Source of the DNA: an uncultured cyanobacterium
GTDB taxonomy: Bacteria; Cyanobacteriota; Cyanobacteriia; PCC-9006; JAAUQQ01
Length of the DNA: 64,000 nt
Direction of reading: 5' to 3'
Assembly (NCBI GenBank): GCA_963718615.1
Contig: OY970368.1
Span: 3,200,001-3,264,000 of the forward strand
Positions 1-64,000 of this stretch are shown here, piece after piece. The notes under the pieces were generated by a model. It saw nothing but the letters and a program-made list of their open reading frames with translations. It made no database searches and was not told where the DNA came from. The position numbers and the translations under genes are program-made. Every line of letters starts with the position of its first letter. Positions within the stretch are counted from its first letter, which is position 1.

Positions 1-18
1 AGGAGAATCAAAGGTTTC

Positions 19-1359
19 ATGCTGCGATCGCGAGCCCTGCGAGAAGGATCCGTTGGTCTATTGATCATCGTCGGCGTTGGTCTCTTTGCGGGCCTTGTGG
101 CTTGGCTCCGAGACTTTAGCCTAGGCCGCACTTCTTATCAGGTGTGGATTGAATTTGAAGATGTGGCAGGATTAGAAGAAGGCACCCCTGTGACTTTTCG
201 CGGCGTGCCGGTGGGTAAGGTGACGCGGGTGGATGTCAATGATCAAGTTGCGAGTGCCTTGGTCGAAATTAAACGGTTAGATTTAAAGATTCCGAAGGAT
301 TCGTTTGTTTCAGCACAAACTTCAGCTTTAATCGGCGATGCCGTTCTGGATATTGAACCCTTGGTCCAAATTGCATCAGCATCCATTCCGGGGCCGCTGA
401 GCGAAGATTGTAATGACAATTTGATTTTGTGTGATGGATCGCGCATTCGGGGAGATGCGATCGCCAGCCTCACGGATTTGATCATTTCAATGGAGAAGCT
501 CTCGAATATTTTGGGAGATCCGGCGCTGGTCGACAGCATTAAAACAACGGCGGTTAATGCCTCTAAGGCCACTGCGGGCATTACGGATTTAACCCAGGAT
601 CTCTCAAAACTCAGCAGTTCAGTGCAGGGAGAAGTGGGAAATCTCTCGACGACGCTCAAGTCTGCGGGACGGGCGGCTAACTCAGCGGAAGTAGCAGCCC
701 AATCGATTAATAGTGCGGCCAATGAGTTTGGCACGGTGGCAACGAAGGCTGGGCGATTGGCGGATCAAGCCAGTGGCTTGATCGAAGAGAACCGGGTGGC
801 ATTGGCGGACACTTTAAATAACATTGGACTGGCGAGTAACAGTTTGCGCAGTACGCTGCAAGAGCTACAGCCAACGCTCACCAGCGTCCGCGAAAGCGAT
901 ATTGTTCGCAATACCGAGCAACTCACCCAAAATATTCGGATTGCATCGGCCAATTTACGAGTTGCATCGGCGGCGCTCAATGATCCCCAAAGCATTTTAA
1001 TGTTGCAACAAACCCTTGATTCCGCGCGGGTGACTTTTCAAAATGCCCAAAAAATCACCTCGGATTTAGACCAATTGACGGGAGATCCAGGCTTTCGCCA
1101 GAATCTTTTGCGGCTGGTCAATGGCCTCAGTGGCTTAGTGTCTTCCACCCAACAACTGGAGCAACAAATTGCCTTTACACAGTCCCTGTCCGGTCAACCG
1201 CTGACGCCCTCTCAAGCCAAGCAAATGGCGGCAACAAATGCTCAGCTCAATGTGGAGTCCATTAAACTAACCCAGGAATTGGCGAGACTGACTCAACGAT
1301 TGGAAACCCCTGACGAGCAGCCGACGGACCCTAGTCCTGAAGAGGCGGGCGATCGCTGA
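19..1359 (+). CDS. MlaD/MCE-family lipid transport protein (TGD2/Ycf22-like)
   Basis: N-terminal TM (REGSVGLLII), MCE motif 'FEDVAGLEEGTPVTFRGVPVGKV', long coiled coil; AGGAGA RBS at 1-6. Confidence 0.9.
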   Translation: MLRSRALREGSVGLLIIVGVGLFAGLVAWLRDFSLGRTSYQVWIEFEDVAGLEEGTPVTFRGVPVGKVTRVDVNDQVASALVEIKRLDLKIPKDSFVSAQTSALIGDAVLDIEPLVQIASASIPGPLSEDCNDNLILCDGSRIRGDAIASLTDLIISMEKLSNILGDPALVDSIKTTAVNASKATAGITDLTQDLSKLSSSVQGEVGNLSTTLKSAGRAANSAEVAAQSINSAANEFGTVATKAGRLADQASGLIEENRVALADTLNNIGLASNSLRSTLQELQPTLTSVRESDIVRNTEQLTQNIRIASANLRVASAALNDPQSILMLQQTLDSARVTFQNAQKITSDLDQLTGDPGFRQNLLRLVNGLSGLVSSTQQLEQQIAFTQSLSGQPLTPSQAKQMAATNAQLNVESIKLTQELARLTQRLETPDEQPTDPSPEEAGDR

Positions 1360-1405
1360 TTTTATCGCTAAAGTATGATGGACTGCGTACTGAACCCAAT
1401 GTGCC

Positions 1406-2965
1406 ATGGCTCTGGAATCTGCAATGGGCGAAGCGGCCATCGAGGAAAATCTCAAGCAATTTTTGCTGGTGCTTTCGGTTTCCCTCAGCGTCGCGACCCT
1501 CCCTCAAGTTTTTAGCTGGTTTCGCAAAATTCCCTATACGTTGCTACTAGTGATTGCGGGCCTCGGACTGGCGCTCGTGGATGTGCGGTTGGTGAATTTG
1601 TCGCCGGGGCTGATTCTATCGATCTTTTTACCGCCGCTCTTATTTGAGGCGGCCTGGAATCTCAAATGGACGGCCCTGCGCAAAGACCTGGTGCCCATCT
1701 GCCTCTACGCTGTTTTGGGTGTCTTAATTTCAATTATTGGGATTGCCTTCGGCCTCAGCGCCACCGTAGGCCTTCCCCTCACCACTGCCCTGCTGATGGG
1801 TGCAATCCTTTCGGCCACAGACCCGGTCTCCGTCACGGCCCTGTTTCGGGAGCTGGGCGTCGACAAACGCCTCGGCACGCTGATGGAAGGGGAAAGCCTA
1901 TTTAATGACGGCATGGCGGTGGTAGCCTTTAGCTTTTTGGTGGGACTGCCCCTGGGAACCACCACTTTGGGCCTCCAGCCGGTTTTACTGGAGCTGATCC
2001 AGGTCATTGGCATTGGTCTGGGCATTGGTGGACTGATGGGCTTTGGGATTTCCTTCTTGACCCAGCGGTTTGATTTACCCTTGGTCGAGCAGTCCCTGAC
2101 GTTGGTTTCGGCCTATGCAGCCTATTTGTTGACAGAAGATTTGGGCGGCTCCGGTGTGATTGGCGTGGTCACCACGGGGCTGATTCTCGGTAACTTTGGC
2201 TCCAATATTGGCATGAACCCCCGAACGCGGGTGATTGTCAGCGAGTTTTGGGAGTTTCTGGCTTTTTTTGTTAATTCCATCGTCTTTTTGCTGATCGGTG
2301 ACCAGGTGCGGTTTGCGGCCCTGGGGGAAAATCTGCCGATTATTGCCATGACCGTTGCGCTGATGGTGGTGACGCGGGCGATCGCCGTCTACGGTCTAGG
2401 TTGGTTCAGCAACATCACCACCGATTCCGATATTTCCCTACCGGGCCAAACGATTCTTTGGTGGGGGGGGTTACGGGGATCAGTCTCGATCGCCCTTGCC
2501 CTCAGCGTCCCCGTAGTCCTGGGCGAACGGCAAGACATCATCGCCACGGTGTTTGGGGTAGTTTTATTCACGCTTTTGGTTCAGGGATTGACAATTCAGC
2601 CTCTGCTCAAAACACTGGATTTGCTGGGTGATCAGCCTCTGCGCCAAGAATATACTGAGTTGCTGGCACGACAGGCGGCACTGAAGCGAGTTTTAGAATA
2701 TTTGGATCAGATGGATGAACGGCCCGGTGTCGATCCGGAGTTTTTCCGGTACCAAACGACCCTGGTTAAGGGCGAACTCAACCGCATCAGCGAAGATATC
2801 CGTCAACTGCACCGAGATTATCCCAATTTGCAAAGCTTTACGACCGAGCAGTTGCGAGAGGAACTTTTGGCCGTTGAGGCTGATACCTACGCGGAGTTTG
2901 TCCAAGCAGGTCGGCTTAACCGGGAATTAGCTCCCATGCTCCAGCAGATTTTGCAGGCAGACTAA
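1406..2965 (+). CDS. CPA1 Na+/H+ antiporter (NhaS2-like)
   Basis: Multiple TM helices; 'LSATDPVSV', 'MEGESLFNDG' and 'GGLRGSVSIALAL' motifs. Confidence 0.92.
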   Translation: MALESAMGEAAIEENLKQFLLVLSVSLSVATLPQVFSWFRKIPYTLLLVIAGLGLALVDVRLVNLSPGLILSIFLPPLLFEAAWNLKWTALRKDLVPICLYAVLGVLISIIGIAFGLSATVGLPLTTALLMGAILSATDPVSVTALFRELGVDKRLGTLMEGESLFNDGMAVVAFSFLVGLPLGTTTLGLQPVLLELIQVIGIGLGIGGLMGFGISFLTQRFDLPLVEQSLTLVSAYAAYLLTEDLGGSGVIGVVTTGLILGNFGSNIGMNPRTRVIVSEFWEFLAFFVNSIVFLLIGDQVRFAALGENLPIIAMTVALMVVTRAIAVYGLGWFSNITTDSDISLPGQTILWWGGLRGSVSIALALSVPVVLGERQDIIATVFGVVLFTLLVQGLTIQPLLKTLDLLGDQPLRQEYTELLARQAALKRVLEYLDQMDERPGVDPEFFRYQTTLVKGELNRISEDIRQLHRDYPNLQSFTTEQLREELLAVEADTYAEFVQAGRLNRELAPMLQQILQAD

Positions 2966-2975
2966 AGGATCTACC

Positions 2976-5012
2976 GTGACCGTTCCCCTGTTGTCCACTT
3001 TGCGATCGCCTCGTCTCCTCCGGCTTGTTCTAGCCTGTTGCTTAGGCTGGATCCTGGGGCTCTCCCTCAACATTGTACATCTGTCCTCTTTCCTCGGGTT
3101 ACCAGGGATTGCGGGATGGGCTAGCCCTGGGGGACAGGCGGTCCTGGCGCAAACCCCTGCCAGTCCTCAGGTTCCCGTTCCGGGAGATCCGGTTCTGGGG
3201 GCCCCGGTTGAGCGGGTTCCCGTTCAGATCAACGAAGCAACCCTGTTCAAGGTTGCCGCCACGCCCGAGCGGACCGCCACAGAACGGGCCAAGCTCATCA
3301 ACCTGCAGCTCAAGGACATCGTACAGTCCAAGTCTGGAGCCAAAGTGACCGTCGAAGAACGTCAAAACAGGCCCATTTTACTGGTCAATGACGAATATCT
3401 ACTAACGGTACAGGCCCAGGATACCGACGCGCCCAAAACGCCCGCGCAACAGGCGGCAGACTGGGCCATAATCTTGCAGGAGCAACTGAACCAAGCCCAA
3501 TCCTTGCCCCCGGAAAGCTTGCCCAAAGCCCCTGTGTTTGTCAATGGTCGACCTATTTTTGAACTCGCTCCCATCGACGAAAAAACCGCCGCCGATCGCG
3601 CCCGCATTGCCAATCTCCAACTGCAAGCGGCGATCGCCTCCGATACCCTGCCCCAGGTTCAGGTCCGTTCTACCCATTCAGAACTGGCTGAAATTCGGCT
3701 GCAAGAAGCAGGCACAGGCACCAGTGAGCTGCTGGTGAGCGTCACCTCGGCAGATACCACGGCTCCAGACCTCTCCCCCAAGGCCCAGGCCGAACTCTGG
3801 GCAGATGATCTGCGCAGCAGCCTCCGCCAAGCCCAGACCGAACGCAGCGATGCAGCCCGCCGCGAAAAGATGGTCCAGGCCCTGGGGGTGTTGGCCCTGG
3901 CCCTGGGGGCTCAAGTGGCGGTGAGCCACCTCTGGCGCTGGTGTCGTCAACGGCTAGAGCGATGGATGGGGGAGCACAATTCGGCCAATCCCTACTCTCC
4001 CCGCTTGGTCAATTTTCTATTTTGGTCCACGTTTGGCACGATCGGCGTGGGCCTTTGGCTATCGGTCACTTTTTATCTCGCGAATCTCTTTCCCGTAACG
4101 CGGCAGTTAAGCTATACCCTGCGCGATCGCCTCTTGGGTGGATTAACCAACCCGATGATTCCCATCGGCAGCGAACGCTATTCCATTGTGGCCTTTGTGC
4201 TCTTGGGCTTGTTGCTCGTGGGATTGGTGATTGTCTCCGGTACGCTGACGGATTTTCTCAAGATTCGATTTCTGGGGGCGCTGGGTCTCGATCGGGGGGT
4301 CCAGGAGGCGATCGCCACGGTTTTCAAATACAGCATGATCGTCCTCGGGGCCATTATTCTGCTGCAAATCTGGGGACTAGACCTGAGCTCTCTGACGATT
4401 TTGGCCAGTGCTCTCGGGGTGGGTATTGGGTTTGGATTCCAGGATATTGCCAAAAATTTTGGCAGCGGCTTAGTCTTGGTTTTTGAGCGACCTATCCAAG
4501 TGGGGGATTTTGTCGAAGTCGGTCAATACATTGGCACCATCGAAAAGCTGGGAGCCCGCAGCACAATGATCCGCACCCTCGACAATCTCTACATTTTTAT
4601 CCCCAATTCTCGGTTCCTAGAAGACGAAGTGACCAACTGGAGCCATCGTCGCACCTCCTCCCGCATCCACATTCCCGTTGGCGTTGCCTATGGTTCTGAC
4701 CTGGAGAAGGTACAAGCAGCCTTACTCGAAGCAGCCCAGGCGAACCCCAATGTGCTCAAGACCCCCGAACCCCAGGTGTTTTTCAAAGGCTTTGGGGACA
4801 GTTCCCTAGACTTTGAACTCTTGGTCTGGATTGCCCGACCCCAGCAGCACGCCCAAATCAAAAGTCATCTTAATTTCAAAATTGATGCTGCGTTTCGACG
4901 TCGGGACATTTCGATTCCCTTTCCTCAGCGGGATCTCCATGTGCGCTCAGGGCAACCGCCCTGGATTCCACCGAATCAAATTCAGGTATCCACGGATGAC
5001 CCTGAACCATGA
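2976..5012 (+). CDS. MscS-family mechanosensitive channel with duplicated N-terminal periplasmic domain
   Basis: 'GVGIGFGFQDIAKNFGSG', 'IPNSRFL', 'GVAYGSD', 'ISIPFPQRDLH'; two copies of 'PV..N...LF.....TA.ERA...N.QL'. Confidence 0.9.
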   Translation: MTVPLLSTLRSPRLLRLVLACCLGWILGLSLNIVHLSSFLGLPGIAGWASPGGQAVLAQTPASPQVPVPGDPVLGAPVERVPVQINEATLFKVAATPERTATERAKLINLQLKDIVQSKSGAKVTVEERQNRPILLVNDEYLLTVQAQDTDAPKTPAQQAADWAIILQEQLNQAQSLPPESLPKAPVFVNGRPIFELAPIDEKTAADRARIANLQLQAAIASDTLPQVQVRSTHSELAEIRLQEAGTGTSELLVSVTSADTTAPDLSPKAQAELWADDLRSSLRQAQTERSDAARREKMVQALGVLALALGAQVAVSHLWRWCRQRLERWMGEHNSANPYSPRLVNFLFWSTFGTIGVGLWLSVTFYLANLFPVTRQLSYTLRDRLLGGLTNPMIPIGSERYSIVAFVLLGLLLVGLVIVSGTLTDFLKIRFLGALGLDRGVQEAIATVFKYSMIVLGAIILLQIWGLDLSSLTILASALGVGIGFGFQDIAKNFGSGLVLVFERPIQVGDFVEVGQYIGTIEKLGARSTMIRTLDNLYIFIPNSRFLEDEVTNWSHRRTSSRIHIPVGVAYGSDLEKVQAALLEAAQANPNVLKTPEPQVFFKGFGDSSLDFELLVWIARPQQHAQIKSHLNFKIDAAFRRRDISIPFPQRDLHVRSGQPPWIPPNQIQVSTDDPEP

Positions 5013-5352
5013 CTTCCGCCGCTCATGCCCCCGAAAACGTGTTCTAAGTCACAAACCGTGTCAATCCGTAAATTCTCCTAACAACATCAGCAAATGATGA
5101 CCTAAAGCGTGGCAATTCTTGTTATCACAGAATTAGCCCATACATCCGTCCTTAAATCCGTCCAGTCGAACCCCGTCACGGTTGGGTAGAAGCACGTAAG
5201 CACCGTTGCAAGGTTCTTCTGGCTCACGAATAATTCCGCAACCTTCGGGTTCTCAACTTCCCCCTGACGCTGATTATTCTGAGACAAGATTTTATTCTCG
5301 GTGCGCTTTTGGAGAGCGTACAGGGTTTGTCATTGCGCTCCAGGTCATCACC

Positions 5353-6060
5353 ATGCAGATGGATCCTCTCAATAGTCCCCATCCCGTTCCCTGGAGCTGG
5401 ATTCTCGCCACCCACGCCGCTGCTGCGGAGGCGGGCCAACGCCAAGTGCATTACTACCGCTCGGCGTCGTTGCGATCGCCCCAGTCCAGTCCCACCCATC
5501 TCCCCCACTGGACTGCCTATAGCCGTATTTGCTTTGAGGTGGACCCCGTGTTGCATCGCAGTCGGGTGAGCAGCATTTTATTTGTAGAGAATCTAGAAAC
5601 AGGAACGTTGCAGGCGATTACCGCCAGCTCTCCCCTGGCCCAGCAGTTTTGGCAAGAGCAGGGAGGGGTAGATACGGAGACAGGTGTCATGCATGGGGCG
5701 ATCGCCATGCTAATCCCCATTGCCTGGAACCAAGCCGGAACCAAGCTTCTGGCACGGGAGTTTGAGGGCATCTTTTGTAGCTCCTTCGTCACCGACCACG
5801 CGGTCATTTGGGACGGACAGCAGCATTTTAGCCGCACCTATACCCCTCAGATTGACCATGACTATGGCATTCTTCTGGGCTGGAGTGATGTGGAACCTGA
5901 CTCGGTGTTATTTGAAACCGTGATGATGGGACGGGCAGGGCGCGATCGCTATCGCATCAATGCCCATGGCTATACCGAACCCGCACCGGCAGATGAGCCG
6001 AGGCTGTTTGGGCAGATGGTGAGCGATATCCTGGCGGGTCCCCAGGCGGGGCCTCGCTAA
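5353..6060 (+). CDS. conserved cyanobacterial hypothetical protein
   Basis: Long ORF; likely start ATG 5353 ('MQMDPLNSPHPVPWSWI'); host-like codon usage. Confidence 0.6.
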   Translation: MQMDPLNSPHPVPWSWILATHAAAAEAGQRQVHYYRSASLRSPQSSPTHLPHWTAYSRICFEVDPVLHRSRVSSILFVENLETGTLQAITASSPLAQQFWQEQGGVDTETGVMHGAIAMLIPIAWNQAGTKLLAREFEGIFCSSFVTDHAVIWDGQQHFSRTYTPQIDHDYGILLGWSDVEPDSVLFETVMMGRAGRDRYRINAHGYTEPAPADEPRLFGQMVSDILAGPQAGPR

Positions 6061-6070
6061 GCAAGTTCGA

Positions 6071-7639
6071 CTAGAATCCCTGCCAGGGGCTAACCTCTAG
6101 GGCACCATTCGAGCGAAACACGGTCTTGAATTCTGCTACCGCACCTTGACCAGCGGTTGCACCGCTGCTCGTTTTCAGGCTGGGCAAGGGAATTTCCTTT
6201 TGATAATCCTTGGCGGCATCGTTCAGCGGCTCGAAGCCCACGACCTTGCCCTGCTCATCCAGCGTGACGCGGAATTCCAAAGCGCCATCAAAGGTCGGCT
6301 CTTCTGTCCAGTTCTGATCGAGGGCGTCGTAGAGCTCAGTATTTAAGGTTTCAATCCGGTCAGGATCGTCAATCGGCGTTGACGAAGTCACGGCTGACCG
6401 CTGAGACTGGGCGGAGCTTTCAGACTGGCTTTCAGGCTGGCTTTCAGGCTGGCTTTCAGGCTGGGCAAGGGTCGTTGATGTCGTCCCAGGGGCATCGGTC
6501 GAGACTACCGTTTCCGAGGCTGTCGAGGCCGAGGCTGTCGAGGCTGAGGCACCGGTTTCAGAGGCTGCTGCATCGGATCCTTCCCAGGGCTCAACCTGTA
6601 ACTGTCCATCCGGAGCAAAGGTCACACGAAACTGAGCTAGGGGTTCGTTTTGGAGTGCAGCTTCACTGGGCGGACGATAGAGCAATCGCGCCAGGGGTAA
6701 CTCGCCGACAACGCTATCCGCAAAGGCATCCACCCCCCGATAGCCAACAATCTCACCCGCTGCGCTCGCACTAACGCGATAAACCGCATTCTCAGAAAAC
6801 GTCGGATAGGGATACTCGTTCCAAGCATCATTGATCGAGATTTCTAACTCCGCACCGATCGCCTCTATTTCCGTGGCATCGGTAATTGTGGGAGGCTGAA
6901 CTTGAACATCGGTAACCTGCGCCGGATCGGGACGGTCTGCATCCGCTTGAGTCGCTGATGGTGAAGTTTCGGGGGCCGAGGTTTCGGAGGCTGAGGTTCC
7001 AGGGACTGAGGTACTGTCAGAGTTCTTAACGCTGGTCGCAGTCTCAGAGCCCCCTGGCGTGATGGGTCGCCGAACTTCAGGAATGCCCAAGGTAAACAAG
7101 GCAGCGGCGGCAGTCGCCAATCCGGCAGCACCAATGGCCGGTACCACAACCCGCTGTCCCACAGAAGTCTGAGATGGGGTATTACGCTTGGAGAGGGGTT
7201 GGAGAGCCAATTGCAGATGGGGCAAGGTCAGGCGATCGGCCAGACATTGATCAATGGCTTCCACTAAATCAAACAACTGAACCGTGGTTAGCGTCACCTG
7301 CTGCGGGGTCGTGCCCGAGCTTGCTGCGTCGGCCTCTGGGGAAACGGTCAGCTGATGGAGTCCTTCTTCAGTGGGGTGAATTTGGACTAAGCCGGACTGG
7401 AGGTCGCGATCGCGCAATCCACTCAACCGCTCCTGGGCATATCGACTCACCGTCCGCGTCAAATTGGCAAAAAATTCGCTGCCCCCGGACAGTTCTTGCT
7501 CCTGCCCCAAAAACCGGCAAACCGCATTGACCAAAATTGCCATCGAGCCCGCCGTGGACGATTCTGCCCCCGGATCACTCATCCCCTCTAGAAGCAGGGT
7601 GCAGTTCGGCAAATTATAACTTCGTTGAAGCTGCTGCAT
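6071..7639 (-). CDS. DUF4335 domain membrane protein with two tandem C-terminal domains
   Basis: 'RSYNLPNCTLLLEG' N-terminus, 'LTTVQLFDLVEAIDQ', one TM, two repeats ending 'VEPWEG'/'VSPWQG'. Confidence 0.75.
   Translation of the reverse strand: MQQLQRSYNLPNCTLLLEGMSDPGAESSTAGSMAILVNAVCRFLGQEQELSGGSEFFANLTRTVSRYAQERLSGLRDRDLQSGLVQIHPTEEGLHQLTVSPEADAASSGTTPQQVTLTTVQLFDLVEAIDQCLADRLTLPHLQLALQPLSKRNTPSQTSVGQRVVVPAIGAAGLATAAAALFTLGIPEVRRPITPGGSETATSVKNSDSTSVPGTSASETSAPETSPSATQADADRPDPAQVTDVQVQPPTITDATEIEAIGAELEISINDAWNEYPYPTFSENAVYRVSASAAGEIVGYRGVDAFADSVVGELPLARLLYRPPSEAALQNEPLAQFRVTFAPDGQLQVEPWEGSDAAASETGASASTASASTASETVVSTDAPGTTSTTLAQPESQPESQPESQSESSAQSQRSAVTSSTPIDDPDRIETLNTELYDALDQNWTEEPTFDGALEFRVTLDEQGKVVGFEPLNDAAKDYQKEIPLPSLKTSSGATAGQGAVAEFKTVFRSNGALEVSPWQGF
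6417..6463 (-). repeat. 12-bp tandem coding repeat (SQPE x3-4)
   Basis: ctttcag(a/g)ctgg repeated within the DUF4335 linker. Confidence 0.8.
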
Positions 7640-7644
7640 AGGGG

Positions 7645-8265
7645 CTATACCTCTCCGTCAAACAAACTGACCCACAGCCGCTGGGCACCGGCGGTTCCCG
7701 TACAAAACAGCAGCTGCTCCAAAAGCTCTAGGGCCAAAGCATTGAGCTTGTCGTCTTCGCTATAGATCATCACGCCAGCGCGTCGGGGATTCATCCGCTG
7801 CCGAAAATGGGCGCGAAACCGCAGTAAATACTCAGAGAGGCGAAAGTGACTCTCTAGGGGCAGTCCCTTGGCCTTGATCTGCTGCTCCGTCAACAAGAGC
7901 TGGCGAATCACAACGGTAAGACGACGGGCAATATAACAGGTGATTGCCACCAAGGCCTTGGCTTCAATTTGGCGTAGGGGGCGACGCTGGCTGAACCGAC
8001 GCAAGGGATTCGTTCCCCGCAATTGCCAAAGGTGAACGCGATTTTTGATGATGTCATCCAATCCCAGCTCATCCGCCACAATCAGTAGGGCTTCTGAGCC
8101 CCCAAGATCAAGCGCTTCAATGGCCAAAAGAATCAAATCAAGTTGTTGCCGTGCCCGCCGGGGACAAGCATCCTGGTTCATCGGAATATCCGGTAAGCCT
8201 TCGAGGGCAACCGGCACCGATAGAGAAGAAGAAGGAGGGGGCGTGACGCTCACGGAGGCACTCAT
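7645..8265 (-). CDS. DUF3038 domain protein
   Basis: 'LDLILLAIEAL', 'NRVHLWQLRGTNPLRR', 'LLFCTGTAGAQRLWVSLFDGE'; 5 bp upstream of DUF4335. Confidence 0.8.
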   Translation of the reverse strand: MSASVSVTPPPSSSLSVPVALEGLPDIPMNQDACPRRARQQLDLILLAIEALDLGGSEALLIVADELGLDDIIKNRVHLWQLRGTNPLRRFSQRRPLRQIEAKALVAITCYIARRLTVVIRQLLLTEQQIKAKGLPLESHFRLSEYLLRFRAHFRQRMNPRRAGVMIYSEDDKLNALALELLEQLLFCTGTAGAQRLWVSLFDGEV

Positions 8266-8529
8266 AAAGCGGCGAGATCCTGGGGGACGGAAAGGTAAAT
8301 CCTGAACCATTGTCCAAGACCTAACGAAGAGGCCAGGACAATTTTCAATGGAGTTTCACCAAGCTGCATTCTACAAAACTTCAGCAGTACGACATCCGAA
8401 AGAAAACTGAATCCTCATACTCCATCGTCAAGCCCTCATTTTGCAACAAGTTTGCGACGAGTTTGCGACTCAACCTTCCTCGTTTTGCGCTCCTCACTGT
8501 AGCATGCAGGGGGTGAGTGGGTTCATGGC

Positions 8530-9000
8530 CTAGTGATTGCTGATAATCCGCTGTAGGATTTGCAATCCGCTGACCGCTTGCCAACCAAAGATCCCAACAA
8601 GTACGGTGTTGAGCGTGATATGGGTATAGCGTGCCCATTCTGCACCTTTTTGCATAAAGGGCGAGAGCGCAGCGGAGGTGGCAATCAAGCCAGTCATGCC
8701 TAAACCTGCCAACAGGTGAGGGCCGACAAATAGCTTGCCATTATTGATATAAGTCACACTCATGCCGCCAATGGTTCCCAATACCATCAACGCCAAGAGG
8801 ATTGAGCCGGTAACGTAGTGTTTTTGGTTATAGCGGCCCTTGAGCAACTCTTTTTTAAGGTCGCCTTCGGCGGTGCGGGTGCGTCGCCACTGAAATCCTT
8901 GGTAGGCCGCATAGAGGGTCAAACCAAACAACACCCACATCAGGGCTGGATGGAAAAAATTAAGGCCAAATTTGACGTCGGAAGGCAGGTCGAAGCTCAT
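8530..9000 (-). CDS. DUF4079 membrane protein (cytochrome b561-like His pattern)
   Basis: 'FFHPALMW', 'NNGKLFVGPHLLAGLGM', four TMs; start ATG 9000. Confidence 0.8.
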   Translation of the reverse strand: MSFDLPSDVKFGLNFFHPALMWVLFGLTLYAAYQGFQWRRTRTAEGDLKKELLKGRYNQKHYVTGSILLALMVLGTIGGMSVTYINNGKLFVGPHLLAGLGMTGLIATSAALSPFMQKGAEWARYTHITLNTVLVGIFGWQAVSGLQILQRIISNH

Positions 9001-9120
9001 GGGGTTTCTCTCTGAAACTGCGCGGGGGTTTTGGGGCGATCGCCCATCAACAGGCATCACCCATCAACAGACATCGCCCCAAAATTTACAAAAGTTAACC
9101 CAATTATAGGGAAGAAACCG

Positions 9121-10719
9121 CTAGTGCAAGAAATGCCGTACGCCGGTCATGGCCATCACCAGCCCCAGTTGATTGGCGGCATCAATGGAATCCTGGTCCC
9201 GCAAACTGCCGCCGGGCTGAACGATCGCCCGAATTCCCGCTGCCGCCGCCGTCTGCACTGAGTCGTCGAAGGGGAAGAACCCATCACTGGCTAAAATCGC
9301 CCCCTGGGCCTGGGTTCCGGCCTGTTCGAGCGCAATCTTGACGGAACCGACTCGATTCATTTGGCCTGCGCCAATGCCGAGGGTAGCGCGGTGGTGGGTC
9401 ACGACGATCGCATTGGATTTCACATGGCGAACCACTTTCCAGGCAAAGAGCAGCTCGGCCAGCAAGGCATCGTCAGGTTGTTGATCGGTGACAATTTTCC
9501 AGTCGGCAGGGGTGGCCGCAAGGTCATCGGCGGCTTGGGCGAGAAATCCCCCGGCGATCGCCTTGACGGTTTCCCGAGGACCGCTCAGCAAATCGGGGAG
9601 CACCAAAACCCGCAGATTTTTCTTGGTTTTGAAAATTTCTAGGGCTTCATCGCTACAGCCGGGGGCCACAATACATTCCAGGAACGTTTGGGTCATGGCC
9701 TGGGCCGTGGCGGCGTCGAGGAGACGATTAACAGCAACAATCCCGCCAAAGGCTGAGACCGAATCGGCCTCAAAGGCTGCTTGATAGGCTTGAACCAAGC
9801 TATCTCCCAGGGCCACACCACAGGGGTTGTTGTGCTTCAGGACCGCTGCTGCGGGAGATTCGCTGGTATCCGCAAATTCGGCAATGATTTGCCGGGCGGC
9901 TTCGAGGTCCACTAGATTGTTGTAGCTCAACGCTTTGCCCTGGAGTTGTTGAGCCACCGCCCAGCCCCTAGGGGTTGCACCGGTTTGATACCAGGCTGCG
10001 GCTTGGTGGGGGTTTTCGCCGTAGCGCAGGGGCTGGATTTGCTGACCACTGAGGCTCCAGGCTTGGGGCAGGCTGACGGTTTCGGAGGATGGGGGAGCCG
10101 CCTGGGGGAGCGAGTCAGGGTTCTGCTGGGCCAGATTTTGGGCCAAATACCGCACGATCGCCCCATCGTAAGCCGCCGTATGCTCAAACGCCGCCAGCGC
10201 ACAGTCTCGCCGGAAGGCCAGGGGCACGGTGCCGTTGTGGTCCACCAGGGCTTGCAAATAGGATGCATACTGGCTGGGTTTACACAAAATGGTGAGATAG
10301 GCATGGTTTTTGGCCGCTGCCCGCACCATCGTCGGCCCACCAATGTCGATGTTTTCGATCGCTATGTCCAGCGTCACATCGGGTTTGGCCACGGTCTGCT
10401 CAAAGGGATAGAGATTGACCACGACCAAATCAATCGGCTGAATGTCATTGGCCGTGAGATCCGCTTGATCCTCAGGCATATCGGGTCGAGACAGGATCCC
10501 CCCATGGATACGGGGATGCAAGGTTTTGACCCGCCCGCCTAAAATCTCCGGGGACCCGGTATAGTCCGAAACCTTAGTGACCGGAAGGCCCGCCGCTTTG
10601 AGCACCTGAGCTGTGCCGCCGCTGCTGATAATTGAAAAGTCAAACTCTTGAACCAGGCGCTGAGCCAGTTCAACGATGCCGGTTTTATCCGAAACGCTCA
10701 GCAGTGCAAGCCGTCCCAT
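9121..10719 (-). CDS. purH: bifunctional AICAR transformylase/IMP cyclohydrolase
   Basis: 'ALLSVSDKTG', 'GGRVKTLHP', 'IDIGGPTMVRAAAKN', 'LRYGENPHQ', 'GVRHFLH'. Confidence 0.98.
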   Translation of the reverse strand: MGRLALLSVSDKTGIVELAQRLVQEFDFSIISSGGTAQVLKAAGLPVTKVSDYTGSPEILGGRVKTLHPRIHGGILSRPDMPEDQADLTANDIQPIDLVVVNLYPFEQTVAKPDVTLDIAIENIDIGGPTMVRAAAKNHAYLTILCKPSQYASYLQALVDHNGTVPLAFRRDCALAAFEHTAAYDGAIVRYLAQNLAQQNPDSLPQAAPPSSETVSLPQAWSLSGQQIQPLRYGENPHQAAAWYQTGATPRGWAVAQQLQGKALSYNNLVDLEAARQIIAEFADTSESPAAAVLKHNNPCGVALGDSLVQAYQAAFEADSVSAFGGIVAVNRLLDAATAQAMTQTFLECIVAPGCSDEALEIFKTKKNLRVLVLPDLLSGPRETVKAIAGGFLAQAADDLAATPADWKIVTDQQPDDALLAELLFAWKVVRHVKSNAIVVTHHRATLGIGAGQMNRVGSVKIALEQAGTQAQGAILASDGFFPFDDSVQTAAAAGIRAIVQPGGSLRDQDSIDAANQLGLVMAMTGVRHFLH

Positions 10720-10839
10720 GGGGTTCTCTCTCCTAATTCAATCTGGGCTGCTGCCAAGGGGGTAGGCAGGAGCGTTTACCAGCATAAAAGGTTATGGGGG
10801 GGTGGAGTGGTGGAGTCATGGAGTGGGGGGATAGCTGTT

Positions 10840-13482
10840 CTATGGATGGCTCGGGTCTTTGGATTTGCTTGACTTGGCTTTTGCCTCCAAATCTTCGAGT
10901 CGACTCTTCAATTCCTGGTTCGATTTTTTCAATTGTTCGACTTCGTCCTGCAACTGTTTGACGGCCTTGTCTGAACCGATGCGGCCTTGAACCGACTGGA
11001 TGGCTTCCTCTGCCCGCTGCTTAACGCGACCATCGGGGGACTGGCGGGCTAAATTGCGCAGGAGGGCGATCGCGTTCCCGGTTTCCAAACGGCCCAGGGC
11101 ACTTACCACCGCTACTTGGGTCAAAAAGAAGCTCTCGCGGGAAATTTCCTCTAGGCGATTGAGAATACGATCGAGATTCTGCGGTGTTTGACCACTGGCG
11201 ATCGCCCCCAACCCTCGAATGGCGGCTAGACGCAAGGGCTGGGGTGTGCCTAGGGCGGTGTATTCCAAAATCAAATCCAGGGCTTCCTCAGAGGTTTTGA
11301 GTTGACAGAGCGCCCCAATGGCTCCGCCGCGCACCAGTTCATTCCAGCCGGCCCGCTCCTTCAGCACCGCTTTGAGCAATTTGAGCACCGGCTTTTCCTT
11401 GTTTTGGCCTTCGATGGCGAGCTTTGCCAAACGCCCTAAGGCCCGCAAGGCCGAGGCTTCGACGCTGTAGGCTGGGTCGCCTTTTTCTGCGATCGCCTTG
11501 ATCGCTTTGTAGCTAGCGATTGTTCTAAACTTCGCTAAACCATTCACCACCGCCCGACGCACATGGGCATTGTCGTCTTTCAGCCCTTCTAGCAGCGCGA
11601 GCTGAGCCTGGTCTAACTGCGCCGTCGCTAGGGCGTTAGCCACCTCCATCCGCACAGCCCAGCAAGGGTCCTGGGTCAGGGCTGTCCCCAAAACTTTGAC
11701 CGCGTCTAAGCTACCCTGTTTGGCGATCGCCCCCGCTGCAAAAATCCGTGCGATCGGATCTGGATCAAACTGAAGTTGAGCTTTCAACTCTGCTAAGGGA
11801 TAGGCTAGCTCAACAGTTTTGAGATGATGATTGCCAGCATCAAAACTCAAAAAATCTGGTTTTTGTTCTAAGGGAAAGTAAAAGCTTTGTTCCCGCTCGT
11901 GGATCCGCACGGTGAAAGATTTGATTTGGGCGATCGCAGGCTCATTTCCTTGGGCAATATAGCCAAATCCAAAGGGAATTTTTAGATCAAACAAATCCTT
12001 ACCGTTGCCATCGGCTGAGGCTTGAGTTTGGGTAATAGTAACCTTGGCCATACTGCTTTCGCTCTCCCATTTATATGTCACCTGATAATCGGGATGGCCT
12101 CCCCGAAAGACATATTGGTCAAACAAAAACATCAAATTGCGACCGGTTGCCTTTTCGATCGCCCTGAGCAGGTCAATGGTTTCCACCGTTTGATGGGCAT
12201 TGTCTTGGACAAAGATTTGGATGGCCTGCCAAAAGAGTTCGTCCCCCAACTCCGCGCGGAGCATGTGGTAGACGCAGGAGGCTTTTTCGTAGAGATGGCG
12301 ATCGTAAAGCTCAATCGGTTCGCGATACACATGGGTGACAATCGGACGTCGATACCGCGTCGAATCCTCTGACAAATACTCTCGCTGTGCCTCTAATCGA
12401 GCGTAATGCCCGATCGCCTCACCATATTCATGGGTTAACCAAAGGGCTTCGGCGTAGGTCGCCATGCCTTCCTTCAACCAAGCATGGGACCAATGCTTAA
12501 TCACGACTAAATCGCCAAACCACTGATGAGCCAGCTCATGGGCCACAAGGGTTTCGGTGCGGCGGCTATCCAGTTGCGAACGTTCGTCCAGCAACACGCG
12601 ATCGGTTAACAGCGTGGTGGACGTGTTCTCCATGCCGCCAAAAATGAAGTCATCGACGCAAACCTGCGCGTATTTCGGAAACGGATAGGGATAGCCAAAG
12701 ATCTCGCTAAAAAACGCAATCATCTGAGGCGTTTTGCCCATGGCTCGTTTAGCCTCTTCTTCCCGTCCCTTTTCCACATAATAGGGGCAGGGTACAGGCT
12801 GCTCTCGACCTGGAAGCTTGACCTCATCCCGGATTTCTGCAAAGTCGCCAACGGCTAGGGTCATTAAATAGGTTGGATGAACTTCCTGTTGTTTCCAGTG
12901 GAAGATTGTTGTTGTTTTCTCCTCAATTTTTTCAATCAATTCGCCATTCGATAAAGCAGAAAATGGCTTTGGCACCCGCACTCGAATTTCTGAGGTTGCT
13001 AACTGTCCTGGATAGTCAAAACAAGGGAACCAAAAGCGGGAGTCTTCGTCTTCGCCCTGGGTCCAGACTTGGGTGGGTTTATTCGGATAATGTTCGTCGG
13101 GTTGGATGAAGTAAATGCCCCGTTGGGGATGGTCGAGGCTGTAGGCGATCGCCAACTCTAAAATTTGTGCCGCTGCCGTCGGCTGGCTCAGCTTCACCTT
13201 GAGTCGTTCGCCATCATGCTCAAAATCTTGTTCCGTCTTGCCAATCTGAATCCCAAGAATTTCCATGCTCACGGCATCTAATTCTAGGCTCTCGATCCCG
13301 CTGCGTACGGGTTTGAGGCGAATGGTGCAGGTGCCCTGGCAGCGCTGGTTGGGAAGATCCAAATCGAGGTCGAGGAAAACATGCTCCACTTGGCCGGGGC
13401 GATCGGGGTTGTAGTGGGGATATGCGCCGGGGAGTTCGAAGGATTTGCGGCTGTCGCGGGCGGCGCGGAGGAATTCGTGCAT
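10840..13482 (-). CDS. pepN: M1 family aminopeptidase with C-terminal HEAT repeats and coiled coil
   Basis: 'GGMENT' and 'AHELAHQWFGD...WLKEG' zinc motif; HEAT-like repeats. Confidence 0.92.
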   Translation of the reverse strand: MHEFLRAARDSRKSFELPGAYPHYNPDRPGQVEHVFLDLDLDLPNQRCQGTCTIRLKPVRSGIESLELDAVSMEILGIQIGKTEQDFEHDGERLKVKLSQPTAAAQILELAIAYSLDHPQRGIYFIQPDEHYPNKPTQVWTQGEDEDSRFWFPCFDYPGQLATSEIRVRVPKPFSALSNGELIEKIEEKTTTIFHWKQQEVHPTYLMTLAVGDFAEIRDEVKLPGREQPVPCPYYVEKGREEEAKRAMGKTPQMIAFFSEIFGYPYPFPKYAQVCVDDFIFGGMENTSTTLLTDRVLLDERSQLDSRRTETLVAHELAHQWFGDLVVIKHWSHAWLKEGMATYAEALWLTHEYGEAIGHYARLEAQREYLSEDSTRYRRPIVTHVYREPIELYDRHLYEKASCVYHMLRAELGDELFWQAIQIFVQDNAHQTVETIDLLRAIEKATGRNLMFLFDQYVFRGGHPDYQVTYKWESESSMAKVTITQTQASADGNGKDLFDLKIPFGFGYIAQGNEPAIAQIKSFTVRIHEREQSFYFPLEQKPDFLSFDAGNHHLKTVELAYPLAELKAQLQFDPDPIARIFAAGAIAKQGSLDAVKVLGTALTQDPCWAVRMEVANALATAQLDQAQLALLEGLKDDNAHVRRAVVNGLAKFRTIASYKAIKAIAEKGDPAYSVEASALRALGRLAKLAIEGQNKEKPVLKLLKAVLKERAGWNELVRGGAIGALCQLKTSEEALDLILEYTALGTPQPLRLAAIRGLGAIASGQTPQNLDRILNRLEEISRESFFLTQVAVVSALGRLETGNAIALLRNLARQSPDGRVKQRAEEAIQSVQGRIGSDKAVKQLQDEVEQLKKSNQELKSRLEDLEAKAKSSKSKDPSHP

Positions 13483-13767
13483 GGTGAAACGAAGGGCCTT
13501 GGTTTAAGGACGTTAGGGATCGCGTTGATTGCTGCCCTAAGCATAATCCGCCGCCCATAGACAGACCAAGCTGTTGTGCAGATTACGTTTGAACGTCAGT
13601 ACTTAGGCCGAATTAGCAACGGATTGCCTTAACGGATTGCCTTGCAGAATAGCCGCCTTGGGTAGTGGAGGCGATCACCAACACAGGGACATGACAATGC
13701 CATATCCCTATGGAGTTCATTCCGAAGATCGTCATTCTGGAGCAGGGCATATTTTATGGAATACAAG

Positions 13768-13841
13768 GGCGAACGAGGGGACTTGAACCCCCGAATGGTG
13801 GAATCACAATCCACTGCCTTAACCACTTGGCTACGCTCGCC
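13768..13841 (-). tRNA. trnH: tRNA-His(GTG)
   Basis: Minus strand G-GCGAGCGTAGCCAAGTGGTTAAGGCAGTGGATTGTGATTCCACCATTCGGGGGTTCAAGTCCCCTCGTTCGCC: cloverleaf, GTG anticodon, encoded G-1, C discriminator, CCA not fully encoded. Confidence 0.97.
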
Positions 13842-13940
13842 GCGCGTTGCCTAATATAACATAGCAATAGATCAAAGTTCAATTGAATTCGCAAAATCTC
13901 GCAAAATTTTCTACCCTCCTCCTCCATCCCCTCTTTCTCT

Positions 13941-14345
13941 ATGGTCTCCAAACCCTTCCTAGGAGCCAGCCTCCTCGGTCTTGGCGCTGCCGCTGCCCTT
14001 GGCGTCACAAACCCCGGCGAAGCCCAGTACGAAGATTTTGCCGTGGCCCAAGCGCGCGACTACCTCAAGGCCGAAGTCTGCCCCGAGCCCTTACCCCTAG
14101 TCGGCACCTCCCTCGCCGATGAATGTATTCAGTTTCTTGGCTCTGAAGCGGCTCAACCCCAACTCCAGGGCCTGATCAGCAACAACACTGAGCGCCAAAA
14201 CTTTTTGCTCTTCAGCCTCTACAAGACCGACCTCGCCATCGAATCCCTGTTGCCCTTCATCCCCAGCGGCCTCGTGCCCAGCTACGAAGTCAAGGCCGTT
14301 GGTGTATTGAAGACCTTTTACATCTACAGTGCAGAGAAGATCTAG
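13941..14345 (+). CDS. DUF4359 domain protein
   Basis: N-terminal TM then 'TNPGEAQYEDFA', 'TERQNFLLFSLYKTDL'. Confidence 0.8.
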   Translation: MVSKPFLGASLLGLGAAAALGVTNPGEAQYEDFAVAQARDYLKAEVCPEPLPLVGTSLADECIQFLGSEAAQPQLQGLISNNTERQNFLLFSLYKTDLAIESLLPFIPSGLVPSYEVKAVGVLKTFYIYSAEKI

Positions 14346-14366
14346 CTAATGTAAGTTAAGAGGGCT

Positions 14367-15761
14367 ATGACTCTCTGCATTGCTCCTCACTGTAACTTTA
14401 GTGGCAATAGCGATCGCGATCGCTATTGCCAAAATTGCGGTCGGCCCCTACTGCTCAAACTGCGCTACCGCCCCTTGCGTCTTCTGGGTCAGGGAGGGTT
14501 TGGCCGTACCTTTGTGGCACGGGATATGGATATTCCTTCTCAGCCCTTTTGTGTCATCAAGCAGCTCTGCCAAACCCCCAACGAGCGTTTTAACCAGCAG
14601 GCACTGCGGCTCTTTCGCCAGGAAGCCATACGGTTAGAAAAGCTAGGGGAGCATCCTCAAATTCCCAAACTCCTGGCCCACTTCGAAGACCAAGACGACC
14701 ACTACCTTATTCAGGAATACGTCGAAGGCGATAACCTCGGGGATGAAGTGCATCACGCGGGTCCCTTTCAAGAACGTCAGATTTGGCAAGTCCTGGGCGA
14801 TCTGGCCACCGTTTTGACCTATATTCACCAGCAAAATATCATTCACCGCGACCTCAAACCCACCAACATCATGCGCCGCCGGGCCGATGGCAAGCTCATC
14901 CTGATCGACTTTGGCATCGCCAAACTACTCAGCCAAACCAGCCTCAACCGCACGCTAACCATGGTCGGCAGCCCCGAATACATGGCCCCCGAACAAACCC
15001 GAGGCCACATTGCCCCCGCCAGCGACCTTTATAGTTTAGGAATGACTTGCGTTTATCTCCTCACGCTCAAAGCCCCCCTGAGTTTCTATAGCCCCGCCGA
15101 CGATACCTGGTTTTGGCGAGAGGGGTTGCCCCCTGGGCGAGGGGTGAGCGATCGCCTCGCAGAAACCCTCGATCGCCTCCTCCAAACCCCCATCAGCAGG
15201 CGCTTCTCCTCCGCCAAGGCCCTGGGCATGGCAGTGTATACCTACCGCGATGCGCCGCGATCCACCGCCGCCGTCTCCCCGGCCCTCAGCCTTCCCCCCA
15301 TCCAGAGTGATCCCGACAATTGGGGGGAATACCTCACCACCGTTGACTATCGGCCCCTCAAAGACCTGCTCCAGGCACACCGCTGGCAAGAAGCCGACAT
15401 CCTCACCTGGGAAAGCCTTGCCCAATCCCTCGGTAAATCCGGTCGATTTGTCAGCCTCCACGACATTGGCCGTATTCCCTGCGGCGACCTAGAAAGGGTT
15501 GATATTCTCTGGCGCAAATACAGCGGCAACCACTTTGGCCTCAGCATTCAAGCGGAAATCTTCGCCCAAGCGGGGGATTACGGCCAGTTTTGTCAGCAAG
15601 TCGGCTGGAAAATGAGCTATCAGGGCATTCACTCCCTCAACTTTACGCTCGATGCCCCCCGAGGCCACCTTCCCTCTAGCCAATGGATTAGCGGTAGCGA
15701 CTGGTGGAAACATCAACAACGGATGAGCGATCGCCTCACCGCCTGTAAAATCACCTCCTAA
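14367..15761 (+). CDS. Ser/Thr protein kinase with 4-Cys prefix and C-terminal GUN4 domain
   Basis: 'LGQGGFGRTF', 'HRDLKPTN', 'DFG', 'YMAPEQ'; GUN4-like 'DILWRKYSGNHFGLSIQ...APRGHLP'. Confidence 0.92.
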   Translation: MTLCIAPHCNFSGNSDRDRYCQNCGRPLLLKLRYRPLRLLGQGGFGRTFVARDMDIPSQPFCVIKQLCQTPNERFNQQALRLFRQEAIRLEKLGEHPQIPKLLAHFEDQDDHYLIQEYVEGDNLGDEVHHAGPFQERQIWQVLGDLATVLTYIHQQNIIHRDLKPTNIMRRRADGKLILIDFGIAKLLSQTSLNRTLTMVGSPEYMAPEQTRGHIAPASDLYSLGMTCVYLLTLKAPLSFYSPADDTWFWREGLPPGRGVSDRLAETLDRLLQTPISRRFSSAKALGMAVYTYRDAPRSTAAVSPALSLPPIQSDPDNWGEYLTTVDYRPLKDLLQAHRWQEADILTWESLAQSLGKSGRFVSLHDIGRIPCGDLERVDILWRKYSGNHFGLSIQAEIFAQAGDYGQFCQQVGWKMSYQGIHSLNFTLDAPRGHLPSSQWISGSDWWKHQQRMSDRLTACKITS

Positions 15762-15820
15762 CCCTTTTCTCCTCCCGATTTCCGACCCCTTACTTCCCTA
15801 TTCCCTTCCTCCCCGCCTCC

Positions 15821-17155
15821 ATGCTCTCCGACACCGCCATCAAAATCCTCACCGATGCCCAACGTTATTGGCTGAGCAATGCCCAAATTCCCCTGTCGCT
15901 GTTGCAGGATCCCAATCAGGATTTGGGCGATCGCGCCAATGCGGATCAGCTTGTCCCTGTGGATCTCGAAATTGTTGGCGGTCATCTCCAGCAGATTCTT
16001 CCCGCTGGTTCTGTTCCCCCCCACGCGCTCCACGTCGACCTCAACCAAGGACAGGTTTGGCCCTGCTTGGTCGATTGCCATACCCACTTTGATAAGGGAC
16101 ACATTTGGCCGCGATCGCCCAATCCCGACGGTACATTTGCTAGCGCGCTGACGACCATCGCCACCGATGTGGCCCAATACAACACCTACGAAGATCTCTA
16201 TCGTCGCTTTGAGTTTGCCCTCAAGTGTAGCTATGCCCACGGCACCAAAGCGATTCGCACCCATTTAGATGCAGAGGGAACTCAGGGAGAGTTGGCTTTT
16301 CGGGTGTTTCGGGAGCTGCGGGAAAAATGGCGCGATCGCCTCATTCTCCAAGCGGTTTGCCTAGTTTCTTTAGATTATTTTCTCACCCCAGCAGGAGAAG
16401 CATTAGCCGATCTGGTGGCAGAGTCCGGTGGGATCTTGGGTGGAGTTGGCGATGAAACCCCGGCTTTGACTACGCAAATTAATCGCACCTTTGAACTGGC
16501 GATCGCCCGCAATCTAGATCTGGATTTGCATGTGGATGAAAGTCTAGATCCGGCAGATCAAATGTTGCCCAAGGTAGCGCAGGCCGCGATGAATCATGGA
16601 TTTTCAGGGACGTTGGTTTGCGACCATTGTTGTAGTTTGGTGGTGCAGGGCGATCGCCACCGCGATGAAATTATTCAGCAGGTCAAAGCAGCCCAAATTC
16701 ACATTGTGAGCCTGCCTATGTGCAATCTTTATTTGCAGGATCGACAGTCTGGGCGTACGCCGCGACAGCGTGGGATCACGGCGGTGCGGGAGCTCAAGGC
16801 AGCAGGCGTACCGGTTAGTTTTGCCAGCGACAACTGCCGCGATCCCTTCTTTGGATTTGGAGACCATGACATGCTAGAAGTCTGGCGCGAGGCGGTGCGG
16901 ATGGGTCATCTCGATCGTCCCTACGAAAACTGGCCCCGGTCCGTCGCCCGCACACCTGCGGATTTTATGGGTTTGACGGATGTCGGACGGATCGGCGTGG
17001 GGTTACCGGCAGATTTAATTCTATTTCGGGGTCGAGGATTTAGTGAGTTGCTGGCGCGATCGCAGCATGATCGCATTGTCCTGCGCCAAGGTCGCGCCAT
17101 CGACACCACGCTGCCTGACTACCAAGAATTAGACGATTTGTTGCAACCTCGTTAA
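15821..17155 (+). CDS. codA: cytosine deaminase (amidohydrolase family)
   Basis: 'VDCHTHFDK', 'IRTHLD', 'DLHVDE', 'SDNCRDPF'. Confidence 0.88.
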   Translation: MLSDTAIKILTDAQRYWLSNAQIPLSLLQDPNQDLGDRANADQLVPVDLEIVGGHLQQILPAGSVPPHALHVDLNQGQVWPCLVDCHTHFDKGHIWPRSPNPDGTFASALTTIATDVAQYNTYEDLYRRFEFALKCSYAHGTKAIRTHLDAEGTQGELAFRVFRELREKWRDRLILQAVCLVSLDYFLTPAGEALADLVAESGGILGGVGDETPALTTQINRTFELAIARNLDLDLHVDESLDPADQMLPKVAQAAMNHGFSGTLVCDHCCSLVVQGDRHRDEIIQQVKAAQIHIVSLPMCNLYLQDRQSGRTPRQRGITAVRELKAAGVPVSFASDNCRDPFFGFGDHDMLEVWREAVRMGHLDRPYENWPRSVARTPADFMGLTDVGRIGVGLPADLILFRGRGFSELLARSQHDRIVLRQGRAIDTTLPDYQELDDLLQPR

Positions 17156-17237
17156 GCTGTTTAACGGTTTTGGTGCAACTCGAGTTTCCTCACGGACAAT
17201 CAGATCCGTAGCCTCCATTTCGCATGAGGAAATCCGC

Positions 17238-17606
17238 ATGAGCGATTTTCATGATTTTCTAACAAGGGAACAGGTCCATGTGGTTTTCGGCGAGTTTAAG
17301 CCGGGAATGTTCGCCGAAGCTCAAGGATTATACGAAGAGGCCGTTTCGACCTATCGTGATGGATTTCGGGAAGCCTATTTGCTGCGGGAACCGGGGAGCG
17401 ATCGCGGCCTTTCGATCATCATTTGGGACAGTGTTGAGCACATGGATGAGCAACAGCGCGATGCCACCCATCAAGCCATCGTTAAGAAAATGAACCCGCT
17501 CTTTAAGCAGACCCCCAGTAGCGAGATCTACGAATTAGCAGCCCATATTTCATCTCAACCCTTATCTCAACCCTCTAGCAATCCCCCTGAACCGGCCTTA
17601 GCCTAA
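17238..17606 (+). CDS. antibiotic-biosynthesis-monooxygenase-like dimeric alpha/beta barrel protein
   Basis: 'GEFKPG...GFREAYLL...GLSIIIWDS' pattern; GAGGA RBS. Confidence 0.7.
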   Translation: MSDFHDFLTREQVHVVFGEFKPGMFAEAQGLYEEAVSTYRDGFREAYLLREPGSDRGLSIIIWDSVEHMDEQQRDATHQAIVKKMNPLFKQTPSSEIYELAAHISSQPLSQPSSNPPEPALA

Positions 17607-17613
17607 TCTTGCC

Positions 17614-18855
17614 CTAATCTTGCTGGGTGGACAAAGGGAGCGGTATGATTTTTTGCAACTGTTGGTCGAGTTGATCAATCAGCATAAAATCGGCTTCCGG
17701 TAATCCTCCGCCTTGCCGGGAGCGATCGCCTTCCAAAAATCGAAACGCAGCCCTAAAGTCTTGGCCATTGGCTACCACAGGCGCATCAAAATGAGCCGGA
17801 ATAATCCGCTGAAAGTTCCAGCTTGCCACCTGATCCGCCCAGGCCAAAACTTGGACAGGGGCACGATTCAAAATCAAGCGCTGTAAAATCGGTGCCACTA
17901 ACAGCCGTCCACTATCGCGCAAAACTTCAAAGGAGGTTTTCCAGTTGGCCTTCCAGCGAAAGGGAAATAGGCCAAAATAGGCACGGCGGGAGCGATCGCT
18001 CGCATCCTTGGCCGCTTGCAAGGTTTCTCCCCAAGGAAGGATGCTCAGCGCACTGGGTCGAAAATAAAAGGCAAACAGAGAGATGCGTTGCCAACCCTTG
18101 CGACGCTGGGCGGGGGAGTCGGCGATCGCCTCAAAGGGCGTCTCGCGGGCATGGAACAGCAGCGGATAGGGCTGGGCATTCACCACCTCCGGCGGTTCTG
18201 CCGGAATCGACATCACCGTATCGGTCACCAGCAACGTACCCGTCGCCCGGTGGAGAAACGCAGTTTCTTCAAAGGGACCCAAGCTGAGGGAAATGGGGCC
18301 AAGGGTTCGATAATCAAACTCATCGCCAAAGGGAGCATCGCAGCTTTGGTCCGGCAACACCTGGGTGCGCCCCATGGGAAACCCCAGCCAACTCAGGGGT
18401 AAATTAAGCGGAAAACTCCACTGGTGGGGTGCGACAAACACTTGTGCCTGGGTGAACTGGCGCGCAAAGGCAGCGGCGGGAGCCTTGTGTTCAATGGCAG
18501 AAACCGTCGGCAAAATGATGTATTTCACCTCGCCATGGCGCTGCACCAGCTCCTGCATCAGCCGCAAACATTCACGGGTGGGGGCCACAGGCGCATAGAC
18601 TAGCAAGCCCCCGGCCTGTAGCCGGATCACGGTCATGCGCACCGGCACAATCACATAAAAAATGCCCTGAACCTGCTCAAACGTCCAGATCTGCTCCGGA
18701 ATAATCTCTCGCCGAATCGTCCAGCGTTGGCCATAGGGATAGAGCGGTACCACGGGCCAATAGGGCCAAGTCCAATCGCGATCGCGTCGGGGCGTAGACA
18801 GCGCAGAGATCTGGGGAGAAATGTGAGTCAAGGCAAACAGTCCTATCAGGCTCAA
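17614..18855 (-). CDS. DUF4336 metallo-beta-lactamase-like protein
   Basis: 'WPVVPLYPYG', 'RMTVIRL', 'EHK', 'TLLVTD', 'IIPAHF'; start position uncertain. Confidence 0.85.
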   Translation of the reverse strand: MSLIGLFALTHISPQISALSTPRRDRDWTWPYWPVVPLYPYGQRWTIRREIIPEQIWTFEQVQGIFYVIVPVRMTVIRLQAGGLLVYAPVAPTRECLRLMQELVQRHGEVKYIILPTVSAIEHKAPAAAFARQFTQAQVFVAPHQWSFPLNLPLSWLGFPMGRTQVLPDQSCDAPFGDEFDYRTLGPISLSLGPFEETAFLHRATGTLLVTDTVMSIPAEPPEVVNAQPYPLLFHARETPFEAIADSPAQRRKGWQRISLFAFYFRPSALSILPWGETLQAAKDASDRSRRAYFGLFPFRWKANWKTSFEVLRDSGRLLVAPILQRLILNRAPVQVLAWADQVASWNFQRIIPAHFDAPVVANGQDFRAAFRFLEGDRSRQGGGLPEADFMLIDQLDQQLQKIIPLPLSTQQD

Positions 18856-18920
18856 GCATTTAACACTCTATTATTGCCTATTGTTAGGATAGATCGAATG
18901 CCCATTTCCAGTGAATTCCT

Positions 18921-19394
18921 ATGTCTTCCCTCCCCTTGATTCGCCTTGCCCATTGGGAGGATGCCTCCTGGATTACCCAGTTCAATCAAGCCATGGCCCA
19001 AGAGACCGAGGAAAAACAGCTAGACCCAACCATTTTGCGGCGAGGCGTCGAAGCGTTGCTGTCGGATCCGACCCTGGGATTTTATTTAATTGCTGAACAG
19101 CATGAAGCCGTTGCGGGGTGTCTGATGATTACAAAGGAATGGAGCGACTGGCGCAATGGTCTATTTTGGTGGATTCAGAGCGTCTATGTGCGGCCTGAGT
19201 TTCGGCGGCAAGGACTGTATCGATCGCTCTATCGGTTTGTGCAACAACTGGCCCAAGAGCAAGGCAATGTCTGTGGTTTTCGGCTCTATGTCGAACGCAA
19301 TAATCAGATTGCCCAGGAAACCTATCGCCAGTTAGGCATGGAGGAAACCCTCTACAAGATGTTTGAGCAACTCAATTCGAGCCCCTCAAGTTGA
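18921..19394 (+). CDS. GNAT N-acetyltransferase
   Basis: 'EWSDWRNG', 'VYVRPEFRRQGLY', 'YRQLGM'. Confidence 0.9.
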   Translation: MSSLPLIRLAHWEDASWITQFNQAMAQETEEKQLDPTILRRGVEALLSDPTLGFYLIAEQHEAVAGCLMITKEWSDWRNGLFWWIQSVYVRPEFRRQGLYRSLYRFVQQLAQEQGNVCGFRLYVERNNQIAQETYRQLGMEETLYKMFEQLNSSPSS

Positions 19395-19457
19395 AACCCT
19401 CAAAACCTCAAAACCTTTGAAATCATTACAGCCTTTCTTAATCCCAATCCCGTCGCC

Positions 19458-19949
19458 ATGATTGAAATCCGCGCTGCTACTTTAGCCGATGAGCCTGACA
19501 TTTGGACTATTTTTCATGGGGTTGTCTCCGAGGGCGAAACCTATGTCTATGCCCCCGAGACCTCGCGTTTAGAGGCTCGTCAACTCTGGATGGAGCAACC
19601 CCAACAAACCTACGTGGCAGAGCGAAACGGGGAAATTCTCGGCACCTATTATCTCAAACCCAATCAGCCCGGTCTCGGCTCCCATGTGTGCAACTGTGGC
19701 TATATGGTGGCTAGCTGTGCTCGGGGACAGGGAGTTGCGACGGCTCTGTGTGAGCATTCCCAGGCGGAGGCGCGGCGGTTGGGGTTTCGGGCGATGCAGT
19801 TTAATTTTGTGGTTTCGACGAATACGGTGGCGGTGCGGTTGTGGCAGAAATTGGGGTTTGCGATCGCCGGAACCCTCCCTGGAGCCTTTGCTCACCCCCG
19901 CCTTGGCTACGTAGACGCCTACGTCATGTACAAAACCCTAAACCTATAA
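19458..19949 (+). CDS. GNAT N-acetyltransferase
   Basis: 'ARGQGVA', 'AMQFNFVVSTN', 'LWQKLGF'. Confidence 0.9.
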   Translation: MIEIRAATLADEPDIWTIFHGVVSEGETYVYAPETSRLEARQLWMEQPQQTYVAERNGEILGTYYLKPNQPGLGSHVCNCGYMVASCARGQGVATALCEHSQAEARRLGFRAMQFNFVVSTNTVAVRLWQKLGFAIAGTLPGAFAHPRLGYVDAYVMYKTLNL

Positions 19950-19964
19950 AAAATCATCCCTTCC

Positions 19965-20036
19965 GTAGGGGCGCGCATTCCGCGCCCCTGGGGATGATCG
20001 TCTATAACCCTGAGGGTCGGGGATGCCGACCCCTAC
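19965..20036. repeat. inverted pair of GTAG-type REP hairpins (REPIN-like)
   Basis: GTAGGGGCGCGCATTCCGCGCCCCT on + and GTAGGGGTCGGCATCCCCGACCCT on -, between convergent genes. Confidence 0.75.
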
Positions 20037-20069
20037 AATCAATGTATCTCGCCCTCATTGACCCTTTTC

Positions 20070-21155
20070 CTACATCACCGCAGGCAAGGCTTCTGTAGAT
20101 TTAAAGGGCTTCATCAAGAACAGCGCGGCAAACTGCACACCGTTGGAGACGTAGTAGGGCAGTTTTTGCAGGAGTTGAATGGGAGCGATCGCCCCACCCT
20201 CCGCAATCTTCTGCAACTGCTGATTATTCTCCACACAACGCTCCAGCCGCTCATAGAACACCGGATTTTCCGTATCAAGAATCACCGGGAATACCCGTCC
20301 AGCCGTCAGATTGGTTTCCCGAATCACATGCTTGTCATACTCGCGGGTATCCAAGCCCAGGGCTTCGTAGAACTCCGTGCGCTGGACATCGCGGATGTAC
20401 ATCGTGGCAAACACCGCCAGCAGGAAGAACCGGCACCAGAGCCGCGCCTTCAGGCCATTGACCGTCGAGGGCACGGCTTGCATCACCGCATCAAAGAAAT
20501 CACCGTGGCGGTTTTCGTCCTGACACCAGTTTTCAAAGAACTTGAAGATCGGGTAGAGCCGCTTCTCGGGATGCTTTTCCAGATGGCGATAGATCGTGAT
20601 GTAGCGCCAGTAGCCAATTTTCTCCGACAGATAGGTCGCGTAGAAAATGTACTCCGGCTTAAAGAAAGTGTATTTCTTGTTTGCAGTCAGGAAACCGAGG
20701 TCCAGCTGCATGCCGAAGTCGCTCATGGACTTATTCAAAAAGCCTGCATGGCGAGCCTCATCGCGGGACATCAGCGCAAAGCACTCCGCCAACACCGGGT
20801 TGCGGTCTTTGATTTTGCGGCTGAGTTCCTTGTAGAGCAGGAAGCCAGAAAACTCAGAGGTGCAAGACTGCTCTAGGAATTCAACAAAAACCTTCTTGGT
20901 TTCTGGATCGAGCCCTTCCGTCGAACCGTCAAATTCAGGCGTTCGCACAAAATGGTGGCGGTTATAGTCAGCCCGAAATTCCTCCAAGATGGCTTGGAGC
21001 TCATCTTCGTTTGGCGACAGATCCATCTTCGCCATGGCCTCGAAGTCGGTGGTGTAGAACCGAGGCGTCAGAATGGTGTCCTTAACCGGGGCTTTGACCC
21101 CAGGTCGCAGCTCCTCAAAGGTGGCTGATGCTGGCTTTTTAAGAGAATCTACCAT
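20070..21155 (-). CDS. acsF: Mg-protoporphyrin IX monomethyl ester oxidative cyclase
   Basis: '[10 protein letters not shown]', '[14 protein letters not shown]', 'DEARHAGF', 'DENRHGDFF' di-iron motifs. Confidence 0.97.
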
Positions 21156-21238
21156 AGGAGTATTTAAGGGGTTGATCGCGCTACCTGAGCCTTAGTCTAC
21201 CAAGGTCGGCTTAACCTACGGTAGACCGGAGGTGAAGA

Positions 21239-21266
21239 GTTGCAACGGTTTGTCACGGTCTGTAAT
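21239..21266 (-). promoter_or_regulatory. HLR1-like (RpaB) direct repeats upstream of acsF
   Basis: Minus strand ATTACAGA-CC-GTGACAAA-CC-GTTGCAAC with 10-bp period resembles (G/T)TTACA(T/A)(T/A)N2. Confidence 0.45.
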
Positions 21267-21399
21267 ACTTCGGGACGATTTTCGGAGACAAACTGGGGCT
21301 GTGGATTGGGTTATGGAGTCGAGGAAACCGTACTTTAATTCTGGGAACCTAGCAGCCTCAGATTCGCCAAGGCTAAAATGGCAACCATGAGGTATCGCA

Positions 21400-22032
21400 A
21401 TGGCAATGCTGGCGATGGCAAGCTTGAATAATCAGCAAAATAATCCGGGGCAGGGTAATCCGGGGCAGCGTCATTCAGGACAGTATCGTCCCTCTCCCTC
21501 TGGCAACGGCCTCACCAGCGCTCAGGCCCAGGCTGCTGGAGCTTTGATGACGCAAAGCGATAACCGGGTGACGGCGAGCTATATTTTTTGGCTGATGTTT
21601 TTGACGGGCTTTGGGGGGCTCCATCGGCTTTACAACGGCAAGATTTTTACAGGGGTTTTGTGGCTTTGTACCTGGGGACTGTTCGGGGTTGGGCAAATTA
21701 TCGATTTGTTTCTGATTCCCGATATGGTCGATGCCCGACGAATGCAGCTATTGCGTCGGGCTGGATTGCTCCAGCCCGGTGCCGTGGGGGTCCCTAGGGC
21801 AGTAGCGACCCAGCCCTTGGAGAAGCCGACGCGGGAGCAGTTGATGGTGCAGTTATTGCAGGCGGCGCGATCGCGCCAAGGCCGACTTACGGTTCCCCAA
21901 GCCGTCATGGATACTCAGCTCAGCTTTGATGAAATTGAAGACCTCCTAAGGGAAATGCACCGCAAGGGCTACGCTTCCATAGATAACGATTTGGAAACCG
22001 GGGTGATTGTGTATCACTTCGTGGGTCTCTAA
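21400..22032 (+). CDS. TM2/NINE domain membrane protein with C-terminal winged helix
   Basis: '[38 protein letters not shown]'. Confidence 0.85.
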
Positions 22033-22101
22033 CCCTAAATCTCTAGCCCGAAAAAAGACCAATGGGGTTATCCATCGGTCCAATCACTCAAGGTTGCTCG
22101 G

Positions 22102-22419
22102 TTACTTGCCCGCGCAAGGGTTACCTTTGGCCGCACAGGGGTTTGCCTTACCCGCACAGGGATTTGCCTTGGCGGCGCAGGGATTGACTTTACCGGCGCA
22201 GGGATTGCTCTTGGCGGCGCAGGGATTTTCCTTGCCCGCACAGGGATTATTTTTTGCAGCGCAGGGATTTTCCTTCACCTGAGTGGTCGCGGGCGTTGTG
22301 CCTTCGCCAGATTTGACACCTGCACAGGGATTGGCACTGGAACAGCCTGTGGCTAAGCCGCCGACGCCAAGACTCAAAACAGAAAACGCAGCGAGGGTGG
22401 CCCAATATTTAACGCGCAT
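22102..22419 (-). CDS. Cys-rich lipoprotein of xNPCA[A/G]K heptad repeats
   Basis: Signal peptide plus lipobox LATG-C; 9 NPC motifs, 8 of them tandem heptads; start ATG 22419 (alternative GTG 22461). Confidence 0.85.
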   Translation of the reverse strand: MRVKYWATLAAFSVLSLGVGGLATGCSSANPCAGVKSGEGTTPATTQVKENPCAAKNNPCAGKENPCAAKSNPCAGKVNPCAAKANPCAGKANPCAAKGNPCAGK

Positions 22420-22483
22420 GGTTGTAGTTCTCGATTTACTCAAAGAATGGGTTTCGGTCACTCCCCTATTGAGACAAGGGTGG

Positions 22484-22611
22484 CTGAGTTTTTGCTGAGA
22501 ATGGCCTAATACAGGGTTAAGAACTGGAGATCAAACCGCTGAGAAACCGGTGGGGTGGGGCAGGGCCATTTTTCTCAGGTAAATTTCAGCTTTTTGTCAG
22601 TGGGACATCAG
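22484..22611. promoter_or_regulatory. two oppositely oriented arrays of 11-bp-phased TCAG boxes (putative OmpR-family binding sites)
   Basis: TCAG at 22575, 22586, 22597, 22608; CTGA at 22484, 22495, 22539 with CTAA 22506 and TTAA 22517 in phase. Confidence 0.65.
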
Positions 22612-22797
22612 CCTCTTCTGCCAGTCTGGGTGACAGATAGGACAGAGGGCTGAGGGCTGGGCACAAAAACCTATGGTTCGTTGCCAGAATGGTAACCCCA
22701 GGTCTGGCGATCGCCACTCAAGGTATGAATCAGAACAGGTTGAATGAGCTATTTAGAGGGCAAGATTGTGAAAGAAGTTCTACGACGGCGCTCCACC

Positions 22798-23400
22798 ATG
22801 AGCAACCAAGACTGGCATGTAACCAACAACAGCGAATGCATCAAACCCAGCCCCGAGGTCCTGGTGCCAGAGCCGATTGTGCCCTATCGGCTCTATCGCT
22901 TTTTGACCGATCTCGAAGAAATTTTGCTGCGGGATACGGACGATGGGATTCGGCTCCAAAAAATCAGCCCCCTGGTGCGGCATTTGCTCGACAATTCCCC
23001 CTGGATTGAACTGCAATTTTTGCCCCCTGACCCGGAAACCGGCTGGTCTGTCACGATGCTCTATGACGAACCGGATTATCCCTTGACCATTCAGCTCGTC
23101 AGTTGGATGCCGGGGATGGTGTCACCGATTCATAACCATGCCGCCTGGGGTTTGGTGGCGATCCTCAGTGGTCAAGAAAAAAATACGTTCTGGCGGCGAT
23201 CGCCCCAAACCGGTAGCCTCGAACCGGCGGGCGATCGCATTCTCTCCCCCGGTGATGTCATAACGTTTATGCCCGACGCAATTCATCAGGTTGAGGCCCT
23301 GGGGAATGAGCCGGTGATTAGTTTTAATCTATATGGTGAGACTGAGTTCGATCGTCGCTTCGAATACGACCCCGAAACCGGAGCCGCTCAATTGTTTTAG
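22798..23400 (+). CDS. cysteine-dioxygenase-like cupin
   Basis: 'SPIHNHAAWGLV' and 'DAIHQV' 3-His cupin motifs; ORF could extend upstream to ATG 22744. Confidence 0.85.
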   Translation: MSNQDWHVTNNSECIKPSPEVLVPEPIVPYRLYRFLTDLEEILLRDTDDGIRLQKISPLVRHLLDNSPWIELQFLPPDPETGWSVTMLYDEPDYPLTIQLVSWMPGMVSPIHNHAAWGLVAILSGQEKNTFWRRSPQTGSLEPAGDRILSPGDVITFMPDAIHQVEALGNEPVISFNLYGETEFDRRFEYDPETGAAQLF

Positions 23401-23452
23401 GGAGCAGCCCACTGGTGCTCTTGTTTGGTCTAATGTTCCGCAACCGCTGTTG

Positions 23453-24877
23453 ATGCCTGGTCAAGTTCCCCGCCAGAAAAGCAATTCCCCAGCCCCTTCG
23501 CTGGGGACAAAGCTGACTGTTCAGGTGGCTATTCTGTCGGCCTTAGGGCTGAGCGGCATTACCGGCTGGGCCATTTGGCAAATGCAACAGATCCTTGTGG
23601 GGTCCCATCAACAGACGTTGGACTATGTGGCCGAGCGTTTTCCAGCCCAGTTAGAAAATGCCATGGCGGCCCACGGGGGAAGCCAAGCCGTTGAAGTAGA
23701 GTTGACCCAGGCCGTCGAACGGATTTCGAGCGATCGCCTCATGGTCTGGATCGCCAATGACCAAGGCCAGGTGCTGGCCCGCTCTGCCAAGGCTTCGGCG
23801 GACACACTGACACTGGATGAACTCTTTCCCTACGTCACGATGGCGTCACGATCGCGCCTGTTGCACTTGGGCGATCGCTATTTGCTCATTTGCGGTCGTC
23901 GCTTGATGCCTCAAAATGCCGCCCTGGGTCAGCTCTATTTGGTCCTGGATGTAACGGAAGAACAGGAAAGATTATTAACCGGAGCCCGTAATTTAGTGCT
24001 GGCAGCAGTGCTGGTATTTTTGGGATTGATTGGCGCGATCGCCTACAGTATTCGCCAAGCCACCCAACCGCTCCAAATCATTAGCCAGACTGCAAGCGCC
24101 ATCTCCGCGAGAAATCTAGGCGAAACCCGGCTGGAACTGGCCCAAGCGCCAGCGGAAATTGTTGGGTTAGTCGAAGCCTTTAATGCCATGTTGGAACGGT
24201 TGGCGATCGCCTGGGGCAAACAGCGGCAATTTGTCAACGACGCCTCCCATGAGCTGCGAACCCCGTTGGCGATCGTTCAAGGCTATGTCCAGAGCGTGCT
24301 GCGACGCCCCAGCAATCTTACCCCCCGCCAAGTCGAAAGCCTCGAAACCGCCGCCGAAGAGGCCGAACGCACAATTCAGCTTCTCCAGGAAATGCTAGAC
24401 CTGGCTCGATCTGAAAATGGAGAGTTGGCCATACAGATGGAACCCATCACGCTTCAGCCCCTACTCAAAGAAGCCGCCGCCGCCGCCGAGGTGCACCATC
24501 AGCGGACGATCGTTTTAGAATTACCCTCAGATCCTATTGTCGCCTTGAGTGACGCCATGCATCTACGGCAGGTCCTGCGCAACTTACTGGAGAATGCCAT
24601 TCAGTACTCCGAAGCTTCAGTGCAGATTGAGTTGAGTCAGCAAGAGTATGGCGCTGTGATTGCCGTGCGCGATCGCGGTATCGGCATCTCTCCCGAACAA
24701 CAAGCCCACATCTTCGAGCGCTTCTACCGCGCCGATGAAGCCCGCCATCGCCAAGGCGGCACTGGCCTCGGCCTTGCCCTCGTCAAAGCTCTGGTTGAAG
24801 CCATGGGGGGCCAAATCACCGTCCAATCTCAACTCAACCAAGGCTCCACCTTCACCCTAACCCTCCCCCATCCCTAA
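23453..24877 (+). CDS. sensor histidine kinase (2 TM, HAMP, HisKA, HATPase)
   Basis: 'DASHELRTPL', 'NLLENAIQY', 'DRGIGI', 'GGTGLGL'; start approximate. Confidence 0.93.
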   Translation: MPGQVPRQKSNSPAPSLGTKLTVQVAILSALGLSGITGWAIWQMQQILVGSHQQTLDYVAERFPAQLENAMAAHGGSQAVEVELTQAVERISSDRLMVWIANDQGQVLARSAKASADTLTLDELFPYVTMASRSRLLHLGDRYLLICGRRLMPQNAALGQLYLVLDVTEEQERLLTGARNLVLAAVLVFLGLIGAIAYSIRQATQPLQIISQTASAISARNLGETRLELAQAPAEIVGLVEAFNAMLERLAIAWGKQRQFVNDASHELRTPLAIVQGYVQSVLRRPSNLTPRQVESLETAAEEAERTIQLLQEMLDLARSENGELAIQMEPITLQPLLKEAAAAAEVHHQRTIVLELPSDPIVALSDAMHLRQVLRNLLENAIQYSEASVQIELSQQEYGAVIAVRDRGIGISPEQQAHIFERFYRADEARHRQGGTGLGLALVKALVEAMGGQITVQSQLNQGSTFTLTLPHP

Positions 24878-24910
24878 CGCCCCCACCCCATCACCCCATT
24901 ACCTCCCCCC

Positions 24911-25588
24911 ATGAACACCCACATTCTCGTCGTTGAAGATGAAATCAAACTCGCCCGACTCCTAGAGCTAGAATTAGTCGAGGAAGGCTACGAGGTGACG
25001 GTGGCCAATGATGGCTTATCGGGCTTAACCAGTGCCCGTGACAGCAACCCCGATTTGCTGATTTTGGACTGGATGTTGCCGGGAATTTCGGGTGTGGAAA
25101 TTTGCCGCAGATTGCGATCGACCGGGATTAAAACCCCAATCATTTTGCTCACTGCAAAGGACGAAGTTTCCGCCCGCGTCGAAGGGTTAGATGCGGGGGC
25201 CGATGATTATGTGGTCAAGCCCTTTAGTTTGGAAGAATTGCTGGCACGGGTGCGATCAAATTTGCGTCGAGTCCAGCCTAACGAAGCAGAACGTCTAGAG
25301 TTTAGCGATTTGCGCTTGGATCGAAAGACGCGGGAAGTCTGGCGGGGCGATCGCCTCATCGAACTCACGGTCAAGGAGTTTGATTTACTGGAATACTTGC
25401 TGGCACACCCTCGCCAAGTGATTACCCGTGACCAAATCCTAGAGAAGGTTTGGGGCTACGATTTTATGGGAGATTCCAATATTATTGAGGTCTACGTGCG
25501 TTATCTGCGGCTGAAATTAGAAGACCAGGGCGAATCTCGGCTGATTCAGACAGTACGGGGTGTGGGCTATGTGTTGCGGGAGGGGTGA
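24911..25588 (+). CDS. OmpR-family response regulator (NblR/Rre28-like)
   Basis: 'LDWMLP', 'GADDYVVKPF', 'IEVYVRYLRLKL', 'IQTVRGVGY'. Confidence 0.93.
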   Translation: MNTHILVVEDEIKLARLLELELVEEGYEVTVANDGLSGLTSARDSNPDLLILDWMLPGISGVEICRRLRSTGIKTPIILLTAKDEVSARVEGLDAGADDYVVKPFSLEELLARVRSNLRRVQPNEAERLEFSDLRLDRKTREVWRGDRLIELTVKEFDLLEYLLAHPRQVITRDQILEKVWGYDFMGDSNIIEVYVRYLRLKLEDQGESRLIQTVRGVGYVLREG

Positions 25589-25629
25589 GTCGTACAGAGG
25601 AACTGGATGTTTCACCCCTGTCCGGGAGG

Positions 25630-26427
25630 CTACAGGCGATCGCCATCCATCACCTTGCCATCCCGGAACCAAATGACTCGCTTGGCCCGATCGCCCACAT
25701 CCTTTTCGTGGGTCACCACAATGATCGTCATACCACTCTGATGCAGCTCATCAAAAATATTCAACACGTCCTGAGTTGTATGAGAATCTAAAGCCCCCGT
25801 TGGCTCATCCGCGAGCAGCAAGACCGGACGGTTGACGATGGCACGGGCGATCGCCACCCGCTGCTGTTGTCCACCAGACAACTGAGTGGGTTTATTGTTG
25901 AGGCGATCGCCCAACCCCACCCGCAACAGCGCAGCCTTAGACCGTTCCAATCGCTCTTCTTTTGAGATGCTGGCATAAATCATTGGCAACATGACGTTCT
26001 CCGTTGCCGTGAGCTGCGGTAACAAATGGAACTGCTGAAACACAAACCCCAGCTTGCGGTTCCGAATATGGGCCAGGGCATCGTCATCCATTTGGGCCAC
26101 ATCTTGACCATCCAGATAGTAGCGACCGCTAGTGGGGCGATCGAGACAGCCAATCACATTCATCGCCGTTGACTTGCCCGAACCGGAGGCCCCCATAATG
26201 GCGCAATAGTCCCCCTGCTCAACCGTTAAGTTCACCCCGGCCAAGGCATGAACCGTAGTTTCGCCCATACCATAAACTTTAGTAACATTTTCGAGCTGAA
26301 CGGTGGGACGAATCAGGGTGGTTGCGGCGGCAAGACGCTCTGGACTGCCCTCTAAAGAACTATCCGAAGCACTCCTTGAAGCACTATCCGAAGCCCGATT
26401 GGAAGAGCCAAAAGAATTGGGTTGCAT
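25630..26427 (-). CDS. ABC transporter ATP-binding protein (LolD/MacB type)
   Basis: 'GASGSGKS', '[14 protein letters not shown]', '[11 protein letters not shown]'. Confidence 0.93.
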
Positions 26428-26649
26428 TGGGAATGACAGAGGGTGAACAAATGGGCGATCGCCACGTCTAGAACAATGAAGCGGTCTATGATTGGTCTAT
26501 CACTATGGTAATCAGCAGATGGGCGGTTTACCGGCGTTGTTCCGGGGAAAAACCTCCTAAAAGCTGAAAAAGCCCCGGTGTAGACTGAAGTTAGAGGGAG
26601 GCGACGGCATCTCCGACGCTTTTGGCCTTTCCGTTGTGGGGAAACATCC

Positions 26650-27420
26650 ATGAACGACAATTTTGAATCCAGGGATCCGAATCCAGAAACCGTCAATCTC
26701 AGCACCGTGAAACCGGGAGCCCCAGAGACGACACCGAAGTCTAAAACACGACCCATTGTCCTAGCGACGGCGGGGGCAGTCGCGGCCATGTTGGCGGCAA
26801 CCGGGGGCGCAGTCTGGTTCAACAATCAGCCGGATTCCACCGCTGTGACCCCTCAACCCACGGAAACGGCGATCGCCGACCCAAGTTCTCGTCTTAACGA
26901 ATCGCCCACGGCCCCACAACCGACCCCCGCCCCCACGGCAACAACGCCAGGGAACGGCATCGGTGGACCCAGTGACCCCGTACCCCCGGCGGCGTCTCCC
27001 GTCACAGCAGGGGCGGCGGTGTATTGGGTTGGAGCGGATAACAATCAGATTCAGTTTGAGCCTGAGCCGATCGCCATCAAGCCCGATACAGCCCCGGATA
27101 TTGCCCTAGAGACGGCCTTTGCAGAGCTCCTCAGTGGCGAAAAAACCACAGCCATTCCGACCAATACCAAACTCTTGGGGGTGACGGTTTCGGGGGATGA
27201 TGTGCGTCTCAATCTGTCGAAGGAATTTACCAGCGGGGGCGGCAGTACCTCCATGGCCGCTCGATTGGGCCAGGTAGTTTATACAACAACAGCGGTGCAA
27301 CCCAATGCAAAACTCTGGCTATCGGTAGAGGGCAAGTTGCTAGAGGTGTTGGGGGGTGAGGGCTTAGTCATTGAGCAGCCGCTGACGGAGGAAGTTTACC
27401 AGCGCGATTTTAGTTTCTAG
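26650..27420 (+). CDS. GerMN domain protein
   Basis: TM plus Pro/Thr linker; 'TAIPTNTKLL', 'LSKEFTSGGGSTSM..RLGQVVYT'. Confidence 0.88.
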   Translation: MNDNFESRDPNPETVNLSTVKPGAPETTPKSKTRPIVLATAGAVAAMLAATGGAVWFNNQPDSTAVTPQPTETAIADPSSRLNESPTAPQPTPAPTATTPGNGIGGPSDPVPPAASPVTAGAAVYWVGADNNQIQFEPEPIAIKPDTAPDIALETAFAELLSGEKTTAIPTNTKLLGVTVSGDDVRLNLSKEFTSGGGSTSMAARLGQVVYTTTAVQPNAKLWLSVEGKLLEVLGGEGLVIEQPLTEEVYQRDFSF

Positions 27421-27539
27421 ACAACTCTGCGCTGCAAGGCTACAGGGTTTCAGGGAAAGGTTAGCAGTTGGGTCTAGGGGGTGATCCCTGCGAGCCCCGA
27501 TAGGGTATTTTGTTGGATGCCCATTCCCGAAGAGGCCCT

Positions 27540-28490
27540 ATGGATCGCTACGTGCTGCTTGCCCCTGCCAAAATCAATCTGTATCTGGAAATCATTGGCG
27601 ATCGCCCCGACGGTTTCCACGAACTGGCCATGGTCATGCAAACGGTGGCGCTGAGCGATCGCATCACCCTCTCGAACCTCAGCACCGACACGATCCGGAT
27701 TCACTGCGACCACCCCGAAGTCCCCAGCGACGAAACCAACTTGGCCTATCGCGCCGCAGACCTGATGCGGCAAAAATTCTCCCAAGCCTTTGCCCGCTAT
27801 GGCGGTGTCGGCATTGACATCGAAAAGCACATTCCCGTGGGTGCAGGACTGGCCGGCGGCTCAACGGATGCGGCGGCGGTTTTGGTGGGGATTGACCTGA
27901 TGTGGAAGCTGGGGCTGACGCGGGTAGAATTGCAAGCCTTGGGGGCCGAGCTGGGGTCTGATGTGCCCTTTTGTATTTCGGGGGGAACGGCGATCGCCAC
28001 CGGTCGGGGAGAACAGCTTGCGCCCTTACCGGATTTGCAGGGTCTGTTTGTGGTTCTGGGCAAATACCGTAGCCTTTCCGTCTCGACCCCCTGGGCTTAC
28101 AAAACCTACCGCAGCCAGTTTGAATCGGGCTATGTGCGGGAGCCGGGAAGTCTGTTGGCGCGGCGGGAGCGGGTGCATTCGGGGCCGATGGTGGCGGCGA
28201 TCGCCCAACAGGATGGTCCCACCATTGCCCAGCGCCTCTACAACGATCTGGAAAAAGTCGTGTTGCCCCAATATCCCCAGGTGCAAGCCCTACGCGATGC
28301 CTGTAAGCGCCAGCCTGAAACCCTCGGTGCCATGATGTCCGGCTCCGGCCCCACGGTCTTTGCCCTCAGCGCCACCCAGGCCGGAGCCGAACAGATCAAA
28401 ACCGCCGTGGCAGCGGCACTGGATCATCCGGATCTTGACCTTTGGGTCACCGCCCTCAGCCCCATGGGGGTCTGTTTGGCCAATCGTTAG
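27540..28490 (+). CDS. ispE: 4-(cytidine 5'-diphospho)-2-C-methyl-D-erythritol kinase
   Basis: 'APAKINLYL', 'IPVGAGLAGGSTDAA', 'MMSGSGPTVF'. Confidence 0.96.
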   Translation: MDRYVLLAPAKINLYLEIIGDRPDGFHELAMVMQTVALSDRITLSNLSTDTIRIHCDHPEVPSDETNLAYRAADLMRQKFSQAFARYGGVGIDIEKHIPVGAGLAGGSTDAAAVLVGIDLMWKLGLTRVELQALGAELGSDVPFCISGGTAIATGRGEQLAPLPDLQGLFVVLGKYRSLSVSTPWAYKTYRSQFESGYVREPGSLLARRERVHSGPMVAAIAQQDGPTIAQRLYNDLEKVVLPQYPQVQALRDACKRQPETLGAMMSGSGPTVFALSATQAGAEQIKTAVAAALDHPDLDLWVTALSPMGVCLANR

Positions 28491-28553
28491 TCAGTTGGGG
28501 CTCAAATCTGTAGAATGGATTGGGAATAACAGATGGACCTACGGGGTTGTGCT

Positions 28554-28946
28554 ATGAGCGAAACGTCCAGTCCAAAAATAGTTAGTCCAAAAACGGCCAG
28601 TCCAAAAACGGCCAGTCCAGAGACCACGGGTACCGCTGCTGTGCGCCAACCCCCCAGTGTCTTCCAGTGTCTCAATGGCGCAGGGCTAGCATCGCTCTTA
28701 AGCTGGGGTGCTTATTCGCTCACCCACAAAGTTGCCCAAAACTTTGCGGCTCATCCCTTTCGTTCGTCGAACTATGTAGCGGTTAACATTTCGATCGCGA
28801 CCCGAACCCTCGTGGTTGGGAGCCTCGTGTTGGCAACCGCCGTCTTTAGTATTGCAGCCCTGGGTCTTCTGGGGTTGGGCATACAAACCCTGCTGCAAAA
28901 ATGGGGCCTGCTGCAAAAACGGGACAATCAAGCATCTGCCGATTAA
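28554..28946 (+). CDS. DUF3082 membrane protein
   Basis: 'AVNISIATRTLVVG' motif, two TMs; 15-bp SPKTA repeats at the N-terminus. Confidence 0.75.
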   Translation: MSETSSPKIVSPKTASPKTASPETTGTAAVRQPPSVFQCLNGAGLASLLSWGAYSLTHKVAQNFAAHPFRSSNYVAVNISIATRTLVVGSLVLATAVFSIAALGLLGLGIQTLLQKWGLLQKRDNQASAD

Positions 28947-29013
28947 GACTCTGAATTCGTTCTAAATCTGTTCTGAATTTGTATTGAGCAAGTGCTTCTT
29001 TATTAAGACTTTT

Positions 29014-30288
29014 ATGGAAATTCAACAGTTATTGGTGCGATGGTTGCGGGCCTATCCCGGTCTTTGGCTGTCGCCCCTCGGTTTGGGAATTCTGGGCAGC
29101 TGGCTTTGGCTTCAGCCCACCACACCGCAGAAATCCGTCGATCATCTTTTAGAATCCCCCGTTTCGGCCCATTTGGTTCCTGAGGGCTTGGTGACGACGA
29201 CTTCAGAGAATTTAGCGCCCTTTGCCCGCATTGCCAAACAGGAGCCCACGGCCCTGGGTCCAGCCTTTGGGGACTATGGTCCGCAGCCTAAGGGCGCGAT
29301 CGCAGCAGCATCCGCATCCGCCACCTCAGCCGCCTCAACCCCTGCAAAACCGAAGACCGACGCTGAACTCGTTGCCGAAGCGGCAAAGCTTGGGAGCGAA
29401 CCCCCAGCGCCTGCGACCCCATCGACGGCGTCGGCCAAAGCGACGACCAAACCTCCGGCTCCCCCCGCTGCGGTCAGCAAACCCACGGCCCCAGCCCAGC
29501 CCCAAGCGGCCTTACCTCCGGCTCCCGATCCCCAAACGGTGGTGAATCCGGCGGTGGATCAGGTGATTACGATGCAGGTGGCGATCGCCGAGGGAGATAC
29601 CAATCTCAGTATGGGCACGAGTGATGGCGGGGTTGTCTTTACCCCCCAAGGTCAAGGGTTGTTGCAACTGGGGGCGGGGAGTCATGCCCTCTCCTGCAAG
29701 GGTCAAAATCTTGTGTTGGATCAGCAACAAAACTTGCCTAGCACGGTGATGATGGCTCCGGCGGGTAATGGGGTGAATTATGTGCGCGATCGCAGATACC
29801 GAGGCCGCATCCAGTTTTTCTGTCAGGGCAATACGGTCCTCGCAGTGAACCATATTGATTTGCAGCACTATCTCTACAGCGTGGTGGGCAGTGAAGTCTC
29901 TGCCAGTTGGCCGATCGCGGCGCTCAAGGCCCAAGCAGTTGCGGCGCGTTCCTATGCCCTGACCTATCACTTCCGCCCCGCTACGGAGCATTTCCATATG
30001 GGCGACTCGGAGTCGTATCAGGTGTATAAGGGGATTGAATCGGAGGACAGCCGGGTAATGCAGGCGGTTCACGAGACTGCTGGAGAATTTATCAGCTATC
30101 AAGGGGGGATTGTGGAGTCGCTCTATGCGGCGTCGGATGAGATTGTGATGGAGGCGTTTAAGGGGGGCGGGATGAGCCAGCTCGGGGCTCGGGATCTGTC
30201 CCAGCAGGGCTATAACTATCTGCAAATTTTGGGCTATTACTATCCCAATACGAGTTTGGGGCGGTTGGTTTTGGATACGGATTCCTAG
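29014..30288 (+). CDS. SpoIID/LytB domain protein
   Basis: 'YRG', 'YLYSVVGSE', 'ALKAQAVAARSYA', 'GMSQLGA', 'ILGYYYP'. Confidence 0.9.
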   Translation: MEIQQLLVRWLRAYPGLWLSPLGLGILGSWLWLQPTTPQKSVDHLLESPVSAHLVPEGLVTTTSENLAPFARIAKQEPTALGPAFGDYGPQPKGAIAAASASATSAASTPAKPKTDAELVAEAAKLGSEPPAPATPSTASAKATTKPPAPPAAVSKPTAPAQPQAALPPAPDPQTVVNPAVDQVITMQVAIAEGDTNLSMGTSDGGVVFTPQGQGLLQLGAGSHALSCKGQNLVLDQQQNLPSTVMMAPAGNGVNYVRDRRYRGRIQFFCQGNTVLAVNHIDLQHYLYSVVGSEVSASWPIAALKAQAVAARSYALTYHFRPATEHFHMGDSESYQVYKGIESEDSRVMQAVHETAGEFISYQGGIVESLYAASDEIVMEAFKGGGMSQLGARDLSQQGYNYLQILGYYYPNTSLGRLVLDTDS

Positions 30289-30406
30289 GGGGGGAATGGT
30301 GTCTCCTGGGCTGATCTATCTCGGCAATCTGCTATCGCAAAGATGTCGTGCTGCTTTTGCTATGGCTGGTATGGTGTGCCTTGATGAAAGCGCATGACCC
30401 ACTCCC

Positions 30407-30640
30407 TTACCGTTCTTGAGCAGATAGAGCTTGTAACTCAGTATCTAATGACTGTTGTAGTTCTCGGCGATTTCGTGCTTGACGGCTTAGTTTTTCATGA
30501 GGCTCAGCAAGACTGTAAGCTGGTATGACGAGTTTTGCTTTTCCTGCTTCACAGAGTTGCAAAATCTGTTCACAACTTAAATATTGCTCTTGCTCAAAGG
30601 TTAGTTCTAGAACAAAGTTTGTCTCAACATAAATATTCAC
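30407..30640 (-). pseudogene. 3'-truncated PIN-domain toxin-like gene
   Basis: 'MNIYVETNFVLEL...KLVIPAYSLAEP' PIN N-terminus, only 77 aa; 4-bp overlap with upstream gene. Confidence 0.65.
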
Positions 30641-31107
30641 GCAGCGACCTCATGATCAAACTTCCCTCCAGCTAAGGCAGCATAAAGTCCTGACTCAATT
30701 AACCATTGTTGAGAAGCATCAATGTTCTCAGGCCGTTGATCTGAATGAATTATCTCTCCAAGCCAAGATGTAATGACGAGTTCTAGACTAGCTCCACCAA
30801 TTTGATCAGCCGTTACTCCTGCCCTCTCAAAGTAGGGTTGAAGAATTGGGGATGCATCAATAGTATAGGTAGGTTCGCTCTGATCCTGATAAGCCTCAGC
30901 ATTGGACCATAGGTAAAATTTATCTGGAAAAGCCATCAAAAAATGCGGAGCTTTCGGGAAAGTTCCGTGGGCAAGGATATTTCGACGTAGCTTTGCTGCC
31001 CACTCCGGCGATACATTAGTTTTGCGCTTGACTTCAATGACAAGAACCCGTTGACCGTTACAGTTGTCAACTGACAAGTCCCAACCAGAATCAGGTCTCA
31101 TAACCAT
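30637..31107 (-). CDS. restriction-endonuclease-like fold protein, putative partner of the PIN gene
   Basis: 'WDLSV...VIEVK' D-(x)n-ExK motif; translational coupling to the PIN gene. Confidence 0.5.
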   Translation of the reverse strand: MVMRPDSGWDLSVDNCNGQRVLVIEVKRKTNVSPEWAAKLRRNILAHGTFPKAPHFLMAFPDKFYLWSNAEAYQDQSEPTYTIDASPILQPYFERAGVTADQIGGASLELVITSWLGEIIHSDQRPENIDASQQWLIESGLYAALAGGKFDHEVAA

Positions 31108-31147
31108 AATTAGATTCGCCTGTGAAACCGCTACCTACTATAAAGGC

Positions 31148-31324
31148 TTACTTTATTCTAAAGCGAATTTCTAGCCCGTCCGCCTCAGGGCCTATGTACC
31201 GATCGATCTCAGGATCCGATGCATAGTCAAACAGGTCTTGTAGATCAGTCTGTCGCAATGCGCGCAACATCAAACGCTGGGTCGTCAGCGTCGGGAATTG
31301 TGTGAAGAGTGACCGTATATCCAT
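31148..31324 (-). pseudogene. N-terminal fragment of a RimJ/RimL-type GNAT acetyltransferase
   Basis: Manual translation MDIRSLFTQFPTLTTQRLMLRALRQTDLQDLFDYASDPEIDRY... stops after 58 aa; below the ORF-track cutoff. Confidence 0.75.
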
Positions 31325-31350
31325 AGATCAGTCCGTCGTCATTGGTTCAT

Positions 31351-32088
31351 CTATAGCTGAATCTTGAGCGGGAGCTTCGGTTCAAAGCTAATTGCTTGTC
31401 TTTGTCTGCCATGATCCAGGGTAAGAGAAATCAAGGGTGCCAATCCGACTTCAAATTGCAGTGCATTAGTATGTGTCCCTAATGCTTCAATTTCAGATGT
31501 TGCGCTAGCGATCGTCACTTGCGTAAGTGTAAGTTGACGTGAACCAATCGGGTGGCATATCGAATCGCGGAGATTTGCATCTCCTTCAACTGCCGCAGCC
31601 CAATCCATCGCAGGCGGAATAACGAAAATGAGAGGTGTTCTGAGATCGGATGCACTTTCGGCGTACAGAATCGTATGGTTTGGCCCCATCCACTCAGCAT
31701 GAAAAGGACGAACTGCAAAAGGTAACGCCGCAGTAGATCCGTTCTTTTTCCGTAGGGCAATTCCAAAGGGACAAGCACCGGTATCAGTCCAATGTGCGCG
31801 GGCAAGCAGATTTGTATTAATTGCCTGCCCAGCTCTTGCTGCAACATCTTTATCAGTGACCCAGACCAACTCGATGTAAGTATTCTCAAAGGAAAGCGTG
31901 ATCGAAGCAGTTCCCTGACCATGATGGATATTGACTTCCTCATCAAGCTTGAAACCAGCCTTCACGAGTACTTCCTTTTCAGGTGCATCTGGAGCTACCC
32001 AAATAAAAAAATGATCCAGTTCAAGGCACTCTTTATGCACAGTCCATAACCTCACTAGCAGTCTTCGCTTCAGTAAATGACGGCTCAA
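31351..32088 (-). CDS. VOC/glyoxalase-like (Glyoxalase_3) protein
   Basis: 'LELDHFFIWV', 'HHGQGTAS...FENTYIELVWV', 'PFGIALR'; start uncertain. Confidence 0.8.
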   Translation of the reverse strand: MSRHLLKRRLLVRLWTVHKECLELDHFFIWVAPDAPEKEVLVKAGFKLDEEVNIHHGQGTASITLSFENTYIELVWVTDKDVAARAGQAINTNLLARAHWTDTGACPFGIALRKKNGSTAALPFAVRPFHAEWMGPNHTILYAESASDLRTPLIFVIPPAMDWAAAVEGDANLRDSICHPIGSRQLTLTQVTIASATSEIEALGTHTNALQFEVGLAPLISLTLDHGRQRQAISFEPKLPLKIQL

Positions 32089-32252
32089 ACTGCAAAACCA
32101 TAATCTGCTCTGGCTGCAATCCTAATGACTCATAAACTCGACCATGCCGATCGCCAAATTCTACCTCAAACGCTGCACCCTCTGCAAGAATTTCAACGAC
32201 GGTTCCCACTTGACCGCGCCATAGATTATCCTGTGGCAGATCAATGGTGAGT

Positions 32253-32375
32253 GCGACGACATCAAGTAAGTGAATTGAACTTAGTGAGATATGCCTAAAG
32301 CGTGCAAAAGAGCATTACGATCGGTACTACAAAGAGCGTTTAGAGGAGAATAAAGATGATGACCGAGGAAATTAA
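32253..32375 (+). pseudogene. C-terminal remnant of a RelE/Gp49-like toxin
   Basis: Frame reads ATTSSK*IELSEICLKRAKEHYDRYYKE and overlaps the antitoxin start; resembles Gp49 toxin C-termini. Confidence 0.5.
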
Positions 32376-32739
32376 GGTGCAACCTAGCAGTGGCAACGTG
32401 TTTGCAGATCTAGGACTTGTAAATTCTGATGAATTATGGATTAAGGCAGAACTTGTCCGACAAATCAGTAATTTGATTGACGCTAAGAACTTGACTCAAA
32501 CTGAAGCAGCAAAGCTTCTTGGGATAGACCAACCTAAAGTCTCTGCTCTCTTAAACGGAAAACTCTCTGGATTCTCAACTGACCGTCTGTTTAGATTCTT
32601 GAATGCTCTTGGCAGCGATGTGGAAATTCGAGTTACTCCCAAACCTAGACTAGAATCTCAGGCTCAAACAAGAATTGTTACTTATCAAGTGTCAAGACAT
32701 TTGCCTGTCGCGACAATTAGAAGGCGGGGAGCCCACTGA
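32356..32739 (+). CDS. XRE/HTH_37 antitoxin (HigA-like) with C-terminus altered by IS insertion
   Basis: 'SSGNVFADLG', 'LTQTEAAKLLGIDQPKVSAL', 'FSTDRLFRFLNALG'. Confidence 0.88.
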   Translation: MMTEEIKVQPSSGNVFADLGLVNSDELWIKAELVRQISNLIDAKNLTQTEAAKLLGIDQPKVSALLNGKLSGFSTDRLFRFLNALGSDVEIRVTPKPRLESQAQTRIVTYQVSRHLPVATIRRRGAH

Positions 32740-32787
32740 ATTGGCAAAAGGAAATGAGAAGCGGCAATCTCAGGTCAAGACGACAAT

Positions 32788-33702
32788 CTAAGATCGCTTC
32801 TGGTGTGTCGATGTTTGGGAGTCAGATTCAGAGGATTTTGCCGGGAGTGCCTTCAAGTTCTCAGAGCGCTGGTGAGCGGAGCGTTTACGAAAACTGTCCG
32901 CCTTGATTTCGAGAATGACCGCATGGTGAATGAGGCGGTCAACGGCGGCGACGGTCATCATGGAATCACCAAAGATGGAGTTCCACTCACTGAACGGCTG
33001 ATTGGCAGTGACCATGATGCTTTTGCGCTCATAGCGATAGGCAATGAGTTCAAAGAGAACGGAGGTTTCTGCCTCGGATTTTTGGACATAGCCGAGGTCA
33101 TCAATGATCACGAGGTCAAAGCGGTCGAGCTTTTTCAGGGCAGGCTGAAGCTGGAGATGAAGCTTTTCTTTTTGGAGATACTGCACCAGGGTGGTGGCAC
33201 AGAAGAATTTGACGCGCTTGCCCGCTTCCAGGGCGGCACGAGCGATGCCAGCGGCCAGATGGGTTTTGCCGACCCCAGAAGGTCCGAAGAAGAGACAGTT
33301 TTGGGCGTCATCAATCCACTGGGGTTCAGTGGCGAGTTTTTGAATCGGGAGAGGGTTAACCAGGGGCAGGTGTGTCCAATCGAAATTGGAAACCGTTTTG
33401 GCGTTGGGCAGTTGAGCTTCGGTGATGGCTCTTTGGAGGCGCAAAGCCTTGCGGCGGTCTGTTTCGAGTTGGCACAGGGCCAAGAGAAATTGCGCGTAGG
33501 ACCAGGTCTCTCGCATGGCTTGCTGCTCCAAGGTCTCCCAGTGGTTGAGCATATGGGATAAGCGCAGGTGCTTGAGCTGAGCGCTGAGGCTTTGGTAAGG
33601 GCTCAGCTCCGGTTGAGACGAGCTCTGGTTCTGCATCTGGGATGACGCTGCTGTGGGTGAACAGAAGGGCATCGTAGTCGTTGAGGTCATGTTGTTGGAC
33701 AT
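32788..33702 (-). CDS. istB: IS21 helper ATPase IstB
   Basis: 'GPSGVGKTHLA', 'IIDDLGY', 'AVDRLIHH'; true start may be downstream (about 33634). Confidence 0.95.
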   Translation of the reverse strand: MSNNMTSTTTMPFCSPTAASSQMQNQSSSQPELSPYQSLSAQLKHLRLSHMLNHWETLEQQAMRETWSYAQFLLALCQLETDRRKALRLQRAITEAQLPNAKTVSNFDWTHLPLVNPLPIQKLATEPQWIDDAQNCLFFGPSGVGKTHLAAGIARAALEAGKRVKFFCATTLVQYLQKEKLHLQLQPALKKLDRFDLVIIDDLGYVQKSEAETSVLFELIAYRYERKSIMVTANQPFSEWNSIFGDSMMTVAAVDRLIHHAVILEIKADSFRKRSAHQRSENLKALPAKSSESDSQTSTHQKRS

Positions 33703-35146
33703 TCACGGTGGGGAATTCGAGTTTGGTGAGCAACTGAAAATGGAGTCTGAGCCTTGAGAGGGTGAGGGTTTTGGCCTCAATCTCTGGGAAGAGGTAGTCA
33801 GCGACCGCCGCTTCCTTGTTTTGGGTCGCCGCAATATAGAGGGCTTCGACCATGAGCACGGCGGCAGAATCAAGCTCAAAGCCAGCCTGGAGCTGTTTCC
33901 AGAGTTGGTGATAGCGCTCATTGGGCAGGAGGTCCTCTCGCCAGGTGCTGTGGAGGAAGGCCAAGGGCTTTTTGCGCAACCCTTCGATGACATGGTGATA
34001 GTCCACCGAGCGGGCGCGCCGCTTGTCCTTGTCAGTAGAACGAATCCGTTTCAACCTGAACACTTCATGGCCTTCGAGGTAGCCCATCAGGCGGTTGTGG
34101 TGCAGATGCACTTCCAGGGACCGGCCAATTAAGCGAGACGGCACGCTGTAGAGCATGCAGCGGATATCAATCGTGCTGTTGCTGCTCACCTTAGCGGTGA
34201 GGAGTTCGTAGTCCGCAGCCCGGTATTTGGGCAACGCCTGGAGATGCGCTTTCTCATGCTCATACTTATCCTGATGCTGGGCATTGAGCTTGGCCACACA
34301 GTCATTGAGCAGGTCTTGATAGTCGCTGACGCTAGCGAAGTCGGTGCTGCCGCGCAGGTACATCGCTTGGACAATGCGGTTCTTCAGATGACCGTGGGGG
34401 CCTTCAATAGAACCGTTCTCGTGGGCGATTCCCCGGTTGTTTCGCGTCGGTTGCAACCGATAGTGCTCACACAGGTCGTCATACAAGCGCGTCAGCGGTT
34501 TGGTCTTCTTCCCACCCAGATTTCGATAGGCCGCACTCAGGCTATCGGTGCGATGCTGCTTTGGAGCCCCGCCGCAGGCAAACAGGGCATTCTGCAATCC
34601 TTCGGATAGGGCGACAAAGCTTTCACCCCCCTCGATTAACTCCGCGTAGGACCAGCCGCTGTAGCCCAAGCGGTAGTGATAAATCAAGTGCTCATAGGGC
34701 TTTCCATTTATCGTCACCACCGTCCCTTTGAGTTCGGTGAAGTCGGAAAATCCTTGCACCCCCGGCTCGTGACGCAGCTCAAACATCACCTCGGGAGCTG
34801 GACCATACAGTGCTTTCCAGGTTCTCACTCGCCGCTGAAGCGTCCTGAGCACTTGCGGATATTGACCCGGATATTTGTCCTGCAAATGCTCAAATAACGT
34901 CGTCGGTTTCAGTCTTGGCTCAGCTCGCAGCATCGCCTCTAGTTCGGCTTCCCAAAGACCGTTGAGTGGATCTGGCCGGGTCCGCACCCCGGTGCCCTCT
35001 CCACTCCCCTGCTGCCACTCGTTGGCATCCATTCGTTGCGCGGTTCGCACCGAAAATTCCGCCACCGCTGCCGCATCTTGCTGCGACAGGCCATGCTCCT
35101 TTGCATTCATGTACACTCGCTGTTGATACATTATTACTCTCGACAC
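33356..35146 (-). CDS. istA: IS21 transposase IstA
   Basis: 'RTRPDPL', 'FSDFT', 'HRTDSLSAA', 'HENGSIE', 'YSVPSRLIG'. Confidence 0.95.
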   Translation of the reverse strand: MSRVIMYQQRVYMNAKEHGLSQQDAAAVAEFSVRTAQRMDANEWQQGSGEGTGVRTRPDPLNGLWEAELEAMLRAEPRLKPTTLFEHLQDKYPGQYPQVLRTLQRRVRTWKALYGPAPEVMFELRHEPGVQGFSDFTELKGTVVTINGKPYEHLIYHYRLGYSGWSYAELIEGGESFVALSEGLQNALFACGGAPKQHRTDSLSAAYRNLGGKKTKPLTRLYDDLCEHYRLQPTRNNRGIAHENGSIEGPHGHLKNRIVQAMYLRGSTDFASVSDYQDLLNDCVAKLNAQHQDKYEHEKAHLQALPKYRAADYELLTAKVSSNSTIDIRCMLYSVPSRLIGRSLEVHLHHNRLMGYLEGHEVFRLKRIRSTDKDKRRARSVDYHHVIEGLRKKPLAFLHSTWREDLLPNERYHQLWKQLQAGFELDSAAVLMVEALYIAATQNKEAAVADYLFPEIEAKTLTLSRLRLHFQLLTKLEFPTVNVQQHDLNDYDALLFTHSSVIPDAEPELVSTGAEPLPKPQRSAQAPALIPYAQPLGDLGAASHARDLVLRAISLGPVPTRNRPPQGFAPPKSHHRSSTAQRQNGFQFRLDTPAPG

Positions 35147-35423
35147 TCGTTAGAGTCCTTTCTTTCCAGGGGGACCCTATGAGTGTCTTTTTTTGTCGAT
35201 CGCCACGCCAGTGAGCTGTCAAAGTCTCACGTCTGTCTCACGATCCAAGCCACGCTTTCGCGACAACTCCCGCCAGGAAATGTCGAGCAGCCGCCAATGC
35301 TATTGTCGTCTAACAGTTACTGCTTGATTATCGGCAGACGAGGCAAATTTTGAAACTCAACCCTCCTCTCCTATATCACTCTATTTCGCTGCAAGCTCCT
35401 GTAGGACCTGAGTGCCGAAGCCA

Positions 35424-35819
35424 CTAACCGTGATTATTATCTTGGATCTGTGCAGACGTTATCATGCCCCGATCCACAAACTTCTCTAAAGTCAGAACGG
35501 AAGGACTTAAGGCAGCAACTATTGACCGCAAATCTGCCTCTGTGTAGCCAAGTTCCTTTAATATCGCTATCTTTTCACGCACGCTTCTTAGTGCGGTTGC
35601 TTGTAACTCTTCTTCCAATATCTGATTTCTTATGTTTCTTTCACGAGATGCAGTCTTGACATCAATTAGCTTGATAATTACGTCTTTGAGGTGACCTAAT
35701 GCTTGTCCTAAACCTGTGAAATCTGTAACCCCTGGCGAAGCGTATGTGCAACAGCGCACCATTAAGCGTTCATCATTTTCCAGAGATTCAAAAGAACTAC
35801 CAATATGCAAGACCAGCAA
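35424..35819 (-). pseudogene. decayed cassette gene, hypothetical (C-terminal part)
   Basis: 131-aa ORF preceded by interrupted frames up to about 36090; AT-rich. Confidence 0.4.
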
Positions 35820-36088
35820 CTAATCCAGCCAGCAAATGCGCATTCATCATATCCCTTCACAGAGATGCCGAAAACTCTTTTCGCTCTCTAGGTTCTTGTT
35901 CATCTGGAGGTGCAGAATCTTTATCAAGAATTGCGATCCTCGTGCGATTGCCGTCAGTATTAATAAAAGCCTGAATACCCGTCAAAAGACCAGTAGCAAA
36001 CATAATGCCACGCAAAAGTTAAGAAATTTGATAAGCTTCACCGTTGCGTTAACTCCATCCCGCCACAATCATTTTGTCCAATTGGATT

Positions 36089-36178
36089 GCATAAAATGAC
36101 CAAGTTCACCGGACGCAGATAACCTTGACAGTTTTAAACAACCAGCTTGCGGCGTTCTAGTGCAGCAACTTTTTCTGC
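36089..36178 (-). other. degenerate attC-like recombination site
   Basis: 90-bp imperfect palindrome (GCTGCACTAGAACGC ... GCGTCCGGTGAAC) bounded by R-box-like GCAGAAA and TTTATGC, just 3' of the deaminase. Confidence 0.6.
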
Positions 36179-36224
36179 GTATTATTGCTTGAAGAGAATT
36201 GTCAGACAATACAATTTAAATAGA

Positions 36225-37031
36225 CTAGTTTTGATTTCTCACTTCCCATTGAAATATTATATCATTTTCAAATATATCGATTAATTTAATGAGTACGAAA
36301 AAAGTCGATCCGACTGGTTGTATGATTGCAATCATTCCTTTTTCCATTCTCGCGAAGTGACTAGGAAACCTAAAAACCATTGGATCAGTGATGTCTCCAA
36401 AGCTGCTTGCTCCCGCAGCCACTCTTACAGCGCCATTATTACTCGAAAGATCTACAGATCCATGAGTTGGCTGTAAAGTAACCCATTTTATAGGGATGCT
36501 TCGTAAATCTGTTTTACTGAAATGCACTTCAATACTTATCCCACTGTGAACTACTGGAACACGTCTCTTGCCATTACCGTAGATTTTGTGTATTTCTCCA
36601 TATTCAAACGCTTCTTCCTCAACAGCAGCTCGTAACTTCCTATTAAAAAAACTCACGCTTATATTGTTTTCTAACAATTTCCTAAATCCTTGTGAATAAA
36701 TCGTTCCGTTAGGATCTAAGACACCTATAACAACTTCAGTTATTCCTGAGTTGATTATTAACTCTGCACAAGATTGAATATCTTGGTCATCAAATAGTTT
36801 AACGCACGGCTCTAAAGTTGTGTAGATAGTTGAGCCACGAAGTTGATCGGCACATATTTTCTCTATTGCTACACGTTCGGCATGGTCATTACCCCGTTCA
36901 CCACGATAGCCAGTTGCAAGAAGTTCTCCGCTTTTCGCGATCACAGCCCCCACCCGAGGATATTTCGTACATTTGAGGTGTTCCTCAATTGCCATTTTCA
37001 TAAAGTCTGTTTTTGAAAATATTTTTATCAT
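36225..37031 (-). CDS. RibD-like zinc-dependent deaminase with unknown C-terminal beta-rich domain
   Basis: 'PRVGAVI', 'HAE', 'TLEPC...C', 'IGVLDPN'; no reductase domain. Confidence 0.85.
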   Translation of the reverse strand: MIKIFSKTDFMKMAIEEHLKCTKYPRVGAVIAKSGELLATGYRGERGNDHAERVAIEKICADQLRGSTIYTTLEPCVKLFDDQDIQSCAELIINSGITEVVIGVLDPNGTIYSQGFRKLLENNISVSFFNRKLRAAVEEEAFEYGEIHKIYGNGKRRVPVVHSGISIEVHFSKTDLRSIPIKWVTLQPTHGSVDLSSNNGAVRVAAGASSFGDITDPMVFRFPSHFARMEKGMIAIIQPVGSTFFVLIKLIDIFENDIIFQWEVRNQN

Positions 37032-37381
37032 AGCAATTTGTATGCATAACTATTAGCTTTTATGCACTATGTCTAATAACACTCTTCTGCTACTTTTATC
37101 AGGCATTATTACTTGATAACGATCCCAAGCAGCGGCTCCAATCCACGTCTCGCTATTATAGATCAATCTTGTGAGTTTGTCTGCCTTAGGCTTGTTATGC
37201 CGTAGCTTTCGACGACTTACATGCCCCTCTTCGTCTAATCCAGATCCTCGCTTACACGATATAATCTCCTCAGAGTCAATTACTCTGGTTAAGTTAGGCT
37301 CAAGTTGGGCTCTTAGAAAGTCCATTTGGCGGCATCTAATTTACCTGGTTAGTGATAAATCTATATGTAGGAAGTTCTTTA

Positions 37382-38185
37382 ATGGGTGAAGCTTGGAATA
37401 AAGTCCAAAAACGCAGGCAAGCAAAAGCAAAATTGTCTGAGCTAATGAGCAAGTCTGATCAGGTAATCGTTATCCATTATTCTTGCGAGAGTTTCTATGA
37501 TAGACCTGATGGGTCATCTCCAAGGATTACCTCTATTGCTGTCCGCAATCTGGATTCCGGTCAAACCACTTCTTTCTCAATCCATCAAATTGCAGAAAGG
37601 AACGGATATTCTGCGATTGCATTGGAACAGCACTACAATGAACTTGAAAAGCTTATGCTAGAAGAGTTTTATGATTTTGTAAGTCGCCATAGTTCGCATA
37701 TTTGGCTGCATTGGAATATGAGAGACATCAATTATGGTTTTCCAGCAATAGCCCACCGTTTCAAAGTTCTTCAGGGCAAACCTGAAGACGTAAATGAGTC
37801 CAAGTTAGTTGATTTGTCCCGTTTACTAATTTCGATTTACAGTGCTGATTATATTCAGCATCCTCGGCTAACAAGTTTAGTGGAAAACAATCAGATAACA
37901 CATAGAGATCTTTTAGTAGGAAAGGCTGAAGCAGATGCCTTTACCGACAAACAATATGTCAAACTTCACCAGTCAACTTTAAGGAAAGTAGATGTCCTTT
38001 CAAATATAGTTGAACGCGCTGCTGATGGCTCACTCAAAACAAATTCAACTTGGAAGGATATTTATGGAGGATACCCAGCCGCAGTTATTGAAATCATCAA
38101 AGAAAATCCTATCATCAGCGCATTGGTTGGTTTAATAGGTTTCATCAGTGCCGTTGTAGGCATCATCACTCTGTTTATCAAATAG
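37382..38185 (+). CDS. degenerate DEDD/DnaQ-like exonuclease-fold protein with C-terminal TM helix
   Basis: 'ITSIAV', 'EKLMLEEFYDF', 'HWNMRDINYGFPAI..R', 'VDL' follow DnaQ-like spacing; hydrophobic C-terminus. Confidence 0.55.
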   Translation: MGEAWNKVQKRRQAKAKLSELMSKSDQVIVIHYSCESFYDRPDGSSPRITSIAVRNLDSGQTTSFSIHQIAERNGYSAIALEQHYNELEKLMLEEFYDFVSRHSSHIWLHWNMRDINYGFPAIAHRFKVLQGKPEDVNESKLVDLSRLLISIYSADYIQHPRLTSLVENNQITHRDLLVGKAEADAFTDKQYVKLHQSTLRKVDVLSNIVERAADGSLKTNSTWKDIYGGYPAAVIEIIKENPIISALVGLIGFISAVVGIITLFIK

Positions 38186-38239
38186 CAAAGTTTTCTCATT
38201 AAACAAATTTTACGGCATAACAAGTTAGTGTATAAGACC

Positions 38240-38367
38240 TGTTGGATTTTAACAGAAGAAATCGCTGAAACGCGTACCAGGGTTGAGTTTTAGCCATTTT
38301 AATCAAAAAAAAGCTGAAAGTCTTACCAGGAAAAGGTCTCAAGGTTTTTTGAGCTTATAACCCAACA
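38240..38367. mobile_element. MITE-like 128-bp element
   Basis: Terminal IRs TGTTGGATTTTAA / TTATAACCCAACA (11 of 13); internal direct repeat GCTGAAA-N4-TACCAGG. Confidence 0.55.
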
Positions 38368-38374
38368 ACTCTAT

Positions 38375-38512
38375 AGAATTTTTCCGTATATTACCCCCAG
38401 CAAGGGAGCTAGGCAGAAGTTTTCTGTATAGCCCCAGGGCAAAAGCCGAATCTTTCCGCCTATCATCCCAATATCGGCTGATCCGCTGAAATTTTTCGGT
38501 CTATCATAACTG
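38375..38512 (+). repeat. four imperfect ~22-bp direct repeats (GAA-TTTT-C-G--TAT-A-CCC type)
   Basis: Units start at 38375, 38415, 38447, 38487 (spacing 40/32/40). Confidence 0.6.
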
Positions 38513-38641
38513 CTCCGCAGAACCTCCAAAAACGCTGCTAGACAAGGCTAAAGAGACAGCCTATCTCACCCATAATACTAATTGTACAGACAAAAATCAA
38601 TATTGAGGGCGGCGGCCCTATACCGCTTGCTAGGGTCATGG

Positions 38642-39781
38642 TCAATGATTTTCTCGGCCCTCCGGCAAAATCAGCATCGCATCACCAAAAGAATAGAAAC
38701 GGTAATTCTGGGCGATCGCCTCCCCATACAACCCCAACAACCGCTCCCGCCCCGTCAACGCACTCACCAACATCATCAAACTCGACTTCGGCAAGTGAAA
38801 ATTGGTAATCAAACCATCTACAACCCGCCAGTCATAACCCGGATAAATAAACAAATTCACCTTCTCTCGAATCGATTGCAAACCCCCAGATTGGGCAGCA
38901 CCCTCTAGCGATCGCACCGCCGTCGTCCCCACCGCAATCACCCGCCCCCCCCTCGCCTTCGTCGCCTCAATCTGCGCCACCGTTGCCGGCGAAACCTCTA
39001 CCCATTCCCCATGCATTTGATGATCCGTAATCCGCTCCGCCTCCACCGGACGGAACGTGCCAACCCCCACATGCAGCGTCACAAAAGCTTGGTCAATGCC
39101 CTTTGCCTTAAGTGTTTCCAGCAATTCTGGCGTAAAGTGCAGCCCCGCTGTCGGCGCAGCAACTGCACCTAAAGTTGAACTGTAAACTGTTTGATACTGT
39201 TCCGCCTCCGCTTGCGAATTCTCAATATAGGGAGGCAACGGCACCTGACCCCAACGATCGAGACAGGACCAAAACGACTCCCCCGGCGGCACAACAAATT
39301 GCAAGACTCGACCCCCCGTTGCCGGATCATGGCTGAGCACCTGGGCTTGCAGCGAAGCTTCAGGCGCTTCAAAGGCATCGGATGTTGTCCCTGGAGACTC
39401 GAAGGCGATCGCCGCCCCCGGTTTCAACCGCCGCCCCGGCTTCACCAAAGCCAACCAACGCTCCGGCCCCTGTTCCTCCAGCAATAACACTTCCACCCTT
39501 GCCCCCTGTTGGTAGGAACCGCCTAGGGTGACATTGAGCTTATGGCCATAGAGCCGAGCGGGCAAAACCCGCGTATTATTCATCACCAACAAATCCCCCG
39601 GCTGTAGCAGCTCCGGCAGCTCGTGGAAAATGCGATGCTGATGGGTCGTGACCGAATCTACCACCAAGAGACGGGCGCGATCGCGAGGGACCATCGGGTT
39701 TTGGGCGATATGGCCCTCGGGCAAATCGTAGTCATAGCTGGAGAGCAGCAGGTCGGCCTCCGCAGAAGAAACAGAAGACAA
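38642..39781 (-). CDS. queA: S-adenosylmethionine:tRNA ribosyltransferase-isomerase
   Basis: 'PLPPYI', 'YQTVY', '[10 protein letters not shown]', 'TNFHLPKS', '[10 protein letters not shown]'. Confidence 0.97.
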
Positions 39782-39940
39782 AATCGAGAATGCTTGCTTG
39801 TGAGAAGAACAATCTCTATTCTCTCAAAAGACGCAGAAATGCATACAGAATCCGGTTATCTTGAGTTTCGTCCCCATTCCCTTGCAGTTCCCTTGCCGTT
39901 AGGGACTCGGCTGTTCATCTGACCCGTCAACCTGAGGACT

Positions 39941-40660
39941 ATGGCATCTTCCTACAAATGGCCTTTGATGGTCGCCTTCCTAGTCGCCACTGGCTTTTCG
40001 ATTTGGACAGGGGCAGAGCTCGCCCGCAAGCAGCGCCAGCCGTTTCAGCCCCGCCCAGCGGCAACCGCTCGGGCCAGCGAAGACATCAACAATTCCCGTT
40101 CAGCCCTCACGCCCTCTCAGCCGACCGAGTCAGGGAATATCACCGTTGAAAGCTGCAAAATCACCATGGCTCAGGTGCAGGATCCTCAGCCGCCCTTGAG
40201 TATTCGCGATCGCCCCACCCCCCAAGGCAACGTGATTGGGGAAATCGCCAATGACGAAATTATTGATGTGAACGGTTCTCAAGGGGACTGGTTTTCCATC
40301 AGCAACCCCGTGCAGGGATGGATTCCCCGTGGATACACCGCCTATGGTTGCAATACGAAAATCGCCCGCGTAGAATTTCCTCGGGGGAAAAAAGGGGTCG
40401 AGTTAACGGGCACCTTTGTGGGCACGGGCATCCATCAATACAAGCTACGGGCCAACCGCAACCAAACGATCACCCTAACCAGCAACGAAGGCCCCATGCC
40501 CATCCTCACAAGCCCCCAAGAGACCGTTCTGTTTTCAGGCCCGCAGGCCGGGGATCCGGAGTCTTGGTCTGGCAAGTTACCCGAGGATGGGGATTATATT
40601 TTGGAGTTGGACTCCGATTTTCGCGGCTATACCTATCGGTTTAATGTTCAAATTGATTAA
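39941..40660 (+). CDS. membrane-anchored SH3b-domain protein with C-terminal beta-sandwich (PPC-like)
   Basis: 'VQDPQPPLSIRDRP...GDWFSI..PVQGWI' SH3b; 'YKLRANRNQTI...WSGKLPEDGDYIL'. Confidence 0.7.
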   Translation: MASSYKWPLMVAFLVATGFSIWTGAELARKQRQPFQPRPAATARASEDINNSRSALTPSQPTESGNITVESCKITMAQVQDPQPPLSIRDRPTPQGNVIGEIANDEIIDVNGSQGDWFSISNPVQGWIPRGYTAYGCNTKIARVEFPRGKKGVELTGTFVGTGIHQYKLRANRNQTITLTSNEGPMPILTSPQETVLFSGPQAGDPESWSGKLPEDGDYILELDSDFRGYTYRFNVQID

Positions 40661-40668
40661 TGTTCAAA

Positions 40669-41109
40669 TTAAATAACCGCAACAAAGCGAATCGGTAAAT
40701 CCAGTCGAGGAACCTGAATCACGGCCATCGGATTCAGCGTGCTCCAAGGGCGAATAAAATGGCTGACATAAACCAATACTTCATCAGTCGTAAATTTGAC
40801 CCGATCGATACTGGGAATCTCGCGGAAACAACCTTCTCCCGCGAAGATGGCGATCGCCATCGACTGATCAAAATTGACCTTCGGCAGTTGGGTGGGATCT
40901 CCCCCATGGAGGAGCCAAACCTGAGCCATGGCTTCGAGACTCTGAAAGCCATGCTGTCCTGCTTGGGGATGGGGAGCAGTCCAAGGAAGATGGACCTCAA
41001 TAGGCAGAGGAGACTGGCGACGACTCACCTCGTGCAAGGCAACGGTAGAACTCCTCTCCACAGCACGGGAGATTTGCCGTTGCTGAGTCCGCTCTACGAT
41101 CATCACCAT
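40669..41109 (-). CDS. PrcB C-terminal domain protein
   Basis: 'W...PKVNFDQSMAIAIFAG...I.RV...P..VIQVPR' pattern. Confidence 0.6.
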   Translation of the reverse strand: MVMIVERTQQRQISRAVERSSTVALHEVSRRQSPLPIEVHLPWTAPHPQAGQHGFQSLEAMAQVWLLHGGDPTQLPKVNFDQSMAIAIFAGEGCFREIPSIDRVKFTTDEVLVYVSHFIRPWSTLNPMAVIQVPRLDLPIRFVAVI

Positions 41110-41226
41110 GGCCCTATCTCCAAAAGGATTGAAACAACTACCTGATATTCAAAGATGCCCAAAAAAAAAGACGATGGACAGGGGATTTCGGAGAGTCTTA
41201 CAAAGCTTAACAAAATGGGTTAAACG

Positions 41227-42006
41227 TTATACAAAACGCTTGAGTTGAACCCGATATCGTTCCTTTTTGGTCACAGAAACCTCACCAATACTGAGGCGTC
41301 CCTTGCCGCGAATGGCAACCAGATCTTCCGCTTGTAGGAGATGACTGGGCTGACTGACGGTCTTCCAGTTGACCCGCACATCGCCGCTGTTAATTAAATC
41401 CACCATTTTGCTGCGGGACATCCCAAATCCGGCGGAAGCAATTGCATCTAAGCGCATGGATGCTTCTACGGTGGTCAGTTCCTTCATTTTGGGCTCTCGC
41501 ACCCGCAGCAGGTCCAATTCCAGCGCCCGAGTTTTGACCTTGACCGATCGCACCTGGGTTAAATTCATCTCCAAAAATTCCGCCAGCTCGGGCACCACGA
41601 TCGCCTGCGCCCCCCGCTCTCCCAAGACAAGAATGTCTCCGACTTTTTCTCGAACCAAGCCCGTGCCCAGGAGCGAGCCAAGAAAATCCCGATGAGTGGC
41701 CGAATCAAACAGAAAGTTACCGGCAATTTCTAGGGCGGCAACAGTGACTTGGGATGGATCCAGGGGCAGATCGACACGGGCGATCGCCACCCGCTGCCGT
41801 TCCGCCTGGGGATAGCCACCCCAGGCCAGACAATGAACCTCGGTTAACCGCTGAAACAAATTCAGAGCCTCCGCCAACTCCGGCGGCGACAGAAAATCCG
41901 TCACCACAATGTCCCAGGTTTTAATCGCCTGTTCCGCTTGGTCGAGAACACGGGCGATCGCCTCCCGATTCTCGACCCCTTTGAGTAAATCGTCTTTAGG
42001 CAACAT
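41227..42006 (-). CDS. photosystem II S4 domain protein (Sll1252/YlmH-like)
   Basis: 'TDFLSPPE', 'GGYPQAER', 'HRDFLG', 'EASMRLDAIASAGFGMSRSK', 'IRGKGRL'. Confidence 0.92.
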   Translation of the reverse strand: MLPKDDLLKGVENREAIARVLDQAEQAIKTWDIVVTDFLSPPELAEALNLFQRLTEVHCLAWGGYPQAERQRVAIARVDLPLDPSQVTVAALEIAGNFLFDSATHRDFLGSLLGTGLVREKVGDILVLGERGAQAIVVPELAEFLEMNLTQVRSVKVKTRALELDLLRVREPKMKELTTVEASMRLDAIASAGFGMSRSKMVDLINSGDVRVNWKTVSQPSHLLQAEDLVAIRGKGRLSIGEVSVTKKERYRVQLKRFV

Positions 42007-42038
42007 AGCGTTTCCTCATCCAAAGTTTCCTCAGCGTC

Positions 42039-42539
42039 CTAATCAAATACCTCCAACGTTTCCGGCTGAAACCGCCGCATAATCAGCCCCACTTGGCCAA
42101 TGAGCATTTCTGTGCCCCGGACCGCAAGCAGGTATTGACCGGCGGCGATGCGATCGCCATAGGAACTCTCATCCTTTTGTGGCAGGACCAGCGCTGGACC
42201 GCCGCCAATGAAAAAGCCCCCCATGGCCCCACCGATCGCGCCCAGCAGTCCGCCGACAATGTGATTGCCAATTTCCCCTGCCCAGGCGAAGGTATCGAGC
42301 TGGGTTGTCAGGCTAAACCCCACGCCGCCGATAAATCCAAAGGGAATCAGCCAAATGGCCATGCGCTTGGCCTGTTTCGCGGCTTTTTGCGTCGGCTCCT
42401 CCAGGCCAAATTCTTCAACCGATTGATAGCCTCGGCCCAAAATAGCAATGTTGGCCATGGGGAACGATTCCCGCTCTAGGGCGGAGTAGGCTTCTTCGGC
42501 TTTGATGCGATCGCTCAGTACCGCTACCAGGTAAGTCAT
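42039..42539 (-). CDS. conserved cyanobacterial membrane protein (glycine-zipper, general-stress-like)
   Basis: 'YLVAVLSDRIKAEEAYSAL', 'WLIPFGF', Gly-rich TMs. Confidence 0.65.
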   Translation of the reverse strand: MTYLVAVLSDRIKAEEAYSALERESFPMANIAILGRGYQSVEEFGLEEPTQKAAKQAKRMAIWLIPFGFIGGVGFSLTTQLDTFAWAGEIGNHIVGGLLGAIGGAMGGFFIGGGPALVLPQKDESSYGDRIAAGQYLLAVRGTEMLIGQVGLIMRRFQPETLEVFD

Positions 42540-42741
42540 GCAAGGCCCCTAATGGAAAAATTGTGGCAGTTCTAATAAGGATAAGGATATAAGAGGGTGA
42601 GTGGGTAATCGATGCCCTGCACTGGGTGATTTGGACGGTGTTACGCCCAGAGGCATCGAAGGGATTGGCGCTGCTCAAAAAGCGGTGGGTTGTAGAGCGA
42701 ACCTTGGGCTGGTGTAACCGCTATCGTTGGCTGAGCAAAGA

Positions 42742-45342
42742 CTATTTCGTCGCCCCGTCCCCATGCTCACCCCCCCCCTGAGCGTCTTTCGGCAGGGGTA
42801 CAAAGCGAAGTTCGTCAGTGGCACTATCCCGGACAACTTGAACCAGCTGCCGGATGGGTTCTTGGCGATCGCCCTCCGCCGAAAATGTAATCATCCCCGA
42901 TGCGCCCTCCGCCTTAAAATCACGATCCGAGAGCGCTTTCTCCAAGTCGCTGCGGCTAAAGCTGCCTTTGCCGTCTGGATTGCGATTGCGCACCGCTTTG
43001 GCGATCACCTGCACCGCGTCGTAGCTTAGAGCCGTGCGCCAACTCACCGGCCCGTGCCACAGCTGCTTCGCCTGCTCGGGGAAATTTGAATCTTGCGAAC
43101 TTTCCCTGTGCCAAGGCACACTCACCACCATCTCAAGGGCGCTGTTTCCATCGGTCGTGCGCTTAGCGGTCGTGAACGAGCTGTACAAGTCGTCCCCTCC
43201 CAAGACAGGCAACTGCGTTTGATTCTCCAGCACCACATTGAGCGCTTGAGGAAAGGTGTCACTGTTCGGGAACAGAACTAGCACATTGGCTTGCTTGTCT
43301 TTGGCGCTATCCACACTGTTCCGCGCATTAAAAGTCACACCGCTCCGCACCTCAGAAGGGCTGACGCTGTCAGCCAAATCGACGCGGTAGACAATCTCAC
43401 CACCGTACTCTTTTTCAAAGGATTTAAGCAGCGAGTTGCTGTAGTTGCTTGTAGAGTCGTAATAAACTGCTGCGCGCGGCCATTTGGAGGCATACTGAGC
43501 CAGTCCCTGGGCGGTGACGCTGTCATGGGGCACAGTGCGGAAGAAATATTCACTTTTGCCGCTCAAGTCCACGGACGTGCTCACCGAGGAGATCATGGGC
43601 AGCTTGCCCGCAGTATATTCATTCACCGTGGCCAACGATAGATCACTCGTATTGCAACAGATCACACCCACCACCTCGGGTCTGGCGCTCAAGGTTTTGG
43701 CAATATTCACGGCTGTGGCTTCGTCATTGCTGTCTTCCGCCAAGAGGATCTGGATTTTTAGACCTTGTATTCCCCCAGCCTGATTGATTTCTTCCTGGGC
43801 CTGGGCGACGCCGCGCAGAATTTCGAGGGATGCAGACAAATCCTTACCCATACCCATGGGCAAGGGCACGGCGATGGTGATGGTGTCAGCTTTTTCCAGC
43901 AGGTTCTGGGCGTTGTTTTTGTAGATGCGGGTTTCTGGATCGTTGGGTTTTTCGTCTAGGACTTCGTCAAATAGGTCGATCGCCTCCTTAAATTCTTTGT
44001 TTTCAAAGGCTTTCACCCCCGCTTCCTTTTTCTTTTGTGCTGGACTTTTCTCTTGTGCTGGACTTTTCTCCTGCGAGGGGGGGGTGGCCTCCGGCAGAAT
44101 TTTCTCGCCTTCGCTGAGGGCGGGTGGGGGAAAGGGTTCAGTGGCTGACGGTTTCGGTGCCTTGGGCCACAGCGCCCATCCCGTCAAACTCACAAGACCT
44201 ACAAGACCTACAAGGCCCAGGGCGATCGCCCCCTTCCGCGCTCGGCTCAGGCCACGGGGCCAGCACAGCACCGGAGCCGAGGGATGCTGACACACCACTG
44301 GCAACCAGGAGGCGGTGGGGAATCTATCGCGCAGGCCCTCGTCGAGGCGATCGCGGGCAATCCGCAGCGATCGGTGCAGCGCCTCCCCCCGGACAAAGCT
44401 CTCCAAAAAATAGCGCAAAAAGGCATGGGCCACCGGGTCGGGCACAAGTTCGCGCATCACCACCGTGTAGGGAATCCGCACCTCCGCGATGCTGCGGGCA
44501 ATGCCTAGGCCATCGCAGGAATTCAAAATCACTAGCTGTAGCCCTCGTTGGGCCGCCGCCTTCAGACCCAGGCTGAGTTCCCTGAGCGAGAGGGAATCTT
44601 GGTCGTTGATCTCAATCACGCCATCGGGTTGGCTAGGGCATCCGTCGAGGCTGTGGCTATGGCCCGCAAAAAACAAAATATCCCAGCCTTTGGGGTCATG
44701 GAGGCGATCGCTCAGCGCTTGCCGGGACGGCTTGGACAAAAACTCAACGTTCTCTATGGGCCTAGGCACCAACTGCCGAATCAGCGCTTGATCTGTCTCC
44801 AGACTAATTTGATCATCGTTACCCAAAACCGCCAAAATTCGCACCGGCCAGACCATTGCCTTGCCCTGAGCCGAATAGGGCGGATAGGGCATATGCAACG
44901 CCATCGTCAGATTCCTGTAGCGGCTAAACAGCGACCAGCGATGCCAGGGCAAGCGCTGCAACAACTCATCCGATGTTTTGAGGATCACCTGAGCCGATTC
45001 CTCGGGGCGTAACTCTTCCCGCAGCGCAAATTCTAGCTCCCGCGCACTACTCTGATTCAGCCAGGTTTGCATCGCATCCGTCAGGGCATCGCCAGCGGTG
45101 CGCTGCTCTTCTAAACTGGCGACATTGTGAACCTGCCCAGGCGGAAGAATAATGCGGGTTCCTTCGCGATAAATCGATTGCCACTGCCGATAAATCTCGG
45201 GAATCTGGGGCGCAGGCGGCAGTCTGCCGTCAACCGTTTGATGGGCGGCTTGGCCTGCAATACTCAAATGCATAGAGACCGCAAAGCCTTGCTCGAAGCT
45301 ACCTTCAGTTGTCTCAAACAAAATAACTTTGACAGGTGCCAC
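42742..45342 (-). CDS. CHAT protease-domain / TM / TPR / periplasmic amino-acid-binding domain protein
   Basis: 'LPWHRW', 'FFAGHS', 'LNSCDG' CHAT motifs; TM; 'PNDPETRIYKNNA'; 'YFFRTVP', 'SWRTALSYDA'. Confidence 0.88.
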   Translation of the reverse strand: MAPVKVILFETTEGSFEQGFAVSMHLSIAGQAAHQTVDGRLPPAPQIPEIYRQWQSIYREGTRIILPPGQVHNVASLEEQRTAGDALTDAMQTWLNQSSARELEFALREELRPEESAQVILKTSDELLQRLPWHRWSLFSRYRNLTMALHMPYPPYSAQGKAMVWPVRILAVLGNDDQISLETDQALIRQLVPRPIENVEFLSKPSRQALSDRLHDPKGWDILFFAGHSHSLDGCPSQPDGVIEINDQDSLSLRELSLGLKAAAQRGLQLVILNSCDGLGIARSIAEVRIPYTVVMRELVPDPVAHAFLRYFLESFVRGEALHRSLRIARDRLDEGLRDRFPTASWLPVVCQHPSAPVLCWPRGLSRARKGAIALGLVGLVGLVSLTGWALWPKAPKPSATEPFPPPALSEGEKILPEATPPSQEKSPAQEKSPAQKKKEAGVKAFENKEFKEAIDLFDEVLDEKPNDPETRIYKNNAQNLLEKADTITIAVPLPMGMGKDLSASLEILRGVAQAQEEINQAGGIQGLKIQILLAEDSNDEATAVNIAKTLSARPEVVGVICCNTSDLSLATVNEYTAGKLPMISSVSTSVDLSGKSEYFFRTVPHDSVTAQGLAQYASKWPRAAVYYDSTSNYSNSLLKSFEKEYGGEIVYRVDLADSVSPSEVRSGVTFNARNSVDSAKDKQANVLVLFPNSDTFPQALNVVLENQTQLPVLGGDDLYSSFTTAKRTTDGNSALEMVVSVPWHRESSQDSNFPEQAKQLWHGPVSWRTALSYDAVQVIAKAVRNRNPDGKGSFSRSDLEKALSDRDFKAEGASGMITFSAEGDRQEPIRQLVQVVRDSATDELRFVPLPKDAQGGGEHGDGATK

Positions 45343-45711
45343 AACCCCTAACCTCTCCTACCGAACGTCCGAGTGCCTAGACACAGATCTAGGTACGGCT
45401 CAGGTTATCTAAGATTATCGGTTGCGAAAAGAATTTTTATTCAGATCAGGAAAAGGTAATTTTTCGGTAATCCTTAATCTCCCATCCGATCGAACCCATG
45501 TTTGATCAAGTACCTTAGGGCATACGGGAACTTGGCTTTTGGAGTCGAACGCTTCTGGAGATGAGACTGCTTTGTCAGTTGCTTTTGGACAATTGGAGGA
45601 AAGTAATGTCAATGAAAGAAGAATCCCCATCTTTGTCCTAGAATGGCCTACTGGGGCAATCTCTGCCCACCGGTTCATGTTGCTCAACGTTCTTCGATCA
45701 GCTGCGTTACC

Positions 45712-47298
45712 ATGCCCAAGGTTCTTGTCTCCGATCCCATCGATCCCATCGGGATTGAAATTCTGTCCCAGGTTGCTCAGGTTGATCTTAGACCCGGTCT
45801 CTCTGAAGCAGAACTGGTGGAAATTATCCCTGAATACGATGCCCTGATGATTCGCTCCGGCACCCAGGTGACCGAGGCGGTAATTGAGGCCAGCAAACCC
45901 CTCAAGATTATTGGCCGTGCCGGGGTGGGGGTAGACAACGTTAATGTGCCTGCCGCTACCCGCAAAGGGATTGTGGTGGTGAATTCCCCGGAAGGGAACA
46001 CGATCGCGGCGGCGGAACATGCGATCACCATGATGATGTCGTTGTCACGCTACGTCCCCGATGCCAACCAGTCCACCAAAAGCGGCGGCTGGGATCGCAA
46101 AACCTTCATTGGTGCAGAGGTCTACAAGAAAACCCTAGGGGTAGTCGGCCTCGGCAAAATTGGAGCCCATGTGGCCACGGTGGCCAAGGCCATGGGCATG
46201 AAACTTCTGGCCTATGACCCGTTTATTTCCGTTGAGCGGGCGGAGCAAATCGGCTGTCGTTTGGTCGAACTGGATATGCTCTTCCGGGAGTCGGACTACA
46301 TTACGCTCCATGTGCCTAAGACCCCAGAGACAACGAATCTGATCGGTCCCCGGACGATCGCCCTGATGAAACCCACGGTGCGGATTATCAACTGCTCACG
46401 GGGGGGGGTCATTGATGAAGCGGCCCTGGCGGAGGCGATCGAGTCGGGACAGATTGCAGGAGCCGCCCTGGATGTCTTTGACAACGAGCCCCTAGAGGCC
46501 GATTCGCCCCTACGAAAACTGGGCAAGAACGTCATTTTAACGCCCCACCTGGGGGCCTCCACCGCTGAGGCTCAGGTGAACGTGGCCATGGATGTGGCCG
46601 AGCAAATTCGGGATGTGTTGCTGGGTTTACCGGCGCGATCGGCGGTGAATATTCCGGGGCTCCATCCCAGCGTCATGGAAAAAATGCGGCCCTATCTGGA
46701 GCTGGCCGAAACCCTGGGCAATTTGCTCAGTCAACTGGCCGGGGGCCGGATTCATCAGCTCGATGTGCGGCTTCAAGGCGAACTGGCCCAGCGGGATAGC
46801 AAGCCGGTGGTGATTGCTTCGCTCAAGGGTTTACTTTCCCAGGCCCTGCGGGAGCGGGTCAACTATGTCAATGCGTCCATCGAAGCCAAGGAACGGGGCA
46901 TTCGGGTAATCGAAACCCGCGACGAAGCCACCAGCGACTATTCCGGCGGTTCGCTCTATCTCTCGGCCATCGGAGCCCAGGGTGAACATGCGGTGACCGG
47001 GGCATTGTTGGGGGATAGCGAGGTGTTTATTACCAGCGTTGATGAGTTTCCGATCAATGTGTCGCCCAGCAAATATATGCTGTTTACCCGCCACCGGGAC
47101 ATGCCGGGGATCATTGGCAAAATCGGGTCGCTCTTGGGCAGCTTTAATGTCAACATTGCCAGTATGCAAGTGGGACGCAAAATTGTCCGAGGCGATGCGG
47201 TGATGGTCTTGAGCTTGGATGATCCGTTGCCCGATGGGGTCTTGACGGAAATCGTCAAAATCGACGGTATCCGCGACGCCTATACGGTCAAACTCTAG
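45712..47298 (+). CDS. serA: D-3-phosphoglycerate dehydrogenase
   Basis: 'IGRAGVGVDN', 'GLGKIG', 'TPHLGAST', C-terminal ACT domain. Confidence 0.97.
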   Translation: MPKVLVSDPIDPIGIEILSQVAQVDLRPGLSEAELVEIIPEYDALMIRSGTQVTEAVIEASKPLKIIGRAGVGVDNVNVPAATRKGIVVVNSPEGNTIAAAEHAITMMMSLSRYVPDANQSTKSGGWDRKTFIGAEVYKKTLGVVGLGKIGAHVATVAKAMGMKLLAYDPFISVERAEQIGCRLVELDMLFRESDYITLHVPKTPETTNLIGPRTIALMKPTVRIINCSRGGVIDEAALAEAIESGQIAGAALDVFDNEPLEADSPLRKLGKNVILTPHLGASTAEAQVNVAMDVAEQIRDVLLGLPARSAVNIPGLHPSVMEKMRPYLELAETLGNLLSQLAGGRIHQLDVRLQGELAQRDSKPVVIASLKGLLSQALRERVNYVNASIEAKERGIRVIETRDEATSDYSGGSLYLSAIGAQGEHAVTGALLGDSEVFITSVDEFPINVSPSKYMLFTRHRDMPGIIGKIGSLLGSFNVNIASMQVGRKIVRGDAVMVLSLDDPLPDGVLTEIVKIDGIRDAYTVKL

Positions 47299-47366
47299 CC
47301 CTCTTGCGAACTGCTGCATCGAACTGCTGCATTAAACTGCCGAATCGAACTTAGGGGGAATGGGTC

Positions 47367-48263
47367 TTGGCACAAGGGTGGTGGGAAATTCAGATTCTGT
47401 GCGAGCCTCTCCTGGAGGAAATCGTCACCTGGCGGCTCGATAAATTTGGTTGCCGGGGGTCTGCCCGCGAAGTTCAGGGCATTTCCTATCTGATCAAGAG
47501 TTACATTCCCCAAAGTCAAGTTCAGATTTTGGATCTGGGGGCACTGGCGCTGTGGCTGAAACAGGATGCGATCGCCGTTGAACAAATGCCCCCTCGGGTC
47601 ACCTGGCAGCGCATCGACGAAGAGGACTGGTCCAGCAGTTGGAAACAGCACTGGAAACCTGAGGAACTGGGCGATCGCTTCCTCATCTGTCCGGCCTGGA
47701 TTGAGCCACCGGCAACGGATCGGCTCGTGCTCACACTCGATCCCGGTGTCGCCTTTGGCACCGGAGCCCACCCCACCACTCAGCTCTGTCTAGAATCCCT
47801 AGAGATGCGGCTGACGGAGCTGGGGGATACACCGATTACCCTGGCTGATGTGGGCTGTGGGTCGGGGATTTTATCCATTGGGGCTGTTCTGCTGGGGGCG
47901 CAGCGGGTCTATGCAGTGGATACGGATCCCCTGGCGGTCAAAGCCACGGAGGAAAATCGGGATCTCAACCAGATTTCCGATCAGAGGATTACCTCTGAAT
48001 TGGGCAGCGCCGATCGGATTAAAGCCTTGGCCGACTCCGGGATTCAGTTTGATGGCATTGTCTGCAATATTTTGGCTGAAGTGATTGTGGATTTGGTGCC
48101 GACCTTTTCGGCCATCGCCCACAACAAAACCTGGGCCATCCTCAGCGGTATCCTCACCAGCCAAGCCAAAACCGTCGCCGACATCCTGGAGCAGGAAGGC
48201 TGGATTGTCGCCACCCTCTGGAAACGCAAGGAATGGTGCTGCTTTAATATCCGCCGTAGCTAA
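47367..48263 (+). CDS. prmA: 50S ribosomal protein L11 methyltransferase
   Basis: 'EEDWSSSWK', '[14 protein letters not shown]', '[10 protein letters not shown]', 'NILA'. Confidence 0.96.
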
Positions 48264-48276
48264 AACATATTTCACG

Positions 48277-49362
48277 ATGATTCAAGCCCCTCCTCTCTCA
48301 CACCGTCTTCTGATTACCGGCGGTGCTGGCTTTATTGGTTCTAATTTTGTGCATCACTGGGCGGAAACGCATCCGGGCGATCGCCTCGTTGTCCTCGACG
48401 CCCTCACCTACGCCGGAAACCGCGCCAATCTAGCGGATCTCCAAGACTCAGCCAACCTCCGCTTTGTCCAAGGAGACATTTGCGATGGATCCCTGGTGGC
48501 TCAACTGCTGCAAGAAGAAAAGGTCGATCGCGTCGTCCACTTTGCCGCTGAGTCCCATGTCGATCGCTCCATTCTCGGTCCTGCTGCCTTTATTCAAACC
48601 AATGTCGTCGGTACATTCACGCTGTTAGAACAGTTCCGACAGTACTGGCTCGCCCAATCCCAGCCGGACGCCTATCGGTTTTTGCATGTCTCGACCGACG
48701 AAGTCTACGGCAGCCTCGGCCCCCACGACCCCGGCTTTCGCGAAACTACCCCCTTCGCCCCCAACAGCCCCTACTCCGCCTCCAAGGCCGGGAGCGATCA
48801 CCTTGTCCGGGCCTACTTCCACACCTATGGTCTGCCCACGCTGATCACCAATTGCTCCAACAACTACGGCCCCTACCATTTCCCCGAAAAGCTGATTCCC
48901 TTGATGATCATCAACATCCTCCAGGGCAAAGCCCTGCCCGTTTATGGGGATGGTCAAAATATTCGCGACTGGCTCTATGTCAGGGATCATTGTCGGGCGA
49001 TCGATCGCGTCCTCGCAGCCGGGACACCGGGCGAAACCTACAACGTTGGCGGCAACAACGAAGTCAAAAACTTGGATCTAGTCCAAACGCTTTGTGGTCT
49101 AGTCCAGGAACTGGATCCAGATCTGCCCGTCCGTCCTCCCCAAAACTTAATTACTTTCGTCAGAGACCGCCCCGGCCACGATCGCCGTTATGCCATCGAC
49201 GCGACTAAGATCCAGCGAGACCTCGGCTGGTTCCCCGAAGAAACCCTGGAAACAGGCTTACGCAAAACTGTCACTTGGTATCTCACCCATCAAGATTGGT
49301 GGCAGCCACTGCTTTCCGCCGAGTATCAAGCCTATTACAACCAGGTTTATACGGCTTCCTAG
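48277..49362 (+). CDS. rfbB: dTDP-glucose 4,6-dehydratase
   Basis: '[11 protein letters not shown]', '[12 protein letters not shown]', 'STDEVYG', 'YSASK', '[12 protein letters not shown]'. Confidence 0.97.
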
Positions 49363-49492
49363 GCAATCCGTCTCGTCCAGCCAGCGATCTCTATCGATGG
49401 AGGGGGGCAGACCCCCTTCACCCTATCGCTTTGGGAACTGGCACATTCCTCTCCCTAGAGGCAAAATAATTTTGTCATTCTAAATTATGGTG

Positions 49493-49510
49493 AATCTCAA
49501 TGTTGAGATT
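49493..49510. promoter_or_regulatory. perfect palindrome AATCTCAA-TG-TTGAGATT upstream of the OMP gene
   Basis: 8-2-8 inverted repeat followed by two GGTTAAC copies. Confidence 0.45.
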
Positions 49511-49560
49511 GGTTAACGCCATGGTTAACTGTGGCAATGTTGCTTGAGGAGAGATGAACG

Positions 49561-50019
49561 GTGTTTAATCTGCGTAATGGATTCATTTTGGGCTTGGCAA
49601 GTGTAGCGATCGCGACCACCGCGACTACCGCTCAAGCCCAATCCGCGACCAGTAGCTACAACTATATCGGCGGTGGTGTGAGCGACGAGGGTCTCGTGAT
49701 CAATGGCAAGGCTCAAATCACGCCCCAGTTTTCGATTCGGCCTGCGGCGATTTTGAACTACGACTTTGACGACGCAACGTTCCTCGTTCCGGTTACCTAC
49801 GACTTCGCTCAGGTTGAAGCCGGTGAAGCCAATCTTCTGCCCTTCGCAGGTGCAGGGGTTCGGATTGAAACGGACGGTGATGATAACTTTGGTGCCTTGG
49901 TAACCGGTGGTGTGGACTATCGGATTACGGAGCGTTGGACCGCCAATGGGTCGTTGAATGTCTCCTTTATCAATGATACGAACTTCGACTTTATCGTGGG
50001 TGTGGGCTACAACTTCTAG
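49561..50019 (+). CDS. small outer-membrane beta-barrel protein
   Basis: Signal peptide (AQA), alternating beta strands, C-terminal BAM signal 'GVGYNF'; GAGGAG RBS. Confidence 0.88.
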   Translation: MFNLRNGFILGLASVAIATTATTAQAQSATSSYNYIGGGVSDEGLVINGKAQITPQFSIRPAAILNYDFDDATFLVPVTYDFAQVEAGEANLLPFAGAGVRIETDGDDNFGALVTGGVDYRITERWTANGSLNVSFINDTNFDFIVGVGYNF

Positions 50020-50050
50020 CCCTAGAGCTTCTAGCCCTAGGCCTAAGTAC

Positions 50051-50090
50051 AAAAAAAGCGGGTCTGTGCTTTGCCTAGACCCGCTTTTGC
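50051..50090. terminator. bidirectional rho-independent terminator
   Basis: AAAAAAAGCGGGTCT-loop-AGACCCGCTTTT between convergent genes. Confidence 0.85.
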
Positions 50091-50124
50091 TATGAATTAC
50101 AGCCCCTAGCCCTGCCAGCCTGAT

Positions 50125-50830
50125 TTACCACATGCCCTGAATCGGCTCAACGTTAACCGATTGAACATTTTGCTTCACCGCCACCTGACGGCTAGCCGAG
50201 GCATTGCCAGCCCACATGGCTTGCATCCGATCCTGACGACGGGCCTCAACCGCAGCGAAGCGGGAGCTCAGCATTTCATGTGCCATTTGAGCTTTGGACT
50301 TTGCTTGGGTGGATTTGAGCATGCTCACCACTTCATCAATCCCAGCATAGGTCGACCCACGGCGGCGCAGTTCAATGACATCCACCTGGGCATCCACCGG
50401 ATAGTTCGCAACAATTTCTAGCGGAGTCAGAGCGTTGTCATCTTTCAGGGAGTTGATGATCGCAGCCCGCAGCGCTTGCTTAGCATCTTTGCTGGTGCTG
50501 CGCGGCATGATCACTTGAGCCAGATCATCCAGCAGAGCTTCGCCTTCACCGGAGTTGAACAGGGCATCTGGCAGCCGCTAGGTCGTAGTTCACCGTTTGC
50601 GACAAAAAGCCACGGGCCTCTTCCGGTTCCACATTGGTTTCGGAGAGTACGAGATGGAGAACCCCATCGGAGATGCCTTCATCCACTAGCAGATTCAATT
50701 CATCCAGGGTCACGGACTGATGCAGTGCACCATTGATCAGCGTCAGATTATCAGCCGCTTTCGCCGCAGTGGGCAGCAGCATCGCTAAACCAAGACCGAG
50801 CAAAGCAGACAGTTTTACCGAGAATTTCAT
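50125..50830 (-). pseudogene. secreted DUF1400-domain protein split by one frameshift near 50569; ends in QGMW
   Basis: ORFs 50546..50905 and 50125..50514 join (YDLAAA/DALFNSGEGEALLDDLAQVI) into signal peptide plus DUF1400 ('ALRAAII..L.DD..LT.LE...NYP'). Confidence 0.75.
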
Positions 50831-51674
50831 GTTGGCTAAATCCATTACTACATCTAACGGAGACACGAAAAGGGTGAAACAGCCTTTTCGGGAGAGGAGC
50901 AACAAGGCAGTTTAGTCTTTCGCTCTCAATTAAATAATGCCCCGACTCAACTTGAAATCACCCGAGATCTTACTGATTTATTAACAGATTAATTATCTTT
51001 TATGGATTTATATACTCGTTCAAGTTTGTGAATAAATTTATTTCATCAGTTTCTTTTCAGCAGATATATTTCCGCCAACAGCGCTAAAATTTCTCAAAAC
51101 AAGGGAAATTTGCTAAATCCCTTTTTATATAAAGACCTTAGCCTCTAGACTTTTCACTCTTTTTTCAGAAAGAAATTTCAAAATAAAATCAAAGCAGAAT
51201 ACCATAATCCTAATTTTTTTGAGAAAATGTCTAGATAATAATGCTTTGATTTTCTTTGAGAGGGCATACACTTGCTAGCCAGTGGAAAGTTTTAGACTTG
51301 GTAAAGTATCCATAACGCTACCTAGGGCAAATACACTCAGCAAATATTTGATCCAAGGCGTAGAGAGTGAGATCAGTCCAGTTCAAGCTTAATTGACTTT
51401 TATTGTCATTAAAATTTCAAGTGCTGTAACAGGAGATGTTGTCTCTAGATAATATGTCTGCCCGCTAAAACAAGAATTGTATTTTGAATTACAAGTTGAA
51501 ACAGTCTGAAATATTAGTATTTGCGTAGCACTGAGGCTACTATTGATTTTTCGAGCTTCCAGTCACTGCCTGGTTAAGCCGGTTGTTTTTCTGCTTCCAA
51601 TTCGCAATAATAGAGGGCATAGATAAGAAAGACTGCCAATTGATGAGCCCGAACCCATTACATCAGAGAACATC

Positions 51675-52211
51675 ATGCTATCTCAAGCTCTGAGCGATCG
51701 CCTCAACCAACAAATCAATCTAGAAATGTACTCCTCCCATCTCTACCTACAAACGAGTTCCTGGTGCGCCTATAAATCTTTAGATGGCTGTGCCGAATTC
51801 TTGCGTCTCCATGCCGAGGAAGAATCGGGTCATATGAACCGTCTGCTGAATTACATGCATGAGACTGGAGCATTTGTCATTTTGGGTGGAATGGAAGCAC
51901 CACCCACGCAATTTGAGTCATTAACTGCACTGTTTGAGAAAATCTATGAGCATGAGTTATTCATCACAACAAACATTAATGATCTAGTGCATTTAGCGAA
52001 TACAGAACCCGATTACTCAACCTTGCAGTTCCTGCAATGGTATGTCGCAGAACAACATCAAGAGGAGTTTCTGTTTAAAGGGATTTTGGACAAAATTAAA
52101 TTAATTGGAACCGAAGGCCAAGGGCTGTTCTTAATTGATAAAGAAGTAGGTAAATTAGCGGCCTCTTCAGCCAAAGAAGTAACCACTATGACTTCTGAAT
52201 CTGATGTTTAG
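51675..52211 (+). CDS. ftnA: non-heme ferritin
   Basis: 'LNQQINLEMYSSHLYL', 'EEESGH', 'EHE', 'FLQWYVAEQHQEE' ferroxidase residues. Confidence 0.93.
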   Translation: MLSQALSDRLNQQINLEMYSSHLYLQTSSWCAYKSLDGCAEFLRLHAEEESGHMNRLLNYMHETGAFVILGGMEAPPTQFESLTALFEKIYEHELFITTNINDLVHLANTEPDYSTLQFLQWYVAEQHQEEFLFKGILDKIKLIGTEGQGLFLIDKEVGKLAASSAKEVTTMTSESDV

Positions 52212-52235
52212 ACCTTCCAGTCTTTCTTTCTCACG

Positions 52236-52272
52236 AAAAAGCGGTGGGCACTCAACAGGTGCTCACCGCCTC
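52236..52272 (-). terminator. rho-independent terminator between ferritin and the convergent gene
   Basis: AAAAAGCGGTGGGCAC-loop-GTGCTCACCGC. Confidence 0.75.
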
Positions 52273-52340
52273 TACTTAAAGTCATCAACCGCAGTCATGA
52301 ATAAAGGGGACTTATCCCCCATATTCTGCGTATTCAGAAT

Positions 52341-52796
52341 TTACCACATGCCTTGAACGGAGCAGTAGCCAAGGTTGCTCTGACCCAGGGCAACGCCTTG
52401 ACCCGCACCACCAGCGGGACGAGCATCAGACAACGGCATCCAAACTTTAGCGCCATTGTCGTCGCGCACCGCAATCATAAACGTACCTTGGTTCATATCG
52501 CTAGGATTGACTGCTAGCTGCTTTTCTTGGGGATAGGCCAGGATCACTTTGGACCCTAAAGACTTGACATTCGTTGGGGTACCACCGTACACGTCAGAAG
52601 GATCGCTGTAAACAGGCACTTGATTGTTGTCGAGACCGGAAACGGCACGGGGCTGATCAGGGCCACCCACGTTGGTGATAATGCGACGGCAGCCGGGATC
52701 GCTATCAATAAAGCTATTCGCAGATGCGGGTGCAATAGACCCTAGGGTTGTTACAGCAAGAGCGAGAAAAGCAACAGACTTTGCAAGCTTAATCAT
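52341..52796 (-). CDS. secreted SH3-like protein with a Cys pair, ending in QGMW
   Basis: Signal peptide (ASA); 'CRRI...VPVYSDP...GSKVIL...VWMP...SNLGYC' resembles cyanobacterial SH3b-like domains. Confidence 0.6.
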   Translation of the reverse strand: MIKLAKSVAFLALAVTTLGSIAPASANSFIDSDPGCRRIITNVGGPDQPRAVSGLDNNQVPVYSDPSDVYGGTPTNVKSLGSKVILAYPQEKQLAVNPSDMNQGTFMIAVRDDNGAKVWMPLSDARPAGGAGQGVALGQSNLGYCSVQGMW

Positions 52797-53178
52797 GGAA
52801 CGTTTGCCTTTGTTTTGAGATAAACAGGATAGAAATGCACTATCGATCGACCTGCCTTGAGGTCAACCCAGTTACTAAACACTAGACTAAACCCTAGATT
52901 TAAACACCGGGTTCAAGTTCGTATCGATATGCTTCTTCTGCTAAGGTGCCCATCAAAAACGTAAACCTACACATTCCCAGGCGAGAGCAAAGTAAGACAA
53001 TAAAGATTAGATTGAATCATCAAAATTAATTTATAAAATTCAGAAAAAATACTGTCATAACACCCCAAAAACATCGGGAAACCTATTAATAGAGATTGAG
53101 ATTCAAGAAGATCAAGAGATTCAAGATTCAACCTTAATCCTGCATCAGGCCCCGTGTGCTGTCTAATCCTCAACATCC

Positions 53179-53925
53179 ATGACTTTTTCTAGATTCCTCA
53201 CCGTCCTCAGTTTGCCGATTACACTCAACCTTGTTTTAGGAAGCAGCCTAGTCTCTCCTGCTCAAGCCGAGCCAAAACTTCTAGAAGATTTTTCATCGGT
53301 CACCCTAGAGCTCGATTTGCCCGACTCAGACCCAGAGCCTACGCAAGACGAGCCAAGTGAAGTCAAAAATCAACCGATTGAATCAGAGGTTCAGTCGGAG
53401 GTTCAATTAGAGGTCCAATCAGAGACTGAGTTAGAGGTTAAGGGAGAAACTGAGCCAGAAACCGATAGGACTGAGGCCCCTGAGCCAGCCAGCTCGATGG
53501 AAAATGCCGATGCACCGCAAACACAAACCCAGGAAGATCCAACTCGGTTGGTTTTGAGATTGCGGGAACGGCGGGTGTATGTGGTCCAGGGCGATCGCCC
53601 CCTAGTCAGCTACCCCGTCGCCATCGGCAAAGCCGGCTGGGAAACGCCAGTGGGTCAGTTCAAGGTGTTAAACAAAATTCCAGATCCAGTATGGCGACAC
53701 CCCTGGAACGGAAATTTAGTGAGTCCAGGTCCAAGCAATCCCCTAGGCCGACGTTGGATTGGCTTCTGGAGCGATGGACGAAATATGATTGGATTTCATG
53801 GAACCATCGATGAATCCTTGATTGGTCAGGCGGTTTCCCATGGCTGCGTTCGCATGAAAAATGCTGATGTGGCAGCGCTGTTTGAGTGGGCGGAAGAAGG
53901 GATGCTGGTTACGGTTGAACCCTAG
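53179..53925 (+). CDS. L,D-transpeptidase (YkuD family)
   Basis: 'YPVAIGKAGWETPVG', 'NPLGRRWIGF', 'IGFHGT', 'SHGCVRM'. Confidence 0.93.
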   Translation: MTFSRFLTVLSLPITLNLVLGSSLVSPAQAEPKLLEDFSSVTLELDLPDSDPEPTQDEPSEVKNQPIESEVQSEVQLEVQSETELEVKGETEPETDRTEAPEPASSMENADAPQTQTQEDPTRLVLRLRERRVYVVQGDRPLVSYPVAIGKAGWETPVGQFKVLNKIPDPVWRHPWNGNLVSPGPSNPLGRRWIGFWSDGRNMIGFHGTIDESLIGQAVSHGCVRMKNADVAALFEWAEEGMLVTVEP

Positions 53926-53926
53926 A

Positions 53927-54964
53927 TTAAGCGATCACAGGAATCGTCTGTCCAGTCTCAGCCGCCCGCCGCATGGCATCTGCTACGCGGAGGGCATATA
54001 GACTTTCTGTGATTGATACGTAGAGCGGAGGGCGATCGGCCTGGTTTATTTCGGCCTGACTCATTTCGGTCTGACTCATCGTTGCAGAACTGCCCAAATA
54101 ATCCAAAACCATCGCCGTATCCTTGGCAAATAAGCCTCGCTTCCCCCCGACTTCTAAGGGAATTTCGCCATCGTGGCTGAGAAAAACGCCCTGGTCTTGC
54201 TCAAATCGTAGGGCACCGCGATCGCCACTCACCTCAAACAACCGCTCCGCCCGCCAAAACGCTTCACCTTTGCCATAGGTTAGCGTTCCCAAAACACCAC
54301 TGGTAAAAAAGAGCTGAGCATTGCATAAACAACTTAAAAAATAATTGGGATCATCGGGGGCGGACCAAAACTTCGCCTGACAACTGACCGAGGCCACGGG
54401 TCCAAAGGCATGGGTGAGGCGATGCACCCGTGAGAGCGCAGCCACGAGGGGAAACCCCAGGTCTTGATAGTGAAAGCTCCAGCGGCGAGGAGCAGGGGAT
54501 TTGGGGGCAATGGTTGCGTAGCGAACGTGATGGGGTGTGCCGATTCGTTCTAGATTTTCTAACAGAGACTGGTGTAAGCCGCCCAGGATCTCGATATGTT
54601 CGACGTGGAGCAGAAGTCCTTTCGCTTGGGCTAAGGAGACAAGGGCTTCCGCTTGGGCGAGGTCGAGGGAGAGGGGATATTCGACAACGACATGTTTCCC
54701 CGCTTGGAGAGCCGCTGCGGCGATGGGTCCATGGTCGCGGTTGATGGTGGCAATTACAATTAAATCGAGATCGGAGCGGGCAATGAGCGATCGCCAATCC
54801 GCTTCCACAATCACCCCAAAGGGCTGGGCAAAGGTACGGGTACGCTGGGGATCTTGGCCCGCGATCGCCACCCAGTTGGCACGCGGATCGGCCCTAAGAG
54901 CCTCGGCCCGCAGTTTAGCCGCGTAGCCTGTTCCGACTAATCCCACCCGAAGTTGTTGTTTCAC
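53927..54964 (-). CDS. bvdR: biliverdin reductase-like Gfo/Idh/MocA oxidoreductase
   Basis: 'VGLVGTGYAAKLRA', 'GKHVVVEYPL', 'LLHVEHIEILGGLH', 'YGKGE'. Confidence 0.82.
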   Translation of the reverse strand: MKQQLRVGLVGTGYAAKLRAEALRADPRANWVAIAGQDPQRTRTFAQPFGVIVEADWRSLIARSDLDLIVIATINRDHGPIAAAALQAGKHVVVEYPLSLDLAQAEALVSLAQAKGLLLHVEHIEILGGLHQSLLENLERIGTPHHVRYATIAPKSPAPRRWSFHYQDLGFPLVAALSRVHRLTHAFGPVASVSCQAKFWSAPDDPNYFLSCLCNAQLFFTSGVLGTLTYGKGEAFWRAERLFEVSGDRGALRFEQDQGVFLSHDGEIPLEVGGKRGLFAKDTAMVLDYLGSSATMSQTEMSQAEINQADRPPLYVSITESLYALRVADAMRRAAETGQTIPVIA

Positions 54965-55089
54965 ACTTAGATTGCTCAGATCGTTTTGCAGTAATTGATG
55001 GGTACTAAACGTATTCTATCGTTTAGGCGCGATCGCCATCCCGAGGGTCTCTCTGCCCAGTAAAATGCCTTAAACAATACAGTGCAACC

Positions 55090-56949
55090 ATGGCCTATCC
55101 GCCCATCGAAAACCACGGTATTATCGGCAATATGTACACGACGGCCCTCATCGGTCTAGATGGAACCATTGATTGGTTTTGTTTTCCACATCACGATTCA
55201 CCTAGCATTTTTGCCGCAATTCTAGACTCGCAAAAAGGTGGACATTTCAAACTCGCTCCGACGTTGCAAGATCGGTTTAATCCCTATTTGCGTCTGACGC
55301 GAAAACAGCTTTATTGGCCTGGTACGAACGTGCTGATCACCCGTTTTCTGACTCCCGAAGGGGTAGGTGAAATCATTGATTTTATGCCCGTCGGGCTTGG
55401 CCCCGATGAGATTGGCTACCATACGCTGATTCGTCAAGTCCGAGTCGTGCGGGGCGAAATGCAGTTTCATCTTGACTGTTACCCCGCCTTTAATTACGGC
55501 AGAGATGAGCACACAACCGATATTACGCCTAAGGGCGTTTGCTTCTACAGCGCCCAGATGAGCTTGGGCTTAGCCACAGAGACTCCGCTCCAGCCCAAGT
55601 CGAACCATGGCGTCGAAGCCAAGTTTTCCCTAAAGGCCGATGAAAGCGCGGTTTTTGTTCTCCAGGGCGTTGCCAGCGGTCAAAGCTGTGGCCTGCCCAT
55701 CGACCCATCCCAGGCAACGCAACTGTTCAAACATACCGTTGCCTATTGGCGCAATTGGCTCTCCCAATGTACCTATCAAGGACGCTGGCAAGAAATGGTA
55801 GAACGGTCAGCGCTGGTGCTGAAGCTTCTGACCTTTGAACCCACGGGGGCCATTATCGCTTCGCCCACCTGTAGCCTGCCCGAGGAATTAGGCGGAGAGC
55901 GCAATTGGGACTATCGCTATACCTGGATTCGGGATGCTGCTTTTACACTGTACGCCTTGCTGCGCATTGGCTTTACCGAAGAAGCCGCCGGATTTATGGA
56001 TTGGATTGAGCATCGTTGTCAAGAACTGAATCCGGATGGATCCCTACAAATTATGTACGGTATCGACGGACGCCATGAACTCCCCGAAACCGACCTAGAC
56101 CATTGGCAGGGTTATATGGGGTCCCGACCCGTGCGCATTGGCAATGGGGCCTATCAACAGCTTCAGCTTGATATTTACGGTGAATTGCTTGATTCCGTTT
56201 ATCTATATAACAAATACGGCGCACTGATTTCCTACGATCTTTGGGTCAATCTGCGACGGTTGATCAATTGGGTCTGTGCTCATTGGCAAGATTCCGACGA
56301 AGGCATTTGGGAAGTGCGCAGCGGCCAACAGCAGTTCGTCTACTCCAAACTGATGTGTTGGGTTGCGTTGGATCGGGGATTACGCCTCGCCGAAAAGCGA
56401 TCCTTTCCGGCGGATCGCGATCGCTGGCTAGGCATTCGCGATCAAATTTATGAGGAAATCATGACCCAAGGCTGGAACACAGAATTGCAAATTTTTGTGC
56501 AGTACTACGGCAGCACGGCCCTGGATGCGAGCAATTTGATCATGCCCATGGTGCTATTTTTGGCCCCCAATGATCCCCGCATGATGAAGACCTTGGAAGC
56601 GATTCAGCGATCGCCCCAAAACGGTGGGCTCGTCTCCAATCATTTAGTTTATCGCTACAACACCCAGGAAACCCAGGATGGCTTGCAGGGCGAGGAAGGC
56701 ACCTTTAATATGTGTACGTTTTGGCTGGTCGAAGCTCTCACCCGCGCCGGTCGCCGGGATCCCGCAGCCTTAGATCAAGCCCGACTGATGTTTGAGGGGA
56801 TGTTAGGCTACGCCAACCATTTGGGGCTCTATGGCGAGGAAACGGGTTCCAGCGGCGAAGCCCTCGGCAATTTTCCTCAGGCTTTTACCCATTTGGCCCT
56901 GATCAGTGCCGCCTGGAATTTAAATAAAGCTTTAGGCAAATTGGTCTAA
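55090..56949 (+). CDS. glycoside hydrolase family 15 (glucoamylase/trehalase-like)
   Basis: '[22 protein letters not shown]', 'QLDIYGE', 'GIWEVR', 'GNFPQAFTH'. Confidence 0.93.
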
Positions 56950-56998
56950 TCAAAACCTAGGGCTTTATATTTATGGAGATTGTGTTTTTTCTTGCTTC

Positions 56999-57601
56999 AT
57001 GGCCATTCCCCTGCCGATCTTAAACGGACCCATTCGCCCAGGCGCTGAGATTGTGCATGTCTACAGCGAAGGAACCCTTGCCTATTTGTATGATGCGGGT
57101 AGCGAAAACCAAATCCGAGAGCTTGAACCCTCGGTCATTCATGGTTACGAGAACGACAGTGCTGAAGATGATGCAACCCAAGAAGCGGTGGAGGAAGGGC
57201 TGTTGCTCCTCTACGCCATGGAAGATGATGGTGACATTGACGCGGAAGTGCTGATTGGCCAGCCCCTCAGCGCCGCAGAAACGACCGGAGGCGATTGGTA
57301 TCCCTATCAACAGGGCTATTTACAATTGCCCACAGGACGGCTGTATGTGCATTCCATTAGCACCTTGCCCATGGGAGCCAATGAAGGCGAAGAACTGGAA
57401 GAACAGGGGGCCGTGATCGAAACCACGGCGGGGGAATATGTCGTTACGGTCTACCGCAAAAAATGGGCCACTATGCGCAAACAGGTTGCCGAAGACGATT
57501 GGGATGAGGATACGCTGCGAACCAACGAAATCATTGTGCTGACCCCTGAAGATGAGCTGGAAGTCGATGGCGATCGCCCCACGATTTTGTTTGATGACTA
57601 A
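56999..57601 (+). CDS. highly acidic hypothetical protein
   Basis: 200-aa D/E-rich ORF; no family recognised with confidence. Confidence 0.6.
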   Translation: MAIPLPILNGPIRPGAEIVHVYSEGTLAYLYDAGSENQIRELEPSVIHGYENDSAEDDATQEAVEEGLLLLYAMEDDGDIDAEVLIGQPLSAAETTGGDWYPYQQGYLQLPTGRLYVHSISTLPMGANEGEELEEQGAVIETTAGEYVVTVYRKKWATMRKQVAEDDWDEDTLRTNEIIVLTPEDELEVDGDRPTILFDD

Positions 57602-57706
57602 TGGCTTGATCCCTAGTGCAGCGTCAACGCTAAAAATGATGAAAATAGGCCGCAGATTAGGCGCAAAATGCCTCCCCAACCTGCGGCCCTAGATTAAGTA
57701 GCAAGC

Positions 57707-57913
57707 CTAGGCGCTAGCGGGCTGGAACATGGTGTCCAGATAAATCCGGCTGGCGCGTTGGTCGCGATCGCTATTTTGCAGCAAGAACAAGGACAGGGCC
57801 GCACTAAACGTACGGTCTTGGTCCCACATTGGACGATGTTCAAGAAACTGCTTGAGGCAATCATGTAGGTCTTCTGGAATTTCGACTTGAAGACTGACAG
57901 TCTTAGCCATCAT
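57707..57913 (-). CDS. DUF2811 small protein
   Basis: 'EIPEDLH...WDQDRTFSAALSLFLLQN...RIYLDT'. Confidence 0.85.
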   Translation of the reverse strand: MMAKTVSLQVEIPEDLHDCLKQFLEHRPMWDQDRTFSAALSLFLLQNSDRDQRASRIYLDTMFQPASA

Positions 57914-58323
57914 GCGGAACCTCCTGGGCGGTCAATGGACGAGTTTCGCGCATCGGTAGTGAAAGCAAGGAAGATGACACAGGGGAACAGGGGTGAGCCT
58001 CGGGAGCGAGTCTCCTAGTTGGGTTTTGGGGATAAAGGGGATAAATGGATGGGCTCCCCCTCCGCAAATAAGCGATTTTGCGGACTGGATTTCTGCGTGC
58101 TTTCAAGGACGTGCCGAATCATTTCATCGCAGTTATGGGGGGACTGTCAATCCGTCAAATCGCGCTAGCCAATGAGAGCGAAAGCGATCGCGTACGAAGC
58201 AATCGGGCTTTTAGGGGCATTTTCGTTACATTGCGTTGTAATTCTCTCATTTTTGCTAGCGTGAGCCAATGCTTGCCTAGAGTCCCACACAGGGCCAGTA
58301 AAGCTTAAGGTCTCGTTTGGGCC

Positions 58324-58475
58324 TGTGGAAAAACTGTGGAAAACCTACCCTGGGTTTGTGGAAAAGTAGGGGGCTTTATGTGGAAAGCTTGTGGATTGCT
58401 CAATAAAAAAGCAGTTCAAAATTTAAGGATTAAAAAAATCCAGAGATTTACAACAAAAAATGAGTTTTTTCTAAT
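58324..58475. other. DnaA-box cluster plus AT-rich tract (candidate oriC)
   Basis: TGTGGAAAA at 58324, 58335, 58357; TGTGGAAAG 58379; TGTGGATTG 58390; A-tract-rich segment 58401-58475. Confidence 0.7.
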
Positions 58476-58675
58476 CGGGCTTGACATTCCTGAGATTTTT
58501 CGAACAGTTTTGCTGCATACGTGCTCCTACGGAACTGACAGTATCCTGGGAGCCCAGGGATTTCCGCCGGATGGAGGGGGGTACTGGGCCATCGGTGAAC
58601 CCTAGACCTCCGCAGATAACCTCCACAGACAACATCCCCCCTACAATGGATTTGCTAAATCTCTTTCTCCCTCCC

Positions 58676-59626
58676 ATGACTGAGCTGCGGGCTGTTTTTA
58701 GCCGTCTTCACCAAGCCCTCGATCGCATCATTGTGGGCCAAAGCGCGCTGACCGGGCAGATACTGGTAGCGTTTTTGGCGGGGGGCCATGTGATTTTGGA
58801 GGGGGTCCCCGGTACGGGCAAAACGCTCCTGGTTAAGGTATTGTCTCAATTGATTCAGGGAGAGTTTCGGCGCATTCAGTTGACTCCGGACGTGTTGCCT
58901 TCGGATATTTTGGGCACTAACATTTTTGATCTCAATCGCAAAACATTTGTGCTCAAGCCGGGACCGATCTTTACGGAGATTTTGCTGGCGGATGAAATCA
59001 ATCGCACCCCTCCCAAGACCCAGGCTGCACTGCTAGAGGCCATGGAGGAACAGCAGGTAACGCTGGATGGCAAGACCATGGCCCTGCCGCCTTTGTTTTG
59101 GGTGGTGGCGACCCAGAACCCCTTGGAATTTGAAGGCACCTATCCCTTACCGGAGGCTCAGCTCGATCGCTTTTTCTTCAAGCTCTGGGTGGACTATCCT
59201 GAGCGGTCCGCCGAAAAGCAAATGTTGCTCAATCATCAGGCTGGATTCCGCGCTAAACAGATGGATCTCGATCGCCTCTCTCCCGTGGCAACGACCGAAC
59301 AAGTCCTCGCGGCGCGCCAAAGGTTGCAAACGGTCAAGGTAGAGGACAACCTCTTGGATTACCTATTGGCCTTGGTGGAGCGCACTCGCCAGCACAGTGA
59401 TCTGTTAATTGGGGCCTCTCCTCGGGCGGCGATCGCTTGGCTGCAAGCGGCAAAGGCAAAGGCTTGGTTGGCCGATCGCGATTATGTCACCCCGGACGAT
59501 TTGAAGTTTGTCGCGGTACCGCTGTTACGACATCGATTGATTTTGCGTCCGGAAGCTCAGCTGGATGGCTTGAAACCCGATGGGATTATTTCTGGTTTAC
59601 TCGGGCAAGTTTCTGTTCCCCGTTGA
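58676..59626 (+). CDS. moxR: MoxR-family AAA+ ATPase
   Basis: 'EGVPGTGKT', 'LADEINRTPPKTQAALLEAMEE', 'ATQNPLEFEGTYPLPEAQLDRF'. Confidence 0.95.
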   Translation: MTELRAVFSRLHQALDRIIVGQSALTGQILVAFLAGGHVILEGVPGTGKTLLVKVLSQLIQGEFRRIQLTPDVLPSDILGTNIFDLNRKTFVLKPGPIFTEILLADEINRTPPKTQAALLEAMEEQQVTLDGKTMALPPLFWVVATQNPLEFEGTYPLPEAQLDRFFFKLWVDYPERSAEKQMLLNHQAGFRAKQMDLDRLSPVATTEQVLAARQRLQTVKVEDNLLDYLLALVERTRQHSDLLIGASPRAAIAWLQAAKAKAWLADRDYVTPDDLKFVAVPLLRHRLILRPEAQLDGLKPDGIISGLLGQVSVPR

Positions 59627-59693
59627 GGTGTTCCGTTAAGGTGTCTCGCTAAGGTCTATATTCACGCCCTTCTGGTCTAGTTGGATCGTAAAC

Positions 59694-60929
59694 ATGTCGG
59701 CAAAGTTTTATCCCCCCCAGCCCAATTCCGCCTTAATCCTCCTGATACAAGGGCTCTCGCAATGGATCGGTCGGTGGCAGTCTAGGGTTAAGCTCTCGAT
59801 CAGCCCAGCGGATTTGCAGGTGCTCAAACAACTGGGCCAGTCGCGAGTGATTCTCTTTCCCAATCATCCGACGTTTCATGAGCCGGTGTTGCTGTTCATG
59901 CTCTCGGCCCGATTGCGGCAGCGGTTTTATTATTTGGCGGCCTACGAGCTGTTTCGCGGTCCTATGCGCTGGTTTTTTCAAGGCATTGGGGTTTATTCCA
60001 TTCGCCGAGGGTTGGTCGATCGCGAAAGTATTCAATACACCGTCAATCTGCTGCAACAGCCCCATAGCCATTGGGTCGTCTTTTCGGAAGGACGTTGCAC
60101 CTTTCAAAGCGATCGCCTCATGCCCTTCCAAACCGGCGGCATCCAGCTTGCGTTCCAGGCGCTGAATAAACAGGCCAAAAGCCTTCCCCCTGGCACTCCC
60201 CTGCCGCCACTCTACGCGGTTCCGATTACGATTCACTATCGCTATTTACGTCCCATCGAAACAGTTGTTGACTCAACTTTGGCGGACTTAGAAGCGGCTT
60301 TAGAGGTGCCAACCCTAGCCGATCCTCAACCGGGCGATCGCTACAAACGCCTCCGATTATTAGCCGACACCGTTCTCCGTCGCATGGAAGCGGATTACGA
60401 CATCCCACCCCTCGCCACGGATCTGCCCCCGGAGGAGCAAAACTGGAACGAGCGCATCGCCCTGCTCAAACGCACACTACTGGAAACCTGCGAACAGCAT
60501 TTGGGGTTGCCCCACAATCACAATCAACCCCTGCGCGATCGCGCCTACCGCATTCAGGCTGCCTTGGGAGAGCAGGAGCCCCATGAGAAAACCCCGCTCC
60601 TGCGAGCCTCCGTTGAGCGGCTGCTCAACTTCGATACGATTTACGACGGCTATGTGGCGGAAAACCCCACCCCCGAGCGCTATCTCGACACCTTGGCTCG
60701 GCTCCAGCGGGAGGTTTTTCAGATTGATCAACCCCCCCCCAAGGGATTGCGCCGTGCCGAGGTGAAAGTGGGAGAACCGATGAATCTGGTGGATTGGTTT
60801 GAAGCCTATCAGGGCGATCGCTCCGGTACCGTTCAGCAGCTCACCGACAAGCTCCAAGCCACCGTCCAGCTCAATCTCGATCGCCTCATCCAGGCCAGCC
60901 AGACGGATGCACCGGAGGTCTCCCCATGA
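59694..60929 (+). CDS. PlsC-like acyltransferase
   Basis: 'PNHPTFHE' (HX4D-like with E), 'FSEGR', 'PITIHYRY'. Confidence 0.8.
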   Translation: MSAKFYPPQPNSALILLIQGLSQWIGRWQSRVKLSISPADLQVLKQLGQSRVILFPNHPTFHEPVLLFMLSARLRQRFYYLAAYELFRGPMRWFFQGIGVYSIRRGLVDRESIQYTVNLLQQPHSHWVVFSEGRCTFQSDRLMPFQTGGIQLAFQALNKQAKSLPPGTPLPPLYAVPITIHYRYLRPIETVVDSTLADLEAALEVPTLADPQPGDRYKRLRLLADTVLRRMEADYDIPPLATDLPPEEQNWNERIALLKRTLLETCEQHLGLPHNHNQPLRDRAYRIQAALGEQEPHEKTPLLRASVERLLNFDTIYDGYVAENPTPERYLDTLARLQREVFQIDQPPPKGLRRAEVKVGEPMNLVDWFEAYQGDRSGTVQQLTDKLQATVQLNLDRLIQASQTDAPEVSP

Positions 60930-62251
60930 TCCCAATTCCCGCCCAGCGGTTCTATGGGCTTCTGGGATTGGGGATGGCGATCGCCCTCCTCTTGGCGACG
61001 CTAGTATCCGGCTCCCTGTCCTTGGCGCTAGCGTTCTTGGTGCTTTGGGATCTGGCGATCGCCCTGCTGACGCTTCTCGATAGCCGCCGGGTCCAGCGGG
61101 TTGACGTCACTCGTCTTCTGGAGCCCCGGCTCTCCATTGGTCGAGAAAACACCGTCACGCTCCAGGTGAAAACGGGGAAAACGCCAGCGATCATTCAATT
61201 GGCCGATCACCATCCCAGGGATATTGCCGCCACTGCCCTTCCCCTGCGGCTGGCAATCCCTGCCCAGAGCCTAGAGCTTGTCTCCTATAGCGTGACGCCC
61301 CGCGTTCGCTGCGAACTCTCCTGGGGCCATATTCAGGTCCGTCAGTTGGGGCCATGGCAGTTGGCTTGGCATCCCTGGTCCATTGACCAACCCCAAACCA
61401 CCAAGGTCTATCCTGATTTGGTCGCCCTGCGAGAACTCACCATCCGTTTGGCCCTGGAGTCCTCCGGCTCCCTCCGCACCAAACTCCGCCGGGGTATGGG
61501 AACCGAATTTTCCGAATTGCGCGAATATGCCAGCGGCGACGATCCTCGCCTGATTGACTGGAAAGCCACGGCCCGTCGGGGGCGTCCCTTGGTGCGGGTG
61601 CTAGAACCCGAGCAGGAGCAGTCAGTTTTAATTTTGCTCGATCGCGGTCGTTTAATGACAGCCCAGGTCATGGGGCTCCAGCGATTTGATTGGGGGGTGA
61701 ATGCGGCATTATCCTTGGCGTTGGCGGCGTTGCATCGGGGCGATCGCGTCGGTTTAGGGGTCTTCGATCGCAAAATGCACCTCTGGATCCCCCCCGATCG
61801 AGGCACCCAACATTTGCCGCAGATCCTAGAGCGGCTCAGTCCCATTCAGCCTGTTCTTCAAGAACCCGACTATTTGGGAGCCGTTGGCACCCTCATCCGC
61901 CAACAGACCCGACGAGCCCTGGTGGTTCTGATTACCGATATCGTCGATGTCACCGCCTCGGGGGAATTGCTCGGAGCCCTCGGTCGTCTCAGCCCCCGCT
62001 ATTTACCGTTTTGTGTCACCTTGCGGGATCCCCAACTGGATCGATTGGCGGCACGCCAAGACGAAACCAGGGCAACAGAAATTGACCAAGCGTTTCGCCG
62101 TTCCGTCGCCTTAGATTTACTCAACCAACGACAGCTTGCCTTTGCTCAGCTCAAGCAGCAAGGGGTTTTGGTTTTAGATGCACCTGCCTCCTCGATCAGC
62201 AATCGGCTGGTGGATGAATATCTGCGCATCAAGCGTCGTAATCGCCTCTAG
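60926..62251 (+). CDS. DUF58 (vWA-like) MoxR partner protein
   Basis: 'GTEFSELREY..GDD.R.IDWKATAR', 'LLDRGRLM', 'GDRVGL'. Confidence 0.92.
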   Translation: MIPIPAQRFYGLLGLGMAIALLLATLVSGSLSLALAFLVLWDLAIALLTLLDSRRVQRVDVTRLLEPRLSIGRENTVTLQVKTGKTPAIIQLADHHPRDIAATALPLRLAIPAQSLELVSYSVTPRVRCELSWGHIQVRQLGPWQLAWHPWSIDQPQTTKVYPDLVALRELTIRLALESSGSLRTKLRRGMGTEFSELREYASGDDPRLIDWKATARRGRPLVRVLEPEQEQSVLILLDRGRLMTAQVMGLQRFDWGVNAALSLALAALHRGDRVGLGVFDRKMHLWIPPDRGTQHLPQILERLSPIQPVLQEPDYLGAVGTLIRQQTRRALVVLITDIVDVTASGELLGALGRLSPRYLPFCVTLRDPQLDRLAARQDETRATEIDQAFRRSVALDLLNQRQLAFAQLKQQGVLVLDAPASSISNRLVDEYLRIKRRNRL

Positions 62252-62343
62252 AATTCGTTAAAGCTCCTGAAGGGAATCCGTTAAAGTGAAAAGGGGGCGT
62301 CCTTGGACGTTTTCAGAACATCACTCGTTTTACCCACAATCCT

Positions 62344-63888
62344 ATGGCGGCAGAGAACGTAACCACGCTCTTAATCAGTCTGATTGCCCTCGGCACCCTT
62401 GTCTGGGGCTATTTCCGTAGCCGCGCCTTTGGCAAACTGGGGATGCTAGCTTGGCTTCAATCCGTTTTATTGATGGCTCCCTGGCTGCTGTTTTTCGGTT
62501 TGTTTGCTCTTGGCATTTATCTCAATTTCGTGGCGGTTCTGCTACTGTTTGTCGTGGCCACGGGGGTTTATATCTACCTGGGCCGAAAAATGCGAGATCT
62601 GGGTCAAAACGAGCTGATTCGCCAACGCTTAGAACGCATGTTGGAGCAATCCAATGAAACCTCAGGGACAGAGAACGGCAGTTCCACCCCCGGTGATGCT
62701 TCCTCAGACCCAGGCCGAGACTCAGGCCGCAGCTTCGACCTGCCTGAGGTCCATCCCATTCCCAGCGAAGATCTCAAAGCCATTCAAGGCATCTTTGGAA
62801 TTGATACCTTTTTTGCCACAGAAACCATTCCCTACCAAGAAGGGGCCATCTTTAAAGGGAATCTCCGAGGCGAACCCGAAGAAACCCTCGCTCGCCTAGA
62901 AAAAAGCTTGCAGGACCGCCTTCAGGATCGCTATCGTCTCTATCTGATTCATGGCCCTGAAGACCGTCCGGTCGTCGTCATCCTGCCCACCCGCAGCGAG
63001 CCCAAACCCGCAACCCTTGGCCAATGGGTCCTTGCGGGGGCGCTTGCCTTGGCGACGGTGGTAACCGCGCTGGAGCGGGCGGGTCTCCAATACAACTTTG
63101 AAATTTTTGAACAACCCAGCCGCTGGGCTGAAACCCTGCCGATTGGTCTCTGTCTTCTCCTCGTCCTCGCCGCTCACGAAGCAGGCCATTGGTGGATGGC
63201 CCGTCGGCATGGGGCACGGTTAGGGCCTTCGTTTTTGATTCCGGCTTGGCAGTTGGGGTCCTTTGGAGCCATTACTCGCATTGAGTCGGTCCTAGCCAAT
63301 CGCACGGCGCTTTTTGATATTGCCTTTGCGGGGCCAGCGGCGGGCGGTTTGCTGTCTCTGCTGTTTCTGGTGGTGGGTCTGTTTCTCTCTCCCCAGGCCG
63401 GGAGCGTGCCGCTGCCTTCGGAGGTTCTCCAGGGATCATTGCTGGTCGGAACGTTAGCTCGCACGATTTTGGGCCACAATTTGCAAGACTTGACGATTCA
63501 AATTCATCCCTTTGTAGTGGTGGGTTGGTTAGGCTTGGTGATTACGGCACTCAATCTGATTCCCGCCGGTCAACTGGATGGCGGGCGTTTGATTCAGGCC
63601 GTCTATGGGCGGAAGATGGCGGGCCGCACCACCTTTGTGAGTTTGGTGGGATTAGCGATTTTTTCCTTGGCCAATCCGGTGGCGCTGTACTGGTCGATTG
63701 TGGTGTTGTTCTTGCAGCGGCAACCGGAGCGGCCCAGCCAAAATGAGCTGACGGAACCGGATGATACCCGAGCGGCATTGTGTTTATTGGCCTTGTTTTT
63801 GATGTTGACGGTGTTGCTACCCCTGTCGCCGGGATTGGCGGGGCGGTTGGGGATTGGCACGGAGGCTCCGCAGTTGCTGCCCTTTTAG
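62344..63888 (+). CDS. site-2 protease (M50, EGY-like)
   Basis: 'AHEAGH' and 'LNLIPAGQLDGGR' motifs, multiple TMs. Confidence 0.93.
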   Translation: MAAENVTTLLISLIALGTLVWGYFRSRAFGKLGMLAWLQSVLLMAPWLLFFGLFALGIYLNFVAVLLLFVVATGVYIYLGRKMRDLGQNELIRQRLERMLEQSNETSGTENGSSTPGDASSDPGRDSGRSFDLPEVHPIPSEDLKAIQGIFGIDTFFATETIPYQEGAIFKGNLRGEPEETLARLEKSLQDRLQDRYRLYLIHGPEDRPVVVILPTRSEPKPATLGQWVLAGALALATVVTALERAGLQYNFEIFEQPSRWAETLPIGLCLLLVLAAHEAGHWWMARRHGARLGPSFLIPAWQLGSFGAITRIESVLANRTALFDIAFAGPAAGGLLSLLFLVVGLFLSPQAGSVPLPSEVLQGSLLVGTLARTILGHNLQDLTIQIHPFVVVGWLGLVITALNLIPAGQLDGGRLIQAVYGRKMAGRTTFVSLVGLAIFSLANPVALYWSIVVLFLQRQPERPSQNELTEPDDTRAALCLLALFLMLTVLLPLSPGLAGRLGIGTEAPQLLPF

Positions 63889-63909
63889 CGAGGGGCTTAG
63901 GGGCTGGGG

Positions 63910-64000
63910 CTAACTCTTTACGATCGTCACGGTTCCTGTGGTTCCATCGAGCCTCACCCGCTGTCCCTCCCGAAGCCTTTGGGTTGCCTGGGTAAGGTCC
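63910..64000 (-). CDS. C-terminus (partial) of a PEP-utilizing enzyme mobile-domain protein
   Basis: Manual translation DLTQATQRLREGQRVRLDGTTGTVTIVKS*; runs off the window edge. Confidence 0.7.
   Translation of the reverse strand, partial: DLTQATQRLREGQRVRLDGTTGTVTIVKS

Follow-up and report, generated by a model that had tools for sequence, protein, structure and literature searches.

Bufferins and oxazolins are Sec-exported, cysteine-containing RiPPs which are modified by MNIO enzymes and act as copper chelators, as described in the available portions of the reports (PMC11626156, PMC12452194, PMC11252979). According to the same portions, bufferin-type clusters of Caulobacter are copper-induced and copper-protective (PMC11626156), and bufferin clusters contain DoxX genes (PMC12452194). 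RiPP precursors of lipoprotein type are also on record in the accessible part of PMC13056109, where DAG-RiPPs, which are RiPP-lipoprotein hybrids, have been identified. This paper focuses on a cyanobacterial locus located in a stretch of 64,000 nucleotides, referred to as the window, in which the gene for a small lipoprotein with NPC repeats is divergent from the genes for a 3-His cupin, a histidine kinase with two transmembrane segments and an OmpR-type regulator.

Like bufferins and oxazolins, the NPC peptides are small proteins with a signal peptide, and their function would rest on Cys. A repeated Cys motif is shared with the oxazolins (EGKCG in the latter), and both groups have DoxX and sigma/anti-sigma genes in their company, cytochrome fusions and an iron oxygenase alongside. 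In two alphaproteobacterial loci (L094 and L124), NPC peptides occupy the precursor position inside complete bufferin-type clusters with MNIO, DUF2063, DoxX and sigma/NrsF genes. In contrast to the known systems, neither MNIO nor DUF2063 is present in the window, its genome or any of the 19 cyanobacterial genomes with the NPC pattern. A mononuclear 3-His cupin takes the place of the neighbouring oxygenase, the repeats read NPCAxK where the known precursors have EGKCG or DUF2282, the peptide carries a lipobox as a lipoprotein, and control is by a two-component system. The term NPC is absent from the available text of PMC12452194. DAG-RiPPs resemble the locus in that the gene beside an iron oxygenase codes for a small peptide which bears a lipoprotein signal; however, they use ChrH-type MNIOs and form macrocycles, as stated in the accessible part of the report (PMC13056109). 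Six consecutive Asn-Pro-Cys repeats have been described for the exosporium protein CdeC of Clostridioides difficile, which is Cys-rich, self-assembling and extracytoplasmic (PMC7677010, available portion). In CdeC, however, the triplets are contiguous in a 405-aa spore protein with neither heptad nor lipobox and in an unrelated context, as far as this portion goes, so that the likeness is a motif resemblance only.

The cupin has the fold, the three-His metal site and two triad residues, Ser and Tyr, in common with the thiol dioxygenases (6xb9, 4tlf, the mercaptosuccinate dioxygenase 8vni, and CDO). Unlike these, it has Asn in place of the triad His, is sub-threshold for Pfam CDO_I, falls into a distinct clade, and is tied genomically to an exported Cys-repeat protein and regulators instead of sulfur catabolism. 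The two-component pair shares its architecture with the heavy-metal systems CusRS, CopRS and SilRS (TIGR01386, TIGR01387) and the oxidant sensor HprSR, which are the best-scoring families. For Synechocystis, copMRS is an operon with a periplasmic stress effector, to which the window locus can be likened. The window pair differs from the heavy-metal systems in scoring below the cut-offs, in having the cupin as the first gene of its operon, and in its sensor domain, where a single Cys and a single His are invariant and a Met/His cluster is lacking. Periplasmic reducing pathways of the CcdA/DsbD plus TlpA/ResA/ScsC type are exemplified by the copper-stress proteins ScsABCD. Similarly, in many cyanobacteria the gene for a TlpA-like lipoprotein adjoins the cupin, with a DsbD_TM gene and in some cases TrxR coming next; however, these thioredoxins bear an N-terminal NPC-repeat tail, and the window encodes the tail only.

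Gene anatomy and family relationships

The following features were assigned, in positions of the window:
22056..22081, minus strand: terminator-like hairpin and T-run directly past the peptide stop (10-pair stem, 5 GC pairs, then TTTTT)
22102..22419, minus strand: gene for the NPC-repeat lipoprotein of 105 aa, ending in the stop codon at 22102-22104 (from sequence and homologues)
22105..22275, minus strand: tandem array of 8 heptads xNPCA[A/G]K (Tandem Repeats Finder and sequence)
22461, minus strand: upstream GTG, giving an ORF 22102..22461 of 119 aa
22485..22499, plus strand: TGAG-N7-TGAG, a direct repeat of 11-bp period and candidate site for the response regulator
22574..22588, minus strand: second candidate site, TGAA-N7-TGAG, in opposite orientation (rank 36 of 956)
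22798..23400, plus strand: thiol-dioxygenase-like 3-His cupin, 200 aa, ORF opening at 22744 (profile and structure matches)
23453..24877, plus strand: sensor histidine kinase with HAMP, HisKA and HATPase_c, ORF opening at 23333
24911..25588, plus strand: OmpR/PhoB-type response regulator with Response_reg and Trans_reg_C

The internal ATG at 22419 is the start used by the peptide homologues and yields the 105-aa form. The signal sequence MRVKYW...GGLATG precedes the lipidation residue Cys26, which is invariant in 12/12 aligned peptides. The mature peptide opens with ANPCAGV, followed by a spacer and by tandem heptads up to the stop (ENPCAAK NNPCAGK ENPCAAK SNPCAGK VNPCAAK ANPCAGK ANPCAAK GNPCAGK). 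The sequence-only reading had described nine NPC motifs, eight of them in tandem with strict AAK/AGK alternation, and this was confirmed by the sequence and by Tandem Repeats Finder, which identified a 21-nt unit in 8.1 copies (22105-22275, score 123) and a 42-nt super-unit in 3.5 copies (score 165). Where the repeats differ from one another, the changes are synonymous and in third codon positions (AAT/AAC, CCC/CCT, TGC/TGT, GCN, AAA/AAG). On a contig of a related strain (run X1), eight of the nine substitutions listed in 22220-22419 are synonymous in the minus-strand frame, the ninth being Thr>Ala. Homologues comprise 231 proteins of near length and 290 longer ones, and neither Pfam nor NCBIfam gave a match for the peptide. 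From its sequence, the peptide is judged to be a genuine, selected and exported Cys-repeat protein.

The genes divergent from the peptide are as first described. For the cupin, no signal peptide was seen, and the Pfam scores are below cut-off (Cupin_2 22.7 bits, CDO_I 17.5 bits). A profile search against PDB sequences gave 3-mercaptopropionate dioxygenase as the best match (6xb9, 2.5e-16), followed by mercaptosuccinate dioxygenase and CDO, and Foldseek with the AF2 model (pLDDT 91.8) aligned it to 6xb9/4tlf at a TM of 0.75 with 27-30% identity. H112, H114, H163, S175, N177 and Y179 are invariant in 21/21 sequences. The proposed likeness to CDO stood for the three His of the H-x-H...H pattern. 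It did not extend to the catalytic His of the Ser-His-Tyr triad of CDO/MDO, which every one of the 21 aligned sequences replaces by Asn. The protein models as a thiol dioxygenase (3-MDO/CDO) with the catalytic His replaced by Asn. Among the 120 best of 1184 matches, the named members of its clade are all cyanobacterial.

Orthologue alignment places the kinase start at M41 (23453). Two hydrophobic segments surround a sensor domain of about 140 aa ahead of HAMP, and the earlier description as a periplasm-sensing kinase is supported. Of the NCBIfam models, TIGR01386 for heavy-metal sensor kinases scores best (224 bits, under the cut-off of 292.55). Between the segments, H92 and C187 (ORF numbering) are invariant in 10/10 orthologues, and the alignment shows no Met/His cluster in the sensor domain. 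The regulator scored below cut-off with NblR (282.5 bits), PhoB (243.1) and the heavy-metal regulator TIGR01387 (239.6), and it also resembles the HprR model.

Conserved synteny and a conserved cis-element

The repeat is more than a chance occurrence: a degenerate DNA pattern for NPCA-xxx-NPCA matched in 19 of 401 genomes of the cyanobacterial phylum, and a reversed-pattern control gave 0 matches in every genome listed. The linkage counts that follow overstate independence, since many loci come from few genera (Microcoleus, Coleofasciculus): the pattern lies at most 2.2 kb from the best cupin match in 17 of the 19 genomes; an xPC-repeat protein is found within 6 kb at 20/24 loci of orthologue-clade cupins versus 0/16 of the paralogue clade; and the cupin HMM matches 45/53 cyanobacterial-type NPC loci. 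Among 44 cupin-NPC loci, the pair is directly adjacent in 36 and divergent in 41, the cupin is followed by kinase and regulator in 29, and 13 have no adjacent regulator. The NPC carrier beside the cupin is a YHS protein in 17, free-standing in 16 and a thioredoxin in 11. The linkage for which the sequence-only reading had suggested a survey is conserved, and the pairing recurs across cyanobacteria. The cupin held as the invariant part of the proposed module, and the two-component pair is in many loci replaced by a SigK/RskA-like ECF sigma/anti-sigma pair or not seen. On the basis of gene order, the four genes are a real conserved module with the cupin as invariant partner, and the pairing has the look of a system for metal or thiol stress at the envelope that has not been described before.

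In Leptolyngbya BL0902, the order is peptide-DoxX-cupin in one direction, with an FAD oxidoreductase adjoining the peptide, and in Picosynechococcus PCC 7002, which carries the module on pAQ7, a DoxX or DoxX-like gene follows the peptide. No genes for transporters of copper or other metals were identified in about 100 loci inspected, and no sox, sqr or rhodanese genes in the cyanobacterial ones. As stated earlier from the sequence, no known RiPP maturase is encoded in the window: MNIO, YcaO, lanthipeptide and radical-SAM families were not found among the 60 window ORFs of at least 70 aa, nor was an RRE-like partner such as DUF2063 in the window, and the whole source genome gave no MNIO match. 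MNIO matches were obtained for 0/19 repeat-pattern cyanobacterial genomes versus 39/401 overall; the cyanobacterial NPC genomes carry the cupin in its stead.

The core TGAR-N7-TGAR, a pattern picked after inspecting the sequences, is present in 10/10 two-component-linked intergenic regions versus 0/2 of the ECF type. With a matrix built solely on 13 sites from other genomes, the site at 22485..22499 came 1st when the 956 core matches of the whole 6.1-Mb genome were ranked, and no listed difference to the related strain falls inside 22435-22526. The pattern is a conserved element of the shared promoter region.

The repeat proved not to be peculiar to the peptide. It is a pan-bacterial exported module for which neither Pfam nor NCBIfam has a model, which is a new finding. 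It occurs free-standing or fused to TlpA-type thioredoxins, YHS (seleno)proteins (NF041384 at 153.9 bits), SoxA/TsdA and P460 cytochromes, and DM13, the reading frame of the peptide homologues running on into thioredoxin, YHS and cytochrome domains. It is also found at C-termini and on either side of domains, and 7 loci have a cytochrome c domain of SoxA/TsdA type enclosed in this way; the cytochrome fusions lie outside cyanobacteria. The N-P-C-A core is near-invariant (N 85% and A 95% in 715 motifs), and His and Met account for 0.1% each in 120 homologues. The proteobacterial variant P0188 has both in its repeat. Outside cyanobacteria, the repeat adjoins MNIO and DUF2063 (2 loci), FGE-sulfatase-like proteins (3) or the His-rich DUF6969 (7), and the locus L108 contains a YeeE/YedE-type sulfur transporter gene. 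Neighbours of NPC loci include DsbD_TM/CcdA, thioredoxin, AhpC/Redoxin, GST, Hsp20 and a bona fide thioredoxin reductase (TIGR01292, 375 bits, above cut-off). The source genome has a Trx(NPCAAK)-CcdA pair at 4.55 Mb, 1.3 Mb from the window locus, whose TlpA-like thioredoxin bears a single NPCAAK motif and whose upstream candidate site ranks 37 of 956. In other genomes, the cupin-adjacent slot holds an NPC-tailed thioredoxin and DsbD_TM/CcdA, with or without thioredoxin reductase.

Possible functions of the locus

The favoured reading, with a rough probability of 0.45, is that the locus provides an inducible periplasmic poly-thiol buffer for soft metals (copper) under two-component control, and that it is one version, with the repeat peptide free-standing, of an envelope-stress module conserved in cyanobacteria. 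The kinase would sense a periplasmic signal by the sensor domain with its single invariant Cys and His and phosphorylate the regulator, which would bind the 11-bp-spaced TGAR direct repeats and drive both divergent promoters. The leftward product would be a lipid-anchored, disordered peptide with nine solvent-exposed Cys flanked by Pro and Lys, which would capture soft metal ions in the periplasm, with Cu(I) as the likeliest, in the manner of the bufferins and oxazolins of other bacteria. Its thiols would be kept reduced by the TlpA-like thioredoxin/CcdA pair encoded elsewhere in the genome. Rightward transcription would yield the cupin together with additional kinase and regulator; the cupin may deal with what this stress entails for thiols or metals in the cytoplasm and would leave the peptide untouched.

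The exported Cys-repeat protein, its conserved pairing with the cupin, and the kinase, regulator and cis-element that accompany the pair are counted in favour of this reading. Metal buffering is suggested by the heavy-metal family of the kinase, the YHS fusions, the membership in the bufferin-type clusters L094 and L124, and the Met/His variant P0188. The reduction route is suggested by the NPC-tailed thioredoxin with DsbD_TM/CcdA in the cupin-adjacent slot elsewhere and by the Trx(NPCAAK)-CcdA pair in the own genome with its matching upstream site. Against metal buffering speak the missing transporter genes, the sub-cut-off scores of kinase and regulator, the repeat with hardly any His or Met, and the post hoc choice of the cis-element pattern. 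Free thiols in the oxidising periplasm also tend toward disulfides. Furthermore, thioredoxins, CcdA, TrxR, peroxiredoxin and GST fit a purely redox role equally well, and this reading offers no compelling reason why the cupin and not the regulators should be the invariant partner, with 13 of the 44 loci having no regulator next to the pair.

In the main rival, the cytoplasmic CDO-like cupin, as a mononuclear-iron stand-in for MNIO, oxidatively modifies the repeat Cys before Sec/lipoprotein export and a modified (lipo)peptide metallophore is exported. This was considered unlikely. The cupin stays beside NPC proteins regardless of the carrier domain and would have the Fe-binding 3-His site of thiol dioxygenases, MNIO is absent from the cyanobacterial repeat-pattern genomes, and non-cyanobacterial repeats adjoin other candidate Cys-modifying or metal-dependent proteins (MNIO with DUF2063, FGE-sulfatase-like, DUF6969). 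In BL0902 and PCC 7002 the peptide gene has a DoxX or DoxX-like gene after it, as in the bufferin clusters described in the available literature, and precursors of lipoprotein type are documented (PMC13056109, accessible part). However, nearly all pairs are divergent, whereas precursor and maturase are mostly co-transcribed, Asn stands in for the catalytic His, an RRE-like partner is missing from the window, and 27 non-cyanobacterial loci have functioning NPC repeats but no cupin. A sulfinate would also be a poorer soft-metal ligand than a thiol. To our knowledge, the peptide-acting thiol dioxygenases PCO/ADO act on an N-terminal Cys only, which in the peptide arises only after export. The earlier interpretation, a periplasmic thiol, metal or redox module with the peptide as metal buffer or cupin substrate, is partly supported, and L094 and L124 add weight to the parallel it drew with exported Cys peptides modified by MNIO.

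A pure thiol-redox buffer, judged to be quite improbable, would use the poly-Cys tail as a sacrificial periplasmic scavenger of oxidants and electrophiles (H2O2, HOCl, quinones) or as a disulfide relay, recycled by TlpA-like thioredoxin/CcdA/TrxR and with metals uninvolved. The fusion partners are all extracytoplasmic redox proteins, and the redox neighbours, the alternative ECF pair, the single invariant sensor Cys and the likeness to HprR are in line with this. The redox neighbours do not discriminate, because the same genes accompany the bufferin-type copper clusters L094 and L124; moreover, nine evenly spaced Cys lacking a partner Cys motif are unlike known redox-active sites, and linkage to a peroxidase or Msr gene is not consistent. 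There is very little to be expected of a sulfur carrier, in which the repeat Cys would hold sulfane sulfur or thiosulfate like a SoxY swinging arm for periplasmic sulfide/thiosulfate handling and a thiol by-product in the cytoplasm would be removed by the cupin: the cytochrome domains flanked by NPC repeats, the transporter gene in L108 and the oxidation of 3-mercaptopropionate and mercaptosuccinate by the nearest solved cupin relatives point to it, but the cyanobacterial loci lack sox, sqr and rhodanese genes and the cytochrome fusions. The slimmest chance was given to an inert low-complexity lipoprotein tether or spurious ORF. RefSeq has an opposite-strand ORF across the PCC 7002 homologue, a family model is absent, and no RNA contig covers the peptide. 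This is opposed by the largely synonymous strain differences, the conserved signal peptide and lipobox Cys, the near-invariant core and the frame continuing into known domains; a tether would likewise not be expected to sit at the C-terminus or to enclose a domain, as these repeats do.

The NPC-repeat peptide and the divergent cupin

Four neighbouring genes of the window are concerned:

22102 to 22461, minus strand: open reading frame of the NPC-repeat peptide, with a signal peptide ending in L-A-T-G-C followed by the repeat chain
22798 to 23400, plus strand: cupin of 200 amino acids, thiol-dioxygenase-like by profile and model, divergent from the peptide gene across about 380 bp
23453 to 24877, plus strand: sensor kinase
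24911 to 25588, plus strand: response regulator

In homologues, the peptide starts at the internal ATG at 22419, which gives a protein of 105 amino acids with a mature part composed almost solely of A, P, K, C and N. The translated frame contains the nine NPC motifs described by the sequence-only reading, the last eight being tandem heptads directly before the stop codon in strict AAK/AGK alternation (ENPCAAK, NNPCAGK, ENPCAAK, SNPCAGK, VNPCAAK, ANPCAGK, ANPCAAK, GNPCAGK). Tandem Repeats Finder identified a 21-nt unit in 8.1 copies and scored a 42-nt unit better, which fits this alternation. Differences between the repeat copies are third-position and synonymous, and in a related-strain contig, eight of the nine substitutions listed within 22220-22419 are synonymous in the minus-strand frame, the ninth being Thr to Ala. 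A terminator-like hairpin is located 3' of the stop codon. On this sequence evidence, the NPC gene is a real minus-strand gene under purifying selection. A plus-strand reading frame at 22007-22282 was rejected as a true gene; it is a shadow of the repeat. On plasmid pAQ7 of Picosynechococcus PCC 7002 (NC_010474.1; 6001-6314 of the fetched locus L008), RefSeq lists the hypothetical protein RS16885 opposite to the strand of the NPC-repeat gene, the NPC frame being unannotated in the table consulted; the repeat probably led to RS16885 being called on the wrong strand. Automatic pipelines may pick the wrong strand over NPC repeats, an annotation error that is flagged here.

Following the general lipobox rule, L-A-T-G-C26 was recognized by eye as a lipobox; Cys26 is kept in 12 of 12 aligned peptides, and a custom regular expression found a lipobox-like motif in 78 of 120 homologues. 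A C-terminal CaaX-like reading of the CAGK-stop end was rejected, as the ends differ among homologues. Neither the window peptide nor four other NPC peptides matched Pfam or NCBIfam, even at E up to 10, with NCBIfam not necessarily holding every bufferin model. The nearest ESM Atlas cluster is a cyanobacteriotal 'putative lipoprotein' without a family. One search of sequencing runs returned none with half or more of the sampled sequence words. In the environmental RNA run X9, two 151-nt contigs of at least 99% identity lie on the cupin only, and run X10 gave no matching contig; the two short contigs are the sole hint of expression.

For the cupin, a three-histidine, cysteine dioxygenase (CDO)-like site had been proposed from the sequence, and both alignment and model bear out the three-His site in a cupin fold. 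H112, H114 and H163 are kept in 21 of 21 sequences and align with the HxH and H iron ligands of 3-mercaptopropionate dioxygenase (3-MDO). When a profile of the 21 orthologues was compared to solved structures, 3-MDO (6xb9) was the top match at 2.5e-16, accompanied by 3uss/4tlf, mercaptosuccinate dioxygenase (8vni) and then CDO. The AlphaFold2 model (pLDDT 91.8) matched 6xb9/4tlf in Foldseek at a TM score of 0.75. In contrast to CDO and MDO, however, the Ser-His-Tyr triad is not kept: the cupin has S175-F-N177-L-Y179 where 6xb9/3uss have S-I-H-V-Y, and Asn occupies the triad His position in 21 of 21 cupins. The protein scored under the Pfam cut-offs for CDO_I (PF05995; 17.5 bits versus 23) and Cupin_2 (22.7 versus 27.2). 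No signal peptide was seen, so that the cupin is taken to be cytoplasmic. Databases name it 'cupin', 'cysteine dioxygenase family protein' or 'predicted metal-dependent enzyme', and name the peptide 'hypothetical protein'. Predicted complexes of the cupin with the full peptide and Fe gave ipSAE values of 0.73, 0.01 and 0.01, the median being below the mark; these values are counted neither for nor against an interaction.

The cupin family also includes a paralogous clade (about 44-55% identity), which was identified in Nostocales-type loci (L061-L070 and L076) and in 46 of 46 sampled genomes of one family. No NPC protein, kinase or regulator is encoded beside these cupins; their flanks code for a protein of about 161 amino acids and one of 156-173 amino acids matching TIGR01616, 'nitrogenase-associated protein' (ArsC/Spx-like).

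Distribution of the repeat and its partners

The divergent arrangement of peptide and cupin-kinase-regulator was also found on pAQ7 of PCC 7002 (NC_010474, about 180.1-184.0 kb, where the module includes a DoxX-like gene) and on a plasmid of NIES-970, and Leptolyngbya BL0902 has the order peptide-DoxX-cupin with a kinase/regulator pair nearby. A DNA pattern of two heptad-spaced NPCA motifs was present in 19 of 401 sampled genomes of the phylum (reversed control, 0). In 17 of these 19 it lies within 2.2 kb of the genome's best cupin match; in the remaining two, a single Glu-containing match lies on a different contig from the cupin. The 401-genome sample alone includes the arrangement in eight genera. 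A protein with at least two xPC motifs was located within 6 kb of 20 of 24 cupins of the orthologous clade, versus 0 of 16 of the paralogous clade.

When one genome per species was scanned independently for three NPCA motifs at heptad spacing, at least 119 stretches were obtained, and 80 loci were fetched. By record title, 49 are cyanobacterial, three are from an 'uncultured bacterium', one is a Sphingobacterium-labelled MAG with cyanobacterial gene order and 27 are from other phyla. In loci other than the window, reading frames were called by a simple longest-ORF rule. Among the matches listed, the cupin HMM matched 45 of 53 cyanobacterial-type NPC loci versus 0 of the 27 others, counts that are not independent because many loci are from Microcoleus and Coleofasciculus. 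The linkage anticipated in the sequence-only reading is thus conserved. Eight loci lack a cupin: in five of them the DNA ends within 1 kb of the NPC gene, and in one (L153) the ORF caller gave no full NPC reading frame, which leaves L105 and L125 as true negatives. Among the matches listed, both genes occur in 44 loci, with no gene between them in 36 and in divergent orientation in 41 (co-directional in two, convergent in one). The proposed four-gene module held for the cupin-peptide pair and only in part for its regulators: a kinase and regulator follow the cupin in 29 of the 44 loci and 13 have no adjacent regulator (among the matches listed), while in Nostocales-type loci the cupin is followed by an ECF sigma factor (SigK-like) and an RskA-type anti-sigma factor. 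Since the regulators vary between loci, the invariant pair consists of the cupin and the NPC protein.

The Sphingobacterium-labelled contig (L145, titled Sphingobacterium thalpophilum) carries VTT, DoxX-like and NPC peptide genes opposite to cupin-kinase-regulator. The DoxX-like proteins of this contig and of PCC 7002 share 97.7% identity, and the contig was probably mis-binned or represents contamination. DUF4079 was rejected as a part of the module, as it adjoins purH at 8533-10719 of the window, 13 kb off. The same purH/DUF4079 pair flanks YHS-NPC and cupin genes in locus L052, so that the recurrence of DUF4079 near modules may be partly an effect of the purH neighbourhood.

Beside the cupin, among the matches listed, 16 of the 44 loci have a free repeat (less than 150 amino acids). 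Another 11 have it attached N-terminally to a TlpA-like thioredoxin, and 17 have it as a tail on a 'YHS domain-containing (seleno)protein' (NF041384, 153.9 bits). Downstream of the thioredoxin forms lies a gene for a DsbD_TM/CcdA-like membrane protein, with genes for a genuine thioredoxin reductase, a thioredoxin and a peroxiredoxin sometimes coming next. In the window's own genome, a TlpA-like thioredoxin encoded 1.3 Mb away carries one NNPCAAK motif behind its signal peptide; a CcdA-like gene comes next (G000:C1:4553772-4555224; 1348-2800 of L081), and the upstream elements resemble the conserved ones of the cupin-locus promoters.

NPC homologues form 231 near-length and 290 longer clusters, which cover cyanobacteria and no fewer than ten further lineages. 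For the 120 best of the near-length homologues, the consensus is K-A-N-P-C-A-[A/G/S]-K, with motifs seven residues apart in 349 cases and six apart in 72. Cys makes up about 10% of these chains, whereas His, Met and aromatic residues are essentially absent. The repeat also occurs fused to cytochrome P460, to DM13 and to SoxA/TsdA-type cytochrome c domains, the last often flanked by repeats on either side; such fusions are found in Proteobacteria, Tectomicrobia, Myxococcota and Acidimicrobiia, among others.

Neighbours were scanned in 25 of the 27 non-cyanobacterial loci, two having been dropped because no NPC frame was called. Among the matches listed, DUF6969 recurs in seven, multihaem cytochromes of the MtrC/F type in five and FGE-sulfatase-like proteins in three; DsbD_TM with thioredoxin, DoxX or DoxX-like membrane proteins and ECF sigma factors with NrsF recur as well. 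A 131-aa four-helix membrane protein directly follows the free NPC peptide in Picosynechococcus-type loci (L042, 8108-8500); it is a weak DoxX/MauE relative, which was also found beside NPC peptides of Myxococcota and proteobacterial MAGs (L089, 6370-6804; L120, 8428-8889).

Selected features of loci outside cyanobacteria (coordinates within each fetched locus)
L124, 2158-8371: one-directional cluster of Afipia massiliensis DSM 17498 (NZ_JACHIJ010000002.1)
L094, 1888-7650: Parvibaculaceae MAG, in which NPC peptide - DUF6789 and MNIO - DUF2063 - DoxX - DUF6969 diverge and sigma/NrsF lie close by
DUF6969 (PF22308): L094, 3691-4401; L099, 4361-5833; L102, 301-1224; L120, 1519-2436; L121, 5346-6506; L126, 4709-5443; L148, 6311-6898

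DUF6969 has the invariant His-rich motifs HYP..D, YYHAH and EHGHFH and may be a metal-binding partner or an enzyme. An hhalign comparison of profiles showed no similarity between it and the cupin (probability 0.5%), and PDB sequences gave no match. Its AlphaFold2 model (pLDDT 89.1) gave no Foldseek match at E 0.001 or better, and with VIA-align the matches were confined to short helical stretches, at Z of 7.5 or less.

According to PMC12452194, bufferin clusters are defined by the iron oxygenase MNIO, its partner DUF2063, DoxX, a sigma factor and NrsF; the string 'NPC' does not occur in the text of that paper. Bufferin clusters of Caulobacter are described as copper-induced and copper-protective in PMC11626156. 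Among the matches listed, two alphaproteobacterial loci have the full bufferin gene set, namely L094 and L124, the latter in the order Trx - DsbD_TM - NPC peptide - 309-aa protein - MNIO - DUF2063 - DoxX - sigma - NrsF. The sole candidate precursor in both is the NPC-repeat peptide, which in these loci has the appearance of a so far undescribed class of MNIO precursor. Like bufferin and oxazolin precursors, the window peptide has a signal peptide and conserved cysteines; unlike in their clusters, no MNIO or DUF2063 gene is adjacent. The sequence-only reading had noted no RiPP maturase, and indeed MNIO (PF05114) and DUF2063 are absent from the 60 window reading frames scanned. PF05114 was also not found in the window's 100%-complete genome, and it occurs in 0 of the 19 pattern-positive cyanobacterial genomes versus 39 of 401 overall. 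As judged from these genomes, the NPC repeat in cyanobacteria is MNIO-independent.

The two-component pair and a shared cis-element

The kinase consists of two hydrophobic segments (judged by eye), HAMP, HisKA and HATPase_c, and its partner is a regulator of the OmpR/PhoB type; the pair has the two-TM periplasmic-sensor and OmpR-partner architecture of heavy-metal two-component systems. Orthologous kinases start at M41 (23453), which makes the apparent overlap with the cupin an ORF artefact. The best full-length NCBIfam match of the kinase is the heavy-metal sensor family TIGR01386, at 224.2 under a cut-off of 292.55, and the regulator reached 239.6 with TIGR01387, likewise under the cut-off (279.2). 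Of the residues between the hydrophobic segments, 10 of 10 orthologues share just a few, and H92 and C187 are the only candidate ligands among these.

Intergenic regions of the two-component-type loci contain direct repeats spaced by 11 bp, TGAR-N7-TGAR, often one pair per orientation. There are 15 matches in 10 of 10 such regions versus 0.68 expected from shuffles, the pattern having been picked after eight of the ten were viewed; the other two (L046 and L057) carry it too. In ECF-type intergenic regions it was found in 0 of 2. For a cleaner test, a matrix built from 13 sites of other genomes only was scanned over the window's 6.1-Mb genome. The site at 22485 ranked first of 956 core matches, the second window site (22588) ranked 36th, and a site upstream of the distant thioredoxin-CcdA pair ranked 37th. 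The related strain has no listed difference in 22435-22526, the remaining spacer being full of changes. From these sites we infer that the regulator would control its own expression and co-regulate both divergent promoters.

Possible roles of the module

The functional proposals that follow are inferences drawn from sequence, structure prediction and gene neighbourhood. The anatomy of the locus would fit an inducible envelope defence, in which the periplasm-sensing kinase and its regulator would drive a lipid-anchored, disordered poly-thiol peptide and, under the same regulation, the cytoplasmic thiol-dioxygenase-like cupin. The leading proposal, held at slightly below even odds (about 0.45), is that the inducible peptide buffers a soft metal, namely copper, with the thioredoxin/CcdA route possibly keeping the ligand thiols reduced. 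Copper buffering was put first because of the link of the repeat to bufferin-type clusters, the family resemblance of the kinase, the YHS fusions and Met/His-bearing variants elsewhere. Its weak point is the cupin, the one invariant partner. That invariance, the resemblance of the cupin to thiol-acting enzymes and its replacement by MNIO, FGE-like or DUF6969 proteins in other lineages form the pattern of an enzyme and its substrate, for which reason modification of the repeat cysteines by the cupin before export was retained, albeit as rather unlikely; the nearly always divergent orientation, the missing catalytic His and the lack of an RRE-like partner speak against it.

In its most specific form, which is likewise doubtful, the cupin would be a new RiPP-style maturase, a mononuclear 3-His iron enzyme oxidizing the NPCAxK cysteines in the cytoplasm, and the exported products would be membrane-anchored metallophores. 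If so, the substrates would be repeats that are free or carried on thioredoxins and YHS proteins, NPC proteins would be the third large family among the bufferin-like peptides, and the oxygenase recruited for this one repeat would differ by lineage (MNIO, FGE-like, DUF6969 or cupin). A purely redox role of the peptide is less probable again, whereas a function as a sulfur carrier is very improbable and an inert tether is the least probable of all.

Conceptually, the module might be viewed as a new variant of exported Cys-peptide stress systems like bufferins and oxazolins. In the literature searched, outside supplementary tables, the NPCAxK repeat and its pairing with this cupin clade were not found: the strings NPCAAK, NPCAGK and PCAAK did not occur, PCAGK occurred only in an unrelated preprint, and 'NPC repeats' led only to CdeC. 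Searches on pAQ7, SigG/SapG and the cupin/kinase returned nothing on the module, and supplements may contain pAQ7 transcript data. Of the PCC 7002 tags G015x/G016x, only G0157 appeared, as 'unknown' in a lumen proteome, no correspondence to the module genes being established. The module would add a large unannotated family of exported Cys-repeat proteins to the envelope metal and thiol defences, and would provide cyanobacteria, in which MNIO is mostly lacking beside NPC genes, with a bufferin counterpart of their own. It also links a whole clade of 'cupin / cysteine dioxygenase family' proteins without an assigned function, 1184 clusters in all, with a definite partner and with regulators. Should the cupin act on the peptide, a new enzyme chemistry and a new RiPP class would result; should it not, a copper- or redox-stress regulon would still be testable in the transformable PCC 7002 (pAQ7).

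Elsewhere in the window, the region 30410-37325 contains a PIN-domain reading frame, an HTH_37 protein and several reading frames without a family, together with a protein with a Mu-transposase C-terminal domain (33359-35146) and a cytidine/deoxycytidylate deaminase-like reading frame (36228-37031). This region may be a mobile or defence islet.

Follow-up and report, generated by a model that had tools for sequence, protein, structure and literature searches.

Short C-terminal sorting and anchoring signals, LPXTG and PEP-CTERM among them, organise the surfaces of bacteria; every one of them has led to the discovery of its own machinery. In the LPXTG/sortase system of Gram-positive bacteria, many unrelated protein families share a signal peptide, a domain, a Pro/Thr-rich linker that spans the wall and a short C-terminal motif; downstream of the motif lie a hydrophobic helix and a basic tail, sortase cleaves the motif, and the protein becomes attached to peptidoglycan. 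The PEP-CTERM/exosortase (including cyanoexosortases) and GlyGly-CTERM/rhombosortase signals also occur on unrelated exported proteins of one lineage, from few to many per genome, and consist of a motif, a TM helix and a basic cluster. In E. coli, the L,D-transpeptidases LdtA, LdtB and LdtC (ErfK, YbiS, YcfS) join the Braun lipoprotein Lpp, recognised at its extreme C-terminus, to peptidoglycan via the side-chain amine of the C-terminal Lys, and in Alphaproteobacteria L,D-transpeptidases tether outer-membrane proteins through the N-terminal amine. The beta-signal of outer-membrane proteins (BAM, the DegS PDZ domain, YxF-COOH) is the last strand of the barrel; its terminal aromatic residue, with the carboxylate free, is read in the periplasm. 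Finally, PTS1 (SKL-COOH) with its receptor PEX5 and the McdB protein represent short motifs at the extreme end of flexible tails, by which unrelated cargo is docked to one receptor; the invariant C-terminal Trp of McdB reportedly docks to carboxysomes, which makes it a cyanobacterial precedent for a terminal Trp. Several questions are commonly treated as open for cyanobacteria: what keeps exported proteins in their proper layer of the envelope; what connects outer membrane, thick wall and inner membrane in the absence of a Braun-type lipoprotein and of a recognised Lol pathway; and how proteins are distributed among periplasm, thylakoid lumen and medium.

Here we describe a six-residue C-terminal tag that is common to unrelated exported proteins of many cyanobacteria and is apparently new to the literature. 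Its consensus is [E/Q/A]-[P/S]-[V/I]-[R/Q/x]-[G/A]-[L/M]-W-COOH, and the commonest form is PVRGLW. The starting point was a stretch of 64,000 nucleotides ("the window") from the genome of an uncultured cyanobacterium, in which a sequence-only reading had noticed that two unrelated secreted proteins end in the same [IV]QGMW before the stop codon.

The tail is similar to LPXTG signals in the build of its carriers and in the number of families involved, and attachment to peptidoglycan is also the outcome that we propose for it. However, its sequence is unrelated, and it forms the very C-terminus of the protein: a tail has the form [P/S]-[V/I]-x-[G/A]-[L/M]-W, and the stop codon comes directly after the Trp. 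It differs from the PEP-CTERM and GlyGly-CTERM signals in being only six residues long, and a search of 27 tail proteins with the NCBIfam sorting-domain models gave no match at E <= 0.1. The likeness to Lpp consists in the terminal position of the recognised residues and in the repeated adjacency of YkuD genes to tail genes; in contrast to Lpp, the tail is terminated by Trp and has no conserved amine, position -1 being always W and position -4 mostly R or Q. Unlike the beta-signal, it stands behind a disordered linker, and the proteins that carry it are soluble or anchored; the linkers preceding it are rich in P, T, E and A, and fasciclin, META, MliC and Ferritin_2 proteins are among its carriers. 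PTS1 and McdB act in the peroxisome or the cytoplasm and have other sequences, and their comparison with the tail does not imply homology.

Table 1. Features of the window discussed in the text
Feature	Position	Strand	Remarks
Small OMP	49561..50019		neighbour considered as a partner
DUF1400 gene, C-terminal part	50125..50577	-	end of the domain, helix with conserved MQAMWAG, variable linker, PIQGMW tail
PIQGMW codons	50128-50145; stop 50125-50127	-	within the C-terminal DUF1400 part
DUF1400 gene, N-terminal part	50546..50830	-	Sec signal peptide MKFSVKLSALLGLGLAMLLPTAAKA and Pfam DUF1400 positions 1-61, in a different frame
Putative extra single base splitting the DUF1400 gene	~50569	-	DNA read against the homolog alignment
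151-aa exported SH3b-like protein	52341..52796	-	signal peptide, conserved Cys36/Cys145 pair, SVQGMW tail
SVQGMW codons	52344-52361; stop 52341-52343	-	within the SH3b-like gene
YkuD-family L,D-transpeptidase	53179..53925	+	divergent from the SH3b-like gene; signal peptide, acidic linker, catalytic domain with SHGCVRM

Both the DNA and the translation bear out the common ending of the two window genes: on the minus strand, 50125-50145 reads CCG ATT CAG GGC ATG TGG TAA (P I Q G M W stop) and 52341-52361 reads TCC GTT CAA GGC ATG TGG TAA (S V Q G M W stop). The near-identity of the DNA ends is equally real, since the 17-base strings are present and differ by a single synonymous mismatch (CAG/CAA); beyond the motif the DNA identity ends. 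Met and Trp are encoded by one codon each. The bodies of the proteins are non-homologous, as had been claimed, one having a DUF1400 domain and the other a predicted SH3b-like beta domain. In the whole 6.1-Mb source genome, QGMW closes 2 of 79,096 stop-to-stop ORFs of at least 40 aa, and both are located in the window, 2.2 kb apart. Inside proteins, 7 instances of [IV][RQNEP]G[LM]W were counted among the 1,801,603 residues of 4,335 long ORFs of this genome, from which we calculate that about 0.02 C-terminal cases would be expected by chance.

Conservation of the tail is evident in the families of both genes. For the SH3b-like protein, which has a Sec-type signal peptide (..SIAPASA|NSF) and gave no match in a Pfam search, the tail is retained in 10 of 10 aligned family members of 29-57% identity, ending in C-x-[VI]-[RQ]-[GA]-[LM]-W or C-xGS(A)P-[VI]-R-G-L-W. 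The predicted model of this protein has a mean pLDDT of 60.5 (72-87 in the core), and the top ten matches of a fold search against 48,161 chains were all SH3b cell-wall-binding domains, although at Z of 4.4-5.0, which is under the reliable level of the tool; the best of them was 4lxc_A (Z 5.0, rmsd 3.4, 68 aligned residues). For DUF1400, P-I-x-G-[LM]-W is kept in 7 of 9 homologs, among whose endings are PINGMW, PIRGLW, PIEGLW and PIRGMW, and distant members from two GTDB families carry PVRGLW or PVPGMW after linkers that cannot be aligned.

The frequency of the motif, which the sequence-only reading had named as a test, is above background: the DNA pattern of the tail was matched 203 times in 133 of 401 cyanobacterial genomes, and the reversed control pattern 37 times (a total that we summed by hand). 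When 80 loci from a scan of all prokaryotes were inspected, ORFs of at least 100 aa were found at 34 of the 36 loci with cyanobacterial titles and at 5 of the 44 others; two of these five resemble cyanobacterial tail proteins and seem to lie on contigs of cyanobacterial origin, and three look like spurious frames of GC-rich DNA. Only 3 of the 120 best fasciclin homologs, which come mostly from other phyla, have the tail. It is thus essentially confined to cyanobacteria. Within the genome sample, it was found in families f1, f28, f11 and f17 and in a part of f5, f9, f19, f22 and f2 (our numbering), while it was rare or not found in f15, f4, f21, f7, f16, f3 and the streamlined genus g40. A looser pattern, GGNHTNTGGTRR, applied to five f15 genomes gave counts equal to those of the control. 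In the source genome, the idea of a tag spread over many proteins was abandoned after a six-frame scan, which revealed only the two window genes with G at position -3 and two more with A at this position. A cytoplasmic-looking enzyme of 467 aa from this genome, which ends in PPARALW and has no signal peptide, was counted as a chance case.

The pooled sites comprise 122 non-redundant ORFs that end in the tail, and in all of them the motif is the very end of the protein, with no hydrophobic helix beyond it. BLAST placed these ORFs in 35 clusters, three of which are non-cyanobacterial, GC-rich and look spurious, while one is an overlapping ORF of the same site; the resulting number of about 31 unrelated cyanobacterial clusters is not an unbiased census, as many sites were picked by us from the listed matches. 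They fit the suggestion of the sequence-only reading that similar [RQ]G[LM]W endings occur on other cyanobacterial exported proteins, and the Ala variant anticipated in its pattern [VI][RQ][GA][LM]W$ indeed occurs at position -3. At the sites that we chose, 41 of 51 pattern-ending ORFs were at least 140 aa long, each with an N-terminal hydrophobic signal-like segment, and 39 of 40 further sites were ORFs of 120-1291 aa. For signal peptides we relied on a crude script in place of a trained predictor; 3 of 34 cyanobacterial ORFs did not pass it. A Pfam search of 39 tail ORFs identified Fasciclin (5), META (3), MliC (2), Ferritin_2 (2), Peptidase_M16 (1) and DUF1344 (1), leaving 25 with no domain; fasciclin, the third tail family, was found in the genomes of two relatives. 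No Pfam or NCBIfam match covered the tail itself.

The usual carrier is built of a signal peptide or anchor, a domain, a linker rich in Pro, Thr, Glu and Ala, and the tail. The Pro fraction is 0.148 in the linkers vs 0.050 in the bodies, and Thr is enriched as well. Position -4, which was free in the search pattern, is strongly biased (R 34, Q 11, N 4, P 3, S 1; n = 53), and K was seen there once among the pooled tails. Three proteins (L112, L132 and L310) consist of nothing but a TM anchor, a linker and the tail, and another carrier (L131) has a lipobox. An outer-membrane-like protein of 1238 aa from the source genome (L311) ends in PVPALW about 90 residues past its last barrel-like strand (..KLDNLF); it agrees with a 46%-identical ortholog ending in PIRGLW up to this strand and after it only in the tail.

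Among the neighbours of tail genes, the L,D-transpeptidases of the YkuD family deserve attention. The window gene matches Pfam YkuD (PF03734) at 8.2e-24 (85.3 bits, cutoff 23.4), and FHGT and SHGCVRM are invariant in an alignment of five YkuD proteins. YkuD genes adjoin tail genes of five different families: a divergent YkuD gene lies next to the SH3b-like gene in the window and at L001; another adjoins a DUF1400-tail gene (L003); in three genomes of one genus from another family, YkuD is next to a small-barrel gene ending in PVRGLW (L120, L122, L143); in two genera, two tandem YkuD genes are located directly downstream of fasciclin-tail genes (L158, L161); and at L188 a PIPALW variant is two genes away from YkuD. 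Since there are 2-4 YkuD genes per genome, we estimate that about 0.3% of genes would have one within two genes.

The sequence-only reading had named both the L,D-transpeptidase and the small OMP as possible partners; only the former gained from our data, through the repeated adjacency and a weak complex score. A prediction of YkuD residues 118-248 together with SH3b-like residues 27-151 scored 0.59, while the best of three controls scored 0.00. This is rated as weak support. Of 157 solved complexes, 116 reach the mark, as do 2 of 215 mismatched pairs; with scores of 0.60 or below, it is reached by only 18 of the 157 and by both of the passing mismatches. The runs agreed in at least 91% of contacts, with a partner pLDDT of at least 79; as the score belongs to the weak range and the output names no interface, the tail is not identified as the binding part. 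The small OMP was rejected as a partner: it lies beside DUF1400-tail genes only in loci of the window's own family, and its adjacency therefore means nothing beyond shared synteny.

Several observations count against YkuD as the partner. No YkuD gene was nearby at 34 of the 36 loci whose neighbours were scanned with Pfam, and inspection of five further YkuD loci revealed no tail gene in the vicinity of four, the fifth lying two genes from a variant tail. The sequence-only reading had proposed that a receptor be sought by its phyletic profile, and here YkuD fails, since its distribution does not follow the tail. YkuD is absent in three streamlined genomes without pattern matches and present in two tail-positive relatives; three f15 genomes without a pattern match carry 3-4 close YkuD homologs (the narrow pattern matched 1 of 39 f15 genomes); and for the YkuD type at the head of the f9 operons, a homolog of at least 64% identity was found in only 2 of 9 other genomes searched. 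We consequently discarded the phyletic profile as partner evidence, for it does not discriminate.

We suggest that the tail, a cyanobacteria-specific short linear motif, serves as a docking or anchoring tag, with peptidoglycan as its best candidate target and YkuD as its best candidate partner, a reading that we consider somewhat more probable than its opposite. The carriers are exported by the Sec pathway or anchored in a membrane and present the tag mostly at the end of a flexible low-complexity linker. A common periplasmic partner, for which a YkuD-type L,D-transpeptidase such as that of the window is the best candidate, would capture the free C-terminal hexapeptide and thereby leash unrelated domains, bare inner-membrane anchors and the outer-membrane-like protein to one envelope structure, of which the peptidoglycan layer would best fit the range of carriers. 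The YkuD genes beside tail genes of five families point to peptidoglycan, and the anchor-only, lipobox and outer-membrane-like carriers point to the middle of the envelope. The absence of a conserved amine in the tail excludes its use by an L,D-transpeptidase as an acceptor in the manner of Lpp. The earlier proposal of a short C-terminal tag on envelope proteins, without the TM helix of PEP-CTERM-type signals, fits the conservation, breadth, enrichment and taxonomic limits of the motif, although the function is inferred.

A tag on about 30 families opens a straightforward way to experiments: being a small peptide, it can be fused to reporters or used as bait for a receptor, and it defines a candidate set of envelope-tethered proteins, usually of one to five genes, in any genome that bears the tail. 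It also matters for secretion engineering in cyanobacteria, where export would be defeated by a retention tag that had been overlooked. Should the partners turn out to be L,D-transpeptidases, this enzyme family would have a considerably wider range of protein substrates than is now known. Among the matches listed in our literature searches, which covered sources outside subscription journals, no paper treats the tail strings in this sense, the listed matches being acronyms and one unrelated paper. Among the matches listed for cyanobacteria, papers on DUF1400 do not mention a C-terminal tail, those on C-terminal sorting contain nothing relevant, and those on LD-transpeptidases name no protein substrates; the matches listed for C-terminal tryptophan include McdB and prenyltransferases.

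The tail might alternatively be a PDZ ligand of a periplasmic protease of the Ctp/Prc or Deg/HtrA type, marking the carrier for processing or degradation or activating the protease. PDZ domains read free hydrophobic C-termini of this format, Ctp and Deg proteases are present in cyanobacteria, and the YxF-COOH ends of outer-membrane proteins activate DegS; the need for a free C-terminus, the hydrophobic-aromatic end and the flexible linker before it all suit this explanation. Nevertheless, none of 144 neighbour ORFs has a PDZ, S41 or trypsin-like domain (E <= 1e-5), while four have YkuD, and it is implausible that bare proteins of a TM anchor and a linker exist merely to be degraded. We regard the protease explanation as unlikely.

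The same low probability is given by us to a sorting signal with no anchoring role, which would direct carriers onward across or into the outer membrane or decide between the periplasm and the thylakoid lumen. The carriers are exported (as far as the crude script allows, with its 3 failures among 34 cyanobacterial ORFs), and PMC12341915 calls lumen/periplasm sorting and exoprotein release in cyanobacteria unresolved, a term search of it giving no C-terminal motif. In addition, the Anabaena exoproteome (PMC4390845) lists the fasciclin protein All3797, a potential carrier of the tail. However, inner-membrane-anchored, lipoprotein and outer-membrane-like carriers need no onward transport, long Pro-rich rod-like linkers suit tethering better than transit, and no transporter gene recurs beside tail genes.

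A more radical version of anchoring, which we think quite doubtful, is that L,D-transpeptidases act on the tail as sortases act on LPXTG. The end of a peptidoglycan stem peptide would be imitated by G-[L/M]-W-COOH: Gly would take the place of the D-residue and Leu/Met that of the L-centre of diaminopimelate, and the last residue would act as leaving group; YkuD would remove Trp, form an acyl-enzyme and join the new C-terminus to the amine of diaminopimelate. If this were true, covalent bonds would fix periplasmic, inner-membrane and outer-membrane proteins from about 30 families to the unusually thick peptidoglycan of cyanobacteria.

That the tail has no common function, the window endings arising from local DNA exchange or chance and the others from compositional coincidence, is highly improbable: the genes are close and their DNA strings differ by one base, but identity stops at the motif, where M and W allow a single codon each and the sole difference is synonymous, orthologs on other contigs and in other genomes keep the tail, matches greatly exceed the control, position -4 is strongly biased, and long ORFs closed by the pattern occur almost exclusively in cyanobacteria. 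A local repeat or gene conversion was likewise rejected as the source, given the end of identity at the motif, the lone synonymous difference and the orthologs elsewhere that retain the tail.

The DUF1400 gene of the window has a peculiarity of its own. A Sec signal peptide had been ascribed to both proteins; this stands for the SH3b-like protein, while in the DUF1400 gene the signal peptide is out of frame with the tail. Pfam DUF1400 (PF07176) is matched twice, at 26.7 bits (positions 86-122) and 24.0 bits (positions 1-61) with a cutoff of 23.4, while an intact relative (L119) reaches 107.6 bits. Compared with nine intact homologs of 208-259 aa, the gene reads 'gcc a gat gcc' in place of ..A-D-A.., and one TAG was reported within a match to it. 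The split by one base, placed approximately from this alignment, is probably an assembly error or the mark of a recent pseudogene.

The two unrelated secreted proteins of the window were claimed, in a sequence-only reading, to share the C-terminus [IV]QGMW-stop. Both endings are present, and so are the nearly identical 17-base strings at the two gene ends, which are one base apart (CAG/CAA, synonymous). In the whole 6.1-Mb genome, only these two genes, among 79,096 ORFs, end in QGMW, and inside long ORFs the pattern [IV][RQNEP]G[LM]W occurs 7 times in 1.8 million residues, which by our own arithmetic gives approximately 0.02 expected C-terminal cases. The coincidence far exceeds chance.

The Sec signal peptides assigned to both proteins hold for the SH3b-like protein; in the DUF1400 gene, the signal peptide lies in a separate ORF and frame from the tail. 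Alignment with nine intact homologs (208-259 aa) revealed that a single extra base at ~50569 (within 50546-50577) splits this gene, the Pfam positions 86-122 of DUF1400 being matched in the tail-carrying ORF, in a different frame from the N-half. In addition, one TAG was reported inside the match. The split is due to an error in the assembly, or the gene has recently become a pseudogene.

Features of the window and tail carriers elsewhere in its genome (G000, the genome; C1, a contig; L310 and L311, fetched loci; position -1, terminal W)
Feature	Position	Strand	Remarks
SH3b-like protein, 151 aa	52341..52796	minus	ORF; Sec-type signal peptide; ends YCSVQGMW-stop
DUF1400 gene, tail-carrying ORF	50125..50514 (stop-to-stop to 50577)	minus	ends VEPIQGMW-stop
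DUF1400 gene, N-half with signal peptide	50546..50830	minus	Pfam DUF1400 positions 1-61
GC-rich inverted repeat with flanking A and T runs	50050-50095		between convergent OMP and DUF1400 genes; by eye
GC-rich inverted repeat with flanking A and T runs	52240-52275		between convergent ferritin and SH3b-like genes; by eye
L310, 160 aa, N-terminal anchor, low-complexity linker and PVRAMW	G000:C1:937214-937696 (L310 2015..2497)	minus	Ala at -3
L311, 1238-aa outer-membrane-like protein, ends PVPALW	G000:C1:2569262-2572978 (L311 2263..5979)	plus	Ala at -3

The 151-aa SH3b-like family is rare: it has two relatives among 5.8 billion proteins and is present in 2 of 61 related genomes. A profile search over 1.84 billion representatives gave ten matches at E <= 0.001; eight of the nine examined are members of the family, all eight with the motif at their end, and the ninth is a repeat protein outside it. 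Pooled with the homologs from the other searches, the members end in CSVQGMW, CGIRGMW, CAIRGMW, CSVQALW, CTVRGMW, CSVRGMW, CTGSPVRGLW and CIGSAPIRGLW. Ten aligned members are 29-57% identical, their invariant residues including the Cys pair C36/C145 and the terminal W. The predicted structure has a beta-rich core (pLDDT 72-87; 60.5 overall), and in a comparison with 48,161 solved chains SH3b cell-wall-binding domains took all of the top ten places, with weak scores, the best being lysostaphin (4lxc_A; a weak Z of 5.0, rmsd 3.4, 68 aligned). In the DUF1400 family, P-I-x-G-[LM]-W closes seven of nine homologs, and the other two stop earlier, just past a conserved internal MQAMW. Among standalone DUF1400 proteins at a greater distance, some from two GTDB families finish with APVRGLW or KPVPGMW after unalignable linkers, and the tail is absent from other DUF1400 proteins. 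These comparisons indicate that the tail is kept in both families while the remainder drifts.

The DUF1400-tail proteins (homologs P0005-P0013; window 50220-50245, minus strand) also carry a conserved R-M-Q-A-M-W-A-G, which precedes the terminal x-G-M-W by 25-35 residues, and two homologs on short contigs stop directly after it (..MWSR and ..MWSN). It may duplicate the M-W element internally, or it may mark a site of processing. Tail-less standalone DUF1400 proteins (loci L014-L037) often finish with a Gly-rich stretch followed by one hydrophobic or aromatic residue (..SFGGGL, ..SFGGGF, ..NRGRFF, ..SIGLF, ..KLGF), which may represent alternative forms of a docking end at the C-terminus.

Scanning five related genomes for the pattern revealed a third unrelated tail family, the fasciclin proteins, with SVRGLW and PVRGLW following acidic linkers. 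Across 401 genomes of the class, P-[IV]-x-G-x-W-stop gave 708 matches in 297 genomes, and a narrower pattern (x being R, Q, H, S, K or N; stop being TAA or TAG) gave 203 matches in 133 genomes versus 37 for the reversed control, summed by hand. The spread of the narrow pattern is patchy by GTDB family: it was matched in 7/7 genomes of f1, 4/4 of f28, 12/17 of f11 and 27/39 of f17, in about half of the genomes of each of f5, f9 and f19, and scarcely in f15 (1/39) and f4 (1/23). It was absent from the sampled genomes of f21 (0/10), f7 (0/7), f16 (0/7) and f3 (0/5), and from all those of the streamlined genus g40.

The first site set, comprising 40 sites chosen from the listed matches and the loci returned with the 401-genome scan of the broader pattern, contained 51 ORFs with the ending. 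All 41 ORFs of at least 140 aa possess an N-terminal signal-like hydrophobic segment, and the remaining ten, shorter than 60 aa, were counted as noise. Forty further sites with 12-kb context yielded 39 ORFs of 120-1291 aa, the fortieth site being cut by a contig end. The pooled 122 non-redundant tail ORFs form 35 BLAST clusters, including three that are non-cyanobacterial, GC-rich and apparently spurious and one that stems from an overlapping ORF of a site already counted. Pfam names Fasciclin, DUF1400, META, MliC, Ferritin_2, Peptidase_M16 and DUF1344 among the carriers; 25 of the set of 39 have no Pfam match. The sequence-only reading also mentioned endings of the [RQ]G[LM]W type on other cyanobacterial exported proteins, which fits these data. 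We have high confidence in the existence and generality of the tag.

The exact PVRGLW-stop DNA pattern was scanned over one genome per species (185,579 prokaryote species), and 80 loci were examined among the matches listed. Cyanobacterial titles were found for 36 of these, 34 being ORFs of 129-306 aa; among the 44 that are non-cyanobacterial by title, 39 are frames below 100 aa, two of the five longer ones closely resemble picocyanobacterial tail proteins, and three look GC-rich spurious. Moreover, when the 120 best homologs of one fasciclin protein with the tail were compared, most of them from other phyla, only 3 had it too. This distribution points to a tail that is restricted to cyanobacteria. 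In the carriers searched, no Pfam or NCBIfam match covers the tail region, and the literature searched (8.4 million papers, with subscription journals outside its scope) holds no relevant mention of the tail strings or the concept, six such strings occurring in a single paper on an unrelated subject; the tail is apparently undescribed so far. The last 34 residues at L201 and L265, loci with non-cyanobacterial MAG titles, are nearly identical to those of picocyanobacterial tail proteins (cf. L215, L234), and both are probably cyanobacterial contigs in wrong bins.

The usual carrier starts with a signal peptide or anchor, followed by a domain, a low-complexity linker and the tail. Linkers are richer in P than the bodies (fraction 0.148 versus 0.050), and likewise in T, A, E and Q. 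The tail consensus is [E/Q/A]-[P/S]-[V/I]-[R/Q]-[G/A]-[L/M]-W, in which position -4, free in the search pattern, is occupied in 53 cases by R 34 times and by Q 11 times. Two carriers (L112, L132) comprise a membrane anchor, linker and tail and nothing else, and another (L131) is a lipobox protein. At least four carriers are encoded in the genome of the window, including two that lie outside the window and have Ala at -3. One of these, the 1238-aa protein, can be aligned with its 46%-identical ortholog (ending EPIRGLW) as far as the last barrel-like strand and, beyond it, solely in the tail. A DUF11 protein gene precedes the 1238-aa gene, and an OmpA-family gene follows the ortholog (L163).

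Since an invariant free-carboxylate hexapeptide follows a flexible linker of varying sequence on exported domains that are unrelated, we suggest that the tail would be a docking motif recognised by a single shared partner. Soluble periplasmic domains, inner-membrane anchors and an outer-membrane-like protein are all tailed, and therefore the simplest common target would lie between the membranes, possibly in the peptidoglycan layer or in a structure attached to it. We have moderate confidence in this docking or anchoring function, and within the reach of sequence analysis the earlier proposal of a C-terminal sorting, processing or docking tag on envelope proteins is supported. In function, the tag comes closest to the Lpp-LdtABC system and to the C-terminal signals by which Gram-positive bacteria sort proteins to the wall. 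It belongs to neither, nor to any of the tripartite sorting domains, for it lacks a helix, a basic tail and a lysine. We rate it as a variant within C-terminal sorting/anchoring signals.

Tentatively, the partner of the tail may be peptidoglycan or YkuD. In the window, as in L001, a gene for a YkuD L,D-transpeptidase is divergent from the SH3b-like gene; in L003 one adjoins the DUF1400-tail gene, the window's intervening ferritin and SH3b-like genes being absent. A YkuD gene adjoins a small-barrel PVRGLW gene in three f28 genomes of one genus, two in tandem lie immediately downstream of the fasciclin-tail gene in each of two f9 genera, and one lies two genes away from a PIPALW-variant gene in f11. 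These five independent adjacencies among a few dozen family-lineage groups, in a sampling that was not blind, are a clear excess, because with 2-4 YkuD per genome approximately 0.3% of genes (our own estimate) are expected to have one within two genes. Complex prediction for the YkuD catalytic domain and the mature SH3b-like protein of the window gave 0.59 versus 0.00 for the best of three controls, rated as weak support: 116/157 solved complexes and 2/215 mismatched pairs reached the mark, with 18 of the 157 and both passing mismatches at 0.60 or under. The runs had at least 91% contact agreement and a partner pLDDT of at least 79, the score not being tied to any reported interface. However, a YkuD neighbour is absent at 34 of 36 scanned tail loci, YkuD is present in lineages with the pattern at background, and the tail lacks the amine for the known Lpp-type reaction, all of which count against YkuD. 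The partner may instead be a PDZ protease, although none of 144 neighbour ORFs had a PDZ domain, or an unknown receptor or transporter. That an L,D-transpeptidase acts as a sortase on a stem-peptide mimic we consider improbable.

By eye, ~760 bp of AT-rich non-coding DNA (50906-51670) separate the DUF1400 and ferritin genes. The ferritin and SH3b-like genes look like an insertion in the window or a loss in L003, because DUF1400 and YkuD are direct divergent neighbours in the latter. Both inverted repeats of the window look like bidirectional intrinsic terminators.

Genes for iron, haem and oxidative stress recur beside tail genes (window 51675-52211 and 53927-54964; L147, L150, L152, L154, L165, L166, L177, L107, L118), which may reflect a stress regulon or chance. 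Among their products are ferritin (window, L147, L150), rubrerythrin (L152, L154), superoxide dismutase (L150), haem oxygenase (L147) and hemerythrin (L166). A Gfo/Idh/MocA oxidoreductase, which from its family motifs we take to resemble biliverdin reductase, forms one cluster across the window, L003, L107 and L118. Two tail carriers are themselves exported Ferritin_2 proteins.
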